This document shows, in pieces, positions 1-59,924 of a DNA stretch of 59,924 nt. This DNA comes from Candidatus Omnitrophota bacterium (GTDB lineage: Bacteria > Omnitrophota > Gorgyraeia > JACQQV01). Made by a program: the position numbers and the translations under genes. Numbering within the stretch: position 1 is the stretch's first letter; each line of letters opens with the position of its first letter. The stretch is taken from assembly GCA_016206785.1 (NCBI GenBank), contig JACQQV010000005.1, forward strand, positions 1 to 59,924. The letters are read 5' to 3'. The notes under the pieces are model-generated. The model worked only from the letters and a program-made list of their open reading frames with translations. It did no database searches and was not told the origin of the DNA.

Positions 1-635
<635 letters not shown>

Positions 636-712
636 AGGGATACCCCTCGCCTGGCGGCTCGGGGTTATTCTTGAGACGGACATACGTCCATGAACTCAGG
701 ATCCGCTTGGCT

Positions 713-732
713 ATTCAGTTTTCAAAGAACGA
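713..732 (-). promoter_or_regulatory. rRNA leader boxA antitermination-like motif
   Basis: Minus strand reads GTTCTTTGAAAACTGAAT, about 80 nt upstream of the 16S 5' end. Confidence 0.8.
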
Positions 733-773
733 TGTTTCGAAAATGTTAAAAATTGCGTGAAAAAAAGTAGAGA

Positions 774-804
774 CAAAAAAAGCATCGTAGCCGATGCTTT
801 TTTG
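774..804. terminator. Terminator-like hairpin in the rRNA leader
   Basis: A7-GCATCG-tagc-CGATGC-T6. Confidence 0.55.
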
Positions 805-914
805 CAACATCCTACGTTTAAAAAGGTTATAAATTATCCAAACCTGTCAAATTGGAAAGTCAAGCCCTTTCCTCGCTCCTGGGAAGACCAATTTCTAGCC
901 TAACCCAAACTGTA

Positions 915-943
915 AGTATAACACAGAGTATGGGTATTGTCAA
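915..943 (-). promoter_or_regulatory. Sigma70-type rRNA promoter (proximal)
   Basis: TTGACA (943-938), 17-bp spacer, extended TGn-TATACT (920-915). Confidence 0.85.
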
Positions 944-975
944 GAGGAACAATCGGGCCTGGACCGATTAGTTTT

Positions 976-1004
976 GTTTTAGCATGCCCCGGCCGGCTTG
1001 TCAA
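976..1004 (-). promoter_or_regulatory. Possible second (distal) rRNA promoter
   Basis: TTGACA (1004-999), 17-bp spacer, TGc-TAAAAC (981-976). Confidence 0.55.
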
Positions 1005-1063
1005 GTATTTTTCAATGAGGCCATGACTTACAGAGTGAAGCGATGTAAGTCACGCGTCTTCAT

Positions 1064-2251
1064 CTACGAAATTCCCGAAACTTCAACCGATTTTTTCCCA
1101 ATCTGAAAGATATCCCCCACCTTCACCTGATTGACGGGAATCGTGTAATGGGTCCAAGAAATTCCATTATACTTTAAGGCCCTTTCATCGATCTTACGTC
1201 TCGCTTCAGCACGACTTACCGTCATTCCACTCGAGGCTAAAAAAACTGGTAATTGATATTCGAGCCCATTCTCTGTTTTCATCTCTGAAGCAAATGGGAA
1301 TTTTGGATTTTCTTGAGGGAGACCTTTCCCGGTGCTCCGCTCGAATTCTTCTTCTGCTTTCTGCGAAGCGTTGGGACCATGATACTGTGCGACGATGATC
1401 CTTGCGAGCTCTTTCTTTGCTTCCCGAGGATGAAGTTTTTTTATCGCAGGAAGGGACTCGTCGGTGAGGAGCTCGTAGTATTTCCACATCATCTCATCCG
1501 AAATCGACATGACCTTTCCAAACATCTCTTTCGGAGATTCGTTGATCCCGATCTGATTTCCGAGTGACTTGGACATCTTCTGGACGCCATCCAGGCCTTC
1601 TAAAAGCGGGGTTGTGAGGACCACCTGTTCTTCCTGGCCATACCGTTTCTGTAGGGTGCGTCCCATGAGCATGTTGAGTTTTTGATCCGCCCCACCCAAC
1701 TCGACATCCGCCTTCAGCGCCACAGAATCATACGCTTGAAAAAGAGGATACATAAACTCAAGAAGCGTAATGTCTTGGTCACCTTCAATTCTTTTTCTGA
1801 AATCTTCTCTTTCGAGAACGCGGGCAACGGTCTGTTTGGAGGTTAGTTCAATAATGCCTTCTAATTTCATCTTGCCTAACCACTCGCTGTTGAATCTCAC
1901 CTCTAATTGCGAGCGATCAAGAATTTTAGAGACCTGAGCGACATAGGTCTTGGCATTTTCCTGCACCTCTTTTTCGGACATCGGCTTTCTCACCTCGGAA
2001 CGCCCCGTGGGATCCCCGATCCTTCCTGTGTAATCCCCGATCAAAAAAATCACGCGGTGCCCGAGGTCCTGAAAATGGCGCATCTTGCGCAGAAGGACGG
2101 TGTGACCGAGATGAATGTCCGGGGCGGTCGGATCGAACCCCGCTTTGACGATGAGCTTCTTTTTCTTACGGAGTTTTTCCAGGAGTTCTTTTTCCTGGAT
2201 GATCTCTACCGCGCCACGTTTGATTTTTTCGAGTTGCTGTTCAGGGGTCAT
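1064..2251 (-). CDS. tyrS: Tyrosine--tRNA ligase
   Basis: [13 protein letters not shown] (HIGH) and KMSKS motifs; C-terminal S4-like domain. Confidence 0.97.
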
Positions 2252-2261
2252 GAGGATTCTT

Positions 2262-2290
2262 AAGTTCGCCGGTTCGCGAGTTTTCGGGTT
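2262..2290. repeat. Degenerate 8-bp tandem array upstream of tyrS
   Basis: GTT recurs at 2264, 2272, 2280 and 2288. Confidence 0.45.
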
Positions 2291-2322
2291 AAAAATAAAA
2301 GGGCAAGCGTTTGCCTGCCCTT
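2291..2322 (-). terminator. Intrinsic terminator after rpsA
   Basis: Minus strand AAGGGCAGGC-AAAC-GCTTGCCCTT-TTATTTTT. Confidence 0.75.
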
Positions 2323-2346
2323 ATTCTAACATAAAAAGAGTGGAAA

Positions 2347-3957
2347 TTACTTTTCTTCGACGTTTTTAAGGCTTAAGCCGATGCGACGCAGATCCGTATC
2401 GATTTTGATAATCCGTGCCTTGACGGCGTCACCCACCTTGCAACTCTGCTCAAGATTTCCGCTTCGCTCCGGCCCGATTTCCGAGATGTGGACAAGTCCT
2501 TCTACCCCTTGTTCCAATTCAAGAAAGATCCCGAACTTCGTCGCTTTGGTGATCTTTCCCGAGAGGACCATCCCCACCGAATAACGGGAAACAATGTCCG
2601 GCCAAGGGTCGGAGGTGAGCTGTTTCAAGCCCAACGCGACCTTGTGATTCTTGGCATCAATAGAAAGGATGGCCGCTTCGACCTCCTGTCCCTTCTTTAA
2701 AATATCCCGAGGGTGATTCACCTTCCGTGTCCAGGACATATCTTGAATACCGACGAGACCGTCGAGACCCCCTTCCAATTCCACGAAGGCACCGTAGTCG
2801 GTCAAGGAGCGGACCTTCCCCTGAACTTTTGAACCCACAGGATATTTTTCCTCAACCGACAGCCAGGGATCTTGGTCCGGGCTTTTCATTCCGAGTGCAA
2901 GCTTTTGGTTTTGACGATCTACATGAAGGACAACCGCCTCGACCTCCTGTCCGATCGACACCACTTCTCCTGGATGGGTGACCCGGCGGTTCCAAGAAAG
3001 CTCTGAAATGTGCACCAGTCCCTCAAGCCCTTTCTCAATTTCTACAAATGCGCCGTAAGGAAGAAGATTGACGACCTTTCCTCTCACCTTTGAGCCGACC
3101 GGATATTTTTCCTCAACATTTTCCCACGGGCTCGGCTGGGTCTGTTTGAAGCCGAGGGAAACCTTCATTGTCTCCTTATCAAAATCGAGAATCATCACAT
3201 TCACTTTTTGTCCGACTGAAAGAAGTTCGCTGGGATGAGAGATGCGACCCCAACTCATGTCGGTGATATGGAGAAGCCCATCCACACCCCCTAGGTCAAT
3301 AAAGGCGCCGAAATCGGTAATGTTCTTGACCGTCCCGTTCCGCACTTCGCCCGTCTTCAGTTCTAAAAGAATTTTCTCTCGCTGTTTGTCCATTTCCTCT
3401 TGGAGAACTTCCTTGCGAGAGACCACGATATTTTTCCGGGCCTTATTGATCTTGATGACTTTGCATTTTAAGGTTTGGCCGAGAAATTGGTTGACATTGG
3501 TAAATCCTTTGAGGGAGACGAGTGAGGCGGGAAGAAAGGCTTCCACTCCGATATCCACCATGAGGCCTCCCTTCACCTTCTTTGTCACTTTCCCTTCCAC
3601 CAGATCCCCTTCGTGGCATCGGGAGATGACACGGTCCCATCCTTGGCTTCGTTCCGCCTTTCTCTTGGAAAGAACGATCCGTCCTTCTTCATCCTCTTTG
3701 GATTCCAAAAGGACTTCGACCTCATCCCCTACCTTCAGGGTCCCTGCATCCAAAAATTCATGAAGGGGGATGTACCCTTCGGATTTATATTTCACATCCA
3801 CAAGGGCTTCTTTGGAGGTTAAGGCGATAATCTTCCCTTTCACCACCTGGCCCTCCTTAATATCGCGAAGGCTTTCTTCATAAGCCTTTGATAAATCCAC
3901 GCTTATGCTTTCGTTCCTATCTTTGTCCAATGTTTTAACGCTAAACTCCTCAAACAT
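2347..3957 (-). CDS. rpsA: 30S ribosomal protein S1
   Basis: Six S1 repeats (FGAFIDLGGVDGLLHITDMSW, YGAFVEIEKGLEGLVHISE). Confidence 0.98.
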   Translation of the reverse strand: MFEEFSVKTLDKDRNESISVDLSKAYEESLRDIKEGQVVKGKIIALTSKEALVDVKYKSEGYIPLHEFLDAGTLKVGDEVEVLLESKEDEEGRIVLSKRKAERSQGWDRVISRCHEGDLVEGKVTKKVKGGLMVDIGVEAFLPASLVSLKGFTNVNQFLGQTLKCKVIKINKARKNIVVSRKEVLQEEMDKQREKILLELKTGEVRNGTVKNITDFGAFIDLGGVDGLLHITDMSWGRISHPSELLSVGQKVNVMILDFDKETMKVSLGFKQTQPSPWENVEEKYPVGSKVRGKVVNLLPYGAFVEIEKGLEGLVHISELSWNRRVTHPGEVVSIGQEVEAVVLHVDRQNQKLALGMKSPDQDPWLSVEEKYPVGSKVQGKVRSLTDYGAFVELEGGLDGLVGIQDMSWTRKVNHPRDILKKGQEVEAAILSIDAKNHKVALGLKQLTSDPWPDIVSRYSVGMVLSGKITKATKFGIFLELEQGVEGLVHISEIGPERSGNLEQSCKVGDAVKARIIKIDTDLRRIGLSLKNVEEK

Positions 3958-3990
3958 GCGAAAACCCTCTAAAGTGAAATTTAAAAGTGT

Positions 3991-4019
3991 ATTATGACGA
4001 AAGAGGCCTATTCTGTCAA
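3991..4019 (-). promoter_or_regulatory. Sigma70-type promoter for rpsA
   Basis: TTGACA (4019-4014), 17-bp spacer, CATAAT (3996-3991). Confidence 0.7.
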
Positions 4020-4658
4020 GTCTTTTATTTGGCGGATCGCTTGCATCAACTGATCCGCAATCTTCTGATAGGTGTCGTGGCGGCTTTTGAGAAGTTTGTC
4101 TGAGGATTCCCCTTTCCCCAGAGGAGGCTCTGTGAAGTGATGGAAGGAGAGGGGTTTCCCAAAATGAACGGAGATCTTCTTGGGGCGAATCATTTTTGCA
4201 CCGCGGGGAAGGGCCTCATGGCTTCCTTGAATATAGACAGGAAGAACCGGCACCCTGGATCTTACCGCAAGGAGTCCTGCCCCTGTATGACCCTGACGCA
4301 AGGAACCGTCCCAACTCCGGGACCCTTCTGGAAAGAGGACCACCGTTTTCCCCTCTATCAGTTTCTCGATCGATTCGAGAATTGCCTCTTTGTCTGTCCG
4401 ACCGACACGGACCGGAAAGGCGTGAAGGGCGCGGATCAAGGCACCAAACAAAGGATTCTGAAAAAGCCCCCACCGTGCGAAAAAATAAAGAGGACGCGGA
4501 CAGGCGACGCCAAGAACGACAGGATCCACATAGGAGGCATGATTGCTCACGAGGAGGAGACCCCCTTTTCTGGGAATAAACTCCCGACCGGTTACTTCAA
4601 TTCGGAAAAGGAGTTTCACAAGAAGGATGGCCAATGGACGAAGAAAAGAATAGAGCAT
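4008..4658 (-). CDS. plsC: 1-acyl-sn-glycerol-3-phosphate acyltransferase
   Basis: NHASYVD (HX4D) and FPEGSR motifs. Confidence 0.92.
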   Translation of the reverse strand: MLYSFLRPLAILLVKLLFRIEVTGREFIPRKGGLLLVSNHASYVDPVVLGVACPRPLYFFARWGLFQNPLFGALIRALHAFPVRVGRTDKEAILESIEKLIEGKTVVLFPEGSRSWDGSLRQGHTGAGLLAVRSRVPVLPVYIQGSHEALPRGAKMIRPKKISVHFGKPLSFHHFTEPPLGKGESSDKLLKSRHDTYQKIADQLMQAIRQIKDLTE

Positions 4659-5497
4659 TATCGTACGAGACGGTCTCGAAGGTGCTTTGCCTTTTCAAAC
4701 AGATGAAGGATCGCTTCGGCATCCTTTTTTTCAAGATGCCGCGTGACGCGATCGAATCTCTTTCGAAACTGACGGGAGGATCTCAAGATTTCCCGCTGAT
4801 TGGAAAGGAGGATATCCCGCCAAAGCCATGGATCGGAAGAGGCGATCCGCGTCATGTCTTTAAATCCTGTTCCGGCCCATTCAATCCCCTCGGCATTGAG
4901 GACGAGAAGGGCCGCCAAGAGATGGGGCAGGTGACTCAACGAGGAGACGATCCGGTCATGTTCTTTGAGTTTAACCACCTTGACCCGGCATCCGATCCGC
5001 CTCCAGAATTCACGAATCGTTCGAAGAGAAGAAGAAGAGGTGTGCCGGGTGGGAGTGACGAAACAGATGTTCCCTTCAAAGAGGGTCGGGATCGCATGAG
5101 AGACTCCCCTTGTCTCCCGCCCCGCCATCGGGTGAGACCCTACGAAGGAGACATGGGAAGGGAGGAGTTCTTCGATTTCCATCGTCAGAGATCCCTTGGT
5201 GCTCGCCACATCTGTGAGAAGACATCCCGGCTTCAATCGCCGAGCAATGCTCCGAACCAGGTGCGGAATGACCCGTATCGGTGTCGCCAAGATGACGAGA
5301 TCCGCCCCTTGGATCGCGCGCAACGGGAGGGTTGTTCCCCAATCAATCGCCCCCCTCCTTTTCGCGAGGGCGACGGAACGGGATGTCTTACAGACCCCCA
5401 CCACCTCTTTGGCCAACCGCTTTTTACGGATGGAGAGCCCCAAAGATCCACCGATGAGCCCTACTCCAAGAATCGCGACACGATGAAACATTTTCAA
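4658..5497 (-). CDS. tyrA: Prephenate/arogenate dehydrogenase
   Basis: GVGLIGGS Rossmann motif, GSHPMAG, SHLPH, DMTRIA. Confidence 0.95.
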
Positions 5498-6516
5498 ATT
5501 TCCCGTCCGATGGCGTGACCGACCTTTTTCAACTCTTCCATCAGATCCGAGAACATCGACGGCAGAAGCGACTGAGGCCCATCAGACTTGGCGATCTCCG
5601 GGTTGGTGTGAACTTCGATGATGAGGCCGTCGGCACCGGCCGCGAGCGCCGCCTTGGCCACAGAGGCGACCAGTGACCGCTGACCGGTGGCATGACTCGG
5701 ATCAGCGACCACCGGGAGATGACTGAGCTGTTTGATGACAGGAATTGCATTAATGTCGAGGGTAAACCGGGTTGCACTCTCAAAGGTACGGATCCCTCTT
5801 TCGCAGAGGATGACATGGGGGTTTCCCTCCGAGACGATATACTCGGCAGACATGAGGAGTTCTTCGACGGTCGAACCCATTCCCCGCTTAAGCAGCACCG
5901 GTTTTTTGGAACGACCTACCTCCTTTAACAGATCAAAATTCTGCATGTTGCGTGCGCCGATTTGAAGAATGTCCGCGTATTTTTCAACCAGAGCGATCTG
6001 TCGCGGATCCATGAGTTCCGTCACGATGGGAAGTCCTGTTTTCTCCTTCGCCTCGTGGAGATACTGCAACCCCTCCTCGCCGAGCCCTTGGAAGCTGTAA
6101 GGAGAGGTGCGGGGTTTGAAGGCCCCTCCCCGCAAAATCCTCGCCCCCGCCAGTTTGACCTTCTTCGCCACTTCCAGCATGATTTCACGGCTCTCGACCG
6201 AACAGGGTCCCGCCATCACCACGACTTTTTTTCCACCAATCTTGATCCCTTCGATATCGATCACTGTATCTTGAGGCTTGTACTGTCTTGAAACGAGCTT
6301 GAAAGGGGCTGAGATGCTAACCACCTTTTCGACGCCGGGAAAGGCTTCAAAAGGTTGGATCCGAAGTCTCGCCACCTGATCGATCTTTCCCTTAATGCCA
6401 ATAATCGTCCGCTCCGCCCCTCGGTTGATATCGACGGGGAACCCAGATGTTTTTACCTTTTCCAGCACATGCTGGATCTGTTTTTCTGTCGCTTCAGGTT
6501 TAAAGACGATGATCAT
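5494..6516 (-). CDS. aroF: DAHP synthase, type I-beta with N-terminal regulatory domain
   Basis: [37 protein letters not shown]. Confidence 0.96.
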
Positions 6517-6531
6517 GAAACGCTCCTTTGG

Positions 6532-7614
6532 TTAGAGAATTTTTTTGAGGACCCGGATCAGCCGTTTGTTCTCATCGCTTTTCCCGATGGTGACCCGGAT
6601 AAAGGCGTCTAATTTCCACGCCCCCATGTCGCGCACGATCACTCCAAATTTAAGGAGTTTCTCATAGAGGGGTTTGCCATCCCCGACATTCACCAAAATA
6701 AAATTGGTCTGGCTCGGGATATACCGGAGGCCTAACTCATCGAAGTGACGATAAAGATAATTTTTCCCTTCCCTTACAAGTCTTCGAGTCCGTTCTAAGT
6801 GAGTCCGATCCTCTAGGGCGGCCAGGGCCGCTGCCTGAGCGAGTGAATTCACATTGAACGGTTCCCGTACCCGGTTCAAATAATCGATGATCTCTGGATT
6901 CGAGATGCCATAACCGATCCGAACCCCTGCGAGTCCGTAGGCCTTTGAAAAACTCCGGGTAATGATCACGGAGTGCTTTGAAAGATATTTCCGTGTGTCC
7001 GGATACTCCTTCTCCTGGACAAATTCAAAATAGGCCTCGTCAAAGAAAACGATGACCTCTTTCGGAAGATCCTTCAAAAATGCTTCCACCTCTCCCCGGG
7101 TGACATAGGTTCCCGTTGGATTATCAGGATTGGCGATAAAGACCATCTTGGTTCGGGCACTCACTGCCTCTCTCATCCGGGGAAGATCGTATCGAAAGTT
7201 TTTAAGCGGGACCTCGATGACTTTTGCGCCAGCGACGCGAGAGGCGATCTCATAAATGAGGAAGGTGGGATTCGCCACGACAACTTCTTCCCCTCCCTCC
7301 ACAAACGCGCGTAGCGCAAGAAGAATAATTTCATCCGATCCGTTCCCCGCAATGACCATCGACTCCTTCACACCGAGACGGGAAGCGAGCTTCTTCTTAA
7401 GGAGGTGGGCGTCGGAATCCGGATAGCGGTTGAGGTCTCGAAGTGTTTTCTGAATCGCCTTGAGCGCTTTGGGGGAAGGTCCCAACGCGTTCTCGTTGGA
7501 GGCGAGTTTAATCACCTCTTTTAAGCCCAATTCCCTTTTGAGTTCTTCGATCGGTTTGCCCGGCTTATACGGCGTAATGAGATCGAGAGACTTTCGTGCC
7601 AAAGCAATAGTCAT
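6532..7614 (-). CDS. hisC: Histidinol-phosphate/aromatic aminotransferase
   Basis: YKPGKP, KLASNEN, NPDNPTG, SFSKAYGLAGVRIG. Start reassigned to ATG 7614, an ATGA overlap with pheA. Confidence 0.93.
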   Translation of the reverse strand: MTIALARKSLDLITPYKPGKPIEELKRELGLKEVIKLASNENALGPSPKALKAIQKTLRDLNRYPDSDAHLLKKKLASRLGVKESMVIAGNGSDEIILLALRAFVEGGEEVVVANPTFLIYEIASRVAGAKVIEVPLKNFRYDLPRMREAVSARTKMVFIANPDNPTGTYVTRGEVEAFLKDLPKEVIVFFDEAYFEFVQEKEYPDTRKYLSKHSVIITRSFSKAYGLAGVRIGYGISNPEIIDYLNRVREPFNVNSLAQAAALAALEDRTHLERTRRLVREGKNYLYRHFDELGLRYIPSQTNFILVNVGDGKPLYEKLLKFGVIVRDMGAWKLDAFIRVTIGKSDENKRLIRVLKKIL

Positions 7615-8681
7615 CGGGCGGGATAGGACCCCAAAATCTTCAAAAAGGTGCAATGTTTCTCAAGGGAAGTGATCGCCTGTCTCACCTTCTTCTCTTCCTT
7701 GTGCCCTTTCAGATCCACGAAGAAATAATACTCCCAAGGTTTCTTTCGGGAAGGCCTCGATTCGATCTTGGTGAGATTGATCCCATTTTTCTTGAAGGGA
7801 ACGAGGATATCATGAAGTGCCCCGATTCTATCTTTGATGGAAAACATCACGGAGGTTTTGTCCCGCCCTGTTCGACCCGATCCATTTTTCCCAACGAGAA
7901 GAAAACGGGTCACGTTGCGGTGGCTCTCTCCGATCGATCGGGCGAGGACCCGTAGCCCATACTGACGTGCCGCGTCCTCATGGGCGATGGCGGCGCTGTC
8001 CGCGTGATGGGAGGCCATGGACGCGGCCATACTGGTACTCAACGCCTCCACAGAGTCTCGAGGTTTCAAGTGGTAAAGATTTTCCTCCAGCCAACTGCGG
8101 CACTGGGCGAAAGCCTGCGGATGAAAATAAAGTTTTTTCACCTTGTTCATCGTCTTCGCACGACCAATGAGACAATGGTCGATCTTTAGGAAAACTTCTG
8201 AACAGATCGTCAGTTCCGTATCGGTGAAACGGTCCAGGGTATATCCCACTGTTCCCTCAATAGAATTCTCAATCGGAACCGTCCCGTAATCGGCCCGGTC
8301 CCGCTCCACTTCGGTGAAGACATCCCCAATGGTCATGACGTCGGTGTAAGAGACCTGAGAGCCAAACACCTTTTGAGCCGCCAAATGGGCGTAGCTTAAG
8401 GGGGGGCCTTGGTACGCAATCACGAGCGACTTCTCTAACGCCCTCGCGCCGGAGATCACCTCTCGATAGATCGCCCGTACCGTCTCTGCGGAGAGTGGTC
8501 CTCGACTGAGACGGCTTACCTTTTCATAAATCTCCCGCTCGCGAGTGGGGTCAAAGACATTCCCCCCCTCTCTCGTCTTCAAATGGCCGATGCGGAGGGT
8601 AAGTCCTGCCCGCCGGTTCAGAAGCAACAGGATTTTTTCATCAATCTGATCAATCTCACGACGTAATTTCTTTAGACTCAT
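7611..8681 (-). CDS. pheA: Chorismate mutase/prephenate dehydratase (P-protein)
   Basis: LRREIDQID chorismate mutase domain, PIENS, TRF, ACT motif NLTKIESRP. Start reassigned to ATG 8681. Confidence 0.95.
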   Translation of the reverse strand: MSLKKLRREIDQIDEKILLLLNRRAGLTLRIGHLKTREGGNVFDPTREREIYEKVSRLSRGPLSAETVRAIYREVISGARALEKSLVIAYQGPPLSYAHLAAQKVFGSQVSYTDVMTIGDVFTEVERDRADYGTVPIENSIEGTVGYTLDRFTDTELTICSEVFLKIDHCLIGRAKTMNKVKKLYFHPQAFAQCRSWLEENLYHLKPRDSVEALSTSMAASMASHHADSAAIAHEDAARQYGLRVLARSIGESHRNVTRFLLVGKNGSGRTGRDKTSVMFSIKDRIGALHDILVPFKKNGINLTKIESRPSRKKPWEYYFFVDLKGHKEEKKVRQAITSLEKHCTFLKILGSYPAR

Positions 8682-9264
8682 CAGGTTTCTCCGGTGAGGG
8701 TGAAAGCGCTTCCTGTGGAAGTGCCGCCTCCTCCATTTTCTCACTTTGTTGAACAAACTCTTCGAGGGGCGGAAGTTCCTCGAGACTATTGAGGCCGAAA
8801 TACTCCAAAAACTCCCGACTCGTTCCATAGAGAAGCGGGCGCCCAATGATTTCCTTCCTCCCTGCAATGCGAATCAGCCTTTTTTCGAGAAGAGACTTTA
8901 AAACTCCCTCAACATTCACCCCTCGAATAAATTCAATTTCTTGACGGGTGACCGGTTGTTTATAGGCGACGATCGCAAGGGTCTCAAGCGAGGGTCCAGA
9001 GAGTTTCTCCCCCCGTGTCTTCTTCAGAAACTTCCTGAGCCATGGCGCATAGAGAGGATTTGTGGTCATCTGGTACCCTCCCGCCACCTCTTGAATCACA
9101 AGGCTCCGTTTGGAACCTTCATAGTCTTTCTTTAAGGCTTCGATCAACGAACGGATCTCCGAAGGCTCAAGGTCTTCAAGGACCATGCCGATCTGCTCGG
9201 CCGATACGGGGGATTCGCTCACAAAGAGAAGGGCTTCGATGATACTCTGAGCATGTTCATTCAT
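8656..9264 (-). CDS. scpB: SMC-Scp complex subunit ScpB
   Basis: IEALLF, LETLAIVAYKQPVTR, GRPLLYGT, FGLNSLEELP. Confidence 0.96.
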   Translation of the reverse strand: MNEHAQSIIEALLFVSESPVSAEQIGMVLEDLEPSEIRSLIEALKKDYEGSKRSLVIQEVAGGYQMTTNPLYAPWLRKFLKKTRGEKLSGPSLETLAIVAYKQPVTRQEIEFIRGVNVEGVLKSLLEKRLIRIAGRKEIIGRPLLYGTSREFLEYFGLNSLEELPPLEEFVQQSEKMEEAALPQEALSPSPEKPDESKEITS

Positions 9265-10016
9265 GCTTGGGTCTCGCCTTCCCTCACCCCTGATTCGATT
9301 TTATCTTTGTTGCGTAGAATTTCGACTTCCCCAAAAACTGTTTTTTGCCTCACCAGAATCTCCTGGAGGCGAATGAGCTCCAGGATTGCGAGAAAGGTCG
9401 CCACGACCTCAAGGCGATTTTTGGCCTTCTCGAAGAGTTTTGAAAAATAAAGAACCGGTTCCGTGACCAAAAGATGAAAAATCTCGTGAACTTTTCCTTC
9501 CACTGTAAATTCGTCCTTCACAATTTCATAGAGCATCTTCTTCGGCATCCGCTGGAGAATCTTGGAGAAAGCGGAAAGGAGATCAAAGATGCCGGTTTCA
9601 AAATAGGTCTCCCCTTCTTCATCCACCTCGCTATATTTTTGAAAGGGCCGGGTAAAGATCTCTTTCTGGCTCGCCTCAAGGTGCCCTAAACGGTTGGCTG
9701 CTTCCTTGAATTTCTGGTATTCCAAAAGTCTCCGGACCAGTTCTGCGCGGGGATCCTCCTCTTCTTCCTCCTCAACAAGCTGCTCTTCCGGAGGAAGAAG
9801 CATCCGCGATTTGATCCGCATCAGTTCCGCCGCCATCACGAGAAACTCTCCGGCAATCTCCAGATCGAGAAGCTTCATGACTTCCAGATATTCCAGATAC
9901 TGTCCGGTGATTTTTGCGATCGGGATGTCCGTAATATCCACTTCTTCTTTTTTAATCAGATAAAGGAGAAGATCGAGCGGCCCTTCAAAGAGTTCCAACT
10001 TGACTTTATAAGTCAT
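9261..10016 (-). CDS. scpA: Segregation/condensation protein A
   Basis: FEGPLDLLLYLI, IKSRMLLP, TFLAILEL. Confidence 0.96.
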   Translation of the reverse strand: MTYKVKLELFEGPLDLLLYLIKKEEVDITDIPIAKITGQYLEYLEVMKLLDLEIAGEFLVMAAELMRIKSRMLLPPEEQLVEEEEEEDPRAELVRRLLEYQKFKEAANRLGHLEASQKEIFTRPFQKYSEVDEEGETYFETGIFDLLSAFSKILQRMPKKMLYEIVKDEFTVEGKVHEIFHLLVTEPVLYFSKLFEKAKNRLEVVATFLAILELIRLQEILVRQKTVFGEVEILRNKDKIESGVREGETQA

Positions 10017-11001
10017 GCTTCCACACCAGATGCCGCACTTCCTTCATCGTCTCTGAGGCGATAGCACGCGCCTTCTCTTTCCCCTCCTTGAGGAACTTGG
10101 CAATCTCCCCGCTCTCTTTGAGAAGGGCGGTGCGTTTCTTGCGAATCTCCTCGGTCGCCTCAATTAGTACTTCTGCGAGTTCTGTCTTATTCTCGACGCA
10201 GCCGCGCTTGGCACTTCTACATTCCTCCCAGACGATCGCGGCTCGCTCAGGCGCAAAAACTTTATAATAGTTACAAACATTGCACGTTTCGGGGTGCCCC
10301 GGATCGGTCATTTTGATCCGGAGGGGATCGGTAAACATCTTCTGCGTCGCTTTCCGGATCGCCTCCGGAGATGCTGAAAGAGCGATGGCGTTTTGATAGC
10401 TCTTCGACATCTTCCGCCCATCAATCCCAAGGAGTTTCGAACTTTCGGTTAACAGTTCTTTCGGTTCCGGAAAGGGACTCTCCTTGTAAAGAGATTTGAA
10501 GCGTCTCACGATTTCGCGCGCCAACTCCAGATGGGCCACCTGGTCCTCTCCCACCGGAACCACTTCAGCCTTGTAAAGGAGAATATCTGCAGCCTGAAGC
10601 ACCGGATAGCCCAAAAATCCATAAGTGGTAAGATCCCTTCCCTGAATTTCTCGCAGCTGTTCTTTATAGGTCGGAACGCGCTCCACCCACCCGAGGGGGG
10701 TGATGACCGAAAGGATCATGTAGAGCTCCAAATGTTCTGGGACATCGGACTGACGAAAGATGACGCTTCGGGTAGGATCGATGCCACAGGCGATCCAGTC
10801 GGCCACATTCTCCTTGACCGTCCGTTCAATCTCCGAAGGTGCTTCGTACTCACTCATGAACGCATGGTAGTCCGCGACCATGAAAAAGCAATCGTAGGTC
10901 TCTTGCAGTTTCTTCCAATTTTGAAGCGCCCCCACCCAGTGACCTAGGTGGAGTTCGCCGGTGGGCCGCATCCCGCTTAAAACGCGCTTTCTAGTAGACA
11001 A
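10006..11001 (-). CDS. trpS: Tryptophan--tRNA ligase
   Basis: SGMRPTGELHLGH, YPVLQAADIL, VPVGEDQ, KMSKS. Confidence 0.97.
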   Translation of the reverse strand: MSTRKRVLSGMRPTGELHLGHWVGALQNWKKLQETYDCFFMVADYHAFMSEYEAPSEIERTVKENVADWIACGIDPTRSVIFRQSDVPEHLELYMILSVITPLGWVERVPTYKEQLREIQGRDLTTYGFLGYPVLQAADILLYKAEVVPVGEDQVAHLELAREIVRRFKSLYKESPFPEPKELLTESSKLLGIDGRKMSKSYQNAIALSASPEAIRKATQKMFTDPLRIKMTDPGHPETCNVCNYYKVFAPERAAIVWEECRSAKRGCVENKTELAEVLIEATEEIRKKRTALLKESGEIAKFLKEGKEKARAIASETMKEVRHLVWKHDL

Positions 11002-11023
11002 ACAACACCCCCTTGTGAATTAA

Positions 11024-11144
11024 AAATAACCAAATACCAAATCACAATAACCAAATAAGCTCCAAACACCAATATCCAATAATCAAACCTGGAGTTTGGT
11101 CATTGGTGATTATTTGGTGTTTGGAATTTGGTTATTGATGATTG
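11024..11144. repeat. 7-bp-periodic imperfect palindrome (CAA/TTG type), copy 1
   Basis: CAA at 11031,38,45,52,63,70,77,84; TTG at 11096,103,114,121,128,135,142. Confidence 0.9.
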
Positions 11145-11151
11145 CCACTGA

Positions 11152-13206
11152 TTAGACTTCAAGTTTCCGAGCCACCTTCTCCAATTGATACAGTTCGATG
11201 AAGTCACCCACCTGGTAGTCTTTGAAATTCTCGATGGAGATGCCGCATTCCTGGCCCTCTGCGATCTCTTTCACATCATCTTTAAAGCGCTTCAGTGCCG
11301 CGAGTTTTCCTTCAAAGACGGTCTCTTTATTCCGGATGATGCGGACGACAGGAGTGCCCGCCCGAACCAGTTTCCCCTTGACGGCAAGACATCCTGCAAT
11401 ATTCCCAACTTTTGAAATTTTAAAGACCTGTTTAACCTCTGCACGGCCGAGGAAGGTCTCCTTGGTCGTTGGCTCCAACAACCCTTCCATGGCAAGTTTG
11501 ATGTCAGAGACGATTTCATAAATAATCGTGTACCGCTTGACCTCGACCCCTTCTTCCTTGGCGATCGCCTCGGCCCTTGGGAGCTCGCCCACATGGAAAC
11601 CGATGACGACGGCGTCCGAGGCGGCCGCAAGCATGATATCGGACTCATTGATGTCACCCATGCCACTATGGATAATGGTGAGTTTGACATCTTTAGAGTC
11701 GATCTTGGAAAGTTCTCCCTTAAGGGCTTCCAAGGATCCTTGAACATCGGCCTTCAAAACAAATTTGACCTCCTTCACCTTTCCTTCTTGAATGCGGGTG
11801 TGGAGATCTTCAAGGGTGATGTGACGGGCAGGGCCGACCCTCTCTTCCCGCCGTTTCTCCTCCTGGCGTACCGTTGTAATTTCTCTTGCCCTTCTCTCAT
11901 CTTGGACGACGTAGAAATGCTCCCCCGCCTTGGGAACACCGGAAAGACCTGAGATCTCCACCGGCTGGGAGGGGGGTGCTGTTTCAATCCGATGTCCTTT
12001 ATGATCGACCATCGCCCGCACTTTCCCATAATAGGGACCGCAGACGACGAAATCCCCTATCTTGAGCGAGCCGTTTTGGATGAGGACCGTTGCCACCGGT
12101 CCTTTCCCCTTCGAAAGTTCACTTTCAATGACCGTCCCTTTTGCGAACCTCGTCGGGTCTGCTTTCAGTTCAAGAAGTTCTGCTTCGAGCAATAACATTT
12201 CAAGAAGGTTCGGAATCCCCTCTTGGGTCTTCGCAGAAACAGGAACCATGATCGTCTTCCCTCCCCATTCCTCCGGCACCAGTCCCCGTTCGGTCAGTTG
12301 TTTTTTCACCCGATCCAGATTCGCACTGGGAAGATCACATTTATTGATCGCCACGACAATAGTCACTCCAGCGGCGCGGGCATGGTCAATCGCTTCTTCT
12401 GTCTGGGGCATCACCCCGTCGTCGGCAGCCACCACAAGTACCACCACGTCCGTCACGTTCGCCCCCCGAGCCCGCATGGCCGTGAAGGCCTCATGTCCCG
12501 GCGTATCCAAGAATGTCACATGACCCTTTCCCAAGTCCACCTCATAGGCACCGATATGTTGGGTAATCCCGCCTGCCTCTCCTGCCGCGACTTCACTTTT
12601 GCGGATCGCATCCAAGAGCGAAGTCTTCCCATGATCGACGTGACCCATGAGCGTCACGACCGGTGCCCGCGGTTTTAAATTTTTCGCATCTTTCGTTTCA
12701 TGCTCAAGAATGAGCGCTTCTTCCATCGTGGGAAGCTTCTCGAGCTGGAATCCGAATTCCTTTCCAAGTTCTTTGGCAACTGTTTCATCCAACGCTTGGT
12801 TGATGGTGACAAAGATCTTTCGCTGCATGAGCGATTTGATGAGTTCGCTCGGTTTAACCCCCACTTTGATAGAAAGATCCTTGACCGTGATTGGAAATTG
12901 GACCTGCACCGGTTGAAGGACTTTCGGTCTCTCAGGTTCCTTGACCTCTGGCACTTTCACGACGGTGGGGACGGGGGCTTTGGCGACGGGGGGAGGAGGC
13001 GACACTTTTTGAACCGGTGGAACAGTCGGCTTCACCGGCACCTTCGGCGCTTCCTTGACCTCTTTCTTTTTCAGAAGCTGGACCGCCTCGGGAGGAACGA
13101 CGCTCATGTGACTCTTGACCTCCACTTTCATCCGGTGCAATTTCTCAATGAGTTCTTTGCTGGAGAGTCCGAGTGTCTTTGCCAATTCATGGACGTGAAT
13201 GTTCAT
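11152..13206 (-). CDS. infB: Translation initiation factor IF-2
   Basis: MGHVDHGKTSLLD, EAGGITQHIGAY, DTPGHEAF. Confidence 0.98.
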   Translation of the reverse strand: MNIHVHELAKTLGLSSKELIEKLHRMKVEVKSHMSVVPPEAVQLLKKKEVKEAPKVPVKPTVPPVQKVSPPPPVAKAPVPTVVKVPEVKEPERPKVLQPVQVQFPITVKDLSIKVGVKPSELIKSLMQRKIFVTINQALDETVAKELGKEFGFQLEKLPTMEEALILEHETKDAKNLKPRAPVVTLMGHVDHGKTSLLDAIRKSEVAAGEAGGITQHIGAYEVDLGKGHVTFLDTPGHEAFTAMRARGANVTDVVVLVVAADDGVMPQTEEAIDHARAAGVTIVVAINKCDLPSANLDRVKKQLTERGLVPEEWGGKTIMVPVSAKTQEGIPNLLEMLLLEAELLELKADPTRFAKGTVIESELSKGKGPVATVLIQNGSLKIGDFVVCGPYYGKVRAMVDHKGHRIETAPPSQPVEISGLSGVPKAGEHFYVVQDERRAREITTVRQEEKRREERVGPARHITLEDLHTRIQEGKVKEVKFVLKADVQGSLEALKGELSKIDSKDVKLTIIHSGMGDINESDIMLAAASDAVVIGFHVGELPRAEAIAKEEGVEVKRYTIIYEIVSDIKLAMEGLLEPTTKETFLGRAEVKQVFKISKVGNIAGCLAVKGKLVRAGTPVVRIIRNKETVFEGKLAALKRFKDDVKEIAEGQECGISIENFKDYQVGDFIELYQLEKVARKLEV

Positions 13207-14468
13207 GAAGTCTCAGTCCCTTCTGTCTTTTCTTTTCCCGCCTTTGACTGCGCCTCTTCTTCCGCGGCGACCTCTTTCATCCGTTCACTCAAAATATCTC
13301 GCGGAGGTGTCGCTGCCTTTGGCACCCACCGCAACTTCTCGACCATCTTTTTCGCATTATTCAAAAGTTTTTGAGCGGTCTTTTCTCCAACCCCCTTGAC
13401 CTTCATGAGCGTCTCAGGAGTGGCCGAAGCGATGGAAGAAACAGTCGCAAACCCTGCCTCTGTGAGTGCGGCTTTCATTTTGGGGCCGACGCCGGAAAGC
13501 TCTTCAACCCCGACGTCCTTTTCCTTCGCCAGTTCAGACTTCGATTTAATGTCAATGTCCCAGCCGGTGAGCTTCGCAGCCAACCGCACATTTTGCCCTT
13601 TCTTTCCGATCGAAAGAGAAAGCTGGTCATCCTCAACGATCACGAGAGCCTTTCCGTGCTCCTTATCGATTTCCATGTCGTGCACCTTGGCCGGAGAAAG
13701 AGAGGCCCCGATGTACTCACGGACATCGTCACTGTATCGGACAATATCGATTTTCTCCCCGTGGAGTTCTTTGATAATCTCCTTGACGCGGGAACCGCGC
13801 ATCCCCACGCAAGCTCCTACACAATCGACCCTCTCGTCTTTGGAATAGACCGCGATTTTCGTCCGTTCTCCCGGCTCACGCGAAATCGACTTGATTTCCA
13901 AAATTCCCTCGTCAATTTCAGGAACCTCCAGTTCAAAAAGTCGACGGACGAGATCCGCATGGGTCCTCGAAAGAATGATCTGAGGCCCGCGAGCCGTTTT
14001 CTTGACCTCTAGCACGTAGGCCCTAATGCGATCCCCCTGGCGGTACTCGTCATTGGGAGGAAGTTCCCGCCGGGGAAGAAGCGCCTCGGTCTTTCCGAGG
14101 TCAACGATGACATTCCCATTCTCAAGACGGTGGACGCTGCCGCTTACAATACTCCCTACCCGATTCTGAAAATCGTTGAAGACCACATCCCGTTCCGCCT
14201 CACGGATTTTTTGAATAATGACCTGTTTGGCGGTCTGGGCCGCGATCCGGCTGAACTCTTGGGAGGCCACTTCGGTTTCTCCGGAAAGGATCTTGATCTC
14301 TCCGGTCTTTGGATTGATCTTCACGGTGATATCATCGGTTGTCTTTTTTCCAACCACCTTTCGGGCTGCAGAAATAAGGGCAGCCTCCACCGCTTGGATC
14401 AAGACTTCTCGCTTAATCCCCTTCTCCCGCTCAATATGATCTAAAACGGATAACAATTCTCCATTCAT
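13203..14468 (-). CDS. nusA: Transcription termination factor NusA
   Basis: RIAAQTAKQVIIQ, S1/KH domains (GACVGMRGSRV, IGKKGQNVRLA), C-terminal HhH. Confidence 0.97.
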   Translation of the reverse strand: MNGELLSVLDHIEREKGIKREVLIQAVEAALISAARKVVGKKTTDDITVKINPKTGEIKILSGETEVASQEFSRIAAQTAKQVIIQKIREAERDVVFNDFQNRVGSIVSGSVHRLENGNVIVDLGKTEALLPRRELPPNDEYRQGDRIRAYVLEVKKTARGPQIILSRTHADLVRRLFELEVPEIDEGILEIKSISREPGERTKIAVYSKDERVDCVGACVGMRGSRVKEIIKELHGEKIDIVRYSDDVREYIGASLSPAKVHDMEIDKEHGKALVIVEDDQLSLSIGKKGQNVRLAAKLTGWDIDIKSKSELAKEKDVGVEELSGVGPKMKAALTEAGFATVSSIASATPETLMKVKGVGEKTAQKLLNNAKKMVEKLRWVPKAATPPRDILSERMKEVAAEEEAQSKAGKEKTEGTETS

Positions 14469-14480
14469 GGTGAAGTCGCC

Positions 14481-16226
14481 TCAGAATTCAATGATTCTTT
14501 TTCCTCTTGAAAGGGCTTCAAGGGGGAGTTCAATCTTTCTCTGTGGCGCGATCCGTAAAATAATCTTTCCGTCCACCACCTCTTCCAACACCCCTTCAAA
14601 ATCGGTCTTCCCCAAAAAAGGTTTTTTAAGTACGAGGCGAACCGATTGGCCGATCACTCTCCGAAAATCACGTTCACTCACGAGAGGTCGATCCAAGCCC
14701 GGGGAACAGACTTCCAAAAGATAACTCTCTTCGATCAGGTTTCTTTCATCGAGCAGCTGACCGATCTCCTGATTCAAGAGGGCGCACTCATTCAAAGTGA
14801 TCCCCCCCGGCGTATCTACAAGGAGGCGGAGGACATGCTGCGGACCTTCTCGCCGGTAAGTCATCTCAATCAGTTCCGCCTGTTTCTCTTCAAGGATTCC
14901 GGAAATCGCTTCCCGAAGTGTCAGAAGGAGCGTTGCCGTAGTCCCTTGAGAGGCGATGCCGGTGTTACTTTCCGCATTGGAAGTCCGCAATAAAGCATCT
15001 AATTTTTCAAAGAGTTCTGTGCGAGAGACAGTGAACGTCTTCCCATCGTCCCGCCGCTTCATCTCAATTTTCCCCTCTTTGAGAAAGGTCTCTCCGAGGA
15101 CGACCTGAATCGGAATCCCGATCAGATCCCCGTCTTTGAATTTGATGCCGGGCCGTTCGGGTCGGTCATCCAAAAGGACCTCCCATCCCCGCCGGGTCGC
15201 TTCCTCATAGATTTCCACCGAAAGCCTCACGCAAGATTCCTCTGAAACGAGGGGAAGAATGAGGATTTGAAACGGTGCCACCGACCGCGGCCAAATGACT
15301 CCATTTTCGTCATGGTGCTGCTCAATGATGGAAGCGACGACGCGGTTCACCCCGATGCCGTAACAACCCATGAGCATCGGCCTGCGATTCCCCTCATGAT
15401 CGAGATAGGTGGCACCGAGAGGTTCCGTATATTTTGTCCCGAGCTGAAAGATATGGGCGATCTCGAGGCCCCGCTTCGTCACGCCCTTGTTGTGACATTT
15501 CGGACAGATGGCCGAAGTCTCCTCTCCCAGAGGCCAGGTGGACTGACAGGACTCGCAATATCCGACAACCTCCTCCCCGCTCTCGGTCGGAACCAGAAAT
15601 TCATGGGATCGACTCCCCCCCATGATGCCGGGATCTGCCTCCACGAGAAGTGTTGTGACTCCGCAGCGACTAAAAATTCTTCGGTACGCCCCTAACATCT
15701 TCTCGTAACTTTCTGAGAGGCTTTTCTCGTCCGCATCAAAGCTATAGGCATCCTTCATGATAAATTCACGACTCCGGACGACCCCGAATCGGGGTCGCGC
15801 CTCGTCCCGGAATTTTGTCTGAATCTGGTAAAGCATTAAAGGAAGCTGTCGGTAACTTTTTACCTCTTTCCTCACAAGGTCTGTAATGACCTCTTCGTGG
15901 GTTGGTCCGAGGACGTTCAGTTTTCCATGACGGTCTTTGAAAGAGATCATATCTTCTCCCAAGACCTCAAAACGGCCGGTCGCCTCCCAAAGCTCTGCCG
16001 GCTGAAGCGCTGGAAGAAGTAGTTCCGCCGCCCCCTCACGGTTCATTTCCTCCCGGATGATCGTCTCCACTTTCCGGAGGGCCCGAAGACCGAGCGGCAG
16101 ATAAGAATAGGTCCCTGAGGCGAGTTGACGGATGAGGCCCGAGCGGATCATGAGCCTGTGGCTGACCGCCTCCGTATCGGAAGGGTTTTCTTTCTGCGTC
16201 TGGATAAAACTATTGGACCACTTCAT
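14481..16226 (-). CDS. proS: Proline--tRNA ligase fused in frame to ribosome maturation factor RimP
   Basis: ProRS motifs LGPTHEE, QIQTKFRDE, REFIMKDAYSF, MGCYGIG. The C-terminal ~150 aa show RimP motifs (LRLLVD..GGITLNEC, YLLEVCSPGLDRPL...DF). Confidence 0.92.
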   Translation of the reverse strand: MKWSNSFIQTQKENPSDTEAVSHRLMIRSGLIRQLASGTYSYLPLGLRALRKVETIIREEMNREGAAELLLPALQPAELWEATGRFEVLGEDMISFKDRHGKLNVLGPTHEEVITDLVRKEVKSYRQLPLMLYQIQTKFRDEARPRFGVVRSREFIMKDAYSFDADEKSLSESYEKMLGAYRRIFSRCGVTTLLVEADPGIMGGSRSHEFLVPTESGEEVVGYCESCQSTWPLGEETSAICPKCHNKGVTKRGLEIAHIFQLGTKYTEPLGATYLDHEGNRRPMLMGCYGIGVNRVVASIIEQHHDENGVIWPRSVAPFQILILPLVSEESCVRLSVEIYEEATRRGWEVLLDDRPERPGIKFKDGDLIGIPIQVVLGETFLKEGKIEMKRRDDGKTFTVSRTELFEKLDALLRTSNAESNTGIASQGTTATLLLTLREAISGILEEKQAELIEMTYRREGPQHVLRLLVDTPGGITLNECALLNQEIGQLLDERNLIEESYLLEVCSPGLDRPLVSERDFRRVIGQSVRLVLKKPFLGKTDFEGVLEEVVDGKIILRIAPQRKIELPLEALSRGKRIIEF

Positions 16227-16230
16227 TGTG

Positions 16231-16289
16231 TCGTCGCTCGTCGTTCGTGAAGCGTGAAGCGAAATACGAGATACGCTTCACGAGGTACG
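16231..16289. repeat. 7-bp-periodic palindrome (CGT/ACG type), copy 1
   Basis: CG-centred units start at 16231,38,45,52,59; ACG at 16266,73,80,87; inverted pair TCGTGAAGCGT/ACGCTTCACGA. Confidence 0.85.
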
Positions 16290-17381
16290 TTCTATATTCA
16301 ACATCTCCTGCACGAGGGCTTCGACCATCTCACTTTCCTTGACGCGCCGGATCATTTGCCCCTTTTTAAAAATCATTCCCTGACCTTTTCCTGCGGCGAT
16401 GCCGATATCCGCATCCTTCGCCTCCCCGGGACCGTTCACTTCGCACCCCATGAGGGCGATCTTCACTCCAACGAGATCTGCTTGAGATTTTCCCAGCTCG
16501 CGCAAACGCTTCTCCGCCGCCTCCACGAGTTGAATGAGATCGATGTCCGCCCGGCCGCAGGAGGGACAGGCGATCAGTTCCGGACCAAAGTCCCGAAGTT
16601 CGAGGAACTGCAAAATGCGCTTCCCAACCTCCACTTCCTCAACCGGATCTCCCGTGAGGGAGACACGAAGGGTATCGCCGATCCCTTCGAGAAGAAGGGC
16701 ACCGATCCCGAGCGCCGATTTGATCGCCCCGTCGCGCGGGAGTCCCGCTTCTGTCACACCCAGATGAAAAGGATAATCGGAAACCTTTGCCATCCGACGG
16801 TAAGATTCAATCGTATCTTGAACATTTGAAAGTTTCATCGAAATCTTCAGTTCCGTAAAATGATGTCTTTCAAAAAAGCGAAGGTACTCCACTCCCCGAT
16901 GGATCATTTTTTGGATAAAGGCCTCTCTCGCCTCATGGCGAAGAGGCCCTTCTTTCGGATAGACCGCATCGACCGAACCGGCATTGACGCCTATCCGGAT
17001 AGCGACCTTGTGCGCCTTTGCCGCATCAATGATTTGTCGAATACGATCTTCCTCCTTGAGGTTTCCGGGGTTTAAACGGATCCCGTTTGCGCCTCCCTCA
17101 AGGGCCACAAGAGCCAGGCGGTGATCATAATGGATATCTGCGATTAAAGGGATTTTAATGGCCACCTTGATTTTCTTGATCGCCTCGGCCGAGGGCTTAT
17201 CGGGAACTGCAACCCGAACGATGTCACACCCCGCCTTCTCCAACTCACGAATCTGCCGGACCGTTCCCTCGACATCATGCGTATGGGTTTTGGTCATCGA
17301 TTGGATCGAGATCGGTGAGCCTCCTCCAATGGCGACAGGCCCCACATGGATCTGTCTCGTTTTTCTCCTTTCAATCGGCAT
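16278..17381 (-). CDS. ispG: HMBPP synthase IspG
   Basis: IQSMT, IADIHY, RLNPGN, HLGVTEAG, CPSCGR, MGCEVNGPGE. Confidence 0.97.
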   Translation of the reverse strand: MPIERRKTRQIHVGPVAIGGGSPISIQSMTKTHTHDVEGTVRQIRELEKAGCDIVRVAVPDKPSAEAIKKIKVAIKIPLIADIHYDHRLALVALEGGANGIRLNPGNLKEEDRIRQIIDAAKAHKVAIRIGVNAGSVDAVYPKEGPLRHEAREAFIQKMIHRGVEYLRFFERHHFTELKISMKLSNVQDTIESYRRMAKVSDYPFHLGVTEAGLPRDGAIKSALGIGALLLEGIGDTLRVSLTGDPVEEVEVGKRILQFLELRDFGPELIACPSCGRADIDLIQLVEAAEKRLRELGKSQADLVGVKIALMGCEVNGPGEAKDADIGIAAGKGQGMIFKKGQMIRRVKESEMVEALVQEMLNIERTS

Positions 17382-18472
17382 TAGAAACCTCCAAAAAAGT
17401 CGAACATTTTTTCAAATACCTTGAATCGTGAAAAGTCGTTGTAAAAAACAATGAGCATGAGTCCGATGAGAAGCGTCATCCCCACCTGCCGCGATAATTC
17501 TTGAATCCGCTCACTCACCGGTTTTCCCTTCAACCGTTCAAGCACCAAGAAAAACAGATGCCCGCCATCCAAGACCGGGATCGGGAGGACGTTAAAGATG
17601 GCCAGTGAGGCGCTCAAGACGCCGATCATCTGCAAGAGGTAGCGGATGCCGAGACGTGCCGCCTGTTCTGTGATGACAAAGATCCCGATCGGTCCCGTGA
17701 GCGATTCTTTCATCGCCAGATGTCCTGTGAGCATCCGGCCGATCGCCTTGAAGGTTAAAAACGTTAATTGACCCATCTGTTTTCCTGCCATGCCGATCGC
17801 CTGAGGAAGCGGATAATGCACAAGGATCACCTCATCGGAGGCAGAGATGCCGATGAGAGAAAATTTTTTCTTCTCTCCAAAAAGGTTTTTCTCTTCGACG
17901 CGCTTTGGGCGGAGCGTGAAAGTGAGTTCTTTGCGATCCCGCAAAACCGCCACCCGGATCACCCCCTCCTCTGGGGTTCCGTGAATGAGGGAGGTAACCT
18001 CTTCCCAATACTTTACCTTTTGATCGCTCACCGAAAGAACGCGGTCCCCCTCCTGGATCCCCGCTTCTTCGGCAGGATATCCCTCCATCACTTTCCCAAT
18101 CTTGGAGGTTATCTGCGGATTTCCAACTACAAAAACGACCGTAAAAACAAAAAAGGCCAAAGCATAATTGAGAAAAGGACCCGCAAAAACGACGGCAAAC
18201 CGCTCCCAGACCGAACGGGAAAGATATTCCCATCTCTCTCCCTTGAGGGGCTCGTCCCTTGTCTCCCCCGCCATCTTGACATAGCCGCCCAATGGAAAAT
18301 AGCAGAGTTGATACTCCGTCTCTTTTCCTTTGATGCTGAAAACCTTTGGCCCAAATCCGAGGGAGAATCGTTCCACCCGAATGCCGAGCCGCTTCGCTAC
18401 AAAGAAATGGCCCCACTCATGGACAAGGATGAGAATACTCAAAACAGCCGCAAAAAGGATGATGGAAAACAT
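17381..18472 (-). CDS. rseP: RIP metalloprotease RseP
   Basis: HEWGH, PLGGYVKM, PDZ domain, NVLPIPVLDGG. Confidence 0.96.
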   Translation of the reverse strand: MFSIILFAAVLSILILVHEWGHFFVAKRLGIRVERFSLGFGPKVFSIKGKETEYQLCYFPLGGYVKMAGETRDEPLKGERWEYLSRSVWERFAVVFAGPFLNYALAFFVFTVVFVVGNPQITSKIGKVMEGYPAEEAGIQEGDRVLSVSDQKVKYWEEVTSLIHGTPEEGVIRVAVLRDRKELTFTLRPKRVEEKNLFGEKKKFSLIGISASDEVILVHYPLPQAIGMAGKQMGQLTFLTFKAIGRMLTGHLAMKESLTGPIGIFVITEQAARLGIRYLLQMIGVLSASLAIFNVLPIPVLDGGHLFFLVLERLKGKPVSERIQELSRQVGMTLLIGLMLIVFYNDFSRFKVFEKMFDFFGGF

Positions 18473-19624
18473 CTAAATGGTTTTGAGCAGCCGGTGGGCT
18501 TCTTCTCTAGCCCATTGATCGTCCGCCAGAATTTCCTCCAACGTCGGTGCGTTCATGTTCTTATGTTTCGACAAAACCTTTTCAATCAGAGCCGGGATCT
18601 TGACGAAAGGAAGCCCTCCGGACAGATACGCCCGTACCGCCTCTTCATTGGCTGCATTCAAGGCGCAAGGAGTGCTTCCCCCTTCATGCGCCACTTCATA
18701 CGCAATACGAAGACACGGAAATTTGTCCACGTCAGGATTTTCAAAATGGAGTGCCCCCACCTCCTTGAAATTGAGACTTGGGACACTTCCCGGAAGACGG
18801 TCCGGATAACTTAAGGCGTATTGAATCGGCAACTTCATGTCTGTCACCGCCAGTTGTGCGAGAACAGATCCATCTACAAATTCCACCATCGAATGGATCA
18901 CCGCCTCGGGATGGATCAGCACTTCGATCTGATCGACGGCGAGATGGAAAAGGTGCCGCGCCTCGATGACTTCCAACCCCTTGTTCATGAGTGTGGCAGA
19001 ATCGACGGTGATTTTTCTCCCCATCTTCCACTTCGGATGCTCCAGCACTTCTTCTTGGGTCAAAGAACCGAAACTTTCCTTGGAACGCTTCCGTAAAGGT
19101 CCTCCCGATCCTGTGAGATAAATCCGCTGAAGAAGAGTCCGATCTTTCCCCTCCAAACACTGAAAAATCGCGTTGTGTTCACTGTCAACGGGGAGAAGAA
19201 AGGCCCCCGATTTCTTTGCTTCTTGAATCAGAAGATCCCCTGCCATGACCAACGACTCCTTATTCGCAATGGCGACCCGCTTCCCCTTCCGAATCGCCTC
19301 TAGCGTTGGAGGCAATGCTTCGGCCCCGCCGATCGCGATCAAGACCAAGTCGCTTTCCCTAAGTCCGCCCAGAAGTTCAATCTCTTTCTGTCCGACAAGG
19401 ATCTCCACTCGTGAATCGAGTTTTTCTTTCAGATGAGCGACTTGGGATTCATCGACAATGCCGACATAGTGGGGATGGAAGCGTTTCGCCTGCTCTGCCA
19501 AAAGCCCTGCATGCTCTCTGCACGCGAGCGCGACGACCTCAAACTCCTCCGGATGCGCTGAGATGACTTCCAGGGCATTGACACCGATGGAACCGGTTGA
19601 ACCGAGAATTGAAATCCGTTTCAT
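18473..19624 (-). CDS. dxr: DXP reductoisomerase
   Basis: GSTGSIG, ANKESLV, PVDSEH, MGRKITVDSATLMNKGLE. Confidence 0.98.
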   Translation of the reverse strand: MKRISILGSTGSIGVNALEVISAHPEEFEVVALACREHAGLLAEQAKRFHPHYVGIVDESQVAHLKEKLDSRVEILVGQKEIELLGGLRESDLVLIAIGGAEALPPTLEAIRKGKRVAIANKESLVMAGDLLIQEAKKSGAFLLPVDSEHNAIFQCLEGKDRTLLQRIYLTGSGGPLRKRSKESFGSLTQEEVLEHPKWKMGRKITVDSATLMNKGLEVIEARHLFHLAVDQIEVLIHPEAVIHSMVEFVDGSVLAQLAVTDMKLPIQYALSYPDRLPGSVPSLNFKEVGALHFENPDVDKFPCLRIAYEVAHEGGSTPCALNAANEEAVRAYLSGGLPFVKIPALIEKVLSKHKNMNAPTLEEILADDQWAREEAHRLLKTI

Positions 19625-20451
19625 CGAAAAAACCTCACCACCGCATAAAAAAGAGGTGTCGTGAAAAGGAGACTGTCGATCACATCCAGGATACCTCCCA
19701 TCCCCGGAATAAATTCTCGGGCATCCTTGGTTTGACAGTCCCGCTTGATCAAAGACTCTGCCAGATCGCCGAGAAGTCCCACGATCCCTAAGAGGAGCCC
19801 GAGTGAGGCAAACGCGACCCAGAGGAACGCCTCTCCGACCGCAAACGGGAGATGGCCTCTTAAGAGAAATTGAAACGCAAAAAGGCTCACCACGACACTC
19901 GTGAAAATTCCCGCGATGGACCCCTCAATGGTTTTATTGGGACTGACCCGAGGGGTCAGCGGATGTCTTCCCACTGCTGACCCGACAACGTACGCCCCGA
20001 TATCTCCCCCTTTCGTCACGAGCAATAGATACGCCACCCAATGGCTCGCTTCGATGCGAAGGGGAATGAGAAAACTGAAAAGAACCGACACATACACAAT
20101 TCCCGCAACGGTGACTGAAAGGCCGGCAAGAGAACCTTCATTCTTTCCCTTCGCAAACTGGTAGCCGAAAAAAACCAGAAAAAAGAGAACTGAAAAAAAG
20201 GGATACGCGGCCAACGTCTTTGGCGTCAGATCTTGCTGATAGGCCAAAAGGGGAACAAGCACCCCCATCGCCGTCGCAAAATATTTTCCGACCCGAAATC
20301 CCTTTTTTTCCGCCAGCGAATAAAATTCAAAGAGCCCGAGCCCCACCAGGGCCGTCACCACCAGACGAAAGACCCATAGCGGGAAAAGGTAAATGACCGC
20401 ATAAGAAAACGCGAGCCAGGCGACCGAACTCAAGAACCGCAGGATAAACAT
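19621..20451 (-). CDS. cdsA: Phosphatidate cytidylyltransferase
   Basis: Multi-TM protein; SPNKTIEG, GDLAESLIKR, IPGMGGILD. Confidence 0.95.
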   Translation of the reverse strand: MFILRFLSSVAWLAFSYAVIYLFPLWVFRLVVTALVGLGLFEFYSLAEKKGFRVGKYFATAMGVLVPLLAYQQDLTPKTLAAYPFFSVLFFLVFFGYQFAKGKNEGSLAGLSVTVAGIVYVSVLFSFLIPLRIEASHWVAYLLLVTKGGDIGAYVVGSAVGRHPLTPRVSPNKTIEGSIAGIFTSVVVSLFAFQFLLRGHLPFAVGEAFLWVAFASLGLLLGIVGLLGDLAESLIKRDCQTKDAREFIPGMGGILDVIDSLLFTTPLFYAVVRFFR

Positions 20452-20457
20452 GGGCGT

Positions 20458-21180
20458 TTATTTTCGGCTGATGGCCTCCGTGGCACCGAATCTCCGTTCC
20501 CGACTTTGAAACTCCTGAATCGCCTTTTCAAGATCGCTTCTGTCAAAATCGGGCCAGAGTTTCTTCGTGACCACGATCTCACTGTAAGAAATCTGCCAGA
20601 GGAGAAAATTGGAGATCCGCATTTCCCCACTCGTCCGAATCAGAAGGTCGGGATCCGGTATCCCGTCCGTATAGAGAAATTTTGAGAAGGATTCTTCATT
20701 AATGGCGTCGACCGACATCTTCGCTTCTTTCACATTTTGAACAATTTTTTTCGTCGCATCGATAATTTCGGAACGCCCTCCATAATTCAGGGCGAGGTTA
20801 AGCACGAGACCCGTATTTTGAGAGGTGGCCTGAATGGTCTTCCAGAGACGCTCCCGAACAAAATCGGGGAGTTCCTCCAGGCGACCGATCGCCATAAAGC
20901 GGATGTTGTGTTCATTCATCTCATCGATCTCTTTTTCGAGGAATTCGCTTAAGAGCCGCATGAGGAGGCCGATCTCCTTTTTAGGCCGTTTCCAGTTCTC
21001 GACGCTGAAGGCGTAGAGGGTTAAGACCGGAATCTTCATTGCGACGCACGCCTCCACCACCCGTCGGACAGACTTGATCCCCGCGCGGTGTCCCATCGTC
21101 CGGGGAAGTCCGCGATGTTTTGCCCATCGTCCATTGCCATCCATGATGATGGCGATATGTTTCGGTAAGTTATTCTCCAT
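20458..21180 (-). CDS. uppS: Undecaprenyl diphosphate synthase
   Basis: HIAIIMDGNGRWA, FSVENWKRP, RTSGEMRISNFLLWQ. Start reassigned to ATG 21180. Confidence 0.96.
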   Translation of the reverse strand: MENNLPKHIAIIMDGNGRWAKHRGLPRTMGHRAGIKSVRRVVEACVAMKIPVLTLYAFSVENWKRPKKEIGLLMRLLSEFLEKEIDEMNEHNIRFMAIGRLEELPDFVRERLWKTIQATSQNTGLVLNLALNYGGRSEIIDATKKIVQNVKEAKMSVDAINEESFSKFLYTDGIPDPDLLIRTSGEMRISNFLLWQISYSEIVVTKKLWPDFDRSDLEKAIQEFQSRERRFGATEAISRK

Positions 21181-21191
21181 CGCTTCACCAC

Positions 21192-21223
21192 AAAAACAAA
21201 GGGGGATCGCCTTTCGTCCCCCT
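21192..21223 (-). terminator. Probable terminator after the OmpA-family gene
   Basis: Minus strand GGGGGA...TCCCCC followed by TTTGTTTTT. Confidence 0.5.
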
Positions 21224-21302
21224 CGCTTGTCTAACCTGTCACAAGGTAAATGCCTCAACCGTTACATTGAATTGCCCAACGCCTGTACCAGAGAACCCTT
21301 CG

Positions 21303-21965
21303 TTATTTGACGGTGTCTTTGGAACCCCACGTATACGACTGCTTGGGTCTCTTTGTCTCCTTGGAAAGGATAATGATTTCGACCCTTCGGTTTTTCTGAC
21401 GTCCCTCTTTGGTATCATTGGAAGCAACCGGCCGGGTGTCTGCATAGCCGCTGGATGAAATGAGAGAAGAGGAAATTTCCTGCTTGGTCAGAAAATTCGC
21501 CACACTCCCTGCGCGGGCCTCGGAAAGTTCCTGATTCGATTTCCAACCGGAATACTTGATCGGCTGATTGTCCGTATGTCCCTCCACACTCACCTTCCGG
21601 CCTCCGCTCAACTCTTTGATCGCTCCCGAAATCTTCTTTAAGATCCCTTCCGCTTCTGGCCGGATCTTCGCCTTTCCTGAATCGAAGTAGACTTCCGCCA
21701 AAGAGGTGATGGTGATGCCGCGATCCCCAACTTCAAGGCCTATTTCTCCTTTTTCAATTTCACTTTTCAATCTTCGATCGAGGTCCCGTTTGATGGATGC
21801 CAGTTGGTCGAGTTCGCGGTTTAATCTTGAAACCTCGCTCTCCAGCTCACCGATTTTCCGGACATCCTTCGGGCTTCTTTTATGAAAAACAAAAGAACAT
21901 CCTGTCACAAAAAATGTTGTTGCAATGACCGTTACGCCAATGACAAGCCCCGACCTCCGGATCAT
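21303..21965 (-). CDS. OmpA/MotB-family lipoprotein with coiled coil
   Basis: Lipobox VTGC; FDSGKA, VEGHTD, NQELSEARA, NRRVEI. Confidence 0.88.
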   Translation of the reverse strand: MIRRSGLVIGVTVIATTFFVTGCSFVFHKRSPKDVRKIGELESEVSRLNRELDQLASIKRDLDRRLKSEIEKGEIGLEVGDRGITITSLAEVYFDSGKAKIRPEAEGILKKISGAIKELSGGRKVSVEGHTDNQPIKYSGWKSNQELSEARAGSVANFLTKQEISSSLISSSGYADTRPVASNDTKEGRQKNRRVEIIILSKETKRPKQSYTWGSKDTVK

Positions 21966-22008
21966 CCCAACCTCCTTTTTTTTATAACAAGTTATCTAAT
22001 ATTCACTC

Positions 22009-22037
22009 ATCTTAACATTTGAAGAAAAAGAAGTCAA
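22009..22037 (-). promoter_or_regulatory. Sigma70-type promoter for the OmpA-family gene
   Basis: TTGACT (22037-22032), 17-bp spacer, TGt-TAAGAT. Confidence 0.65.
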
Positions 22038-22115
22038 GCGGTTTTTCCTGTCAAGAGGGTAATAGAAAGAACCGTAATTCCTTGTGAAAAAATGAGTTGG
22101 ATGCGATTTCGCTTT

Positions 22116-24218
22116 CTATTTAAAGAAGGAGTGATGCATGATGAAGCTGGCAAAGACGATCGAGACAATCGACATCAGTTTAATGAGGATATTGAGAGAT
22201 GGACCCGCGGTGTCTTTCAAAGGATCTCCTACAGTATCTCCCACAACAGCCGCCTTGTGCGCTGGGGACCCTTTCCCTCCAAACTCTCCTCCTTCGATAT
22301 ATTTTTTGGCATTGTCCCAGGCGCCGCCGCAGTTGGCCATCATAATCGCCAAGATAAATCCGGAAACGGTGGCACCTGCCAAAAATCCAACTTCACTGGA
22401 GAGACCCATAAAGAGCCCCATGGCCAGAGGGACGAGGATGGCCAGAAGCGACGGCAAGATCATCTCCTTGAGGGCTGCGCGCGTTGAGATATCGACGCAT
22501 CGCGCATAGTCCGGCTTACCTGTCCCTTCCATAATGCCTTTGATCTCTTTAAACTGGCGGCGCACTTCGACGACAATGCCGCCGGCCGCGCGCCCGACGG
22601 CCTTCATGCAGAGGCTGCAGAAAAGAAAGGGGAGCATCCCCCCAACAAACAGCCCGATGAGAACGGGCGGATTCAAGAGAGATAGACTCAGCCGGCCTCC
22701 CAAGAATTCAATTTGATCCGTATACGCCGCGATAAGGGCGAGCGCCGTCAGCGCCGCTGAACCGATGGCAAATCCCTTCCCAGTCGCAGCCGTTGTGTTG
22801 CCGAGTGCATCGAGGGCATCCGTTCTCTCGCGAACGACGGGGGGCTGATGAGACATTTGGGCGTTTCCGCCGGCATTATCCGCCACAGGGCCGTAGGCGT
22901 CTGTGGCCAGTGTGATGCCCAACGTCGAAAGCATTCCGACCGCGGCGATGGAAACCCCGTACAATCCCAGACTAAAACTGTGCGCTCCCCCCGAAAGATA
23001 AAAACTTGCCAGCACCGTAGCACCCACAACGAGAACGGGGGCAACAGTCGAAAGCATTCCGACGGAAAGACCTTCAATAATCAACGTGGCATGCCCGGTC
23101 AAAGCCATCTTCGCGATATGCCGGGCCGGCGGATAGCTGTTGGAGGTGAAAAATTCCGAAGCGAGTCCGATGAGGATCCCCGCCACGAGTCCCGACAGGA
23201 TCGCCCAATAGATACCGAGATAAGCCGTTCCCAATTGAAATTTGATAATCAAGAAAGAGACGACCGCAATGAGAAAACCGCTCACAAACACCCCGCGGCG
23301 AAGGGCCGCAAGGAGCGCGGCCTGTTCCAATTTCTCGCCCGTTCTTACAAAAAAAGTCCCGATGACAGAAGCGAGCACTCCGACAGCCGCAATGACCATG
23401 GGAAGGATGATCCCTTGCATCGTCAATCCCAATTTGCCAAAGGCCGCGACCCCGAGCGCCATGGTGGCCACAATAGAGCCGACGTAGGACTCATAAAGAT
23501 CGGCCCCCATCCCGGCCACATCTCCTACGTTGTCCCCCACATTGTCTGCAATGACCGCAGGATTCCGAGGATCATCCTCCGGAATCCCCGCTTCCACTTT
23601 ACCAACGAGATCTGCTCCGACATCCGCCGCTTTGGTGAAGATCCCACCGCCTACCCTTGCAAAAAGGGCAAGGGAGGAGGCGCCCATGCCGGAGGTCAGA
23701 AGGGTACTTGTAATATTCCGGATTCTTTCTGTTTCTTCGAGGTGACGGTAGTACCATTCCAGCACACAGTACCAAAGGCTCACCTGCAAAATACCAAGAC
23801 CCACTACCGTAAATCCCATCACCGCACCGCTCGAGAAAGCGACGCGAAGTCCTTCGTTCAAACTCGACTTGGCCGCCGCTGTGGTCCGATGACTGGCACG
23901 GGTGGCGATGGAAAGCCCGATAAACCCTGCGAGCCAAGAGAAAAATCCGCCGCTTAAGAAACCGAGGGGAACAAAATAGGTGAAGTAACCGCTCTGGACC
24001 AGGGCAAGCAAAATGACAAAGACGACCAGAAAAAACAGAGAAACCGCCATCGATTGTCGCCGGATATAGGCCTGGGCCCCCTCCCGGACCCATCCTGAAA
24101 TCTCCTGCATGTCTTTCGTTCCTTCATCACGCTTGAGAACCGAACAAGCCAAATAGGCCGCAAAGCAAAGTACAAAAATGCCGCTTGCAGGAACTCCCAT
24201 GAATAAATTTAATCCCAT
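22116..24218 (-). CDS. hppA: Membrane-integral pyrophosphatase, K+-dependent, probably Na+-translocating
   Basis: GGGIFTKAADVGADLVGKVE, DNVGDNVGD, GADLYES, GNTTAA, DTVGDPLKDT. Confidence 0.95.
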   Translation of the reverse strand: MGLNLFMGVPASGIFVLCFAAYLACSVLKRDEGTKDMQEISGWVREGAQAYIRRQSMAVSLFFLVVFVILLALVQSGYFTYFVPLGFLSGGFFSWLAGFIGLSIATRASHRTTAAAKSSLNEGLRVAFSSGAVMGFTVVGLGILQVSLWYCVLEWYYRHLEETERIRNITSTLLTSGMGASSLALFARVGGGIFTKAADVGADLVGKVEAGIPEDDPRNPAVIADNVGDNVGDVAGMGADLYESYVGSIVATMALGVAAFGKLGLTMQGIILPMVIAAVGVLASVIGTFFVRTGEKLEQAALLAALRRGVFVSGFLIAVVSFLIIKFQLGTAYLGIYWAILSGLVAGILIGLASEFFTSNSYPPARHIAKMALTGHATLIIEGLSVGMLSTVAPVLVVGATVLASFYLSGGAHSFSLGLYGVSIAAVGMLSTLGITLATDAYGPVADNAGGNAQMSHQPPVVRERTDALDALGNTTAATGKGFAIGSAALTALALIAAYTDQIEFLGGRLSLSLLNPPVLIGLFVGGMLPFLFCSLCMKAVGRAAGGIVVEVRRQFKEIKGIMEGTGKPDYARCVDISTRAALKEMILPSLLAILVPLAMGLFMGLSSEVGFLAGATVSGFILAIMMANCGGAWDNAKKYIEGGEFGGKGSPAHKAAVVGDTVGDPLKDTAGPSLNILIKLMSIVSIVFASFIMHHSFFK

Positions 24219-24250
24219 GATGTTTCTTTCCTCCTTAAGTCGCTCAACTG

Positions 24251-27084
<2,834 letters not shown>

Positions 27085-27104
<20 letters not shown>

Positions 27105-28173
27105 ACGCAATTTCCTTTTCGAGAACGCTTAGGCAAAGGTCGATTTCTTTCTTTTGGATATAGCCCATATGGGCGATGCGGAAGATCTTTCCCGCAAGCT
27201 CTCCCTGTCCTTCCGCCACCCATATGCCATATTTCTCGCGGAGGGTTCGGACCAGTTGCTTCCCGTCGATCCCCTGAGGCACCAAAACCGCGGTCAAGGC
27301 ATTGGAGGGGGCCTTGGCAAAAAGGGAAAGCCCCAACCGCGTCACCGATTTCCGAGTCGATTCAGCCAGTTGGGCGCATTCTTTCCAGATCTTTTCCATC
27401 CCCTTTTTGTGAATGCGTTTGAGAGTTTCGCGAAGCGCAACGACCAGAGGGATAGCAGGGGTAAAAGGAGAATCAAATTTCTGCCACGCCTTTTTCGCCT
27501 TTAAAAGATCGAAATAAAATTTAGGGAGACGCGCGCCCTTCGCCATTTCCCAGGCCTTGGCGTTCACACTGATAAAACTTAAGCCCGGAGGAAGCATGAG
27601 GGCCTTCTGGGATCCGGAGACAACGATATCGACTCCCCATGAGTCTGTAAGAAGTGGATCCGCCGCAAGACCGCTGATCGCATCGACGACGAGGATCGCC
27701 CCGTGGTCGTGGGAGACCTGCGTCAACCGCTGAATGTCATGGCAGACCCCTGTCGAAGTTTCGCAAAGCGTGGCGTAGACCGCCTTCACATCCTTTGACT
27801 GTTTCAAGACTCCTGAGAGCGCTTCCGGAGGACACGCCTCCCCCCACGTGACCGGAAGAAGAATCGTGTTCAGGCCATAGGCGCTGCAGATCTCCCCGAA
27901 GCGTTCCCCAAATTTTCCGCTGACGATCACCACCACCTTATCCTCGGGAGAGAGGAAATTGACAATGGAGGCTTCCATGGCGCCTGTCCCGCTGGAGGTA
28001 AAAATAAAAAGATCGTTACGGGTCTGAAAAACTTCCTTCAAAGCCTCCACGACTTCTTTAAAGATTTCCTGATAGACCGTCGTGCGATGGTGAATGATCG
28101 GCCGAGCCAGGGCTTCTCGCACCTCTGCGGGAAGCGGTGTGGGTCCCGGAGTAAGGAGTATTTGTCTTTTCAT
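27085..28173 (-). CDS. Class V PLP aminotransferase (alanine-glyoxylate/phosphoserine-type)
   Basis: LLTPGPT, SSGTGAME, VDAIS, GSQKALMLPPG; adjacent to serA. Start reassigned to ATG 28173. Confidence 0.9.
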
Positions 28174-28184
28174 CCTAAGTCGTC

Positions 28185-28778
28185 CTATTTTTTCTTTTTT
28201 CCGACGATGACTTCGTCCACGATCCCGTATTCCTTCGCTTCCTCGGCCGACATAAAGTAATCGCGGTCCGTATCTTTCTCCACCTTCTCGAGGGACTGTC
28301 CGGTATGATGGGAAAGGATCTGGTTCAATTTCTCGCGAAGACGTAAAATCTCCTTGGCCTGGATGCTGATATCCGTAGCAGCTCCCTGGACCCCGCCCCA
28401 CGGCTGGTGAATCATGATGCGGGCATGCGGGAGGGCAAACCGTTTTCCCTTTGTTCCCGCAGAAAGAAGAAGCGCCCCCATGCTGGTCGCCTGCCCAATG
28501 CAATAGGTCGCCACGTCGGGTTTCACAAACTGCATGGTGTCGTAAATGGCAAGACCCGACGTCACAGCACCTCCCGGCGAATTGACGTAGATATTGATGT
28601 CTTTGTCGGGATCCTCCATCTGTAAGAAAAGCATCTGGGCGATCACGAGATTCGCAATGGTATCTTCCACGACGGTACCAATGAAGACGATTCTGTCCTT
28701 TAAAAGCCTCGAGTAAATGTCATAAGCCCTTTCTCCCCGACCCGTCTGTTCCACCACCATCGGAACCAATGTGGTCAT
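28185..28778 (-). CDS. clpP: ATP-dependent Clp protease proteolytic subunit
   Basis: [24 protein letters not shown]. Start could be upstream, up to 28826. Confidence 0.96.
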
Positions 28779-28822
28779 CTCTTCTTCCTCCATCTCTTCT
28801 TCGTCGTTGTTACGCCACGGCA

Positions 28823-29749
28823 TCATTCAAGCTCCGTTTTAAACGTCATCTCCATGTTCGAAACGGTCTGAATCGTTTGAGGGGCTGTCCCTTCTGCCGG
28901 CGGCAGGGTGAGGGATTGTGTCGAATGGGCGAGGGTACTCCCCTCCGTCTTCACCACCACCCCCTCCGACACATCGAAATACTGAATGACTTCTCCCTGA
29001 CCCTCCATCTTGACGGATACATCAATCGTCTCCCCTTCTGCCAATCCGCCGGGAGGGGTAAAGGCGCCCTCGGGAAGCGAGAGGCTTAAGGTACTTTTGA
29101 TCTTGGCGCATTTCCGTTGTCCGACCATTTCAAAGGATTCAAGTTTATTTTGAAAACTCGCTTTGACCCGCTGAGCAATCCCTGCGATCGGCAACTGAAG
29201 TTCCCTCGTCCAACTGTCTCCCACCTGGACGGGATGGTCAGGGAAAATTCCTTCCATCTGTCCAAAAATCTGTTTGAAAGAAGGATCCATCTGACCGGCG
29301 ACCGGCTCACCCTCTACCTCTAACATCTTTCCATCTCGGGTCAGCCGAACCGACATGGTTTTCCCAATGAGGTCCTTAAAGGGAGAATCTTGTGTCGCTC
29401 CCGCTGTACCGCTTTCTTCTCCTTCCTGACCGGTTCCCTGCGAAAACTCAAGGGTATCGTATCGCACATCCATCCGGGCAGAACCATCTTCCCCCACTTC
29501 CTTCACTTCCATGGTAATCCGGGAGCTCACCTTTGATGAAAAACTCTGGGGAACTTCCCCCTCCAGATTTCCTCTCATGGAGACCTCATGACGGTAATGG
29601 AGAACCTGACCCGGCGTGTAATGGTACTCAAGGATTACCGGCGCTTCTTCCGCATAAAGGAAACTCGAGAGACCTAAGACACAAGACAAAACCATGCCTG
29701 CCGGCAGGCAGGGACAAAAGACCCTCAAGGAAAAACGCTTCACTCTCAC
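28823..29749 (-). CDS. Hypothetical secreted beta-rich protein (DUF6263-like)
   Basis: Signal peptide; [12 protein letters not shown] motif; coupled to tig and clpP by overlaps. Confidence 0.65.
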
Positions 29750-31008
29750 GCGACCTCCTGAATATGGGCGAACTCCACCACCCTTGAAAGGGCTTTTTCT
29801 AAAAGGAGATCGCCCGCCATCCTCCGCCTAAGCGATTCATTGGAAAGGTCCTTCGCCTTTGCCTCGTCGTTTTTCTGTAACTGCGTTCCGAGGGTCTTGA
29901 TGCCCTCATCGATTTCCTCTGCATGCACCTCAATCTTTTCGAGCTCCGCAATTTTCTCGAGGATGAGCGAATTCTTCACGTGGGCCTTTGCTTCTTCGAG
30001 AAGACGTCCTTTGTCCTGGGCGATTTTTGTTTCGATCTCCCGGTCCTTAAGGCCCAGGAGTTTAAAATGGAAGCGTTCCTCATCGGAAAGCCGGCGTGCC
30101 TCCTCTTCCACGAGAAGTCGTGGGAGCTCAAAGGAACACTCCTTCTGAAGCTGGGTCAGGAGTTCCCTTTCCAATTGCTTCCGAGCCTTTTGTTCCTTCT
30201 CACGCTGAATGTCTTTGGAAAGGGTTTCTTCCAGTTCCTTCAGCGTTCCAAACCGGCCAACCATCTTCGCAAAATCGTCATTGAGTTCCGGAAGGGTTTT
30301 CTGTTTTACCTCGTTGATGGTGATGCGATAGCGGGCCTTCTGCATAACACCGCCGGGACTCTCCAGGGTCACTTCCACCTCCCGTACCTCTCCGATCTTC
30401 GCCCCCCAGAGCGCTTTTGCCACCTCGGGATGTCTTTGGGCTTTTAAGGAGGCGGAGAGAAGGACATTTTTCCGACTCTCCGTCGGTTTCCCATCCATCG
30501 CCCCTTCGAAATCGCACACCGCAAAATCGTCCTCTTCCACAACACCCTCCTTGGGCGCCAGTTCTGCCCATTCCTCCCGGAGTCTCTGGAGGCTCTCCTG
30601 GATCTCCTCGGGGGTGACGGTGGCTCTCTTTCGGGACGCCTTAAGCCCCTTGTATTTTCGGAGAGGAACGGACGGTTTCGTTTCGATCTTCGCCTTGAAG
30701 GAGAATTGGCTTTTCTCAAAGAGGACGTCGGTAATTTCGGGAAGACCCAGCACTTCAAGACGAGACTCTTGAAGGACTTTTTCATAAAGATCGGGGATAA
30801 AGCGTCTTAAAAGTTCTTTACGGACGGATTCGCTATAATGCTTTTCCACCAGATCCCGCGGTGCCTTTCCGATGCGGAAACCGGGCACATGGGCCACCCG
30901 CTGAATGTCCCCGAAGACTCCTTCGAGGGCCTCTTGGACCTCCTTCGGCTCGGCCTTGATTTCGAGAAGCCGTGCGCATCCTTCAAGAGCCTTGACCTGA
31001 TATTTCAT
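29746..31008 (-). CDS. tig: Trigger factor
   Basis: VPGFRIGKAP, FKBP-like domain, LPELNDDFAK. Confidence 0.94.
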   Translation of the reverse strand: MKYQVKALEGCARLLEIKAEPKEVQEALEGVFGDIQRVAHVPGFRIGKAPRDLVEKHYSESVRKELLRRFIPDLYEKVLQESRLEVLGLPEITDVLFEKSQFSFKAKIETKPSVPLRKYKGLKASRKRATVTPEEIQESLQRLREEWAELAPKEGVVEEDDFAVCDFEGAMDGKPTESRKNVLLSASLKAQRHPEVAKALWGAKIGEVREVEVTLESPGGVMQKARYRITINEVKQKTLPELNDDFAKMVGRFGTLKELEETLSKDIQREKEQKARKQLERELLTQLQKECSFELPRLLVEEEARRLSDEERFHFKLLGLKDREIETKIAQDKGRLLEEAKAHVKNSLILEKIAELEKIEVHAEEIDEGIKTLGTQLQKNDEAKAKDLSNESLRRRMAGDLLLEKALSRVVEFAHIQEVA

Positions 31009-31035
31009 AAACTTTTTTATCCTATCATAAAACCG

Positions 31036-31758
31036 TTACATTGTAAATTTCTCGCCAAGGTAAATTTTCCGCGCCTCCGAACTCCTTAACAACTCCTCCG
31101 CGGTTCCAGAAATCAGGATCCGACCGTCCGCCATGAGGTACGAACGGTCGGTGACGGAGAGGGTTTCCCGGACATTGTGGTCTGTGAGAAGTATCCCGAG
31201 GCCTTTTCGTTTCAGTTCATGAATAATCTGCTGGCATTCGGAGACGGCAATCGGATCGACCCCGCTGAAGGGCTCATCCAGAAGAAGGAAAAGAGGATTG
31301 GTGACAAGGGCACGGGTGATTTCAAGCCGCCTCCGTTCCCCGCCGGAAAGCATGTACGCCTTCTGCTTGGCAAGAGGCGTGATATGAAGTTCGGAAAGAA
31401 GTTCACCGAGTCGTCTCTCCCTTGTCTTGGGAGGGATGTGGAGGGTTTCAAGGACCGCCATGATATTCTCCGCTACGGTGAGCCTTTGAAAAATAGACGG
31501 TTCCTGCGAGAGGTATCCGATGCCACACCGGGCCCGACGGTACATCGGTAAAGAGGTGATGTCCTGTTGGTCAAAGATGATCTCTCCGCTGTTCGGCAAC
31601 ACAAGCCCCATGATCATATAAAAGGTGGTCGTTTTCCCTGCCCCGTTCGGTCCCAAAAGGCCGACAATCTCTCCGCGCTTGACCGTAATGGCCACATCCC
31701 TCACCACCGGCCGGCCGTTATACGATTTAACGAGGTGCCTGGTCTCTAATAAATGCAC
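31036..31758 (-). CDS. lptB: LPS export ABC ATPase
   Basis: GPNGAGKTT, LSGGERRRLEI, DEPFSGVDP, TDHNVRETL. Confidence 0.97.
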   Translation of the reverse strand: MHLLETRHLVKSYNGRPVVRDVAITVKRGEIVGLLGPNGAGKTTTFYMIMGLVLPNSGEIIFDQQDITSLPMYRRARCGIGYLSQEPSIFQRLTVAENIMAVLETLHIPPKTRERRLGELLSELHITPLAKQKAYMLSGGERRRLEITRALVTNPLFLLLDEPFSGVDPIAVSECQQIIHELKRKGLGILLTDHNVRETLSVTDRSYLMADGRILISGTAEELLRSSEARKIYLGEKFTM

Positions 31759-32620
31759 GTTTTTCTTTTTCCTCCGGCTTGATCAAAAGTTTTGGTTTGC
31801 CGACAAGGGTCACTTTCCCGAGCAGGGCATTATAGATCGCCTTGTCGCTATAGGAGACATTGTCTCCCCGTGTGATCCGGACATTCCCGGTTGCGATGAG
31901 TTCTTTCACATGATTCGTTTCCGGCTCAAAGGTGATATCCATCCGATCCGCCAGAAGTTCCCCTTCTTTGTCGATCGCTCTGACTTCGTCGTGGAAGACA
32001 GCGATATTGTGGGTATAATCGAGTTCCATCGGGCCTCTGGAGGTAATTTGAATGTCGGGCGCCATATGGACCTTGACCTCTTCCTTGAGGGCCACCTTTT
32101 TCAGATCGGGATAAGCCTCTGCGCCTTTTCCTTCCGTCATTAGAGTTCCTCTTTCGATCGTGAGCCTGTCTTCCGTCGAAAGTTTTTTCGAAGACCCGTT
32201 CCAATCGAGCGAATCCGTTTTGAGAGTGGCCCCATCGCTCGTCTGTGCAAACACATTCTCTTCAAGGTGCGCCTGTGCCGTGTGGCGGTCATAGGTGCCC
32301 CGTTCGGAGGTCACCGTCATCGTCGTCTTCCCTTCCATGGCAAGTTTCGGCTTTTCAAGTCTGGCAAGATCCCCTTCCAATGAAGCCTTCGTCCCCTGAA
32401 CCTCCCACTCCCGTTTTCCCTCCCTGGAGTATCCTGTAAATGAAAAGGTGTGGACCTCTTGTTCTGGAATGGTTTCCTCCGCAAAAGCCATCTGTCGAGT
32501 CGACAATGACAAATGACAAAGCACAAAATTCAAAATAAATCCAAAGCACAAATACCAAATGACAAAACCCCGTTTTGGAATTTGAATTTTGAATTTATTT
32601 TGTGCTTTGAATTTTGTCAT
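31727..32620 (-). CDS. lptC: LptC/LptA-like two-domain LPS transport protein
   Basis: N-terminal hydrophobic anchor; LptC-like LKTDSLDW and LptA-like ATGNVRI..SDKAIY; directly upstream of lptB. Confidence 0.8.
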   Translation of the reverse strand: MTKFKAQNKFKIQIPKRGFVIWYLCFGFILNFVLCHLSLSTRQMAFAEETIPEQEVHTFSFTGYSREGKREWEVQGTKASLEGDLARLEKPKLAMEGKTTMTVTSERGTYDRHTAQAHLEENVFAQTSDGATLKTDSLDWNGSSKKLSTEDRLTIERGTLMTEGKGAEAYPDLKKVALKEEVKVHMAPDIQITSRGPMELDYTHNIAVFHDEVRAIDKEGELLADRMDITFEPETNHVKELIATGNVRITRGDNVSYSDKAIYNALLGKVTLVGKPKLLIKPEEKEKRAFIRDQAPR

Positions 32621-32627
32621 TTGTCAT
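32503..32627. repeat. 7-bp-periodic imperfect palindrome (CAA/TTG type), copy 2, overlapping the lpxL end and lptC start
   Basis: CAA at 32510,17,24,31,42,49,56,63; TTG at 32575,82,89,600,607,614,621. Confidence 0.9.
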
Positions 32628-33524
32628 TACCTTCTCGGGCCTCGTCTTCCACCGACGATGCATCCAGACCCATTGATCTGGAAACCGACGGATATACGAT
32701 TCTGTGACGGACATCCACCGTTCTGTAAGGCGATTCACCGCCTCTTCTTTATCCGATCCATTGGCCGGCCAGAGGGGTTCTTCGACGACGAGCCGATGCC
32801 TTCCATTTCCTTCCCGGATCATGAAACAAGGAATAACAGGTGCCCCTGAGGCAATGGCAAAACGGGCAGGGGCAACCGGGGTGTACGCCTCCTTCCCAAA
32901 AAAAGGAACAAAAATACCGTCGACAGAGTCAATATCCTGATCGGCGAGAATCCCGAGGAATTGATTTTGGTGAAGAATCCGAAGCATCTGTTTCGGAGAC
33001 TCATCGCGGTAAAGGTACTTCAGCCCTTCGCTTTGACGGATTTCGCTCAAGAGACGGTCAAACCGTTCATCGTAGACCTTCCGGATGACAATGATCCCTT
33101 GATATCCCTTGAGGGATAAGGCTCGGGCGAGAAGCTCCCAGTTCCCAAAATGGGCGACCAAGAGGACGCCCCCTTTCCCGCTTTGAAGGACTGTATCCAG
33201 TTTCGAAAGTCCCTCGAAGGAGACCCATCGGTTTAGCGTCTTTTGAGTGATTTTTGGAAAATAGATAAGTTCCGCAACCGTTTTTCCTAAATTTTGGAAG
33301 ACCGATTCCCCGACTTTAAAAATTTCGTGTGGCGTTTTTTCCTTGCCAAAAGCAAGCGTCAGGTGCTGAACGGTCTTCCGTCTTTCTTTCCCAAGAACCC
33401 AGAAAGCACTCCTCCCCAGGAAAGCACCAAGCGCGATGCCCCACGAAGAGGGCAGTTTCCTCAAGAGAAAGCGGATAAAAAGGGTCAGGCGATAAAGGAT
33501 TTTCCTCCGAAGGCGATTTTTCAT
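32595..33524 (-). CDS. Lipid A late acyltransferase (LpxL/HtrB family)
   Basis: AHFGNWE, ADQD, FFG, PDQWVWMHRRWK. Confidence 0.92.
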   Translation of the reverse strand: MKNRLRRKILYRLTLFIRFLLRKLPSSWGIALGAFLGRSAFWVLGKERRKTVQHLTLAFGKEKTPHEIFKVGESVFQNLGKTVAELIYFPKITQKTLNRWVSFEGLSKLDTVLQSGKGGVLLVAHFGNWELLARALSLKGYQGIIVIRKVYDERFDRLLSEIRQSEGLKYLYRDESPKQMLRILHQNQFLGILADQDIDSVDGIFVPFFGKEAYTPVAPARFAIASGAPVIPCFMIREGNGRHRLVVEEPLWPANGSDKEEAVNRLTERWMSVTESYIRRFPDQWVWMHRRWKTRPEKVMTNDKIQSTK

Positions 33525-33547
33525 GAACAATTATCCCCAAACTTATT

Positions 33548-33577
33548 ATTCTACAATATGTTATGCGGGATTGTCAA
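33548..33577 (-). promoter_or_regulatory. Sigma70-type promoter for the lpxL-lpt-tig genes
   Basis: TTGACA (33577-33572), 18-bp spacer, TAGAAT (33553-33548). Confidence 0.65.
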
Positions 33578-33647
33578 GAAAATTTGGAGGGATTGGGATG
33601 ACTAAGATTGAAAAAGGAAAAAATTGGATAATCGAATGACTTTACTC

Positions 33648-34757
33648 TTAAAAATCCAGACAAACAGCCGCAGCCTCAGCTAGCGCATCCGCATCATTAT
33701 CTGCTCTTGCGCAAACTCTCCAATTACGAACGTTAGATATCACAGTCTGCTCGACCCAACAATAACCTGAATCATTATCGATATGATACATCCTGCAGTA
33801 ACTAAGAGCGCAAAAATCATGTGGTTGGTAACCGGTGCAGATCACGTTATGAGTAATAGGGACGCCCATGCCTGATATGGTAGAGTTTAACCGAGGAATT
33901 CCCACATTTCCAAAACCATCCATGCGTATCCCTCCCGCAGGCACACTATTAATCCATGGAGCGATGACGAAATTAGAAGTGTTACTATTTCCATCTGTCT
34001 GGTTGCTGTAAATGATCCCCATATCTCCCGCTTGAGTTATTTGGTTCCATTGTAAATTAGCTGTTAAGCCAGAAACAAATCCCATCCAATTCACCCCCGG
34101 GGCCGGATTTCCATTTGTCATATACATGGTAGGGGCTGCTCCATTACTCGCCATCACATGAAACTTAGCGGTTGGGTTAGCAGTCCCAACTCCGACATTG
34201 CCGGTATTATTAACAACAAAATCATCCGCACCGACCGCAGACATACCAATACTGAAGAACCCCTGATCATCAACTCGGCTTAAACGTAAAGTGTTACCGA
34301 TAATTGGCCCGTCAGTCGTGTAAAATTTGTATGCTCGTGTACCTCCTGTTGAACCTTGAAGACGAAGCAAATCTGAAGAACCAAGAATGTCCAACTTCGC
34401 CCCCGGACTCGGCGTCCCGATACCGACATTCCAGGTGGCATCATTCGGATAGAGGTTAGGCGCGCTCAGCGTCCAGTGATTACTCCCCCCTGCCGCACCT
34501 CCCACAATGTCCCAGGTGAAGGTTGCTCCATTACAGAGAAGGAGCTGATTGGTTCCGCTATCATAGTACGTGAGACCGCTGCGGGTGGCATCACAAATGC
34601 CCGGGCTTGTTGTGGGAACGAATCTCACATTCTGATACTCCCCGAAAGGAGCGGGATAATAGGTCGTTAAGGTAATCTGTTCCTGGGCAATGGCAACAAG
34701 GCTACAGGTGAGAAGCAAAAGGAGAAGAAGGAAAAAGATTCTTTTATCGGAGTTCAT
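33648..34757 (-). CDS. Secreted fibre/adhesin-like protein A (TYYPAP N-terminus, GNVGIG repeats, Cys-rich tip)
   Basis: Signal peptide, EQITLTTYYPAPFGEY, three NVG(I/V) repeats, C-terminal Cys-rich domain; RBS AAGGGAGG. Confidence 0.8.
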   Translation of the reverse strand: MNSDKRIFFLLLLLLLTCSLVAIAQEQITLTTYYPAPFGEYQNVRFVPTTSPGICDATRSGLTYYDSGTNQLLLCNGATFTWDIVGGAAGGSNHWTLSAPNLYPNDATWNVGIGTPSPGAKLDILGSSDLLRLQGSTGGTRAYKFYTTDGPIIGNTLRLSRVDDQGFFSIGMSAVGADDFVVNNTGNVGVGTANPTAKFHVMASNGAAPTMYMTNGNPAPGVNWMGFVSGLTANLQWNQITQAGDMGIIYSNQTDGNSNTSNFVIAPWINSVPAGGIRMDGFGNVGIPRLNSTISGMGVPITHNVICTGYQPHDFCALSYCRMYHIDNDSGYCWVEQTVISNVRNWRVCARADNDADALAEAAAVCLDF

Positions 34758-34773
34758 GGCGTGCGCCTCCCTT
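34627..34773. repeat. 147-bp direct repeat, copy 1 (RBS plus 5' end of gene A)
   Basis: Identical to 35805-35951 except 34695 A versus 35873 G. Confidence 0.95.
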
Positions 34774-34810
34774 CAATGAGACAATGACTTTAAGTTTTTA
34801 TACTATTGAT

Positions 34811-35935
34811 TTAGAGACAGATACAATGCTCGCCTGATCCCCACATAGACAAACAACCGCCGATATTAAAATTGCCGCTGGCATCTTCGGAAAAAAGACA
34901 TCCTCTACCGATCTGTGCACAGCGAGTTGCACAAGGCGTACCGTTAGGGGACCAAACATATACTAAAGCATTTCCATAGTCTGTGTTCGCGGCATTGTAA
35001 AATCGAATATTCCACCCTCGATACGCTCCGCTACCCATCATTCCAATATCACCGCCTTGTACCATAATAGAAAGAGGATCAGAAGGTACAGGGGGGTTGC
35101 TAAAACCACTTTGTTGCGCAAATAGCATAGGAGTGGTTAAAGCGCCTCCAATAGTGAGCCTCGCAGACGGTTTTATTCCCCCTATACCAATACCCACATA
35201 TCCATCCCCATAGACCACAAATTGATCGATGCCGGCGTTGTTCACGGCAAGGGCCTTGGTGTTCGCTCTATTCGCAGTACTTAAGATACCGTAATTCCAG
35301 TCGGTGGCATAAGGAGCATTCACGTTAAGTTTCACATTGCCGGGGGAAGAAGTTCCGATCCCGACATTGCCGTTTACACCGGATATTGTTGGACCAGATG
35401 ATCCTAGCTTGATATGCCCTTGAGTAGCATCTGGGATCCCGTAAAGACCCATTGTGTTGGCTATATCAATATCCACCAACTTTGTATCGTTACCGACAAT
35501 TAAAGCATCCCCAGAGAAAGTATCGGATTTAACCAGCGCTGTACCAGCAACATTAAGTTTGTATACAGGATCCGTCGTTCCAATCCCCACATTCGAGCTT
35601 AAAGTTGTGGGATAGAGGTTACTTCCCGACAGTGTCCAGAGACTACTCCCGCCCCCTCCACCCCCCCCTCCCAAAACAGCCCAGGTGCTACTTCCCCCGT
35701 TACAATAAAGGATTTCGTTGGTGGTAGAGTTGTAGAACATAAGACCCGTTTGGGTCGCCGTACAAGACGTTCCTGAGGTTGCTCCTGTGGTTGGGACAAG
35801 TCTTACATTCTGATACTCCCCGAAAGGAGCGGGATAATAGGTCGTTAAGGTAATCTGTTCCTGGGCAATGGCGACAAGGCTACAGGTGAGAAGCAAAAGG
35901 AGAAGAAGGAAAAAGATTCTTTTATCGGAGTTCAT
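34811..35935 (-). CDS. Secreted fibre/adhesin-like protein B, paralogue of A
   Basis: Same first 45 aa as A; NVGIGT repeats; a different Cys-rich tip. Confidence 0.8.
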   Translation of the reverse strand: MNSDKRIFFLLLLLLLTCSLVAIAQEQITLTTYYPAPFGEYQNVRLVPTTGATSGTSCTATQTGLMFYNSTTNEILYCNGGSSTWAVLGGGGGGGGSSLWTLSGSNLYPTTLSSNVGIGTTDPVYKLNVAGTALVKSDTFSGDALIVGNDTKLVDIDIANTMGLYGIPDATQGHIKLGSSGPTISGVNGNVGIGTSSPGNVKLNVNAPYATDWNYGILSTANRANTKALAVNNAGIDQFVVYGDGYVGIGIGGIKPSARLTIGGALTTPMLFAQQSGFSNPPVPSDPLSIMVQGGDIGMMGSGAYRGWNIRFYNAANTDYGNALVYVWSPNGTPCATRCAQIGRGCLFSEDASGNFNIGGCLSMWGSGEHCICL

Positions 35936-35951
35936 GGCGTGCGCCTCCCTT
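35805..35951. repeat. 147-bp direct repeat, copy 2
   Basis: Offset 1178 bp from copy 1, with one mismatch. Confidence 0.95.
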
Positions 35952-36007
35952 TTTTATGGCTTCATTGACAAGTATACCATATGGAAAACGGGGGGACGTT
36001 TAAAAAC

Positions 36008-36056
36008 AAAAAGGTTGTGCAAAGGGTGAATTGGCACTTTGCACAACCGTTTTTTT
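36008..36056. terminator. Bidirectional terminator-like hairpin after kdsC
   Basis: GGTTGTGCAAAG (36013-24) / CTTTGCACAACC (36037-48), flanked by A and T runs. Confidence 0.75.
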
Positions 36057-36588
36057 ACCGGTGATTGGTGTACTCGGCGACGAGGGCGTCGTACTTCTCC
36101 TGACTCTTCAAAATGAGATCTACCACCTCCCGGACCGCCCCCCGCCCCCCTTTGCGCTGGGTGACATAGCCGCTTCGCGTACGCACCTCCTCGACGGCGT
36201 TCGGGACACTGACCGGGAGCCCTGCCTCCACAAGGATCGGGAGATCCAAAAGGTCATCCCCGATAAAGCAGACCTCCTCGTCGGTCACACGAAACTTTCG
36301 CTTCACCTTTTGGTAGACTTTCCATTTGTCCAATGCATTTTGGTAGACCTTGGACACATGGCTGTCGCGCGCCCGTCGCTGGACGACCGGTGATTTTTTG
36401 GCGGTGATGATGACCGTCTTGATACCGGCCTTTGAAAGAAGATAGATCCCGAAACCATCTTGAACGTCAAAACATTTGAGTTCATCCCCTGCATCGCCGT
36501 AGATGATCCGTCCGTCGGTTAAGACCCCGTCGACATCGAGGATGAGTAGCTTCACCTTTTGGGCGCGTTCTCTGATAGCTGAGTCCAT
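36055..36588 (-). CDS. kdsC: KDO 8-phosphate phosphatase
   Basis: DVDGVLTDG, FDVQDG, IGDDLLD, GGRGAVRE. Confidence 0.96.
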   Translation of the reverse strand: MDSAIRERAQKVKLLILDVDGVLTDGRIIYGDAGDELKCFDVQDGFGIYLLSKAGIKTVIITAKKSPVVQRRARDSHVSKVYQNALDKWKVYQKVKRKFRVTDEEVCFIGDDLLDLPILVEAGLPVSVPNAVEEVRTRSGYVTQRKGGRGAVREVVDLILKSQEKYDALVAEYTNHR

Positions 36589-36596
36589 TATGGGAT

Positions 36597-36671
36597 TTCG
36601 TATCTCGTATCTCGTGAAGTGTATCTCGTATTTTGTTCGACGAACGACGCTTCACGCTTCACGAACGACGA
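36597..36671. repeat. 7-bp-periodic palindrome (CGT/ACG type), copy 2
   Basis: Units start at 36598,605,612,619,626; ACG at 36640,47,54,61,68; homologous to the reverse complement of 16231-16289. Confidence 0.88.
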
Positions 36672-36672
36672 T

Positions 36673-37998
36673 TTAACTTTCTCGGGTGACACGGAGCACC
36701 TCCTCGATGGTCGTAACACCGGCCCTCGCCTTGTCCAAACCGTCATCCCGAAGGGTGCGCATCCCTCCTCGTAGCGCGGCCGCATTGATCGCGTCCGTCG
36801 CACTCTTGGCAACAATGAGATTCCGGATCTCATCGTTCATTTCCATCAGTTCAAAGATCCCGATCCGGCCCCGGTAGCCGATCTGACGACAGGTCGCACA
36901 CCCTTTCCCCCGGTAAAAAGGAGCACTTTGTGGAACCTCTTTTTTACTTTCCACTTCTTTCTCTGGCTCCATGATATAGAATTCTCCTTTCCGTTCCGGG
37001 CTCCATTTCCCCCGTTTCTCCGAAGGCGTGGGCGGGGCAAATTCCTGAAGGACCGCCTCGGGAGGGGCGTAGTCTATTTTACAACCGTTGCAAATCTTTC
37101 GAACGAGCCGTTGGGCCAAGACGCCGATGAGCGATGAAGAAATAAGGAAAGGTTCGATGCCCATATCGACGAGGCGGGTCACCGCCCCTGCGGCATCATT
37201 GGTATGAAGGGTGCTAAAAACAAGATGACCGGTGAGAGAAGCGCGGATGGCGATCTCCGCCGTTTCAAGATCACGAATTTCCCCGACGAGAATAATGTTG
37301 GGATCCTGCCGCAGGACGGAGCGAAGGCCATTGGCAAAGGTGAGTCCTACTTTTGGGTTGACCTGCCCTTGATTCACCCCTTTCAACTGATATTCCACCG
37401 GATCCTCCAGGGTAATGATATTCAGTTGCGGAGAATTAAGAATGGAGAGGACCGCATAAAGGGTGGAGGTCTTGCCACTATTCGTAGGACCTGTCACAAA
37501 GATCATCCCATTCGGCCGTTTGATGAGTGTCTCAAATTTCGATTGAACAGCCTCCGAAAGGCCCAGTTCGTTCAGGGTCCGGAAGGTGACCTCCTTATCC
37601 AGGATGCGGACGGCAATCTTTTCCCCCAAGATCGTCGGGAAAGTAGAAACACGGACATCCACATCCCGCGTCCCGGCCCGGAGACCGAACCGCCCATCCT
37701 GAGGGGTGTGGGTCCTGCCGACATCTGGATCAAGTTCTGCCATCACCTTGATGCGGGGAATAATCGGAAGGGCGTCCCTTCGAAGGGTGAGCATGTCATA
37801 GAGAATGCCGTCGATCCGATAACGGACACGGAGGGAGTCTTTGGTCGGTTCGATATGGACGTCGCTTGCCCTTTCCTCGATCGCCTGCGCCAGGATCAAA
37901 TCGACCACCTGAATCACAAGAGGATTGTCCAGACTGGCCCCCTTGGCACCACTCGTAAAAACGAGTTCATCGTATTTCTCTTTAAGTGTCTTGATCAT
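36673..37998 (-). CDS. GspE/PilB-family secretion ATPase lacking the long N-terminal domain
   Basis: ASDVHIEP, PQDGR, GPTNSGKT, LEDPVE, LRQDP..VGEIRD, TGHLVFSTLHTND, CxxC...CxxC. Confidence 0.93.
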   Translation of the reverse strand: MIKTLKEKYDELVFTSGAKGASLDNPLVIQVVDLILAQAIEERASDVHIEPTKDSLRVRYRIDGILYDMLTLRRDALPIIPRIKVMAELDPDVGRTHTPQDGRFGLRAGTRDVDVRVSTFPTILGEKIAVRILDKEVTFRTLNELGLSEAVQSKFETLIKRPNGMIFVTGPTNSGKTSTLYAVLSILNSPQLNIITLEDPVEYQLKGVNQGQVNPKVGLTFANGLRSVLRQDPNIILVGEIRDLETAEIAIRASLTGHLVFSTLHTNDAAGAVTRLVDMGIEPFLISSSLIGVLAQRLVRKICNGCKIDYAPPEAVLQEFAPPTPSEKRGKWSPERKGEFYIMEPEKEVESKKEVPQSAPFYRGKGCATCRQIGYRGRIGIFELMEMNDEIRNLIVAKSATDAINAAALRGGMRTLRDDGLDKARAGVTTIEEVLRVTRES

Positions 37999-38974
37999 GT
38001 GAGATCTCTAAAAGAAGGAGACACAAGACCGACCCGCAAAAGGTCCTGAACATCGAGAAGTCCGATGGGACGGTGTGAAGCATCGACAACCGGCATCTCG
38101 TCGATCCGTTTCTCCTCGAGGATCCGGAGCGCCTCGGTGGCGAGCCGCTCAGGGGAAATGGTGACCGGATGACGCGTCATGACCGACCGGATAGGCACCT
38201 TGGAGAGATCCGCTTCCTTTTCCAGGTGGCGTCGTAAGTCTCCGTCGGTAAAGATACCGACAAGCCTTCCCTTTGGGTTCACGATCGAGGCACTCCCTGC
38301 CCGCGCGCGGGTAATGGCAAAAAGGGCCTCACGGACCGTCGCAGATTCCTTAACGATCGGATTGGCCCGACCGGTCCGCATCAAATCCTTGACCTTCAAA
38401 AGCTGTTTGGCAAGATTTCCTCCCGGATGATAAAAAGCGAAATCATCCGCTTTGAAACGCCGTCTCTCCTGAAGTTCCACGGCGAGGGCATCTCCCATCG
38501 CCAGCATCGCCGTCGTCGACGCCGTGGGGGCAAGTCCGAGGGGGCAGGCCTCCCGTCGGATCGTGACATCTAAGACATAGTCACTATTTTTCGCAAGGGT
38601 TGAACGCACACTTCCCGTAATGGCAATGAGTTTCGCTCCAATTTTTTTGATGAGCGGAAGGAGCCTCACAAGTTCCTCTGTCTCTCCACTATTGGAGAGG
38701 GCGACGACCACGTCTGATTTGGTCACGCGGCCAAGATCTCCATGAAGGGCCTCCGCGGGATGAAGCCAGAGACTCGGACTCCCTGTTGAGGAAAGGGTCG
38801 CGGAAAGTTTCTGGCCGATAATCCCCGGTTTGCCCATGCCGGTCACGACAATCCTCCCTTTGACCGAAAGGAGTGCCTTGACCGCCTCTTCAAAAGAATG
38901 ATTGAGTCGCGGAATGAGAGAGCGGACCGCATCCGCTTCAATCTTCAACACCTCTTTGGCCCGACGTAGAGACA

Positions 38975-38975
<1 letters not shown>
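37995..38975 (-). CDS. kdsD: Arabinose 5-phosphate isomerase (SIS plus CBS)
   Basis: TGMGK, EALHGDLG, SNSGETEE, APTASTTA, HPGG. Confidence 0.95.
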
Positions 38976-42205
<3,230 letters not shown>

Positions 42206-42218
<13 letters not shown>

Positions 42219-43207
42219 CGGAGCTCTTCGATCCTCTGCAGAAGTTCGGAGGGGGTCACCACCGCGATCCCTACCTTTCCGACCACAATGCCGGCCGCCA
42301 CATTGGAAAGGACCGCTGCATCGATCAGCGAAGAGCCAGCGGCAAGTGCGGCGGTAAAGGTTCCAATGACGGTGTCCCCCGCCCCGGAAACATCGAAAAC
42401 CTCCTGGGCCACCGTCGGAATATGGGTGATCTTCCCGTTCTTCTCAAAGAGGACCATCCCCTCTTCACCCAGAGTGATGAGTACCGCCTGACACTTCAAT
42501 CGTCTTAAGAGGTCCCCCCCTACCTTCTTAAGTGGAATACGGTCGGTATTTCTCTCTCCGATCATCTCATACGCCTCTTTCCGGTTCGGGGTGAGAACCG
42601 TAACGCCGCGATAATGCTCAAAATGTTCTTCTTTCGGATCCACCGCCACAATTAAGGAACGTTTTTTGGCCCAGTTGATCACTTCCTGGATTAAATGGGG
42701 CGTCACAACCCCTTTTCCATAGTCTTCAAGGAGGATGGCATCCACGCCCTTCAGGGCGCCTCGTACGCCGGAGAGAAGGCGACGCAACAGACGATGAGAA
42801 AGGGGGTCCTGATTTTCCCGATCGATCCGGACCAGTTGCTGATGATGGGCCACAACACGTGTTTTGAGGGTGGTGGGGCGAGCTGGATCGGTGATCACAT
42901 GCGTGAGCCCGATCCGCCGTCTCTTAAGAAGTGTTTTAAGGCGCCTTGAGGCTTCGTCTTTCCCCACGACACCACAGAGGGAAACCTGACCGCCCAAGGC
43001 GGCGATGTTATTGGCCACGTTCGAAGCCCCTCCCGGCATATAGGAATGGCGTTTCTCCCAAACCACCGGCACCGGGGCTTCCGGCGAAATCCTTGAAACA
43101 TCCCCCCAGATAAACTCATCCAACATGAGATCCCCTATCACAAGGAGGTGGGCACGCTTAAACTGTTGGATGAGATTCCTGTAAAAGGCGATCGGTTTGG
43201 CGTTCAC
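42206..43207 (-). CDS. rfaE1: D-glycero-beta-D-manno-heptose-7-phosphate kinase (stand-alone HldE kinase domain)
   Basis: RISPEAPVPV, DYGKG, TPN, DVSGAGDT. Confidence 0.94.
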
Positions 43208-43260
43208 TACGATGGGATTTTCACTCTACGGCTTTATTCTAATAGGGATGGGGGAAAAAT

Positions 43261-44076
43261 TCAAGATTCTTTTTTGAGCACCACTTCGATGATGCCGAAA
43301 GGGACCCTTGCCTTCATATAAAGAGGGGTTCTTTTTTGATCGAGGCTGAACCAGATCCACATCCTCCCTTTTCGAATAAAAACGCCGTGGAATTGGGCAA
43401 GGGGTTCTACCAGAAGCGCGGGGACCTCTTTTTTGCCGAAGAGTTTCAGGAGCCCCGCTTTGAGTACCTTCACTTCCAGACGCCAGTTCTTTTCATCTGC
43501 ATTCACGTCGATGAAAACGGATTGGCCGGTCTCAAGGGGGAGGGTGCGGAAATAGAAGAGGGTGCTTAAGGAATCCTGAACGCTGGGAGGAATTTCCATC
43601 TCTTTGGTGCTGTTGTTTAAGAAAGAACGGTAAGTCGCCTTGCGGCTGGTTGGGTCATAGACCATCTCCTCATGGGCACGGTAGCGGCCTTCACGCTGGC
43701 GTTTCTCAAACCGATAAGGAGTAAGGGTCTCTACATCGACGTAACTATGGATTTCGTCTTCAACAGGATAAAAGGTGGAGAGAAACCGGTTCGAGCGGGC
43801 AGAGACGACGAGGTGATAGACCTGATGGTCTTGGTAAGTGGTGACCTCTCTCACCTCCAGCCGCCCGCTTCCGACATTAAGACCCATCCAATTGACATCG
43901 TAATCCAAGGTTTCCCCCACACGGAACTTTTTTTCTGGGACTTGCATCTCTTGGGTCAAGGCTTTTGTCTGCCGGAGTTTCCCCAAATCCTCCCTGTGGG
44001 TAAAATAGGTGAGATTCGAGCATCCTGAAAAAGTAAAAATTAAAAAGGAAAAAGTAAAAAGTTTAACGGAGGTCAT
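43261..44076 (-). CDS. DUF3108-like lipoprotein
   Basis: Lipobox FSGC; GETLDYDVNWMG, QDSLS, WIWFSLD..TP. Confidence 0.75.
   Translation of the reverse strand: MTSVKLFTFSFLIFTFSGCSNLTYFTHREDLGKLRQTKALTQEMQVPEKKFRVGETLDYDVNWMGLNVGSGRLEVREVTTYQDHQVYHLVVSARSNRFLSTFYPVEDEIHSYVDVETLTPYRFEKRQREGRYRAHEEMVYDPTSRKATYRSFLNNSTKEMEIPPSVQDSLSTLFYFRTLPLETGQSVFIDVNADEKNWRLEVKVLKAGLLKLFGKKEVPALLVEPLAQFHGVFIRKGRMWIWFSLDQKRTPLYMKARVPFGIIEVVLKKES
44027..44061. repeat. Five-unit 7-bp tandem array inside the signal peptide
   Basis: GAAAAAG TAAAAAT TAAAAAG GAAAAAG TAAAAAG. Confidence 0.75.
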
Positions 44077-45101
44077 CTTTTTTTCTCGAGAATCTTTCGG
44101 GCAGCGTCAAGGACCTCCTCCACCGTGAGGGCTCGTAAACATTCGAAATTGATTTGGCAGTCATCGGCAAGACAGACCGGACATCCCACATCCTTTTGAA
44201 GGACGACATTTCTTTCCCCTAAGGGTCTCCATCTTTTCTGGGAAAGACCGGGTTGGCTCCTTCCGAAAATGGAGATGACCGGTATCCCTACCCCTACCCC
44301 GATATGGACCGGCCCACTGTCATTGGAGATGAGGAGTTCTGTTTTTTTCAAAAGAGAGGCAAGTTCTCGTACCGTTGTTCTCCCGCACGCATCGATGGGA
44401 GAGCGCTTCATCGCCTGAATGACCGCCTGGCCTGTTGCAACATCCGCAGGTCCCGATACGATAACGACCTTGTAGTTCCACTCTTGCAGGACATCCGCCA
44501 CTTTTGCGAAGCGGTCGCTCATCCACCGTTTTGAAAGAGAACTCGCCCCCGGATGGATGGCCACGAGGCGGTCTTCTGCCGTGACCCCTTTTTCTTTTAA
44601 GAAGCGGTCGATCCGGAGTTCCGACTCGAAGGTGGTCGGCATGTAGACGCGACCTTCTTTGAGATCGATCCCTAAGGCACGCACCACCTCAAGGGTATAT
44701 GCCGCCTCGTGTTTCTCCCCTCGAACCTTGACATCTTTGAGACGCCTTGTCAAGAGAAATCCCCACTTCCGGTTATAACCGACCCGCTCGGGGATACCGG
44801 CAAGGGCGAGTGCAAGGTGAACCCGGCACGTTCCATGAAGGACGACCGCTGCGTCGAACCGATAGGCTTTCAATTCCCGCACCAACCGGGTCATTCCCAA
44901 AAGACCTTTGTGTCTTCCCTTCTTCTCGAATATAAAAATTCGGTTAAGATAAGGATTGAGATCGACGATCTCGCGGGCGTGGGGGGCGACGAGGGCAACA
45001 AGATACGCATCGGGAAGCGCTTTCCGGAGCGCCTCAATCGCCGGCGTGGAAAGTAGAACGTCGCCGAGGCGGTCTGGACGAACCAGAAGGATCCGTTTCA
45101 T
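44073..45101 (-). CDS. GT9 heptosyltransferase-like
   Basis: RLGDVLLSTP, HPGAS...KRW, SNDSGPVH. Start reassigned to ATG 45101. Confidence 0.9.
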   Translation of the reverse strand: MKRILLVRPDRLGDVLLSTPAIEALRKALPDAYLVALVAPHAREIVDLNPYLNRIFIFEKKGRHKGLLGMTRLVRELKAYRFDAAVVLHGTCRVHLALALAGIPERVGYNRKWGFLLTRRLKDVKVRGEKHEAAYTLEVVRALGIDLKEGRVYMPTTFESELRIDRFLKEKGVTAEDRLVAIHPGASSLSKRWMSDRFAKVADVLQEWNYKVVIVSGPADVATGQAVIQAMKRSPIDACGRTTVRELASLLKKTELLISNDSGPVHIGVGVGIPVISIFGRSQPGLSQKRWRPLGERNVVLQKDVGCPVCLADDCQINFECLRALTVEEVLDAARKILEKKR

Positions 45102-45103
45102 GA

Positions 45104-46078
45104 CTAAAGGAGTTTGCAGCACGCTTGATAGACCTCTTCCGCTTCCAGTTCTTCCATACATTCATGATGATAAGGACATTGCGCCTTTTCGCACGGCGAA
45201 CAGAAAAGTTCTTTCCGGACGACCTCGCTCCGGGGTGAGCGCGGACCGTATTTTTTCGGATCGGTCGGTCCAAAAATAGCAACGGTCGGCGTTCCAAGAA
45301 GAGTTGCCACGTGGAGAGGGGCGCTATCGTTCGTGATCAGAAGCTTCGCCTCCCGAATCAAGACGGCAAGGTCCAGAAGAGAGGTTTGACCGACAAGAGA
45401 ATGGACGGGTCCTTGGAGAGAAGCGGTAATGGTTTCAACCGCGGCCCTATCCTGTGGATCCCCCACAAAAAGGAGAGGCATCCTCTTTTCTCGCAGAAGA
45501 CGGTCAGAGAGTTCCCTAAACCCCGCCGTTCTCCATCGTTTGAGGTCACTCTTCGAACCGGGGCTTACAACAATGAAGGGATCTTCGAGGCGGACTCCTA
45601 AGGGGCTCAGCTTATTTCTCATCTGATCTTCCACTCCTGACGGAATCCAGAGATTTTCCTTTCGCCAACCGTCCGTCGGAATCCCTAATGCGTTCAGCTT
45701 CCAGAGATGGCGGTCGATCTTGTGGCGGAGTTCCGAAGGGGCCTGGGTGAAAAGGCGTGTATGGTGAGGGGCACCGATGAAGAGAGGAAAAAGGGAATTC
45801 CTAAGGTCCACAACAAGATCAAACCTTTTTTTCCGGAGAGACCGGATAAGATCCCATTTCTCCCGCAAAGAAGCCTCTTTGTCATAGAGGATCACTTCTC
45901 GAAGACGGGGATCCTGTAAGAAGAGGTCGCCTCCCGCTCGACCGACGAGGAGACTCACCTCTGCCGATGGAAAGGCGCGCCGGAGAGAACCGAGTACCGG
46001 TAGGGTAAGAAGCATATCTCCGATATTCGAAAGGGAGATGATGAGAATCCGTTTTAAGTCATCCTCTTTCAATCGCAT
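45104..46078 (-). CDS. GT9 heptosyltransferase-like
   Basis: NIGDMLL, KRW, NDSAPLH, IFGPT. Confidence 0.9.
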   Translation of the reverse strand: MRLKEDDLKRILIISLSNIGDMLLTLPVLGSLRRAFPSAEVSLLVGRAGGDLFLQDPRLREVILYDKEASLREKWDLIRSLRKKRFDLVVDLRNSLFPLFIGAPHHTRLFTQAPSELRHKIDRHLWKLNALGIPTDGWRKENLWIPSGVEDQMRNKLSPLGVRLEDPFIVVSPGSKSDLKRWRTAGFRELSDRLLREKRMPLLFVGDPQDRAAVETITASLQGPVHSLVGQTSLLDLAVLIREAKLLITNDSAPLHVATLLGTPTVAIFGPTDPKKYGPRSPRSEVVRKELFCSPCEKAQCPYHHECMEELEAEEVYQACCKLL

Positions 46079-47069
46079 CTAAAACATCCTCGACTTGGAT
46101 CGCCTTCATGCAGATATTGTCCGGACAATGCACATAATAACAGGGGGGATCGTCATTGCAGCCGACCTCCTTTCGGAGAATCACTTGCGGATGCGTTCCT
46201 GAAGGACCTGTCAGACGCGGATGCGTCGGTCCAAAAAGAGCGATCACCTTTGTCCCCTGACTCTGAGCCACATGCATCGCCCCGGTATCCCCCGAGATGA
46301 CAAGCGTGGCGCGTTTGAGGAGAGCGGCCAATTGTTTAAGAGTCGTCTCGCCGCAAAAGAGGACCGCCCTCTCCCGCATGGAAGAGAGGATCTCCTCTCC
46401 CAAAGGAATATCTTTCTTTTCCCCTGTAATTACGATCTTCTGGTGGTGCTTCCGGATCAACTGATCGGCCAACGCGGCAAACCGCTCGGGGGGCCAACGT
46501 TTCTGATCCCAATTTCCGGCGGGACAGAGGGCGATAAAACGTTCCCCCTGCTTAAGCCCCTTCTCTTGGAGGCGTCGTGCAAGGCGTTTTTCCTCTTCCT
46601 CCCCGATCTGCAATGTATAATTTCGGCTGACGGTCCGGTTCTCCGGGGGGAGAAGTCCCAAGAAATACTCCACCTTATGAAGCGGAGAGGGCGGCAGGGG
46701 AACTTTCTGGGTGAGAAGTAACCCTCCCCATTTGACCGCATAGCCGATCCGTTCCGGAATCCCTGCCAAAACGGTGAGGAGTCTTCGCGTGAAGGAACGA
46801 TGAAGAAGATAGACTTTGTCAAATCGTTTGGCACGAAGGGTTCGAATCAATCGGAGTTTCCCGAAAAAGGAGCGATGGAGGGATTCCTCTTCATAAAGAA
46901 GAATTTCGTCGAGGTGGGGATTTCCTTCCAAGACCTCCCGGCAACGGGGGACCACCAGACAGGCGATGAAACTGTCAGGGAAATGGGCGCGGAGCGCTTC
47001 CAGAAAAGGGGTCGAGAAAAGAACGTCCCCGACCCAATTCACATTCACGACAAGAATCTTTTTCTTCAA
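46059..47069 (-). CDS. waaF: LPS heptosyltransferase II-like (GT9)
   Basis: NWVGDV, KRWPPERFA, GDTGAMH, LFGPT. Confidence 0.8.
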   Translation of the reverse strand: MKKKILVVNVNWVGDVLFSTPFLEALRAHFPDSFIACLVVPRCREVLEGNPHLDEILLYEEESLHRSFFGKLRLIRTLRAKRFDKVYLLHRSFTRRLLTVLAGIPERIGYAVKWGGLLLTQKVPLPPSPLHKVEYFLGLLPPENRTVSRNYTLQIGEEEEKRLARRLQEKGLKQGERFIALCPAGNWDQKRWPPERFAALADQLIRKHHQKIVITGEKKDIPLGEEILSSMRERAVLFCGETTLKQLAALLKRATLVISGDTGAMHVAQSQGTKVIALFGPTHPRLTGPSGTHPQVILRKEVGCNDDPPCYYVHCPDNICMKAIQVEDVLDAIERG

Positions 47070-49174
47070 CGCAGGACCTCTTCATAAGGCGTTTGCACCC
47101 ACCGTTTGACCTCTTGATACACCTCTTGAGGTGTAATCCGAGTCATGCAAATGAGACCGATGGGACAACGTCGGAGGTAACAGGGATGGCATTTCACCTT
47201 TTTGTTCAACACGATCCCTTTTCCAACCGGCGGAAAATGACGTTTCGGATCGGTCGGTCCAAAAAGGGCGATCACAGGGGTATCCATGCTTGCCGCCAAA
47301 TGCAAAGGAGCACTATCCACCGTCACAAAGGCGCGGCAGCGTCGAATCAAGGAAGCGAGTTGAGGCAGTGTGGTCTTTCCAATCGCCACAATCGGTTTCA
47401 CATGCACCTGAGAAAGGAGTTTCTGGGCAAGGTTTCTTTCTTGCTCCGTTCCTGTCAGGACAACCCTGATTTTATCCTGCCCCAGACGGTCGCAGAGTTC
47501 GGCAATATATTCGACAGGCCACCGTTTCGTCTCCCATCGGATGCTTCCTCCCAGATTCACGCCGACGAGGGATTCGTTTCCAGCCAACCACTCCTGTTGC
47601 AAGAGCGTTCCCACATACGCTTCGTCCTTGGGTTGGGGCCAGAGTTCCAGCCGTGGGTCAACGGTTTCGATCCCCAGAAGACGAAGGAGTTTCCCCTGAT
47701 GTTCCACAGGAGGCAGGGATCCCGGATCCTTGAGTTTCCTATTGACGAGAAAACGGAAAAGGCCCCGGTCAAACCCGAACCGTTTCGGGGCAAGGGAAAG
47801 ATAAGAAAGAAGCTGGCTTGTTTTGTTATTCTGAAGGTCGATCACCTGATCAAATCCGCGCCGGCGTAGTTCAGAGGCGAGTTGGAGACGGCGGCTTCCC
47901 CTTTTATCCTTCCGTTTGGAATCATAGACCACGATGTCATCCAAATAGGGAGAATGTTGCACGAGTTCAAAGGCATCCCGGCCGACAAGAAGGGTGATAT
48001 GGGATTTTACAAATTTCTTCCGGATCGCACGGAGACTCGGGACGGCCAACACAACATCTCCCACCGCACCGAGTTTGACAACCAAGATACGATCCTTTTT
48101 GAGGGCCTCCTCATAGACCATGAGGGTCTTGTCAATCATCCCTCCGAGAGAATACTCCTTTTCCACTTTCTCCCGAAGGCGTTTTGCAAACGCTGAGGCG
48201 AGAGACGGATCCTTGAGGATCCGAAGGATCGCTTCGGCAAGGGCCAGCGGATCTTCCGGCGGAACAAGGAGTCCTTCTTTCCCGTCTGTAACGACATCGA
48301 CGACGCCGCCGACCCGCGTGGCGACCACCGGCACGCCGCATGCGCCTGCTTCGATCATGACGCGACCAAAGGCCTCCGGCGTTTTGGAAGCGAGGACCAA
48401 AAGATCCATCTCCGAAAGAATCTTTGGAATGTCATAAGAGGTCCCTGCCCATTGAACGGTCTGGTGAAGTCCCAGCCGCTTCACCAAAAGTTCCAGTTCT
48501 TGTCGGTACTTTGTTTTTCCCGGCGGCGCATCTCCTACGATGAGTACCTTTATTTTTGGAAAGGCTCGCACCACCCTGGAAATGGCACGGATAAAATCGA
48601 GGTGGCCTTTCAGAGGGGTGATCCTTCCGATCATGCCGATGGTAAACTCCCCCTGAGGATTCCGGCGGGGACTCCGATAGGTGAAGACGTCGAGGTCCAC
48701 CCCCCGCGGAATGAGACGAATGCGTTCTGGAGAGACCTCGAAATCTTCGAGCATATGTCTGCCGATCGCCTGGCTCGAAACGATCACCCGCTTCCCCCAT
48801 CCCATGCAGTAACCGAAGAAATTCTTCCGATAGTATCCATGACAGGTCGTGACAAGGGGACGCGATGTTTTGCGACAGGCGAGGAATGCAATGAGTCCCG
48901 GCACGCGGCTTCGGGCATGAACCACATCGATATGCTCTTCCTCAATAATGCGACAGACCCGCCGCACCATCTGAAAGATTGTCCAGGGATTTTTGGCGCC
49001 GACCGGAAGGGTGTAATGTTTGGTGCCATACGTGTCCAGGTAACGGACCAGTTCCCCGCCTCCCGAGATGACCACCGAGCGGTGCCCGCGCGCCACAAGG
49101 CCCCGCGCGAGTTCCACCGTCCCCCGCTCCGTCCCTCCCAATTTCAGTTCCGGAATGATTTGAAGAATGTTCAT
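47066..49174 (-). CDS. Fused GT4 plus GT9 glycosyltransferase
   Basis: GGTERG...EAFGRVMIEA (GT4), followed by GAVGDV...DSAPLH...FGPT (GT9). Confidence 0.9.
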   Translation of the reverse strand: MNILQIIPELKLGGTERGTVELARGLVARGHRSVVISGGGELVRYLDTYGTKHYTLPVGAKNPWTIFQMVRRVCRIIEEEHIDVVHARSRVPGLIAFLACRKTSRPLVTTCHGYYRKNFFGYCMGWGKRVIVSSQAIGRHMLEDFEVSPERIRLIPRGVDLDVFTYRSPRRNPQGEFTIGMIGRITPLKGHLDFIRAISRVVRAFPKIKVLIVGDAPPGKTKYRQELELLVKRLGLHQTVQWAGTSYDIPKILSEMDLLVLASKTPEAFGRVMIEAGACGVPVVATRVGGVVDVVTDGKEGLLVPPEDPLALAEAILRILKDPSLASAFAKRLREKVEKEYSLGGMIDKTLMVYEEALKKDRILVVKLGAVGDVVLAVPSLRAIRKKFVKSHITLLVGRDAFELVQHSPYLDDIVVYDSKRKDKRGSRRLQLASELRRRGFDQVIDLQNNKTSQLLSYLSLAPKRFGFDRGLFRFLVNRKLKDPGSLPPVEHQGKLLRLLGIETVDPRLELWPQPKDEAYVGTLLQQEWLAGNESLVGVNLGGSIRWETKRWPVEYIAELCDRLGQDKIRVVLTGTEQERNLAQKLLSQVHVKPIVAIGKTTLPQLASLIRRCRAFVTVDSAPLHLAASMDTPVIALFGPTDPKRHFPPVGKGIVLNKKVKCHPCYLRRCPIGLICMTRITPQEVYQEVKRWVQTPYEEVLR

Positions 49175-49212
49175 TTTTTCAAAGCCGCCGTCGCTTGCTT
49201 CATCCTGACCCG

Positions 49213-49432
49213 TCCCCTTTAAAGGCGGTATCTTGGGACCGAGTCCCGGTCACGGTGAGACCCTTCCCCTTTAAAGGCGGGACTAAGTCCCGCCTTCCTC
49301 GGGGGAAAGTCTAAGGCGAAAAGGGACTTAGTCCCTGCTCTGACGCTCGGTGCATTAAAAGGGGACAACGCCCTTTTATTCCTCCGCCACGACACCCACT
49401 CCCTGCCCGCCCCTATTTCACGGGCGGGCAGG
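49213..49432. repeat. Cluster of REP-like GC-rich hairpins
   Basis: Three GGGAC-N3-GTCCC palindromes, a 16-bp direct repeat, and CCTGCCCGCCC/GGGCGGGCAGG. Confidence 0.8.
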
Positions 49433-49546
49433 CCCTATTGATCATGCCCAATAGGGAATAAAAGAAATATAAAGTAAATATTATAACTTGTTTAATAACA
49501 GTAAGTTATAGATATACCGTGGAAGAGGTAAATATAAGAAATTTCT

Positions 49547-51496
49547 TCACACGATCCTCCTTAAGGCCTCTTCAATCCGCTTCGCATCATCGAGTCTGGA
49601 CCGAGGCCCTTTTGCTTCAAACGCTTTTTGAATCGCCCCTCCGAGGTTTTCTCCCTCCGTCAAAATCGCCTGATGTTCCTTGGCCAGTTGTGAGAGGGTC
49701 TGTTCGATCTTCGACCCCTTCTTCCTACCCGAAGGGAGAAAAACGATCAGCCGGTCCGCGGCAGATGCAGCCTCGGAAACCATCGAGATGCTTTCACCTG
49801 TTACAATCACAACATTCGAAAGCCCCAGAATACCAGGGACCACGCCGTCAAAATTCATCCGGTTCGCAAGGACAAGGAGCTTGCAATGGGGATCGTTCTT
49901 CCAGGATTTCTCCAACATCTCTTCGATCTCCTTGGAAGTCCTGCGGGAGGAACTCACGAGAAGTTCAAGATTTCGCTTTTTTGCCTCCTGAGTCACCGTT
50001 TCGATCATTAAGGTGAATTCTTCCTGGCGGAATGGAAATTCCTCCGTGCTTCCTCCGATGAGGAGCCCCAGACAACGCGTAAGCGGCCCTCCGATCCGTT
50101 GCGCAAGACGGGATGCCTCCTGCCGAATCTTTTCCTCTGTCAGGGCATGAGGGGCGCCACGTGTGGCCACAATCTGGGAAGAGAGAGGAGGCTTGTCATG
50201 ATGCGGAATGACCGCAAGGTCGAAGGAAGAAGCGGGGGGAAAGACCGGATCCATGACCACAATGGAGCGCGCAGGATGATCATAAGAAAGAATCCGATTG
50301 AGGGGCGCTACGCTGGATCCCGTCGATATCACGAAATCGTGATGGGACCGAATGACCTTTTCATAAGAATCCTTTGTGAGTGCAAACCGGACACACTTTA
50401 GACACCCCTGGCAGGAGCGATTCGCCTGGAGACTCAAGGCGGCAAGAAACATCCTCCGCCACTTGTTTTTGTAACGGATCCCGATGGGTTCCTCATGCAC
50501 AACGTGCAACCCTTTTTCTTGAAGCACATGCTGAAGAGAGGAAGCCACCCCCAAAGATTGATTCAGGTGGCCTGCCTTACCATCATTCAAGATCGCCACA
50601 TGCCGGGTCGGACTCGACTTCCATCTTTTGTGAAGCCAGAGCCACTGATCCGGATATTTCCGGATAAAATTTTCAAGACGCTCGGCAAATTGCTGGAGTC
50701 CTTGCTTAAGATCCTCTTCTTCGTTGCCACTTTTTGTAATGTTGAGCGGTTCTGTGATCTCAATCACGTGATGGGCATGCCGTTCTCGTCGGGCGAAGCA
50801 GGGGATAACCTCGCAGCCCGTTTTCAAGGCAAAAGCGATCGCCCCAGGAGCAAAAGAGGTCGGGCGGCCAAAGAAATTGACAAAAACCCCATTCCTTCCC
50901 GCATCCTGATCGGTGAGGATGCCGACAAGTCCATTCTCTCGAAGAGCTCGTATGATTTCGCGGATCATTAAGCCTTTGTGGATGACTTTGCAGCCGGTCA
51001 GTTCTCGATACCGGTTAAGGAGAGCATTTGTCTTCGGAAACTTTTGTTGGCGGGCGAGGACCTGTTCCGGATATCCCCGGATCGCCGCGCCAACACTTTG
51101 AAGCTCCCAGTTCCCAAAATGGGCGGTAAGGGCAATCGTCCCTTTTCCTCTTTCTTTGGCTTTTGCCAATCGGTCCATCCCATGAAACGTGACGTAGCGG
51201 GAAAGATACCCTTCGTTCACCTTTGGAAATCGGAGCACTTCGACGGCGGTTTGCATGAGATTCTGAAAAACCTTCCGTTCAAGGCGAAGGAGTTGGGAAG
51301 GAAAATATTTTCCTCCGAGACATGATTTCAGATTCGCATAAGCGATCTCCCCGCGCTTTCGATAAAACAAAAAAGCAATATCCCCCACCCTCCGGCCGAT
51401 CCACAGGCACAGGGAAAGCGGGAGAAGGCAGAGGAGTGCTGAAAGTCCCCTAGCGAGAAAATAGAGCGTTGAGTCGCCGAAAGAGTTCGTCTTCAT
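49547..51496 (-). CDS. Lipid A acyltransferase (LpxL-like) fused to an ELM1/GtrOC1-like glycosyltransferase domain
   Basis: AHFGNWE...QWLWLHKRWK, followed by DGKAGHLNQ, SSRRT, VTGESISMVSEA. Confidence 0.87.
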   Translation of the reverse strand: MKTNSFGDSTLYFLARGLSALLCLLPLSLCLWIGRRVGDIAFLFYRKRGEIAYANLKSCLGGKYFPSQLLRLERKVFQNLMQTAVEVLRFPKVNEGYLSRYVTFHGMDRLAKAKERGKGTIALTAHFGNWELQSVGAAIRGYPEQVLARQQKFPKTNALLNRYRELTGCKVIHKGLMIREIIRALRENGLVGILTDQDAGRNGVFVNFFGRPTSFAPGAIAFALKTGCEVIPCFARRERHAHHVIEITEPLNITKSGNEEEDLKQGLQQFAERLENFIRKYPDQWLWLHKRWKSSPTRHVAILNDGKAGHLNQSLGVASSLQHVLQEKGLHVVHEEPIGIRYKNKWRRMFLAALSLQANRSCQGCLKCVRFALTKDSYEKVIRSHHDFVISTGSSVAPLNRILSYDHPARSIVVMDPVFPPASSFDLAVIPHHDKPPLSSQIVATRGAPHALTEEKIRQEASRLAQRIGGPLTRCLGLLIGGSTEEFPFRQEEFTLMIETVTQEAKKRNLELLVSSSRRTSKEIEEMLEKSWKNDPHCKLLVLANRMNFDGVVPGILGLSNVVIVTGESISMVSEAASAADRLIVFLPSGRKKGSKIEQTLSQLAKEHQAILTEGENLGGAIQKAFEAKGPRSRLDDAKRIEEALRRIV

Positions 51497-52499
51497 TTTT
51501 GGTCATCACAAGTTCTACTTCAAGAGCCAAAAGTCTTGTTGAAGGAAAGAGGCGAAGGGCCTTTAATCGTTCAAGGTCTTTCCCCGTCGTCAAAAGGAGA
51601 CTTCCCCCGAGAGAGGCGGCGGTCTGGTCGAGTTGCTCAAGATCCTCCCGTCGATAACGATGGTGATCCATAAAGGAGATGGATCGGAGAGGGTGGATGC
51701 CGTTTCTTTCCAAAAGATGTTCAAAAGAACGAGGATTTCCGATCCCGCAGAAAGCAATCCCCCTCTCTCGTCTCACCTGTTCAAAGGACACCTCCTCTTG
51801 GGTGCGTGCCTCAACGAAACGTCGAGGACGGTGAGCGGAAAAAAGGAGCGGAGTCTCTGGAGCGCACCCTTTCAAAAAGCGTTCGAGTCGGTTGGATTTC
51901 TCTGCCTCTCCATCCGTCCTTGTCAATACCAAAAGATCTGCCCGCTTTAGAGCAGAGGGCCTCTCACGCAAGATGCCTCGCGGGAGCACCCTCCCATTCC
52001 CGAAAGGGTTGGTCGCATCGATGAGAACGATGTCAAGATCCCGTTCTAAGTGCCAATACTGGAACCCGTCGTCCAGGACCACCGCATCCATATGGGCTGA
52101 AATCGCTTTCTCGGCAAGGGCGACCCGATCCTTGCCGACCCAGACCGGAACATCCGGAAAGGCGCTCCGCAATTCCAACGCTTCGTCCGCCACATCTTCT
52201 CCAAGTTTCCGATAACCCCGTGTGAGAACCGCCACTTTTTCCCCTCGAGAGAGGAGTTGGCCGACGAGCCATTTCACGAAAGGGGTTTTTCCTGTCCCTC
52301 CCCACGTGATATTTCCGACGCTGATGACCCTCAAAGGAAGTTTCTTTCTTCGGTACAGTCCGATCCGCCAGAGAGTCTTCCGGCATCCCAGAAGGAGGTG
52401 GTACGGAACCGTCAAAAGGAAGAGAAGCTTTTTCAAGAAAGAAGAAAGTGGATCATTCAACTGATCGGTCATCAAGGAATAGAGATAGCGCCTCATCAC
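51450..52499 (-). CDS. lpxK: Tetraacyldisaccharide 4'-kinase
   Basis: SVGNITWGGTGKTP, LDDGFQ, LPRGILRE, DHH, TTGKD. Confidence 0.95.
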   Translation of the reverse strand: MMRRYLYSLMTDQLNDPLSSFLKKLLFLLTVPYHLLLGCRKTLWRIGLYRRKKLPLRVISVGNITWGGTGKTPFVKWLVGQLLSRGEKVAVLTRGYRKLGEDVADEALELRSAFPDVPVWVGKDRVALAEKAISAHMDAVVLDDGFQYWHLERDLDIVLIDATNPFGNGRVLPRGILRERPSALKRADLLVLTRTDGEAEKSNRLERFLKGCAPETPLLFSAHRPRRFVEARTQEEVSFEQVRRERGIAFCGIGNPRSFEHLLERNGIHPLRSISFMDHHRYRREDLEQLDQTAASLGGSLLLTTGKDLERLKALRLFPSTRLLALEVELVMTKNEDELFRRLNALFSR

Positions 52500-53764
52500 T
52501 TCACCAGGAACTCCCTCAAGACTTCAAGATACCGCCGGACCACCCCTTGATGATCTTCGAGCACCTTTTTTGCTTTCTCCCCCAACGATTTTCCTAAACG
52601 CTCATTTTCAAGAAGCGTCCGCGTCACATGAGCCAATTCTTCTTCCCCCTGCACTTGTTTGACAGCCCCTTCTTTAAGAAACAGATGAACGATATCTTGA
52701 AAATTGTCCATATGGGGGCCGAAAAGGATCGGTTTTGCGAAAAGGGCCGGCTCCAAAGGATTCTGCCCTCCTTTGGGAACAAGGCTCCCCCCAATAAAGA
52801 CGAGGTCGGCTACTGCGTAAATGGAACGGAGGATCCCGATCGTATCCAAAACAAGAACCGAAGAAGGAACCCCTTGTTGCTTGTTCCTCTCTGAGACAAG
52901 CGACGCCTCTCGGTGAAACGTCTGAATCAATTTCACGACTTCCCTTTTTCTTTCAGGATGTCTGGGGGCAATGAGGAGGCGGAGATGCGGATAATCCTTT
53001 GAAAGGCCGTCATAGATCTGAAGGAGAGACTTCTCCTCCCCCGGGTGAGTGCTCCCCGCCACCCACAGTTTCTCCCCTTTGGCCAAACCGAGTCTTTCCC
53101 TCATCCCGTCGGAGGAGGTTTCTTGCCCTCGCACCGCCACAAGATCGAATTTCATATTCCCCAAAATGCGGATGCGCGTTGGATCGGCGCCAAGGGCACG
53201 GATCCGGTCTCCATCTAAAGCGTGCTGCATGCAGAAAAGATCGATCCTTTGTAAAGGGCCTTTGAGCGCCCACCGGATCCAGCGGTACCCCCGGAAAGAC
53301 TTCTTGGAGATCCTTCCATTCAAAAGAACGATCGGGATGTTCGCCTTTTTGAGAACGAGAATGAGGTTGGGCCAGATCTCTGTTTCCATCGTTACAAAAA
53401 GGTGGGGCTTTACGGTGCGAACGACGCGGTGGACCACCCCACTTAAATCAAAGGGGAAATAAAAAAGAAGTTCGTCTTCCTTACGGATCCCTTCCAGGAT
53501 CGTTCGACCTGTCTTTGTCGTTGTTGAAAAGGCGAACTGAACATTTGGAAAGCTTTTCCGGATCTCCTGAATCAGAGGAAGGGCCGCAAGGGCTTCTCCG
53601 AGCGAAACGGTATGAAGCCAGAGGATTTTTCCTTCCGATCTTTTGACCTTTGGGAGAAAACCGAAGCGTTCCCGGAGATGATCGTGCGATTTCTTCTTGA
53701 GGAAGAAGGTGGGCAGATAGAGCAGTGCAAAAAGGAGAAAGGCGATATTATAAAGGAATACCAT
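52496..53764 (-). CDS. waaA: KDO transferase
   Basis: WLHTVSLGE, ETEIWPN, GSTH, APRHPER, GGQNPLEP. Confidence 0.95.
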   Translation of the reverse strand: MVFLYNIAFLLFALLYLPTFFLKKKSHDHLRERFGFLPKVKRSEGKILWLHTVSLGEALAALPLIQEIRKSFPNVQFAFSTTTKTGRTILEGIRKEDELLFYFPFDLSGVVHRVVRTVKPHLFVTMETEIWPNLILVLKKANIPIVLLNGRISKKSFRGYRWIRWALKGPLQRIDLFCMQHALDGDRIRALGADPTRIRILGNMKFDLVAVRGQETSSDGMRERLGLAKGEKLWVAGSTHPGEEKSLLQIYDGLSKDYPHLRLLIAPRHPERKREVVKLIQTFHREASLVSERNKQQGVPSSVLVLDTIGILRSIYAVADLVFIGGSLVPKGGQNPLEPALFAKPILFGPHMDNFQDIVHLFLKEGAVKQVQGEEELAHVTRTLLENERLGKSLGEKAKKVLEDHQGVVRRYLEVLREFLVK

Positions 53765-53766
53765 CG

Positions 53767-54639
53767 TCAGGCCCTCGGATGCGCTTTTTCATACACCTTT
53801 TTCAGGCGCTCGGCCGTCACATGCGTATAGATCTGAGTCGTCGAAAGGTGTTGATGTCCGAGAAGTTCCTGAACGGATCGTAAGTCGGCTCCCCGATCCA
53901 AAAGATGGGTTGCGAAGGAATGCCGAAGGGTATGAGGAGAGATGTGACGGGCAAGACTTGTCCTTTTGATCACACGATCCAAGACCCTTCGAACGCTCCG
54001 CTGGCTGAGTCGACCGCCTGACTTATTGAGAAAAAGGATTTGGGAGGAACGAAGTGATCTTTTCTCTTTCCGTTTCTCCAGATAGGTCTGGATCGCACGC
54101 AACGCCTTCTCCCCGATCGGACTGAGCCTTTCCTTCTTTCCTTTTCCAGAGACCTTAACCACCCCTCCGATAAAATCGACATCGGAAAGATCGAGCTGTG
54201 TCAGTTCACTCACGCGAAGCCCGGAACTATAAAGCGTTTCGAGGATCGCCCCGTCCCTCAACCCTTGAAGATCCCCTGCAGGTTCCTCGAGGAGTCGCGT
54301 CACCTCTTCGACCCCCAAAACCTTGGGAAGCCGTTTCTCCTGTTTGGGGGTACGCAGAGAAAGGGTAGGGTTTGTGTGGAGATATCCTTCTCGACAGAGG
54401 AATTTGAAAAAGGAACGGAGTGTAGAGAGCTTCCGTGCCACCGTGATTTTTTGAAAATTCTTGGTTTTAAGATCGGCGAGAACTCTTCGAAGGACTAAAA
54501 GATCAATTTTTTCAGGAGGGATGTCACCAACAAATTCCTGAAAGGCCTCAAGGTCACTGCGGTAATTCGTCAGGGTGTGGGAGGAAGCATTCTTTTCGTA
54601 CTCCAGGTAACGGAGGAACTTCTCGATATAGCGTTTCAC
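53767..54639 (-). CDS. xerC: Tyrosine recombinase XerC
   Basis: GLRVSEL, GKGKKER, HTLRHSFATH, LLGH..LSTTQIYTH; dprA-topA-xerC synteny. Confidence 0.9.
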   Translation of the reverse strand: MKRYIEKFLRYLEYEKNASSHTLTNYRSDLEAFQEFVGDIPPEKIDLLVLRRVLADLKTKNFQKITVARKLSTLRSFFKFLCREGYLHTNPTLSLRTPKQEKRLPKVLGVEEVTRLLEEPAGDLQGLRDGAILETLYSSGLRVSELTQLDLSDVDFIGGVVKVSGKGKKERLSPIGEKALRAIQTYLEKRKEKRSLRSSQILFLNKSGGRLSQRSVRRVLDRVIKRTSLARHISPHTLRHSFATHLLDRGADLRSVQELLGHQHLSTTQIYTHVTAERLKKVYEKAHPRA

Positions 54640-56852
54640 TAAGCAACCTCTTCTCCTTCCTTCGGTTTTTCTTTAGAAGTCGGGAGTTGACTGGAGGTAA
54701 AGGTGCACTGGGGGTAACGGCTGCAGCCGTAGAAGAAGCGCCCTTTCTTTGAGCGTCGGGCCACCAATTCCCCGCCGCAACCGGGCGAAGGACAGGCAAC
54801 GCCTGTCGTGATGGAACGGGCGTTCTTGCACTCCGGGAAACCAGAACAGCTTAAGAATTTTCCGGACCTTCCCCATTTGATGACCATCGGCCGACCGCAC
54901 TTCTCACATTTCTCTTCTGTCTCGACAACCTCCCGCTTGATCACGACCTTGGCCTCGGAGAGCCTCTCTGCAAAGGGACCATAGAACTCTTTCAAGACCT
55001 CCACCCACTCCGACCGCCCTTCCTCAATACCATCCAATTCTTCCTCCATGGTCGCGGTGAATTGGATATCAAGGATCTTCGGAAAATTTTCGATGAGAAG
55101 TTTTGTCACCAGATTTCCCAATTCGGTGGGGACAAGACTCCCCTTTTCCCGACGGACGTAATCCCGCTGAATGATTGTCTGGAGCGTCGGCGCATAGGTA
55201 CTGGGCCGTCCGATGCCAAGCTCCTCAAGCGCCTTTACAAGAGACCCCTCGGTATACCGAGGGGGCGGTTTCGTAAAATGCTGGCTCGGGAGAAATTCAT
55301 GAAAGGTCAAAGGCTGACCCACTAAAAGTTCCGGAAGGAGTCTCTCTTTGACTTCTTCCTCCTCTTCGGTCGCGTAGACGGAGAGAAATCCAGGGAAAAG
55401 ACACGACTGGTGCGATGCGCGGAAGAGGGCTACTCCGCAGGCAATATCGACGGAGACGACCAAAAAGTTTGCCTTTTCCATCTGGCTTGCGACAAAACGA
55501 CAATAAATGAGGCGATACAGTTTGTACTGATCTTGCGTCAAATAGGGTTTGATTCCATCCGGTTCTCTAAAGACAGAGGTCGGGCGGATTGCTTCATGGG
55601 CCTCCTGCGCGGTTTTTTTGGAGACATACCGATGGGGTGTCTTTGGAAGATATTCTTTTCCGAATTTTTTTCCGATAAACTCTCTCACCTGGGAAATGGC
55701 GGTGTCACTCACCCGCACCGAATCGGTCCGCATGTAGGTGATGAGTCCTACAGGTCCTTCTTTCCCCACCTCGAGCCCTTCGTAGAGCTGCTGGGCAAGA
55801 CGCATCGTTTTTGCGGCCGAGAAATGGAGTTTGTTAAAAGCATCCTGCTGGAGTTTGCTCGTTGTGAAAGGGGCGGGAGGGGATTTTTTCTTTTCACTTT
55901 TCCGGATCTCCTGGACGATGAAAGGGGATCCTTCAAGTTTCTTCGTGACCGCTTCCACTGCTTCCTTATTCCCCAATTCCGCTTTTTCACCATCCAGCTT
56001 TTCGAGTTTTGCAAGAAAATGCTTCTTCGGTTCTTTTTGTGGAGAAAGGTTCGCTTCCAGTTCCCAATATTCCTTGGGGGTAAATCCCTGAATTTCTTTC
56101 TCCCGATCGACGACCAGACGGACAGCGACCGACTGCACGCGGCCGGCGCTCAAGCCCTTCCCCACCTTTTTCCAGAGAAGGGGGCTTAAACTGTATCCGA
56201 CGATACGATCGAGAATCCGACGGGCCTGCTGGGCATTCACCTTCTTAAGGTCGATGTCGGTTGGATGTTTGAAGGCCTCCAAGACCGCCTCGTGGGTGAT
56301 TTCATGAAACACAACCCGATGAATGTTTTGATGATTTCCCAAATAATTTTTGAGGTGCCAGGAGATCGCCTCCCCTTCCCGGTCAGGATCCGGGGCAAGA
56401 TAGATGGCGTCCATCCCTTTGGCCTCTTTTTTGAGATTGTTGAGCAGTTTTTTCTTTCCCTTGATCACCACGTACGTCGGTTCGAAATTTTTTTCGACAT
56501 CGACTCCCATGGCACTGGTCGGGAGGTCAATCACATGACCCATGGAGGGTAAAACGACGTAACGATCTCCAAGAATCTGGTGAATCGTTTTCGATTTGGC
56601 AGGAGATTCCACAATCACCAATGACTTTGTCGCTCCTCCACCGACAAAATGGATGATTTCCACAACGTCCCTTTCTTTAAGTGCTCTCTCGGCATAACAT
56701 TCTCTGGGAAGGATCGTTTCATTCACCTCGACAACCACCCTTCGAGGATTAATCTTAAGCTCCGTGAGAAGTGAGGCCACGGAAGTTCCCCTCGGAATTC
56801 TCCTCCGTTCCCCATTGACCTTTATTTCAAGACCGACCAGAGTCTCTTTCAT
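54639..56852 (-). CDS. topA: DNA topoisomerase I with an N-terminal ThiS-like ubiquitin-fold domain
   Basis: aa 1-73 are ThiS-like, ending FVGGG. Then LVIVESPAK, DPDREGEAI, SAGRVQS, ITYMRTDS, GIGRPST and C-terminal Zn ribbons. Confidence 0.95.
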   Translation of the reverse strand: MKETLVGLEIKVNGERRRIPRGTSVASLLTELKINPRRVVVEVNETILPRECYAERALKERDVVEIIHFVGGGATKSLVIVESPAKSKTIHQILGDRYVVLPSMGHVIDLPTSAMGVDVEKNFEPTYVVIKGKKKLLNNLKKEAKGMDAIYLAPDPDREGEAISWHLKNYLGNHQNIHRVVFHEITHEAVLEAFKHPTDIDLKKVNAQQARRILDRIVGYSLSPLLWKKVGKGLSAGRVQSVAVRLVVDREKEIQGFTPKEYWELEANLSPQKEPKKHFLAKLEKLDGEKAELGNKEAVEAVTKKLEGSPFIVQEIRKSEKKKSPPAPFTTSKLQQDAFNKLHFSAAKTMRLAQQLYEGLEVGKEGPVGLITYMRTDSVRVSDTAISQVREFIGKKFGKEYLPKTPHRYVSKKTAQEAHEAIRPTSVFREPDGIKPYLTQDQYKLYRLIYCRFVASQMEKANFLVVSVDIACGVALFRASHQSCLFPGFLSVYATEEEEEVKERLLPELLVGQPLTFHEFLPSQHFTKPPPRYTEGSLVKALEELGIGRPSTYAPTLQTIIQRDYVRREKGSLVPTELGNLVTKLLIENFPKILDIQFTATMEEELDGIEEGRSEWVEVLKEFYGPFAERLSEAKVVIKREVVETEEKCEKCGRPMVIKWGRSGKFLSCSGFPECKNARSITTGVACPSPGCGGELVARRSKKGRFFYGCSRYPQCTFTSSQLPTSKEKPKEGEEVA

Positions 56853-57940
56853 ACCCGTGTGTACCGTTTTCCAGGATGTTCCTTGACCAACTTCTTCACT
56901 TCCAGTTGAACAAGGGTCGAGAGGGTTTCCTGGGCAGAAAGGCGGGTCTCCTCGACAATCGTATCAATCGATTTGGGAGAATCGGTGAGATGTTCATAGA
57001 TCACCTCTTCTCCCCCCGCAAGCGTTGGAGCAACACCTCTGGCGGAAGGGTGCTTCGCCACACCTTCTGCGATGGGAATCTTGAGCTCCTCAAGGATGTC
57101 AGTCACCTCTTGTACCAGTTTGGCCCCCTGCTGAATCAGACGGTGAGTTCCTCGAGAAAGAGATGAATCGATCCGGCCCGGAATCGCAAAGACCTCTCGG
57201 CCCTGCTCCATGGCAAAATCTGCGGTAATCAAAGCGCCGCTCCTTTCATCCGCTTCTACCACAAGGACGCCTAAGGAAAGACCGCTGATCACACGATTCC
57301 GGCGGGGAAAATTTTCAGGGAGTGCAGGATAGGTCATCGGAAATTCACTCACGAGGGCTCCCGAAAGAGACACCTCTTTTGCAAGGGTTTTGTTTTCCGA
57401 CGGATAAATCTCCAAGAGGCCGCTCCCGAACACAGCCACGGTCCTCCCCTTTGCGAGAAGCGCCCCTCGGTGCGAGGCGGTATCGATCCCTCTTGCAAAT
57501 CCTGAAACGATGGTGAACCCATACCCAGCAAGTTCCCGCGAAATTCTTTCCGCCGTCTCTAACCCATAAGGAGAAGCCCTTCTTGAGCCCACGATGGATA
57601 AACAGAGGGTACCCTCCGATGGAAGTTCACCCTTTACATAGAGGAGGACCGGGGCATCATGGATCTCTCTGAGCGACTTCGGATACATCTCGTCCAAAAG
57701 GGTCACCATCATTACCCCTTCCTTCTCGGCAGACGCCAGCTCGTTTTGAAAATCGCTTTTTCTCGGTGCATCCAGAATGGATTGGGCGAGTTGCTCTGAG
57801 AGACCGAATTCCCTAAGAACTGCCGCAGAAGCCCCAAACAGATCTTGAGGAGAGGAAAAATGGGAAAGAAGGGTGTGCAATCGGATCGTCCCCAGTCCCT
57901 TCACACCATTTAAAATCAGAAGCGCTTCACGCCCGTCCAC
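56849..57940 (-). CDS. dprA: DNA-processing protein DprA
   Basis: IVGSR, VSGFARGID, FPRRNRVISG, SGALITA. Confidence 0.96.
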   Translation of the reverse strand: MDGREALLILNGVKGLGTIRLHTLLSHFSSPQDLFGASAAVLREFGLSEQLAQSILDAPRKSDFQNELASAEKEGVMMVTLLDEMYPKSLREIHDAPVLLYVKGELPSEGTLCLSIVGSRRASPYGLETAERISRELAGYGFTIVSGFARGIDTASHRGALLAKGRTVAVFGSGLLEIYPSENKTLAKEVSLSGALVSEFPMTYPALPENFPRRNRVISGLSLGVLVVEADERSGALITADFAMEQGREVFAIPGRIDSSLSRGTHRLIQQGAKLVQEVTDILEELKIPIAEGVAKHPSARGVAPTLAGGEEVIYEHLTDSPKSIDTIVEETRLSAQETLSTLVQLEVKKLVKEHPGKRYTRV

Positions 57941-58448
57941 GGTCTTTCCCTTCTAAAAACGTGCAGATCTTCGCGACAACCTCATGGACACTCAACTCGC
58001 TCGTATCGACGTTAAAATCGGCCTGCGCGTAAAAGGCTTCCCTTTCCTTTAAGAGACGGCTGATCGCCTCCTTCGGATCGTCGACATTGAGAAGCGGCCG
58101 ATGACGATGACCCTTTACCCGTTCGTAAATGACAGAGGGGCTCGCCGAAAGAGAGACGACAGGACCCTTTTTCTTCAGATTTTTAACGTTCTCTTCTTTG
58201 AGAACCACTCCGCCACCGCAGTCGATCACCACATTTTCCATCTCCGAGGCCTTCTTCACCATTTCGGATTCGACCTTTCGGAAATAGGGTTCTCCCTTTT
58301 CCTTGAAAATATCATGAATACTCTTATCTTCCTTCATCACGATAAGATCATCGGTTGATACGTACGATTTGTGAAGTTTCTCTGTGAGAGCGAGCGCCAC
58401 AACACTCTTTCCGGTCCCCATGAATCCCACTATGGCAACATTTCCCAT
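57927..58448 (-). CDS. aroK: Shikimate kinase
   Basis: GFMGTGKS, GEPYFR, GGG, RPLL. Confidence 0.95.
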   Translation of the reverse strand: MGNVAIVGFMGTGKSVVALALTEKLHKSYVSTDDLIVMKEDKSIHDIFKEKGEPYFRKVESEMVKKASEMENVVIDCGGGVVLKEENVKNLKKKGPVVSLSASPSVIYERVKGHRHRPLLNVDDPKEAISRLLKEREAFYAQADFNVDTSELSVHEVVAKICTFLEGKDRGRA

Positions 58449-58453
58449 TTTTC

Positions 58454-58488
58454 CCTACCTTGTACTTTTTACTTTATACTTTGTACTA
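58454..58488. repeat. Five-unit 7-bp tandem array overlapping the aroC stop
   Basis: TAC at 58456,63,70,77,84. Confidence 0.75.
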
Positions 58489-59610
58489 AAATTCTCTAAC
58501 CTGTTTCAGGTATCCTTCATAGTTGCGTTTAATTTCGGTTATGGAATCACCGCCGAATTTTTCGCGGAAGCAGTCGGCGATTTCAAAGGCAACGACCGCT
58601 TCCCCGATCACCCCTGCCGCTGGCACCGTGCAGACATCGGACCGTTCAATCGTCGCCTTGACCGGCTGTTTCGTGAGAATATCCACGGAAGGAAGGGGAT
58701 TTAAGAGCGTTGAAATCGGCTTCATGTAGGCTCTCACAATAATCGGTTCCCCACTCGACATCCCTCCTTCGATCCCTCCAGAACGATTACTTCCCCGGTA
58801 AAATCCTTTTTTGGGATCGTGATAGATGGCATCGTGAACTTCGGAGCCCCGCTTCCGGGACCCTGCCACCCCATCCCCAATCTCCACCGCCTTCATCGCC
58901 TGAATCGAAAGGATCGCCCGAGCAAGCCGACCATCCAGTTTCCGATCATAATGAACGAAACTCCCAAGCCCTACAGGGATGCCGATGGCCATCACCTCAA
59001 AAACGCCGCCAAGGGTGTCTTTCCCCTCTTTCGCTTTCGTGATCTCTTCGATCATCCGTTTGCTCGCCTCTTTGTCCGCGCATCGCACCTCGGAGGCTTC
59101 CGCATTTTTCCGGATTTCCTCAAAAGAGAGCCTTTCGGTATTTGCTTCAACATTCCCTATGCGAAGGACGTGACTGATGAAGTCAATCCCAAATTCCTTC
59201 AAAAAAATTTTGCAAAGCGCACCGACCGCGACCCGCGCAGCGGTCTCCCGGGCGCTCGCCCGTTCTAACACATTCCGGATATCGGTGTGGGCATACTTCA
59301 GCGCCCCTGTCAAATCCGCATGCCCCGGCCGCGGCTGGGTCACTTTCGGAAGTTCATTGATTTTGAAATCCTTGTTCTGAATCATGAGCGCAATGGGGCT
59401 GCCCATCGTGAAACCGTCCTTTACGCCGGAAAGGATTTCCACTCGGTCCTGCTCGATCTGCATCCGCCCCCCACGGCCAAACCCCATCTGCCGACGGGAA
59501 AGCTCTGCATTGACGACCGCCCCATCCACTTTGAGCCCGGCCGGCATCCCTTCCACCGTCGCCACAAGACACTTCCCATGACTTTCCCCACTCGTCAGAT
59601 ACCGTAACAT
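58486..59610 (-). CDS. aroC: Chorismate synthase
   Basis: TSGESHG, PRPGHAD, ERASARETA, GGIEGGMS, MKPISTL. Confidence 0.98.
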   Translation of the reverse strand: MLRYLTSGESHGKCLVATVEGMPAGLKVDGAVVNAELSRRQMGFGRGGRMQIEQDRVEILSGVKDGFTMGSPIALMIQNKDFKINELPKVTQPRPGHADLTGALKYAHTDIRNVLERASARETAARVAVGALCKIFLKEFGIDFISHVLRIGNVEANTERLSFEEIRKNAEASEVRCADKEASKRMIEEITKAKEGKDTLGGVFEVMAIGIPVGLGSFVHYDRKLDGRLARAILSIQAMKAVEIGDGVAGSRKRGSEVHDAIYHDPKKGFYRGSNRSGGIEGGMSSGEPIIVRAYMKPISTLLNPLPSVDILTKQPVKATIERSDVCTVPAAGVIGEAVVAFEIADCFREKFGGDSITEIKRNYEGYLKQVREF

Positions 59611-59628
59611 GTCACACCTCGATCAATG

Positions 59629-59757
59629 AAAGTTCCAATAACCAAATTACAAACACCAAACAAATTCCAAGTTTTCAATAACCAAACCCATGTTTGATTA
59701 TTGGAATTTGGTTCATTGGTGATTGTTTGGTTATTGAGATTTGGTGATTGGTGATTT
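59629..59757. repeat. 7-bp-periodic imperfect palindrome (CAA/TTG type), copy 3
   Basis: CAA at 59636,43,50,57,68,76,83; TTG at 59694,701,708,716,727,734,741,748. Confidence 0.9.
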
Positions 59758-59766
59758 CGTAATCTC

Positions 59767-59924
59767 CTATCGTATAAAGCCCAGATAGGCTAAAATGCGG
59801 TCTCCCCAGAAAAGGGCCACGATACTTCCCAAAGAAAGGAAAGGACCGTAAGGAATGACTTCGGCTCCTCTCCTGATTTTAAGGATAATCCCGACCACCG
59901 ATCCGAAAAAAGGAGCGATGAAGA
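59767..59924 (-). CDS. pilD: Prepilin peptidase, C-terminal fragment (5' part outside the window)
   Basis: Hand translation: FIAPFFGSVVGII...VIPYGPFLSLG...FIR*. Confidence 0.82.
   Translation of the reverse strand, partial: FIAPFFGSVVGIILKIRRGAEVIPYGPFLSLGSIVALFWGDRILAYLGFIR

Follow-up and report, generated by a model that had tools for sequence, protein, structure and literature searches.

Heptamer-armed hairpins in housekeeping operons of an Omnitrophota bacterium are ORF-less members of an intervening-sequence-like insertion element

Intervening sequences (IVSs) of 23S rRNA, of which ORF-less forms exist, heptamer repeat arrays such as the cyanobacterial STRR, and the imperfect palindromes of 100–150 bp called Correia/NEMIS in Neisseria and ERIC in enterobacteria are described systems with which the elements reported here can be compared. 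These palindromes reside in operon spacers and are co-transcribed, Correia being cut by RNase III, and we know of no four-helix-bundle partner gene for them. A distant four-helix-bundle protein of the same fold as the IVS-encoded one is Avd, the accessory protein of diversity-generating retroelements, which forms pentamers and binds nucleic acid. In the Coxiella 23S IVS, as described in the available part of the source, tandem heptamers lie just upstream of the S23p ORF, and RNase III cuts in the stem of the terminal inverted repeats, excision having been shown in vitro (PMC4990558). Proteins of this family (PF05635) are also reported from rRNA insertions of CPR bacteria (10.1101/2024.02.27.582315) and from the vicinity of cas genes (PMC3936711), with heptamers not mentioned in the accessible portions of either paper. 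According to the accessible text of a global survey, no short repeat is more abundant in the intergenic DNA of prokaryotes than tandem heptamers, and there is "no clear clue" to what they do (10.1101/309039). The partial texts at hand present inverted GGGAATC pairs in Xanthomonas, with 70 pairs in X. campestris (PMC4692102), paired heptanucleotide sites in Geobacter (PMC2700814), TAACTGA heptamers in Beggiatoaceae (PMC4679880), and arrays in Beggiatoaceae and cyanobacteria alike (PMC4679880; 10.1101/2022.06.06.494920). In those parts the function of all these arrays is left open (PMC4692102, PMC2700814, PMC4679880, 10.1101/2022.06.06.494920), and the Xanthomonas, Geobacter and Beggiatoaceae papers mention no tie to PF05635 or to intervening sequences. 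Our literature search found no paper linking heptamer arrays to PF05635, though supplements and database family comments may record such a link.

The stretch analysed here (the window, 59,924 nucleotides) is contig C16 of a 1.60-Mb Candidatus Omnitrophota assembly (G000; 50 contigs, 50.7% G+C, 94.95% complete), whose TrpS shares 79% identity with its counterpart in a Candidatus Omnitrophota MAG, the next-best matches being mostly labelled Omnitrophota or Planctomycetales. An initial annotation had reported three dispersed palindromic elements at gene junctions of the window. All three were recovered at the same positions (Table 1), and each is flanked by co-directional protein-coding genes, the six flanking genes all being on the minus strand. 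Element 1 takes up the spacer that separates the stop codon of IF-2 from the start codon of TrpS. Element 2 supplies the stop codon of the LpxL-like gene, the frame of which enters the element by about 12 codons (window 32595–32640); in relatives, the LpxL-like protein ends soon after a conserved RRWKT motif. The start position of the lptC-like gene is approximate, its longest ORF reaching spuriously into element 2. The truncated gene upstream of element 3, presumably that of prepilin peptidase, gave no NCBIfam match for its 51-aa fragment, and its homologue sits upstream of aroC in 27 of 28 loci of the class.

Table 1. Positions of the three elements and of the genes next to them in the window
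Feature	Position	Subfamily	Arms or placement	Remark
Element 1	11024..11144	A	CAA arm ~11031-11086, TTG arm ~11100-11144	without ORF
Element 2	32503..32627	B	CAA arm ~32504-32565, TTG arm ~32575-32623	between LpxL-like gene and lptC
Element 3	59629..59757	A	CAA arm ~59636-59689, TTG arm ~59694-59750	between 51-aa C-terminal fragment and aroC
infB (IF-2)	11152..13206		upstream of element 1 on the sense strand	TIGR00487, 782.5 bits
trpS	10006..11001		downstream of element 1	TIGR00233, 296.9 bits (cut-off 176.75)
LpxL-family-like lipid A acyltransferase	32595..33530		upstream of element 2	NF006270, 166 bits, under cut-off 248
lptC-like	31727..32461		downstream of element 2	TIGR04409, 72.4 bits (cut-off 38)
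aroC (chorismate synthase)	58486..59610		downstream of element 3	TIGR00033, 398.7 bits
51-aa C-terminal fragment	59767..59922		upstream of element 3	ORF, truncated by contig end

Each element is composed of a 5′ arm of CAA-centred units, a loop of 4–17 nt and a 3′ arm of TTG-centred units. The layout of an arm is four heptamer units, an 11-nt step and four further units, about eight degenerate heptamers per arm. The core steps are 7,7,7,11,7,7,7 on the left and 7,11,7,7,7,7 on the right of element 1, 6,7,7,7,11,7,7,7 and 7,7,11,7,7,7 in element 2, and 12,7,7,7,4,7,8,7 and 7,7,8,7,4,7,7,7 in element 3, so that the mirror symmetry of the arms is good and yet inexact. Thus, of the conserved 7-7-7-11 geometry with mirrored arms put forward in the initial annotation, the phase is present at all three sites, whereas the mirror is approximate and the 11-nt step is split as 7+4 in element 3, as it is in some other copies. 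The long imperfect hairpin that it had considered possible is borne out by the predicted RNA folds of elements 1–3, which beat 200 of 200 dinucleotide-preserving shuffles on both strands (z −5.0 to −7.1). In a search of the whole window against Rfam, the SSU rRNA (1–635) alone reached threshold, and ten element copies gave sub-threshold matches only, to eukaryotic miRNA hairpin models.

The periodicity and the inverted symmetry extend to the whole genome. A pattern that required three CAA in phase and, no more than 80 bp further on, three TTG in phase detected 26 CAA>TTG loci and no TTG>CAA locus. By sequence, 14 of them belong to subfamily A (CCAA cores, as in elements 1 and 3), nine to subfamily B (ACAA/TCAA cores, as in element 2) and three to a GC-rich CAACAAG type, and the mean pairwise identity among the 14 A copies is 74%. 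Four phased CAA gave 82 matches against seven for the reversed control pattern, and 28-nt windows with at least 68% self-identity numbered 61 at lag 7 versus 1, 4, 2, 8, 2 and 2 at lags 5, 6, 8, 9, 10 and 11, respectively. Chance or low complexity, considered as an origin of the elements, was ruled out by the fold z-scores, the 26:0 orientation, the lag-7 excess and the 82 versus 7 phased-CAA matches. Moreover, at least six further heptamer families exist in the genome, many of them likewise as inverted pairs, including GGTTTAC, AAGACCA/GGTCTTT, CGTCGTT, an AT-rich AAAAGGC/AATTCAA type and GTACAAA, which means that the initial annotation had caught part of a wider phenomenon. In the window itself there are three more heptamer arrays that it did not list, namely a CGTCGTT/GCGTGAA-type hairpin (16227–16290), an AAAAAGT-type array (44024–44070) and a GTACTTT-type array just upstream of the end of a shikimate-kinase-like gene (58452–58491). 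AT-rich islands (below 33% G+C in 100-nt windows) distinct from the CAA/TTG elements are located at 710–860, 21963–22093, 33514–33656 and 49413–49578.

The copy numbers are lower bounds, since repeats fragment the assembly. Contigs from four DNA runs of one groundwater study match the window exactly where they cover 10001–30000 and break inside element 1, none of them spanning the element or displaying an unoccupied site. Heptamer elements are also seen near contig ends, at C9:6109–6221 of 6423, C10:135–208, C34:49–72, C31:13535–13558 of 14063, C49:37370–37393 of 38591 and window 59629–59757 of 59924.

The initial annotation had mentioned that similar heptamer arrays flank four-helix-bundle (TIGR02436-like) genes in other genomes and had added that none is present here. 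The latter is true of the window, but the genome does possess one such gene, on another contig and inside the same arms. It is the one PF05635 match in the genome (C7:138–434; 71.8 bits, cut-off 33.8), within an ORF of 122 aa (G000:C7:93–461) that also matches TIGR02436, "four helix bundle protein" (90.6 bits, cut-off 24), and PDB entry 2RLD (E = 3e-13), its closest solved relative, which was deposited with five chains. The RxxxSxxxNxxE motif, described as conserved in PF05635/TIGR02436 proteins in the accessible part of the source (PMC3936711), is present as R-ASG-S-VGA-N-YR-E. This gene is enclosed exactly by two A-type arms, one of CAA and one of TTG, with steps of 7,7,7,11,7,8,7,4 and 7,7,7,11,7,7,7, and the hairpins of 120 bp therefore correspond to the same two arms minus the gene. 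The elements thus share with an IVS the long stem of terminal inverted repeats that may or may not enclose an S23p ORF. Terminal inverted repeats (termini GAAA(T/A)..C ... G..ATTTC) and multiple dispersed copies (14 A, nine B) are also features of a MITE, for which a transposase-encoding parent is expected, whereas the sole longer element with the same ends encodes the four-helix-bundle protein; by eye, no direct repeat is evident as a target-site duplication in the element flanks or against the empty G125 site.

This association proved to be correct and general. Among 243 relatives of the partner protein, obtained with each species represented by a single genome, the best 80 loci, 50–70% identical and spanning Nitrospirota, Omnitrophota, Thermodesulfobacteriota, Planctomycetes, Patescibacteria and others, were scored, and 62 of them have at least four phased CAA upstream and at least four phased TTG downstream, against 0 of 80 for the swapped control. 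The 11-nt step recurs among the arms inspected. Against the A consensus of this genome, the foreign arms scored a median of 24–25, own copies 42–44 and shuffles 10. A PF05635 match was obtained for 80 of the 121 Omnitrophota genomes sampled, and the 30 best-scoring Omnitrophota loci of other clades (at most 43% identical to the partner protein where alignable) have CAA/TTG arms in no case. Strong lag-7 arrays nevertheless lie on both sides at 23 of these 30 loci (null, 6 of 500 windows), each locus with its own heptamer, the downstream one being the reverse complement of the upstream one. The four-helix-bundle gene of the same-family genome G125 (L273, G125:C8:8817–9056) has GGTGTTA/TAACACC arms and adjoins a putative tRNA gene. 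These counts indicate that the heptamer type follows the protein clade, which is compatible with either co-inheritance or specific recognition.

The same match between heptamer and clade (62 of 80 versus 0 of 30) speaks for a different explanation, according to which the arms are DNA-level binding arrays for an oligomeric protein, either a pentamer of the four-helix-bundle protein or a host factor, and the hairpin is a by-product of inverted symmetry, as in subterminal repeats at transposon ends or iterons. The five chains of 2RLD are in line with it, and in the accessible text the paired arrays of Geobacter are proposed as "global regulator binding sites" (PMC2700814). We nevertheless regard this explanation, the main rival, as rather unlikely, considering that a purely DNA-level role does not predict the orientation of the unit: of 97 loci at which a simple ORF caller identified the neighbour on either side, 80 have the gene on the same strand as the two neighbours and one has it antisense to them, with 10 and six loci in which it is co-oriented with a single neighbour (background same-strand adjacency, 60 of 79). 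This 80:1 ratio argues that the unit depends on host transcription or must not oppose it. Furthermore, most hairpin families here are without a cognate gene in the genome: four-helix-bundle genes cognate to subfamily B, or to any of the at least six other families of heptamer hairpins, are absent, and the protein cannot therefore be needed to maintain them. No gene-bearing B-type unit was found in the same family, the four-helix-bundle genes of G148 and G125 carrying other heptamers. A 15-nt B-type word occurs in 120 stretches of the genome collection, mostly as plain tandem arrays in Nostoc and others, and none of its first 80 loci has a four-helix-bundle-like ORF, in what is a weak test (tblastn, 30-odd queries). 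In a Heliobacteriaceae MAG (L275:3190–3650), ATGACAA arrays bracket a GC-rich, highly self-complementary segment of about 370 nt, in which no four-helix-bundle-like ORF was found and which may represent another kind of cargo enclosed by such arms.

At the orthologous junctions, two of the three sites are occupied in this genome alone among the relatives examined, where the genes mostly abut, and occupancy of the third is common to one same-family genome (G148). The synteny of infB and trpS is kept at 32 of 80 TrpS loci, and CAA/TTG arms are found at none of these 32 junctions; the HSP-to-HSP gap is at most 30 bp in 22 of the syntenic relatives and exceeds 90 bp in nine, several of which contain hairpins of other heptamers. 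Upstream of aroC, the spacer is at most 60 bp at 17 of 27 class loci, and the same-family genome G125 (AroC 83% identical) has an empty junction of 32 bp versus 156 bp here. In G065 (L210, G065:C40), the exact junction of element 3 carries a four-helix-bundle gene that has heptamer arms of its own, G142 (L202, G142:C2) probably carries such a gene at the aroC junction as well (tblastn E = 2e-8), and several further class members have gene-less heptamer hairpins of other types there; this operon spacer is struck repeatedly. At the junction of the LpxL-like gene with lptC, the spacer is close to zero in many members of the class, G148 carries a B-type hairpin in the corresponding position and G125 contains AAGAC/GTCTT arrays. 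G148 has 28 phased-CAA matches, mostly of B type (control 1), and G125 has two (control 5); compared with the 82 in G000, these numbers indicate that the expansion of subfamily A is confined to this lineage. The proposal of a non-autonomous mobile element in the initial annotation is upheld by the 14 A copies with 74% identity, the empty orthologous junctions and the lineage-specific copy number.

The location in operon spacers, and the finding that the same junctions hold different heptamer hairpins in different relatives, could also be explained if the elements were host regulatory hairpins (terminators, attenuators or mRNA stabilisers) born in place by replication slippage and never mobile. 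Tandem heptamers are prone to slippage, which would favour such an origin, and 21 of 22 strong hairpins in the genome lie between co-directional genes, a proportion that is, however, close to the background of 81% co-directional pairs. A complex shared geometry together with 74% identity at 14 unlinked sites cannot arise independently, and the junctions are empty in most relatives. In addition, neither terminator-like nor promoter-like sites were found in 10800–11400 around element 1, and the AT-rich stems exceed 50 bp in length, unlike the short GC-rich stem and T-run of an intrinsic terminator. An origin in place is thus quite improbable in our judgement. The hairpins form a genuine family that is not random and are non-autonomous members, without an ORF, of an IVS-like, heptamer-armed insertion element; their copies have landed in the small gaps that separate housekeeping genes transcribed together.

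REP/REPIN-like elements mobilised in trans were considered as well, since REP-associated tyrosine transposases act on hairpin DNA and the genome has a single gene of this kind (Y1_Tnp, G000:C5:55095–55661; PF01797, 67.4 bits; NF047646, 73.3 bits, just under the cut-off of 80). On either side of that gene lie GGGACTWAGTCCC palindromes of its own, unrelated to the heptamer elements and present in 34 copies in the genome, rather than heptamer arrays, and across phyla the heptamer arms accompany the four-helix-bundle gene instead, which leaves this explanation hardly any probability. The RAYT-like gene with its GGGACTWAGTCCC palindromes (G000:C5:54940–55720, outside the window) is a second, unrelated repeat system.

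How the ORF-less copies are tolerated in operons can be approached through the analogy with rRNA intervening sequences, which share the protein family and have a stem cut by RNase III; on this analogy the transcribed arms would be an RNase III substrate, and a gene for RNase III is present in the genome. We lean towards a model in which the element is promoterless and would be transcribed by read-through from the host operon. Its RNA arms would pair via the conserved cores (CCAAA with UUUGG) into a long, beaded stem of short helices broken every 7 nt, which may be cut by the host RNase III as the stems of rRNA intervening sequences are. The cut would remove or neutralise the insertion and leave the flanking cistrons functional, and the element's own protein may also recognise the conserved heptamer cores. 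To our knowledge the four-helix-bundle protein has no catalytic domain, which counts against the model, as does the absence of a cognate gene for many of the heptamer-hairpin families of the genome.

The pairing data bear on the model as well. In the 22 strong hairpins, only about 78% of the aligned positions are Watson–Crick pairs, and the RNAalifold consensus retains as pairs the invariant cores only, that is, short helices every 7 nt with small internal loops between them. Covariation, which the initial annotation had named as a check on the hairpins, is nearly absent: compensatory changes were found in one of 30 pairs in A and one of 39 in B, the sole such pair in each family being the T/C of the 11-nt step with its A/G partner, and this counts against an RNA stem. 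The complementarity of an arm to its own partner is no higher than to the arms of other copies (permutation p = 0.65 for A, one of whose arms was wrongly extracted as 7 nt, and 0.998 for B). In a weak test of the strand, sense-strand mismatches of the 22 strong hairpins were G.T in 55 cases versus A.C in 39 (p = 0.06). Selection therefore appears to act on the cores and the phase, and not visibly on pairing at the variable positions. Conservation limited to the cores and the phase (7 nt with one 11-nt step), with variable positions that are non-complementary within a copy, would also be expected of the DNA binding arrays discussed above.

Compared with the described systems, the element resembles the S23p/PF05635 IVSs of 23S rRNA in Coxiella and Leptospira in the long stem of terminal inverted repeats with the same protein family in the loop, in the tandem heptamers next to the ORF start and, on the model above, in expression supplied by the host transcript. 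It differs from them in its target, the mRNA spacers of protein-coding operons rather than an rRNA helix, all three window elements lying between protein-coding genes, and in its arms of about 56 nt with eight phased units and a fixed 11-nt step, the three window copies being without an ORF. With the heptamer arrays of cyanobacteria (STRR), Xanthomonas, Geobacter and Beggiatoaceae, as far as these are described in the accessible texts, it shares the period of 7, the intergenic location and the frequent arrangement as convergent or inverted pairs, whereas the units there are near-perfect repeats and here a core of 4–5 nt is kept. The size class of the imperfect palindrome and the operon-spacer location are those of Correia/NEMIS and ERIC, which have transposase-type terminal repeats and target duplications and are without an internal 7-nt periodicity. 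Unlike in Avd systems, there are no template or variable repeats here, and this 95%-complete assembly yielded no RVT_1 reverse transcriptase.

The full form of the hairpins carries a small four-helix-bundle gene between the same arms and is an insertion element that has been little studied. It is possible, and we offer it tentatively, that inverted heptamer arrays and the PF05635 gene constitute one phylum-spanning selfish class of the intervening-sequence type, which would ride rRNA and operon-mRNA transcripts, be neutralised by RNase III, use clade-specific heptamers and leave ORF-less descendants that would explain much of the prokaryotic excess of 7-nt repeats. PF05635 is a widespread family with solved structures and no known role, and the present locus ties it to tandem heptamers. 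The link between arms of 7-base repeats and a four-helix-bundle gene may help to explain why such repeats are so common in bacterial genomes, and essential operons such as infB-trpS in a genome of 1.6 Mb tolerate repeated insertion at the junctions of their cistrons.

Follow-up and report, generated by a model that had tools for sequence, protein, structure and literature searches.

A palindromic heptamer repeat at the lpxL-lptC junction of an Omnitrophota bacterium is very probably translated as the LptC export signal

We analysed a window of 59,924 nt (52% G+C) from a Candidatus Omnitrophota bacterium, part of which encodes lipid A acylation and LPS transport functions. The genes of this locus, lpxL, lptC, lptB and the trigger factor gene tig, are all on the minus strand; tig ends at 31008, and the lptB-tig junction is 27 nt long. 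The features of the locus are as follows.

31036..31758, minus strand: lptB, LPS export ATPase, overlapping the end of lptC (TIGR04406, 348.8 bits, cutoff 240)
31727..32620, minus strand: LptC-LptA fusion gene, long form of 297 aa, starting MTKFKAQNKFKIQIPKRGFVIWYLCFGFILNFVLCHLSL (open reading frame and HMM matches)
32480..32488, minus strand: codons for A45-F46-A47, an AxA-type candidate signal peptidase I site, conserved as AFA/EE (homologue comparison)
32489..32491, minus strand: alternative start at M44 (MAFAEET), from which the database entry P0001 begins; no Shine-Dalgarno (S-D) sequence and no hydrophobic segment
32503..32627, no strand assigned: imperfect palindrome of degenerate heptamers (inverted-repeat, period-7 and fold evidence)
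32618..32620, minus strand: putative start codon of lptC, the ATG in ATGACAA, which is the second terminal heptamer (S-D score)
32630..32636, minus strand: S-D-like GAGAAGG, 9 nt 5′ of ATG 32620 (duplex -6.2 kcal/mol)
32595..33530, minus strand: LpxL-family lipid A acyltransferase gene (PF03279, E 4e-53)
33548..33577, minus strand: promoter-like TTGACA-18-TAGAAT upstream of lpxL (11/12 positions; consensus match only)

The product of 32595..33530 matched the NCBIfam LpxL models only below their cutoffs. The identity of LptC is given by TIGR04409 (79.6 bits, cutoff 38) and PF06835 (59.4 bits, cutoff 21), and lptB lies directly downstream, the usual context of the family. The protein has a second, OstA/LptA-like jellyroll at residues 198–278 (PF03968; 189–278 with the LptA model, whose score of 34.8 bits is under its cutoff of 71.7). 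Judging by its match to consensus, the promoter-like site probably initiates transcription of lpxL, lptC and lptB together.

The first-pass annotation, made from the DNA letters and open reading frames, had placed a heptamer palindrome at 32503..32627, and our measurements bear this out. The element stands out sharply as AT-rich (A 0.38, T 0.33) and has inverted-repeat arms at 32496–32559 and 32574–32637, each 64 nt long, 77% complementary and 14 nt apart, and its 15-nt termini, 32506–32520 (ATGACAAATGACAAA) and 32613–32627, are perfect reverse complements. Its minus-strand RNA folds at -48.3 kcal/mol, against -24.8 on average for shuffled sequence (sd 3.4; z -6.96), and none of 200 shuffles was as stable. 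A lag of 7 gave the highest self-match in both arms (0.61 in the A-rich arm and 0.66 in the T-rich arm, equalled by 0 of 5000 shuffles), and Tandem Repeats Finder reported period-7 rows at 32505–32520, 32573–32596 and 32613–32628, together with rows of period 13–14. The heptamers are degenerate and form no clean array, and the order of two of them is swapped between the arms. Whichever strand is read, a 5′ A-rich arm is followed by a 3′ T-rich arm, so that all six frames give a K/N/Q-rich peptide and then an F/L/I/C-rich one. The earlier statement that the arms give a similar composition in all frames holds, but only two of the six frames can be read from an ATG to the end of the element without a stop. 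We found no Rfam family at 32503–32627, no blastn match to the element in phage and plasmid collections, no usable match in the ESM Atlas and no terminator-like U tract 3′ of the stem; a scan for terminator-like structures listed only a small GTCGAC stem starting at the element's edge. The window contains a single copy of this element subtype.

Two genes run into the element in different frames, overlapping by 26 nt. The lpxL reading frame, after ...RPEKV, enters the repeat for its last 10 codons (MTNDKIQSTK) and a stop at 32595–32597, so that the open reading frame ends in RPEKVMTNDKIQSTK; this stop is inside the A-rich arm, 23 nt downstream of the proposed lptC ATG. In the long form of lptC, the A-rich arm encodes residues 1–17, a basic n-region with five K and one R (MTKFKAQNKFKIQIPKRG), and the T-rich arm encodes residues 19–39, an uncharged hydrophobic core of 21 residues (FVIWYLCFGFILNFVLCHLSL). 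Both of these assignments, and the lpxL tail, agree with what had been described from the sequence beforehand. Residues 40–47 (STRQMAFA) come from DNA outside the repeat and are followed by EETIPEQEV. The S-D-like GAGAAGG is immediately outside the 32503–32627 repeat, within the coding end of lpxL. A rule-based reading finds the features of a Sec signal, namely the basic n-region, the hydrophobic core and A45-F46-A47 before E48.

A comparison with the LptC N-termini of relatives, suggested in the first-pass annotation, showed that the element is retained in one nearby lineage and absent from others. The nearest loci in our genome collection are L001 and L004, with LptC identities of 61–63%. 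In L001 the same element directly follows lpxL (...RRWKTRPE), with a fold of -55 kcal/mol (z -9.2). Here an ATG at position +8 of the hairpin opens an LptC frame that crosses the element without a stop (MTNDKIQMIKQIQISNDQFQNKTRVLLFEICYLLFICHL...); of the two terminal ATGs, which are staggered relative to the heptamers, L001 uses the one that the window does not. No S-D sequence was obvious by eye at this start. The deposited L001 protein, P0005, begins after the element and has no signal. Another relative, P0002 (76% identity), begins MTKFKAQNKFKIQI...; E/D residues occur inside the hydrophobic cores of both L001 and P0002. L004 has, at the same junction, AAGACNN and NNGTCTT arrays with an ATG between them, and its T-rich array encodes FCFRFMGVFGLLSLVFCLAFA; the arms fold like shuffled sequence (z -1.4; 22 of 200 shuffles as stable). 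Ordinary signal peptides are present in P0003, the nearest relative at the protein level (82% identity), and in P0006, indicating that the LptC family does not need the element. The order in which the element was gained and lost was not settled by a tree built from six close LptC proteins. Across 80 LptC loci of related genomes, signal-coding DNA is clearly heptamer-periodic in three (L001, L015 and L060), and we conclude that an element-encoded signal is a derived, minority state. In L015 a TTTGTCA array encodes the hydrophobic core with only MFK before it, that is, a T-rich arm without an A-rich arm. Hairpins of other composition precede LptC in L018, L040 and L080; these are not read through, and the proteins have signals of their own.

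We scanned the 80 LptC loci and the window (1.17 Mb) for hairpins by complementarity, requiring 40-nt arms with at least 29 matches and a loop of at most 45 nt. The scan yielded 42 hairpins, most of them made of tandem heptamers with a unit that varies between sites; many co-directional genes are separated by hairpins of very different units. Nineteen are of the A/T type, and of their 114 strand-frames only 5 both have a start codon in the first 25 nt and continue without a stop as far as the end of the hairpin. The LptC frames of the window and L001 account for two of these, and the mirror frame of the window's element for a third. The downstream gene was identified for 17 of the 19 (16 by Pfam, and L070 through its homologue P0057), with ten minus-strand shadow open reading frames lacking a Pfam match excluded from the count. 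Each of the three hairpins in front of a gene for an exported protein (the LptC genes of the window and L001, and a UshA-like gene in L070) has a start at its 5′ end from which it is read through, whereas none of the 14 that precede cytoplasmic genes is read through (tig, patatin-like, KdsA, KdsB twice, KdsC twice, PfkB twice, ClpP, HMGL-like, GT9, TrpS and AroC); all of these genes begin after the hairpin. Because the window and L001 loci are orthologous, the three cases represent two independent read-through events. Three further features of the window belong here.

11017..11145, no strand assigned: sister-type heptamer hairpin (ACCAAAT-like) between infB and trpS, untranslated into trpS
59635..59760, no strand assigned: sister-type heptamer hairpin between a truncated upstream open reading frame and aroC, untranslated into aroC
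44028..44062, minus strand: AAAAAGT array of five units, T-rich arm only and no hairpin, encoding the hydrophobic core of a DUF3108 protein signal

The last of these gives a lipoprotein-type signal core (MTSVKLFTFSFLIFTFSGC). Related copies of the lptC element were located at L001:4783–4822 and L080:5450–5468, and untranslated copies lie between lptB and tig in L001 and before kdsC in L057. The lptB-tig junction filled in L001 is only 27 nt long in the window, and the two genomes are distant (LptC identity of 61–67%). UshA-like genes in L061 and L032 also start within such a hairpin, and the A-rich arm of L032 carries a GC-rich insertion. Palindromy was read from DNA for the window, L001, L061 and L070, for L032 with its insertion, and for L015 as a T-rich arm only.

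Similar N-termini occur on proteins unrelated to LptC. A profile of nine element peptides, searched against proteins of 89–2000 aa, matched 41 proteins, with a consensus near MTK[FS]K[IA]QNKSKIQ..N.KTKVLSFVICAL.LFCHLCFGICHLSFA/QE; the n-region motif of this peptide is distinctive. By eye, the motif is within the first ~70 residues in 40 of the 41, the exception being P0033. P0002, P0003 and 38 new proteins among the 41 are known from protein sequence alone. By Pfam or family assignment, at least 23 belong to known envelope families: LptC (three), LptD-type (three), SurA-type (two), Skp, PilQ secretin, UshA-like, BamD/YbgF-type TPR (five), PF01497 binding proteins (three), staphylococcal-type nuclease (SNase) and cupredoxin/COX2-type (three). 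Nine are glycoside hydrolases (six GH39 and three GH2-type), two are of other kinds (peptidase-MA-like and TPR/SH3), two are fusions of AmmeMemoRadiSam, a family that is normally without a signal, and five have no family. No ribosomal, tRNA-synthetase or central-metabolic family is represented among the 41, although the profile is itself signal-peptide-like, which biases its weaker matches towards exported proteins. No Pfam or NCBIfam model covers the element peptide. When the 43-residue peptide was compared with 1.84 billion representative sequences, six matches were found, all at residue 1; five are 37–80 aa long (four of them 37–48 aa), and only P0026 is longer (185 aa). A word-indexed search limited to residues 1–43 returned P0022 only. 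Judged from protein sequence alone, reverse-complement compatibility of the n- and h-regions at a level reached by at most 2 of 200 shuffles was found for 4 of the 41 proteins, as compared with none of 12 controls, a comparison with no statistical power.

Whether the element is translated as part of LptC depends on which start codon is used. The database entry for the window protein, P0001 (254 aa), begins at M44, the call for L001 (P0005, PGAP-type) likewise begins after the element, and the two other hairpins of the window are purely intergenic; if M44 were the true start, the palindrome would be untranslated for lptC and its open frame due to chance. We scored the starts and internal ATGs of the window by duplex energy against a generic anti-S-D motif. 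ATG 32620 scored -6.2 kcal/mol and is the only ATG of lptC backed by an S-D sequence, as against +0.4 for the M44 ATG; scores of -6 kcal/mol or lower were found for 43% of 49 first starts and 19% of 779 internal ATGs, indicating that S-D-led initiation is used in this organism. The best 15-residue hydropathy (KD15) is 2.24 in the long form, at residues 20–34, and -0.13 in the M44 form, which thus has no hydrophobic segment even though a periplasmic jellyroll needs export. By comparison, an N-terminal hydrophobic segment (KD15 of at least 1.8) is found in 78 of the 80 LptC loci, the two exceptions being the truncated L020 and L079, and the other full-length homologues of the protein set, 19 in number, all have a KD15 of at least 1.83. 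The TIGR04409 alignment begins at position 29 of the 180-position model, corresponding to residue 44 of the long form, which leaves the N-terminal part of the model otherwise unaccounted for. An AlphaFold model (mean pLDDT 84) has a helix at residues 19–41, of low to moderate confidence, and a confident jellyroll at 54–279. The rarity of frames that start early and stay open (5/114) also weighs against chance, since LptC lies in such a frame in the window and again in L001. On the other side, ATG 32620 is buried in a strong stem: with the start codon and part of the S-D sequence inside a -48 kcal/mol structure, initiation would be hindered unless helped by coupling or co-transcriptional ribosome loading. 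Weighing these points, we consider M44, which had been named beforehand as the alternative that would leave the element untranslated, a very improbable start, and we infer that translation begins at 32620.

Translation of the element would also be compatible with a hairpin kept mainly for a nucleic-acid role, with signal coding as a tolerated by-product. Roles of this kind that we considered are REP-like mRNA stabilization or processing, coupling of lptC to lpxL, and a shared 5′ structure of envelope mRNAs. Strong folds have been kept (z -7 in the window, -9.2 in L001, -4.3 in L070 and -2.8 in L061), heptamer hairpins of other units lie between many co-directional genes, the lpxL stop falls within the A-rich arm, and MITE and REP stem-loops are described as acting on the mRNA of neighbouring genes (PMC2229807). 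However, the absence of an A-rich arm in L015 and the shuffle-like fold of the L004 arms indicate that export-signal coding persists without the hairpin, and no terminator-like U tract follows the stem, nor was an Rfam family found; we regard this explanation as unlikely, though not negligible. A different account dispenses with a mobile cassette altogether, and has heptamer slippage and local inverted duplication in weakly constrained DNA producing convergent composition. It fits the variation of heptamer units between sites, the lone T-rich arrays in signal-coding DNA (window 44028–44062 and L015), the AAGACNN/NNGTCTT arms at the same lpxL-lptC junction in L004, and the statement in PMC4679880 (citing Mrazek 2007) that long simple repeats in many bacteria are most often heptanucleotide repeats, which are attributed to polymerase slippage. 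Against it, unrelated proteins share the ordered peptide MTK.K.QNK.KIQ...FVI..L.F..ILNFVLCHL, with 59–70% identity over ~40 residues, which is more than composition alone would give; the lptB-tig junction of L001 holds a related copy, while in the window no hairpin was found at this junction; and the inverted 15-nt termini of the copies are perfect. Slippage without a cassette is, in our judgement, distinctly unlikely.

We conclude that the 125-base repeat is very probably translated as the export signal of LptC, and we hold with good confidence that ATG 32620 opens this reading, with the A-rich arm as n-region and the T-rich arm as the core of an export signal or anchor. The element is a member of a dispersed class of heptamer-built hairpin repeats in Omnitrophota genomes, which presumably disperse through transposition or through recombination of one copy with another. 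The first-pass annotation had called it a portable, domesticated signal cassette, a view supported by its retention in L001, by the reuse of the peptide in 41 proteins and by the difference in read-through between genes for exported and cytoplasmic proteins (3/3 and 0/14). Its description of the start and membrane anchor of an essential Lpt protein is supported as regards the start and export signal, given the S-D score and hydropathy. The anchor is not established: although E. coli LptC is an uncleaved membrane anchor, the hydrophobic part in most aligned homologues ends in small-x-small followed by E/Q (AFA/EE, SYA/QE), so that a cleavable signal is equally consistent with the data, and the predicted signal may be cleaved after AFA. 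That LptC would be essential here is an analogy with E. coli.

These observations suggest how one repeat could serve two genes. The lpxL frame would enter the A-rich arm for 10 codons and stop there, and the lptC frame would run from ATG 32620 through the Lys-rich n-region, the 21-residue core and the non-repeat c-region STRQMAFA to a mature protein beginning EETIPEQEV, so that the translated arms, together with the c-region, would supply a Sec-type export signal or N-terminal anchor to the periplasmic LPS-bridge protein. Because the A-rich arm would consist of Lys codons, and the T-rich arm of Phe, Leu, Ile, Val and Cys codons, in any frame, the repeat could provide an n-region and an h-region on either strand, and two ATGs 7 nt apart could open two of the three frames. 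A copy landing in frame before a gene for an exported protein could replace the native signal, which might then decay. A ribosome finishing lpxL could melt the hairpin; since the lpxL stop is 23 nt downstream of the lptC ATG, a terminating ribosome would keep the stem open, and translational coupling of lptC to lpxL is expected from this arrangement. More tentatively, and at somewhat less than an even chance, a strand-symmetric export module has repeatedly replaced native signals across much of the Omnitrophota envelope proteome, leaving many envelope mRNAs with one common 5′ hairpin that might act as a regulatory or coupling handle. Under this reading each strand offers two staggered ATGs, a Lys-rich n-region and a hydrophobic core, and the machinery concerned includes that for LPS transport and outer-membrane assembly.

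Signal peptides are usually seen as gene-specific and freely drifting, whereas here a single repeat appears to give a start codon and signal to many unrelated envelope proteins. If so, selfish or slippage-born DNA would have been recruited into core envelope biogenesis, including proteins that are indispensable in model bacteria. There is also a practical consequence: calling the LptC start after the repeat, as has happened in two genomes, yields proteins seemingly without an export signal, which would distort predictions of the Omnitrophota secretome and envelope. A hairpin shared at start codons would further link mRNA structure, translational coupling and secretion as a testable idea.

The element resembles several known systems in part. 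With LptC of the Lpt bridge (TIGR04409/PF06835) the protein shares domain scores above the cutoffs, a downstream lptB and a hydrophobic segment before the jellyroll; unlike E. coli LptC, it has a fused LptA-like jellyroll (PF03968) and AxA/EE after the segment, and so may have a cleaved signal. The repeat has MITE-like traits (terminal inverted repeats, a long stem-loop and related copies at unrelated sites). We found no target-site duplication in the flanks GGTA...TGTC (window) and ACGA...TTCG (L001), and we therefore call the element MITE-like rather than filing it as a MITE. A REP/BIME-type intergenic palindrome, which would be short, GC-containing and untranslated 3′ of a gene, was considered and rejected, as the copy overlaps two coding frames and is AT-rich; the sister hairpins at 11017 and 59635 do lie untranslated between genes.

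Closer parallels are the YPAL/RU-2 elements of Yersinia and ERIC, described by Delihas 2007 (reviewed in PMC2229807) as mostly intergenic stem-loop repeats of ~100–170 bp whose in-frame fusions give a predicted transmembrane segment or partial signal (locus YPO1552). The Omnitrophota element is likewise a small stem-loop with inverted termini and a hydrophobic-rich translated frame. However, the cases given there are single hypothetical proteins in which the repeat is part of the signal only, whereas here it provides the start codon, n-region and whole core, recurs on conserved envelope proteins and is built of heptamers; it also has no TA termini, and no target duplication was seen. The palindromic RPE of Rickettsia, with 19 cases inserted within protein reading frames (Ogata 2000, via PMC2229807), are similarly translated as part of conserved functional proteins, but are not described there as an N-terminal module of start and export signal, nor as having heptamer substructure. 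In PMC4679880, TAACTGA heptamers of Beggiatoaceae, Cyanobacteria and Bacteroidetes are concentrated in intergenic DNA, directly 5′ of start codons; they frequently overlap the preceding gene's stop codon, and now and then the very start or end of a protein is translated from them. Tandem heptamers at a start codon that overlap an upstream stop are common to both; the TAACTGA repeats differ, as portrayed there, in that a single fixed heptamer is repeated directly (one indirect repeat is reported), in being proposed as regulator-binding sites, and in having no hairpin or link to export signals. PARCELs, too, are coding DNA with dyad symmetry that has apparently spread within and between genomes and is enriched in membrane-targeted proteins, but they are 25-residue domains in tandem arrays inside open reading frames of unknown function, not a single N-terminal signal. 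Our literature searches on Omnitrophota turned up neither heptamer palindromes nor signal peptides encoded by repeats, and the preprint 10.64898/2026.06.07.730766 has no mention of heptamer, palindrome, hairpin or repeat. In-frame palindromic repeats, and heptamers beside start codons, were thus already known; what appears to be new here are the heptamer palindromes of Omnitrophota and a repeat-encoded signal common to conserved envelope proteins.

The public gene calls for LptC in the window (P0001, 31727-32620) and at L001, an LptC locus from a related genome (P0005, L001:2809-3732), both start 3′ of the repeat, and as called both are proteins without any export signal. Systematic mis-annotation is likely at every gene headed by the element.

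The palindrome can also be read in its mirror frame, and heptamer arrays occur elsewhere in the window, alongside other features:

Window 1-635, minus strand: bacterial 16S rRNA gene, partial (Rfam RF00177, 553.9 bits)
Window 32513-32707, plus strand: 64-aa ORF antisense to lpxL, in the mirror frame of the palindrome
Window 33648-34757 and 34811-35935, both minus strand: adjacent paralogous ORFs of 369 and 374 aa
Window 36598-36663: TCGTATC and ACGCTTC heptamer arrays with partial dyad symmetry, in an 84-nt intergenic gap
Window 44028-44062, minus strand: five-copy AAAAAGT array inside ORF 43261-44076, which encodes a DUF3108 protein

The mirror ORF, which begins MTKHKIQNKSKAQIP and continues into a hydrophobic stretch, is an example of the element's symmetry between strands; we saw no sign that this 64-aa frame is a gene. 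In the DUF3108 protein, a signal of the lipoprotein type (LFTFSFLIFTFSGC) has its hydrophobic core encoded by the AAAAAGT array, a T-rich heptamer array that serves this role with no second arm to form a hairpin. The gap holding the TCGTATC and ACGCTTC arrays lies between a KdsC-like ORF (36055-36588) and an upstream ORF (36673-37998). The two paralogous ORFs each have a strong GGGAGG ribosome-binding site and share an identical N-terminus of ~45 residues (MNSDKRIFFLLLLLLLTCSLVAIAQEQITLTTYYPAPFGEYQNVR); the 369-aa ORF had no Pfam match. Only the first ~629 positions of the 16S rRNA gene are present, the remainder lying beyond the window edge.

In some of the signals encoded by the element, the A-rich arm, which gives the n-region, contains a second insertion that is richer in GC (for example QNKSSATGGSAFGGKIKISN; L032:16360-16425, and proteins P0057, P0061, P0062 and P0066). 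The n-region of these signals tolerates nested insertions. An element-type N-terminus is also present in P0038 and P0056, two AmmeMemoRadiSam B+A fusion proteins, where it immediately precedes the conserved AG.FYP with which the Memo-like domain begins; either these proteins are exported in their organisms or their gene calls are over-extended.

At L040, from a single MAG, two long ORFs span genes that are normally separate; gene fusion, loss of a stop codon and an artefact of assembly are possible explanations:

L040:1026-2996: LptC and trigger-factor domains, 657 aa
L040:7839-11225: adenylosuccinate synthetase and H+-pyrophosphatase, 1129 aa

Intergenic tandem-heptamer hairpins are scattered over the Omnitrophota loci:

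L007:20431-20555
L009:3621-3701 and L009:6498-6579
L018:7370-8102
L045:3336-3451
L080:8160-8276

Because the heptamer unit varies from site to site (AGTAGNA, ACCCTAT, CGCAGAT, CCGGTTA and TAGGGTC among others), these paired arrays suggest the product of a phylum-wide array-making process rather than a single sequence family.

Follow-up and report, generated by a model that had tools for sequence, protein, structure and literature searches.

Two adjacent genes, geneB and geneA, on the minus strand of a 59,924-nt stretch of contig JACQQV010000005.1 from a groundwater Candidatus Omnitrophota bacterium (here called the window) were found to encode short fibre proteins with nearly identical 5' ends and gene-specific C-terminal tips. 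The explanation adopted here, to which a probability of about 0.7 is assigned, is that the pair are tandem MAT-like paralogues with recombined 5' ends and gene-specific tips. The Omnitrophota are uncultured, mostly ultra-small bacteria that are thought to be predators or parasites.

The two proteins (Table 1) aligned with 50% identity (110/218, E 4e-47), limited to aa 1 to 203 of geneA and 1 to 207 of geneB, and their C-terminal halves showed no alignment to each other. Both begin with MNSDKRIFFLLLLLLLTCSLVAIA followed by QEQ, a sequence in which a basic n-region, a hydrophobic core, and an AxA site could be read, and both continue with the conserved N-terminal head peptide ITLTTYYPAPFGEY. The signal peptides of relatives were unrelated, yet they ended just ahead of the head motif. 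In an alignment of 69 family sequences (geneA numbering), Y33, Y34, P35, P37, G39, and G61 were invariant, and C55, C75, and W95 were at least 90% conserved. The geneA neck was modeled by AF2 with a pLDDT of 85 to 95 and strands at residues 63 to 66, 71 to 76, and 81 to 87. The shared neck motifs listed in the preliminary description of this DNA (C..GL..Y...N..L.CNG..W, poly-Gly, WTLS..NLYP, and NVGIGT) were all present, and its account of unrelated modules with Cys-rich C termini likewise held, as the nonaligning halves end in tips that contain six Cys each.

The tips were unrelated to each other. A word-indexed search with aa 205 to 369 of geneA gave P0073, the fibre that the corresponding locus of contig L102 encodes, as the sole match, with none beyond about aa 320, while aa 207 to 374 of geneB gave no match; this search needs shared 5-mers, and distant tip relatives may escape it. 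No match was found for the tips (last 75 to 80 aa) by phmmer against about 850 sequences, nor for either protein in Pfam (E ≤ 1) or NCBIfam.

Table 1. Features of the fibre locus, in window coordinates (aa, residues of the encoded protein).
Feature	Position	Strand	Details	Basis
Terminator-like hairpin and T-run, after kdsC, upstream of the pair	36005-36056	minus	20-nt arms, 90% complementary	Repeat search
Possible extended -10 ahead of geneB	35971-35979	minus	TGgTATACT	Author's reading of the sequence; not among promoter-scan matches
Constant block, copy B	35805-35951	minus	147 nt; 146/147 identical to copy A, differs at 35873	Repeat search, alignment
geneB (P0001), upstream fibre gene	34811-35935	minus	374 aa	ORF list; family profile E 7e-68
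geneB signal peptide	35864-35935	minus	aa 1-24	Read from sequence; AF2 helix 4-20
geneB head peptide	35801-35863	minus	aa 25-45	Family alignment
geneB neck	35648-35800	minus	aa 46-96; Cys 58 and 78; hinge GGGGGGGGSS	AF2, alignment
geneB stalk	35036-35647	minus	aa 97-300; NVGIGT repeats at aa 114, 189	Profile match, AF2
geneB tip	34814-35035	minus	aa 301-374; 6 Cys	No relative found
Constant block, copy A	34627-34773	minus	147 nt; RBS, signal peptide, head motif	Repeat search, alignment, site counts
geneA (P0002), downstream fibre gene	33648-34757	minus	369 aa	ORF list; family profile E 9.7e-72
geneA signal peptide	34686-34757	minus	aa 1-24; cleavage AIA/QEQ	Read from sequence; AF2 helix 3-22
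geneA head peptide	34623-34685	minus	aa 25-45; QEQITLTTYYPAPFGEYQNVR	Family alignment
geneA neck	34488-34622	minus	aa 46-90; Cys 55 and 75; beta-rich; ends in Gly hinge GGAAGGS	AF2, alignment
geneA stalk	33888-34487	minus	aa 91-290; NVGIGT-type repeats at aa 109, 186, 283	Profile and structure match
geneA module recently shared with P0073 (same-locus fibre, contig L102)	33909-34208	minus	aa 184-283, about 100 codons	Nucleotide comparison
geneA tip	33651-33887	minus	aa 291-369; 6 Cys	No relative found
Promoter-like site, downstream of geneA, ahead of lpxL	33548-33577	minus	TTGACA-18-TAGAAT, 11/12	Promoter scan

A direct repeat of 166 nt (96%) was identified at positions 34608 to 34773 and 35786 to 35951. 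Within it, the constant block spans -16 relative to the ATG through codon 44, and the earlier statement that the RBS, signal peptide, and TYYPAPFGEY segment are identical at 146 of 147 positions proved exact. By alignment and script, the 16 nt preceding each ATG, including the RBS AAGGGAGG, were identical in the two genes, as were coding nt 1 to 131 except nt 63; mismatches were dense from nt 132, and the upstream sequences differed beyond -16. The dS between geneA and geneB was 0.07 in the head, 1.8 in the neck, and 1.46 in the stalk. With the neck pS of 0.68, the probability of at most one synonymous difference in ~30 synonymous sites was 8e-14, which excludes chance. Therefore, the jump in dS from 0.07 to ~1.8 past the block points to recent gene conversion or recombination rather than to selection at the protein level, and the initial proposal of a 5' end homogenized by gene conversion gains support in so far as it invokes recombination. 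The signal-peptide DNA was conserved neither between genomes nor in most other tandem arrays, and homogenized 5' ends were exceptional, being found in 1 of 22 other tandem pairs (L041), with one more (in L028) intermediate. An RNA element behind the 5' identity was also considered and rejected, the 174-nt 5' region folding worse than its shuffles (z = +2.38).

The same identity could be the footprint of gene arrival, either through homologous recombination that integrated an incoming fibre gene or 3' segment within the conserved head, or by recent tandem duplication followed by 3' replacement. The block is sharp-ended at -16 and +131, related loci hold one gene where two are found here, and a stalk module has clearly been exchanged between lineages, all of which would suit such an arrival. 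It would also suit the finding that most tandem arrays elsewhere are not homogenized, from which it follows that the family does not, as a rule, undergo ongoing conversion. The necks, however, are homologous but synonymously saturated (dS 1.8), and two ancient paralogues in which a short stretch was converted fit equally well. Gene arrival is thus regarded as possible, if somewhat doubtful; it and conversion are inseparable by these data, and both amount to recombination within the head. An assembly artefact, such as two strain alleles joined in series, is by comparison extremely improbable. The genome is a 50-contig MAG, and the contigs of both sister genomes (G001 and G002) end at or near this locus, but the two copies have different upstream sequence beyond -16, and metagenome assemblies support the tandem arrangement. 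In run X1, a 147-nt contig covered exactly positions 34627 to 34773 at a depth of 56.6, compared with 33.9 and 31.4 for its flanks, consistent with a collapsed repeat. A second X1 contig (34744 to 35834) joined the 3' end of geneB, the intergenic spacer, and the RBS of geneA; this run possibly stems from the sample from which the window itself came. An X2 contig (34781 to 34959) spanned the junction between the end of geneB and the intergenic spacer, and both junction contigs were assembled separately from the window. The doubled depth of the repeat and the junction-spanning contigs from both runs speak against the concern, raised in the preliminary description, that the repeat might be an artefact.

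The tips did not vary across the four metagenome runs examined; these consist of Logan contigs from a single study and population, so that rare and copy-number variants are invisible in them. In run X3, a G>A change at 35873 would make both heads identical; it lies 69 nt from the contig end and may represent a chimeric path. A joint between 34430 and 35574 was evaluated as a hybrid gene and rejected, as one of its sides measured 20 nt, it lay in an NVGIGT-coding stretch, and its depth reached 90 against ~33 for the genome; it was read as coming from the fibre genes of other organisms.

On the minus strand, the window ORFs follow the order kdsA-kdsD-T2SSE ATPase-kdsC-geneB-geneA-lpxL-lptC/A-lptB-tig, and the pair sits within a ~22-kb cluster for lipid A, LPS core, and Lpt that is conserved in four loci. 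The surrounding 47 ORFs serve housekeeping functions (LPS, translation, and the synthesis of amino acids). Both sites that had been described as bounding the pair are present; given that the hairpin follows kdsC and the TTGACA site precedes lpxL, the terminator is assigned to kdsC and the promoter to lpxL. The hairpin was overlooked by the automatic terminator scan because its loop is 12 nt.

The kdsC-fibre order was also present in G001, G002, and L102, each with a different fibre gene and with one such gene where this genome has two. All four family-level loci examined carried a fibre gene after kdsC, and the position was conserved across three genera and one metagenome contig; hence, the pair, first described as interrupting the kdsC-lpxL-lptCAB synteny, constitutes no new interruption. 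In G004, from another family, lptC directly followed kdsC without a fibre gene. The geneA module shared with P0073 showed nucleotide identity of 85 to 95% (80 to 95% at third positions), and the corresponding values for the flanking kdsC, lpxL, lptB, tig, and gspE genes compared with L102 were 65 to 77% and 41 to 50%. Judged from these nucleotide identities, the stalk module has moved between lineages recently. The swapped module of about 100 codons and the unrelated tips bear out the modular build that had been suggested for these proteins.

Head-motif relatives were found to be widespread, numbering 522 genes among species-representative genomes; the motif occurred in 33 of 151 sampled genomes and in 89 of 212 collected proteins, and some members of the head family were without the neck. 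By Pfam scan, 15 of 69 head-family members ended in Peptidase_S74 (PF13884). Other domains among the 69 were YadA_head (3), UspA1_rep (2), Peptidase_G2 (2), and LbR_Ice_bind (1), the remainder being without a Pfam domain. No Peptidase_S74 was found in this genome (G000) or in either window protein. A genome-wide search showed geneA and geneB to be the sole genes of this kind here, so that the adhesin repertoire envisaged at the outset comes down to two genes. Within 6 kb on either side of 76 related loci (642 ORFs clustered), no conserved export, anchoring, or chaperone partner was detected, and the neighbours were all housekeeping genes (pyrB-like in 13 loci and glmS in 9, as well as pyr, arg, and rsmI). 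The ~100-aa NVGIGT stalk unit of geneA recurred 5 to 31 times in proteins of 1,000 to 6,600 aa, and the TTYYP head was absent from all 101 collected proteins of at least 650 aa.

When the 69-member family profile was searched against the PDB with hmmsearch, 8ond_A (Bd2133) was matched with an E value of 5.8e-14 at profile positions 107 to 242, and further MAT matches were obtained to 8oml (2.2e-7), 8on4 (5.4e-6), 8ojn (8.6e-6), and 8ol4 (1.3e-5). These entries correspond to Bd2133 (8ond), Bd3182 (8ojn), Bd2439 (8ol4), and Bd1334 (8oml and 8on4), and the PDB chains comprise C-terminal fragments. In a structure search (VIA) with the geneA model, MAT fibres, matched over model residues 133 to 212, occupied ranks 1 to 4 among 48,161 chains with modest Z scores of 5.6 to 4.5, which are low because confidence in the AF2 monomer models is poor (pLDDT averages 62.0 and 64.5, and most of the stalk and tips falls below 50). 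The Foldseek check that had been proposed gave 8ond (Bd2133) as the top match (E 2.5e-3). The suspected kinship to tail-fibre-like trimeric adhesins was therefore recovered, with MAT fibres as the profile matches and the top structural ranks. On this evidence, the geneA and geneB proteins probably belong to, or are close kin of, the MAT superfamily, and a trimeric state is predicted by homology. The low pLDDT of the stalk is what an obligate oligomer would give; it was not counted as evidence for a trimer.

In Caulton et al. 2024 (PMC10769870), MATs are defined by a signal peptide, a conserved beta-rich N-domain, a fibre built of repeats, and a tip that varies. A similar succession was observed in the geneA and geneB proteins, with the conserved, beta-rich head and neck as a putative counterpart of that N-domain; in addition, the stalk is homologous (E 5.8e-14), the Omnitrophota family splits into S74-ending and non-S74 members, and there are signs of module swapping. 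However, at 369 and 374 aa the window proteins are about one third the length of typical Bdellovibrio MATs (~1000 aa), their small six-Cys tips have no detectable relatives, and a ~20-aa TTYYPxPxGxY peptide with a ~45-aa two-Cys neck is found where the Bdellovibrio proteins have a ~130-aa N-domain. Two genes are present in this genome, compared with 21 in B. bacteriovorus. As one Omnitrophica protein (713 aa, with an S74-like tip) was already classed as a MAT in Supplementary Table S3 of PMC10769870, geneA and geneB would be further members of a MAT kind described earlier by Caulton et al. 2024. The searchable portion of that supplement contains no mention of the YYP motif, recombination, or gene conversion. 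Among the papers searched, none named both Omnitrophota and mosaic adhesive fibres in its main text.

Among other known systems, trimeric autotransporter adhesins (YadA/UspA1) resemble the family in the modular surface-fibre concept and in the YadA_head and UspA1_rep modules (3 and 2 of 69 members), but the conserved end of the window proteins is N-terminal, their C termini are short and Cys-rich, and no YadA-type C-terminal beta-barrel anchor was found in either by Pfam (E ≤ 1). In Seymour et al. 2023 (PMC10066038), giant repeat proteins from Omnitrophota and further uncultured bacteria are put forward as factors by which host-dependent nanobacteria adhere. They share the ~100-aa NVGIGT stalk unit of geneA, whereas the window proteins are small and carry the TTYYP head.

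Phage tail fibres and tailspikes with Peptidase_S74 share NVGIGT-type beta-fibre repeats with the family, in which S74 closes 15 of the 69 proteins. A reading of the genes as remnants of prophage or tailocin tail fibres would fit weak PHROG tail-fibre matches (phrog_9942, 6.3e-5; phrog_18345, 3.6e-4) and weak protein-atlas leads to viral clusters (scores, 0.89 to 0.91). The window proteins nevertheless are without S74, both carry Sec signal peptides, and they are encoded among housekeeping genes, with no phage structural or lysis genes among the 47 neighbouring ORFs scanned; an integrase-family ORF 18 kb off (53770 to 54639) was read as XerC/D-like. Together with the position conserved in three genera and one metagenome contig and the placement of related loci among pyr, arg, glmS, and rsmI genes, this makes a phage origin very unlikely. 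A reading as fibre-like proteins other than adhesins directed at other cells, namely, structural fibres that coat the surface or serve as spacers, or proteins that bind or degrade carbohydrates with polymers or the cell's own envelope as their target, would fit the location inside the conserved lipid A/LPS core/Lpt cluster, the shortness of the fibres, their number of two per genome, and tips without a known binding fold. It is considered unlikely, since the closest characterized relatives are prey-handling adhesins, family members bear the adhesin-type modules YadA_head and UspA1_rep, and distal modules that are rapidly replaced and exchanged are a typical trait of recognition proteins.

Under the preferred explanation of MAT-like paralogues, the precursors would be exported by Sec and cleaved after AIA, and the mature proteins would start with the constant ~20-aa peptide (ITLTTYYPAPFGEY), followed by a beta-rich neck closed by a disulfide bond. 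Head and neck would serve as the base that fixes the displayed fibre to the cell's own surface. From there, the Gly hinge would lead into a beta stalk of NVGIGT repeats, presumably trimeric by homology, and on to the gene-specific ~75-aa six-Cys tip, which may bind a ligand carried by a different cell or surface. Either gene conversion between the copies or their unequal recombination, in recent times, would account for the 147-nt identity, and the site downstream of kdsC, where related lineages carry different fibre genes, would be a long-standing recombination hot spot.

MAT-like fibres are thus common in Omnitrophota, with a simple searchable N-terminal signature, and recombination at a fixed site replaces their distal modules over time. 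In the available text of PMC10066038, discussion of partner recognition in Omnitrophota centres on Tad/type IV pili and giant ORFs. The small Cys-rich tips are candidate host-recognition proteins, usable as probes once expressed, and the locus offers a natural example of genetic separation of the constant and variable ends of a fibre. More tentatively, the ~20-aa TTYYPxPxGxY peptide could be a plug-in docking signal, in wide use among Omnitrophota, that attaches interchangeable fibres to one common outer-surface anchor, perhaps the LPS core, which is suggested because the fibre locus lies inside the kds-lpx-lpt cluster. If so, recombination within the constant head, of which the 147-nt tract would be an instance, and at the boundaries of stalk modules, as in the module with 88 to 95% identity between lineages that are otherwise saturated, would let these nanobacteria alter, at one fixed hot spot, the hosts or prey that they recognize. 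The fibres envisaged on such a common anchor range from 190-aa mini-fibres to 650-aa S74 fibres.

Both genes of the pair specify Sec-exported proteins that combine a constant base and a stalk of the mosaic adhesive trimer (MAT) type with unrelated Cys-rich tips. The DNA identity that the preliminary description had given for the constant head (146/147) was reproduced by alignment and script, and its observation as a whole was confirmed. Upstream of both ATGs, 16 nt were identical, including the RBS AAGGGAGG. Within the coding DNA, the sole mismatch through nt 131 was at nt 63, with dense mismatches starting at nt 132. The proteins of geneA (downstream) and geneB (upstream) aligned at 50% identity over aa 1-203/1-207 (E 4e-47), and no alignment was obtained beyond these residues. 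Both contain Cys 18 in the signal peptide, a neck Cys pair (55 and 75 in geneA, 58 and 78 in geneB), a Gly-rich hinge, two or three NVGIGT-type motifs, and six Cys within the final 45 to 65 residues.

Features of the fiber-gene pair, its cluster and related loci (window positions unless a locus is named)
Feature	Position	Strand	Description
geneB	34811-35935	minus	ORF, 374 aa, upstream member of pair
geneA	33648-34757	minus	ORF, 369 aa, downstream member of pair
Direct repeat, 166 nt	34608-34773 and 35786-35951		96% identity, repeat search
Near-identical geneA/geneB 5' ends	34627-34773 and 35805-35951		146/147 nt, DNA alignment and script
Cluster order, first half		minus	waaA, lpxK, lpxL-Elm1, glycosyl-/heptosyltransferases, hldE-like kinase, kdsB, pyrG
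Cluster order, second half		minus	kdsA, kdsD, T2SSE-family ATPase, kdsC, pair, lpxL, lptC/A, lptB, then tig
T2SSE-family ATPase	36676-37998	minus	stand-alone, GspE/PilB-like, E 4.6e-125, between kdsD and kdsC
LptC joined to LptA/OstA-like domain	31730-32620	minus	one 297-aa ORF
Lip_A_acyltrans+Elm1	49550-51496	minus	apparent fusion
GT4+GT9 heptosyltransferase	47069-49174	minus	apparent fusion
ThiS+topoisomerase I	54642-56852	minus	apparent fusion
Class II tRNA-synthetase core with RimP domains	14484-16226	minus	apparent fusion
G001 fiber gene	after kdsC		313 aa
G002 fiber gene	after kdsC		at least 576 aa, runs off contig
L102 fiber gene (P0073)	after kdsC		402 aa, then small secreted ORF, lpxL-lptC/A, lptB, tig
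L102 lpxL-like acyltransferase + LptC/A	L102 3606-5348		fused, one 580-aa frame
Small secreted ORF, G001	L007 194-514		106 aa, after fiber gene
Small secreted ORF, L102	L102 3198-3548		116 aa, after fiber gene
Three tandem short head-family genes, G004	L024 (G004:C3) 9354-11527		307, 188, 219 aa

The assembly was checked over 33400-36200 with Logan contigs from four groundwater runs of one study, one of which may be the source sample. In run X1, a 147-nt contig spanned exactly 34627-34773 at a depth of 56.6, against 33.9 and 31.4 for the flanking contigs, the pattern expected of a collapsed two-copy repeat. Another X1 contig (34744-35834) ran from the region of the geneA RBS through the unique spacer between the genes into the body of geneB, and a contig of run X2 (34781-34959) crossed the same geneB/geneA junction. 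Assembly of the tandem pair is therefore sound; that the repeat is an assembly artifact is unlikely, given these crossings and the repeat-contig depth. No variant letters were found in either tip on the long pieces, indicating that the four runs hold one population, to which this invariance of the tips applies. In run X3, one contig had A rather than G at position 35873, the sole difference between the two 147-nt heads. An A there would render the heads identical; the contig may be chimeric, because the site lies inside the repeat. Contig depth reached 510 at 34340-34433 and 35562-35749, versus ∼33 for the genome. These spikes fall in NVGIGT-coding stretches, indicating that many co-occurring organisms carry near-identical short DNA for the motif.

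The 5' identity of geneA and geneB is a recombination footprint, and homogenization of their 5' ends, as proposed earlier, was borne out. Nei-Gojobori counting over codons 1 to 45 gave a dS of 0.07 and a dN of 0, versus 1.80 and 0.45 for the following 80 aligned codons; dS in the stalk was 1.46. Given the synonymous divergence of the neck, the probability of at most one synonymous difference in ∼30 sites was 8e-14. Protein-level selection was ruled out as the cause because synonymous sites and the 5' UTR were also identical, and an RNA structure under selection is an unlikely cause, as folding of the 174-nt 5' region was worse than that of its shuffles (z +2.38). Instead of conversion between old paralogues, the recombination may have been the acquisition of a fiber gene through exchange within the head. 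Across 22 further tandem family-gene pairs from the retrieved loci, signal-peptide DNA identity was mostly 30 to 65%. One pair at locus L028 showed intermediate 5' identity, and only that at L041 resembled the window pair (signal peptide 87/93, motif 45/45, neck 171/200).

The locus also exchanges modules. The head of geneA was ∼50% identical to that of P0073, the fiber gene of metagenome contig L102, with no recognizable similarity in the neck or tip. In contrast, aa 184 to 283 of geneA matched aa 219 to 318 of P0073 at 75 to 100% in protein, 85 to 95% in DNA, and 80 to 95% at third positions, a shared stalk module that agrees with the modularity claimed previously. Because kdsC, lpxL, lptB, tig, and the ATPase of the same genomes reached only 65 to 77% in DNA and 41 to 50% at third positions, the sequences indicate that this ∼300-nt module moved between lineages long after their divergence. 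Separately, a geneB module at aa 143 to 198 (window ∼35342-35509), GDALIVGNDTKLVDIDIANTMGLYG...GHIKLGSSGPTISG, was present at 55 to 76% identity in six proteins lacking the TTYYP head (P0011, P0015, P0019, P0021, P0027, and P0030), indicating that fiber families have stalk modules in common.

Neither protein matched Pfam or NCBIfam. A word-indexed search gave 72 relatives, the named ones mostly Omnitrophota, many with the same N terminus and differing C-terminal Pfam domains; no relatives of the far tips were detectable by this or by local sequence searches. At E <= 1e-3, an exhaustive search returned 10,025 cluster representatives. Among the 150 matches listed, two kinds stood out: short proteins matching aa 1 to 130, and giants of 1,000 to 6,600 aa in which an ∼100-aa NVGIGT unit matched 5 to 31 times. 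The motif (E/Q)x(I/L)T(L/I)TTYYP(A/S)Px G x Y occurred in 89/212 collected proteins, directly after otherwise unrelated signal peptides, and in none of the 101 of at least 650 aa. In a 69-member alignment, Y33, Y34, P35, P37, G39, and G61 were invariant, and C55, C75, W95, and the GIG of the first stalk repeat were at least 90% conserved. Peptidase_S74 (S74) formed the C-terminal end in 15 members; YadA_head (3), UspA1_rep (2), Peptidase_G2 (2), and LbR_Ice_bind (1) were the other Pfam domains, with none in the rest.

Against solved structures, the 69-member profile reached E < 0.01 for a single protein group, the Bdellovibrio MAT fibers: Bd2133 (8ond, E 5.8e-14), Bd1334 (8oml, 8on4), Bd3182 (8ojn), and Bd2439 (8ol4). 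AF2 monomer models were weak overall (mean pLDDT 62.0 and 64.5), with a confidently modeled neck of short beta strands (pLDDT 85 to 95). With the geneA model, 8ond was the best PDB match in Foldseek (E 2.5e-3), and in a VIA search against representatives (48,161 chains) four MAT fibers took ranks 1 to 4 over model residues 133 to 212, at modest Z values (5.6 to 4.5) that were treated only as agreeing with the sequence-based result. The Omnitrophota head family shares its layout and its S74/non-S74 split with Bdellovibrio MATs, of which 13 tips in B. bacteriovorus are S74 and 8 non-S74 (Caulton et al., PMC10769870). Supplementary Table S3 of that paper lists one Omnitrophica protein as a MAT (713 aa, S74-like), so MATs in this phylum are already in print. 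New here are the widely distributed TTYYP head signature, a conserved hot-spot locus within the LPS cluster, and recombination evident directly from the DNA, both inside this genome and across lineages.

geneA and geneB are new, small, non-S74 MAT-type fibers, and the earlier reading as tail-fiber-like trimeric adhesins is supported as far as computation goes, the trimer being expected from MAT homology. In Bdellovibrio, MAT fibers are displayed on the surface of the predator, and their N-domain was proposed to bind a predator surface element (Caulton et al., PMC10769870). By this precedent, the stalk would trimerize, head and neck would hold the fiber on its own cell surface, and the tips would attach to ligands presented by other cells or surfaces. 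The common base could let both fibers use the same anchor, and the 147-nt direct repeats could allow a gene copy to be lost or gained, in keeping with the single gene in the same-family genomes G001 and G002 and in L102 versus two in the window. Given the LPS context of the locus, the proteins may instead have a structural or envelope function unrelated to adhesion. The fiber proteins gave weak tail-fiber matches in PHROGs, and gene neighbors at 76 related loci were housekeeping genes; a prophage origin of the pair is unlikely.

Every Pfam-matched gene of the window lies on the minus strand, and the pair sits inside an ∼22-kb cluster dedicated to lipid A, the LPS core, and the Lpt system. The boundaries described earlier were recovered as a hairpin with a T-run downstream of kdsC and a strong promoter-like site ahead of lpxL. 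In G001, G002, and L102, the ATPase and kdsC are directly followed by one head-family gene; the post-kdsC site is thus an old, conserved fiber-gene home in this family, its fiber-gene content different in every genome examined. G004, from another family, has kdsD-kdsC-lptC/A-lptB-tig with neither fiber gene nor ATPase, and 6 kb farther along carries three short head-family genes in tandem. The kdsD-ATPase-kdsC arrangement recurs in G001, G002, and L102; across the window, no further T2SS or pilus genes were detected. The small secreted ORF (...ADTVTLRDGR[IV]LHG...) of G001 and L102 is absent from the window, where geneA sits at its position. Sister-genome contigs end at the fiber locus (G002:C64 inside the gene, G001:C6 ∼550 nt past it), which could reflect repeats or strain variation. 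Some of the four apparent fusions may be merged adjacent genes, because ORF calls use the earliest start.

More head copies were sought in the window's genome (a 95% complete assembly of 50 contigs totaling 1.6 Mb), and only this pair was found; no S74 domain was found there. With a 128-aa head and neck query, 1 to 8 matches were obtained in 14/41 relatives and in 33/151 genomes sampled across the phylum, this genome counted in both. Species-representative genomes contained at least 620 stretches with the motif pattern, 522 of them encoding relatives. The 76 loci kept were titled Omnitrophota/Omnitrophica (53), Planctomycetota/Planctomycetia/Planctomycetales (22), and Deltaproteobacteria (1); no export or chaperone partner recurred among them, and 13 carried tandem sets of two or three family ORFs. 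The trio in G004 has the TYYP head, lacks the two-Cys neck, and shares the C-terminal ending ...YLCCK, and it looks like a distinct mini-fiber subfamily.

Follow-up and report, generated by a model that had tools for sequence, protein, structure and literature searches.

A ThiS domain fused to topoisomerase I in uncultured groundwater Omnitrophota, a putative polyprotein with a conserved diglycine junction

ThiS functions as a sulfur carrier through a free C-terminal glycine carboxylate, on which the chemistry of ThiS, ThiF and ThiG depends. The window analyzed here (59,924 nucleotides of contig JACQQV010000005.1, assembly GCA_016206785.1, Candidatus Omnitrophota bacterium) holds a gene in which a ThiS domain continues, in one reading frame, into DNA topoisomerase I (TopA). 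Are the two genes truly joined, and if so, how could such a carrier work? The thiS::topA gene is a genuine, inherited gene fusion in uncultured groundwater Omnitrophota. Because ThiS requires a free C-terminal glycine, we infer that the product is cut, together with the position of the cut (after the GGG tail) and the likely identity of the protease. Our preferred reading, to which we give a probability of about 0.6, is a polyprotein cleaved after GGG, probably by a JAB (JAMM) protease, to yield free ThiS and an ordinary TopA.

Anatomy of the fused gene

The fusion open reading frame, which starts with ATG, occupies 54639..56852 of the minus strand and codes for a protein of 737 amino acids; the Pfam matches ThiS, Toprim, Topoisom_bac and Zn_ribbon_Top1 all fall within this one protein. 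The initial annotation described a full ThiS domain with its diglycine fused to the N-terminus of TopA, and the profile matches bear this out. Residues 10-73 (56634..56825, minus strand) match the full PF02597 ThiS model (1-76) with an E-value of 8.2e-15 and 55.6 bits (cut-off 22.5), at the same coordinates in the genome search, and the protein scores 81 bits against the thiS equivalog TIGR01683 (cut-off 37.45, model 1-64 of 64). The closest solved structure is Bacillus subtilis ThiS (1tyg_B); the alignment reaches the last residue of 1tyg_B and pairs VVEIIHFVGGG of the window protein with VIEIVHFVGGG. An AlphaFold2 (AF2) model of residues 1-206 has both domains well folded on a single chain, and its ThiS part is a predicted beta-grasp fold (strands 8-12, 15-19, 39-43, 46-48 and 63-68, helix 25-31) with a pLDDT of 90-96 over residues 8-68.

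The domain ends in the C-terminal Gly-Gly characteristic of ThiS (HFVGGG, residues 68-73), and the frame then continues for 664 residues past GGG, leaving no free glycine carboxylate in the encoded product. With no stop after GGG, the gene product is a ThiS domain or precursor rather than a stand-alone ThiS, and a free end would require proteolysis. The ThiS tail and proposed cleavage site is Gly71-Gly72-Gly73 (GGT GGA GGA; 56634..56642, minus strand). The four-residue linker Ala-Thr-Lys-Ser that follows (ATKS; 56622..56633, minus strand) sits where relatives have the start of TopA (M-A/G-K-S); the nearest TopA proteins without the fusion start with MGKSLVIVESPAK or MAKSLVIVESPAK. The junction codons are GTC GGT GGA GGA GCG ACA AAG TCA TTG GTG (V G G G A T K S L V), so that the GGGA reported earlier at 56631-56642 reads on, as described, with neither a stop codon nor an ATG. 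Residues 70-74 have a pLDDT below 50 in the AF2 model, and the ThiS-TopA junction is thus predicted to be flexible.

The TopA part is complete (TIGR01051 topA_bact, 804.1 bits, cut-off 456.4, model 1-631 of 632). Its Toprim domain, residues 78-185 (56298..56621, minus strand; PF01751, E 1.7e-23), starts with LVIVESPAK and carries the acidic E82 of VESPAK and the DxD motif within D155-P-D157-R-E-G-E (DPDREGE), all of which are invariant in 20 aligned fusions. The Topoisom_bac core, residues 200-621 (54990..56255, minus strand; PF01131, E 5.6e-126), matches end to end, and the first C4 zinc ribbon, residues 647-681 (54810..54914, minus strand; PF01396, E 6.2e-26, two stretches), is followed by a second match. 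Directly upstream is dprA (363 aa; 56849..57940, minus strand; PF02481, E 6e-77, and DprA_WH), whose stop overlaps the ATG of the fusion as ATGA at 56849-56852, in agreement with the initial annotation, and directly downstream is a xerC/xerD-like tyrosine recombinase gene (53767..54639, minus strand; PF00589, E 2.6e-48, and PF02899). No TPP riboswitch or other RNA lies near the fusion gene, the sole Rfam match in the window being a partial 16S rRNA at 1-635.

Spread, conservation and origin of the fusion

The fusion occurs in at least 22 genomes of Omnitrophota. When residues 1-130 were used as a query (E<=1e-25) against a 301-genome sample of the phylum, at least 22 genomes matched, among which 16 are open through the junction and six have thiS, a stop codon and topA in the same frame. 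The long frames of the sample yielded another four fusions, whose linkers are about 27-60 residues long, and two genomes of the same family are likewise fused. These linkage counts over the 301 genomes cover same-frame cases and are lower bounds; in three genomes (G041, G239 and G308) the adjacency of thiS and topA is known from coordinates alone. Of the 120 listed representatives of protein clusters (90% identity), 63 combine PF02597 with TopA domains, and all named ones are from Omnitrophota/Omnitrophica.

An assembly or sequencing artefact, in which a lost stop codon or a frameshift joins two separate genes, was considered because the window comes from a metagenome-assembled genome in 50 contigs, and it was rejected as having practically no chance of being correct. 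The fusion recurs, at 47-77% identity, in 62 further protein clusters and in 21 genomes besides that of the window. Contigs from four DNA runs also span 56300-57100 with 0 differences and 0 gaps, and so carry neither stop nor frameshift at the junction; the four runs come from one study that may be the source of the window DNA, and they are not independent support. None of the runs listed for this stretch is of RNA.

At the protein level the diglycine is conserved beside a hypervariable linker. In 62 parsed fusions the tail is GGG in 61 and AGG in one, meaning that GG is kept in all 62 and the loss of GG that would speak against processing is seen in none; all 20 fusions that were aligned have GGG, and their N-termini without exception still match the TIGR01683 thiS equivalog. 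The residue right after GGG is A, S or G in 55 of the 62, a Met occurs in the linker of only one, and the linker ranges from 4 to 35 residues in this set and up to about 60 over all fusions. The glycine codons differ between fusions (GGC GGC GGC, GGT GGA GGA or GGG GGA GGT), and it is the Gly residues, rather than the DNA, on which selection acts.

Unfused relatives have thiS, a stop codon and topA at the same place. Their ThiS ends in GGG directly before the stop in four genomes, and in the others in GGGA, GGGI, GGGV or GGG plus 29 residues and then the stop; with residues after GG so common, trimming would be needed in those relatives as well. The shared position indicates that the fusion arose by loss of the stop codon, at least two to three times. 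In the TopA tree the linked genes are grouped on one side of a branch (SH-aLRT 84), at least three changes between fused and stop-separated forms are required, and at least two are forced by well-supported branches. P0045, P0055 and P0072, the nearest three TopA proteins that lack a ThiS domain, are placed inside this linked clade. By coordinates, thiS adjoins thiG in six unlinked genomes (G091, G290, G276, G282, G232 and G286), and this was not seen in any linked genome with listed coordinates.

Partner genes and the proposed processing

As stated in the initial annotation, no thiG, thiF or JAB protease gene is in the window. The genome search places them elsewhere: the window contig is C16, and ThiG is on C4 (E 6.5e-115), a ThiF/MoeB-type E1 on C34 (E 1.8e-84), ThiE on C17 and a Prok-JAB protein on C30 (E 1.9e-21). 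The partners are present, and the fused ThiS is not the only copy. A separate 66-aa ThiS ending in GGG and a stop (TIGR01683, 75.7 bits) adjoins the JAB gene in a sulfate-assimilation/cysteine-synthase cluster, so that the fused copy is not strictly needed by this organism.

A simpler inventory is found in the five f8 genomes (92-99% complete). They have no PF02597 match other than the fused ThiS, even at E<=10, and each of them has ThiG. Their single ThiF E1 gene directly adjoins that of a 132-aa JAB (gene order PHO4-JAB-ThiF-TerC), and no Ubl (ubiquitin-like protein) gene lies near these JAB-ThiF pairs. ThiE was found in all three f8 genomes tested. Two other genomes, G109 and G017, have only the fused ThiS at E<=0.001 among the matches listed, and both have ThiG. 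ThiG occurs in 26 of 26 linked genomes of the sample versus 171 of 301 overall, a co-occurrence whose independence is overstated by the related genomes in the sample. ThiH was tried as a pathway marker and rejected: the best match scores 309 bits (cut-off 380), lies beside a second radical-SAM match and looks like HydG/HydE. With ThiH unconfirmed, a complete thiazole pathway cannot be claimed for these genomes.

Of the 22 fused genomes, 19 have a strong Prok-JAB match. An alignment of 13 JABs shows no variation at the JAMM motif residues (E, HxH, S and D). No Mec-like JAB was found in the other three fused genomes, namely G017 (96% complete; one weak match, 1.6e-4), G109 (1.0 Mb in 140 contigs) and G301 (92% complete), and ThiF had no match in G109 and G301. 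Such absences may reflect assembly gaps or another protease, or else the domain stays unprocessed there. A complex predicted for the JAB of one genome (G027), residues 1-80 of its ThiS and Zn scored 0.52, and the best of three controls scored 0.00; runs agree in at least 30% of contacts, and the partner pLDDT is at least 75. Among 80 solved complexes, 58 reach the mark used for such scores, as do 2 of 110 mismatched pairs, and passing scores of 0.60 or less comprise only seven of the 80 solved complexes and both passing mismatches. The prediction lends weak support to processing, and since JAMM-Ubl complexes have already been solved, the pass may reflect likeness rather than binding.

On these grounds the following course of events is proposed. 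An ancestral thiS would have stood between dprA and topA, and loss of the thiS stop codon and the topA start codon would have produced a single ThiS/topoisomerase I polypeptide, tolerated because a processing protease already existed. The ThiS part would have been retained as a working sulfur-carrier module, and it must probably be cut off in order to work. The protease is most likely the small JAMM/MPN+ enzyme (Prok-JAB, Mec+-like) of these genomes, whose gene often adjoins that of the ThiF-type E1. Its cut would release free ThiS, which ThiF and ThiG would use in making thiazole, and would leave a normal TopA whose N-terminus lies a few residues ahead of LVIVESPAK. The partnership with TopA is most simply seen as historical, a result of gene order, and a functional tie between thiamin and DNA topology would not be required.

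Two other accounts of the same gene have to be weighed. The beta-grasp unit could instead stay on TopA permanently as an uncleaved N-terminal domain. It might then help folding or solubility, offer a docking site to DprA, an E1 or other partners, or signal turnover, with GGG only as a flexible hinge inherited from ThiS. We regard this as possible but doubtful. A hinge needs no invariant Gly-Gly, yet GG is kept throughout while the linker varies from 4 to about 60 residues, the thiS equivalog score is retained in every aligned fusion, and stop codons have been gained and lost at exactly this point. An uncleaved ThiS cannot be C-terminally adenylated, by established ThiS/ThiF chemistry, yet seven genomes in which the fused copy is the sole ThiS-family gene still keep ThiG, and the JAB-ThiF pair of the five f8 genomes would have no other Ubl as a substrate. 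In keeping with a permanent domain are the three fused genomes without a detectable JAB, two of which also lack ThiF, the free ThiS that the window genome has besides the fused one, and the good folding of both domains on one modelled chain. According to one study, ThiS and MoaD have also served as fusion tags that raise expression (PMC3906898).

Translation alone could in principle also supply two proteins, if TopA initiated at an internal TTG or GTG with the Gly codons GGAGGA as a Shine-Dalgarno sequence, the long frame being an annotation by-product; the initial annotation raised this as an objection to the fusion. Such a start may occur in the window gene, which has a TTG 12 nt and a GTG 15 nt downstream of GGAGGA, and topA of three unfused relatives (L031, L063 and L037) begins at TTG or ATG about 6 nt past SD-like Gly codons or AAGGAG. 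It would not supply both proteins: with no stop after GGG, translation from the thiS ATG continues into TopA and cannot give free ThiS. Four f8 junctions (L021, L022, L029 and L030) have no ATG, GTG or TTG between GGG and ESPAK, and TopA cannot initiate alone there; many fusions have GGC GGC GGC, which is not SD-like, and linkers of 27-60 residues separate the Gly codons widely from any TopA start. An internal start may add some untagged TopA in the window gene but explains neither the fusion nor its conservation, and we consider it very improbable as the full account.

Comparative genomics thus favours a precursor cleaved after GG over a permanent tag. A more elaborate version of the polyprotein would make the arrangement itself functional: an essential housekeeping enzyme would be made as a Ubl polyprotein, ThiS would aid TopA folding or keep it inactive until the JAMM cut, and TopA maturation and a 1:1 supply of carrier would be coupled and open to regulation through the protease, with uncut ThiS serving as a permanent Ubl domain in the JAB-less genomes. 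This version is speculative, and we think it unlikely.

Comparison with known systems

If the proposed cleavage is correct, bacteria make a Ubl protein as the removable leader of an unrelated essential enzyme, a gene layout that to our knowledge has so far been tied to eukaryotic ubiquitin. In the bacterial cases known to us the carrier is joined only to an enzyme of its own pathway, as in MoaD-MoaE and ThiS-ThiG. Given a GG-specific JAMM protease, the series from GGG-stop through GGG plus one residue and GGG plus 29 residues to GGG plus an enzyme would be a natural record of how a polyprotein originates. The f8 genomes, with one Ubl (fused), one E1, one JAB and one ThiG, would form a clean test system for JAMM specificity and the origin of precursor processing. 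The fusion proteins are annotated plainly as "type I DNA topoisomerase", and reconstructions of the thiamin pathway would therefore wrongly score ThiS as missing in these genomes.

In eukaryotic ubiquitin-ribosomal protein genes, a beta-grasp Ubl with a C-terminal GG heads a housekeeping protein, a protease releases it, and the halves are used separately. The N-terminal, GG-ended Ubl on a housekeeping protein is the likeness to the gene described here. Those fusions are eukaryotic, their Ubl is a protein modifier and their proteases are mostly cysteine DUBs, whereas in the present gene a sulfur carrier takes the place of the modifier and a JAMM metalloenzyme is the candidate protease. The sulfur carriers of the CysO/Mec+, QbsE/QbsD and HcyS/HcyD pairs bear short extensions past GG that are trimmed by JAMM proteases. 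The unfused relatives ending in GGGA, GGGI, GGGV or GGG plus 29 residues resemble these carriers, and the JAB-ThiS-cysteine synthase cluster of the window genome is of this kind; the extension is short in those systems, whereas in the window gene it is a whole 664-residue enzyme. Compared with ordinary bacterial TopA (TIGR01051), the protein has the same Toprim, core and zinc ribbons, and the gene order dprA-topA-xerC is present, but it has 77 extra N-terminal residues where other Omnitrophota TopA proteins start M-A/P/K-K-S-LVIVESPAK.

The literature covers the carrier fusions better than the present partner. Searches of main article texts, which are blunt because "ThiS" collides with "this", returned no account of a ThiS-topoisomerase fusion, and the word "topoisomerase" has 0 occurrences in Iyer, Burroughs and Aravind 2006 (PMC1779556) and in Burroughs 2007 (PMC1949818). 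In its excerpted portions, the former names ThiG, MoaE, ThiF, sulfite reductase and aldehyde ferredoxin oxidoreductase as ThiS/MoaD partners and catalogs bacterial gene neighborhoods of JAB, E1 and Ubl. The ThiS-ThiG and ThiS-ThiF fusions described there likewise join a ThiS/MoaD domain to another protein, and TopA is not among the partners named in those portions (PMC1779556). The closest demonstrated case, according to PMC8832034, is Deinococcus radiodurans, in which the JAMM protease DR0402 cuts a linear MoaD-MoaE fusion (DR2607) and exposes the C-terminal Gly; MoaX of Mycobacterium tuberculosis is cited there as a further MoaD-MoaE fusion. Shared with thiS::topA are the N-terminal carrier of the ThiS/MoaD family, the Gly-Gly at the junction and a JAMM protease, here a candidate with an intact metal site. 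Cleavage is demonstrated in that system and proposed in ours, and MoaE is the carrier's own enzyme, whereas TopA is an unrelated, essential DNA enzyme. The fusion thus extends the known precursor theme of MoaD-MoaE and ThiS-ThiG to an unrelated housekeeping partner.

The fused gene and its distribution

The thiS::topA frame (54639..56852, minus strand, 737 aa, ATG start; ORF list) shares an ATGA between its start codon and the dprA stop and is directly followed by a xerC-like recombinase gene. Residues 10-73 match the entire Pfam ThiS model (E 8.2e-15), the protein scores 81 bits on the NCBIfam thiS equivalog TIGR01683 (cut-off 37.45), and among solved structures this part is closest to the B. 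subtilis ThiS of the ThiS-ThiG complex (1tyg_B), in an alignment reaching the chain's final residue (...VIEIVHFVGGG in 1tyg_B vs ...VVEIIHFVGGG in the window). Ala-Thr-Lys-Ser links Gly73 to LVIVESPAK, the customary TopA beginning, with neither a stop nor an ATG at the junction, and the TopA portion is complete (804 bits on TIGR01051). The initial annotation, which described a ThiS domain with intact diglycine running into topoisomerase I, was right in every detail of this anatomy that was checked (ORF, domain models, junction codons). Same-strand aroC, aroK, dprA, thiS::topA and xerC (53767-59610, minus), the first two named from ORF translations alone, have ends that overlap or nearly abut and are probably one operon. 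An Rfam scan of the window matched only a partial bacterial 16S rRNA gene (1-635, minus; model positions 1-629 of 1533), truncated by the window start.

The window belongs to a metagenome-assembled Omnitrophota genome (1.6 Mb, 50 contigs, 95% complete). Across the junction, per-run contigs from four runs show no differences, but they are not independent because all come from one study, possibly the source of this DNA. An assembly or sequencing artefact has a negligible probability because the same architecture occurs in many other Omnitrophota genomes and protein clusters. ThiS and TopA domains stand together in 63 of the 120 best clusters matching the first 200 residues (47-77% identity), and all named ThiS-TopA clusters among these 120 are from Omnitrophota. 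Residues 1-130 were matched in 22 genomes of a 301-genome phylum sample (E<=1e-25); the junction is open in 16 of them, and in six a stop separates thiS from topA at the same place. Long frames from a ThiS family search yielded four more fusions, whose linkers span about 27-60 residues, and two additional members of the window's own family are fused; at least 22 fused genomes were seen.

Origin of the open frame

Comparison with relatives indicates that the fusion arose by loss of the stop codon between thiS and topA. Where thiS and topA are not linked in Omnitrophota, topA directly abuts dprA, and the window's ATKS occupies the position of relatives' M-A/G-K-S. By coordinates, a thiS frame of 67-72 aa immediately precedes topA in genomes G041, G239 and G308. 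Stand-alone thiS upstream of topA carries one residue past GGG in G084 (locus L033, GGGA), G060 (L034, GGGI) and G307 (L063, GGGV, with a TTG start immediately after the stop), and in G252 (L073) a 29-residue tail past GGG precedes the stop and an ATG-initiated topA; these four ThiS proteins could serve as sulfur carriers only after trimming. In a tree of the TopA part, built from the 26 linked genes (fused or stop-separated) and 22 arbitrarily picked from 57 listed TopA proteins without a ThiS domain, the linked genes all group to the same side of a branch with SH-aLRT 84, and at least three changes between the fused and stop-separated states are required, at least two of them forced by well-supported branches. 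The fusion is a genuine one, and both old and recurrent.

Fate of the ThiS part

By sequence, the ThiS part retains sulfur-carrier character. The 20 fused N-termini that were aligned all match the thiS equivalog model with GGG unchanged, and the diglycine noted in the initial annotation is kept in 62/62 parsed fusion proteins (61 GGG, one AGG). Ala, Ser or Gly comes next in 55 of these; across the 62, linkers past GGG measure 4 to 35 residues (up to about 60 in the four long-linker genomes) and one contains a Met. AF2 modelling of residues 1-206 gives pLDDT 90-96 across the ThiS domain and below 50 at residues 70-74, which predicts a flexible and exposed junction.

All 26 linked genomes of the sample encode ThiG, compared with 171/301 overall. 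In unlinked genomes G091, G290, G276, G282, G232 and G286, thiS adjoins thiG by coordinates; in G250, ThiS and ThiG share one 358-aa frame (contig C19, 16708-17649). No ThiS-family match lies near thiG in linked genomes, among the matches listed, and direct inspection of the window's genome and G027 found thiG without a thiS neighbour. Family f8 (five genomes, two genera, 92-99% complete) has no ThiS-family match besides the fused copy, even at E<=10 (5/5), together with ThiG (5/5), ThiE (3/3 tested) and, in every genome, one 252-aa ThiF-type E1 directly after a 132-aa Prok-JAB metalloprotease; this pair sits among unrelated genes (PHO4-JAB-ThiF-TerC), without a Ubl gene alongside. The fused ThiS is also the sole one found by family search in G109 and G017. 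Adenylation is impossible for a ThiS whose C-terminus is tied up in a peptide bond. In fused-only genomes, either ThiG, ThiF and JAB are retained to no purpose or ThiS is released by cleavage.

We favor, at a probability of about 0.6, a polyprotein that is cleaved. Against this stand the three of 22 fused genomes without a strong JAB match (G017, G109, G301), the separate ThiS of the window's genome, and the kinship of the genomes, which leaves the counts non-independent. That stand-alone ThiS, which the initial annotation had suggested looking for, is 66 aa, ends in GGG-stop and passes TIGR01683, so the fused copy is not the sole option there. ThiH, whose model matches stay below cut-off, is not confirmed, which also counts against cleavage; radical-SAM gene pairs considered as ThiH (G027:C10 59919-61842, G229:C4 93690-95556, G017:C5 37932-39839) were rejected as below the model cut-off and resembling HydG/HydE hydrogenase maturases. 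That ThiS is instead a permanent domain of TopA is the less likely account. A purely translational separation is very improbable: where the genes are unfused, the topA start codon is a TTG or ATG some 6 nt past SD-like Gly codons or AAGGAG, but four of five f8 junctions lack any ATG, GTG or TTG between GGG and ESPAK, and therefore an independent TopA start, and the Gly codons vary among genomes (GGC GGC GGC, GGT GGA GGA, GGG GGA GGT), placing the constraint on the protein and not on a ribosome-binding site. The f8 genomes are a clean natural test system in which cleavage is directly testable.

For the cleaved polyprotein, the candidate protease is the Mec+-like Prok-JAB, strongly matched in 19/22 fused genomes with its E, HxH, S, D motif unchanged in 13/13 aligned copies. 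The JAB search gave only a weak match in G017 (96% complete), and genome searches found neither JAB nor ThiF in G109 and G301. Both genes may have fallen into assembly gaps, since they frequently lie side by side; alternatively, genomes without JAB may use a different protease or leave the fusion unprocessed. When the G027 JAB was modelled with G027 ThiS residues 1-80 and zinc, the predicted complex scored 0.52 (best of three controls 0.00), with at least 30% contact agreement between runs and partner pLDDT of at least 75. The benchmark mark was reached by 58/80 solved complexes and 2/110 mismatched pairs; those reaching it with a score <=0.60 comprised just seven of the 80 solved complexes and both passing mismatches. 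The prediction lends weak support to the pairing, and may reflect mere likeness because JAMM-Ubl complexes are already solved.

Ubl domains of this phylum habitually carry attachments past the GG, in keeping with GG-directed processing as a general activity. JAB belongs to a sulfate-assimilation cluster in family f10 and in the window's genome (ATP sulfurylase or PAPS reductase, JAB, small ThiS, cysteine synthase-like PALP, ThrC-like PALP, SAMP1-like Ubl); in the latter (L005, contig C30, 3010-8881) the order is ATP sulfurylase, TauE, Prok-JAB, the 66-aa ThiS (GGG-stop), cysteine synthase-like PALP, ThrC-like PALP and a SAMP1-like Ubl that runs at least 45 residues past AGG and off the contig end. 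In clusters of this kind, ThiS is fused to a cysteine synthase-like PALP in G047 (381 aa, L050 4111-5256) and G087 (378 aa, L058 5504-6640), and a SAMP1-like Ubl to a NIL domain in G063 (190 aa, L051 6334-6906) and G210 (180 aa, L053 855-1397). The sole ThiF/MoeB-type E1 of the window's genome (329 aa, about 70 extra N-terminal residues) lies at the end of contig C34 (L015 8921-10170), with a small NIL-domain gene after it. Because NIL is fused to or adjoins the SAMP1-like Ubl in relatives, C30 and C34 may be neighbouring contigs.

Comparison with known systems

Ubiquitin-ribosomal protein fusions are an analogous arrangement. Linear MoaD-MoaE fusions are described as cut by bacterial and archaeal JAMM proteases, exposing the carrier's Gly (PMC8832034), and ThiS-TopA, if cleaved, would work alike. 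The 2006 survey of Iyer, Burroughs and Aravind includes ThiS/MoaD fusions with ThiG, MoaE, ThiF, sulfite reductase and aldehyde ferredoxin oxidoreductase, as well as JAB-E1-Ubl neighbourhoods (PMC1779556). By occurrence counts, the word topoisomerase is absent from that survey and from a 2007 beta-grasp survey, and a blunt search of main article texts found no report of a ThiS-topoisomerase architecture. Unlike the bacterial precedents, ThiS-TopA joins the carrier to a partner foreign to its pathway.
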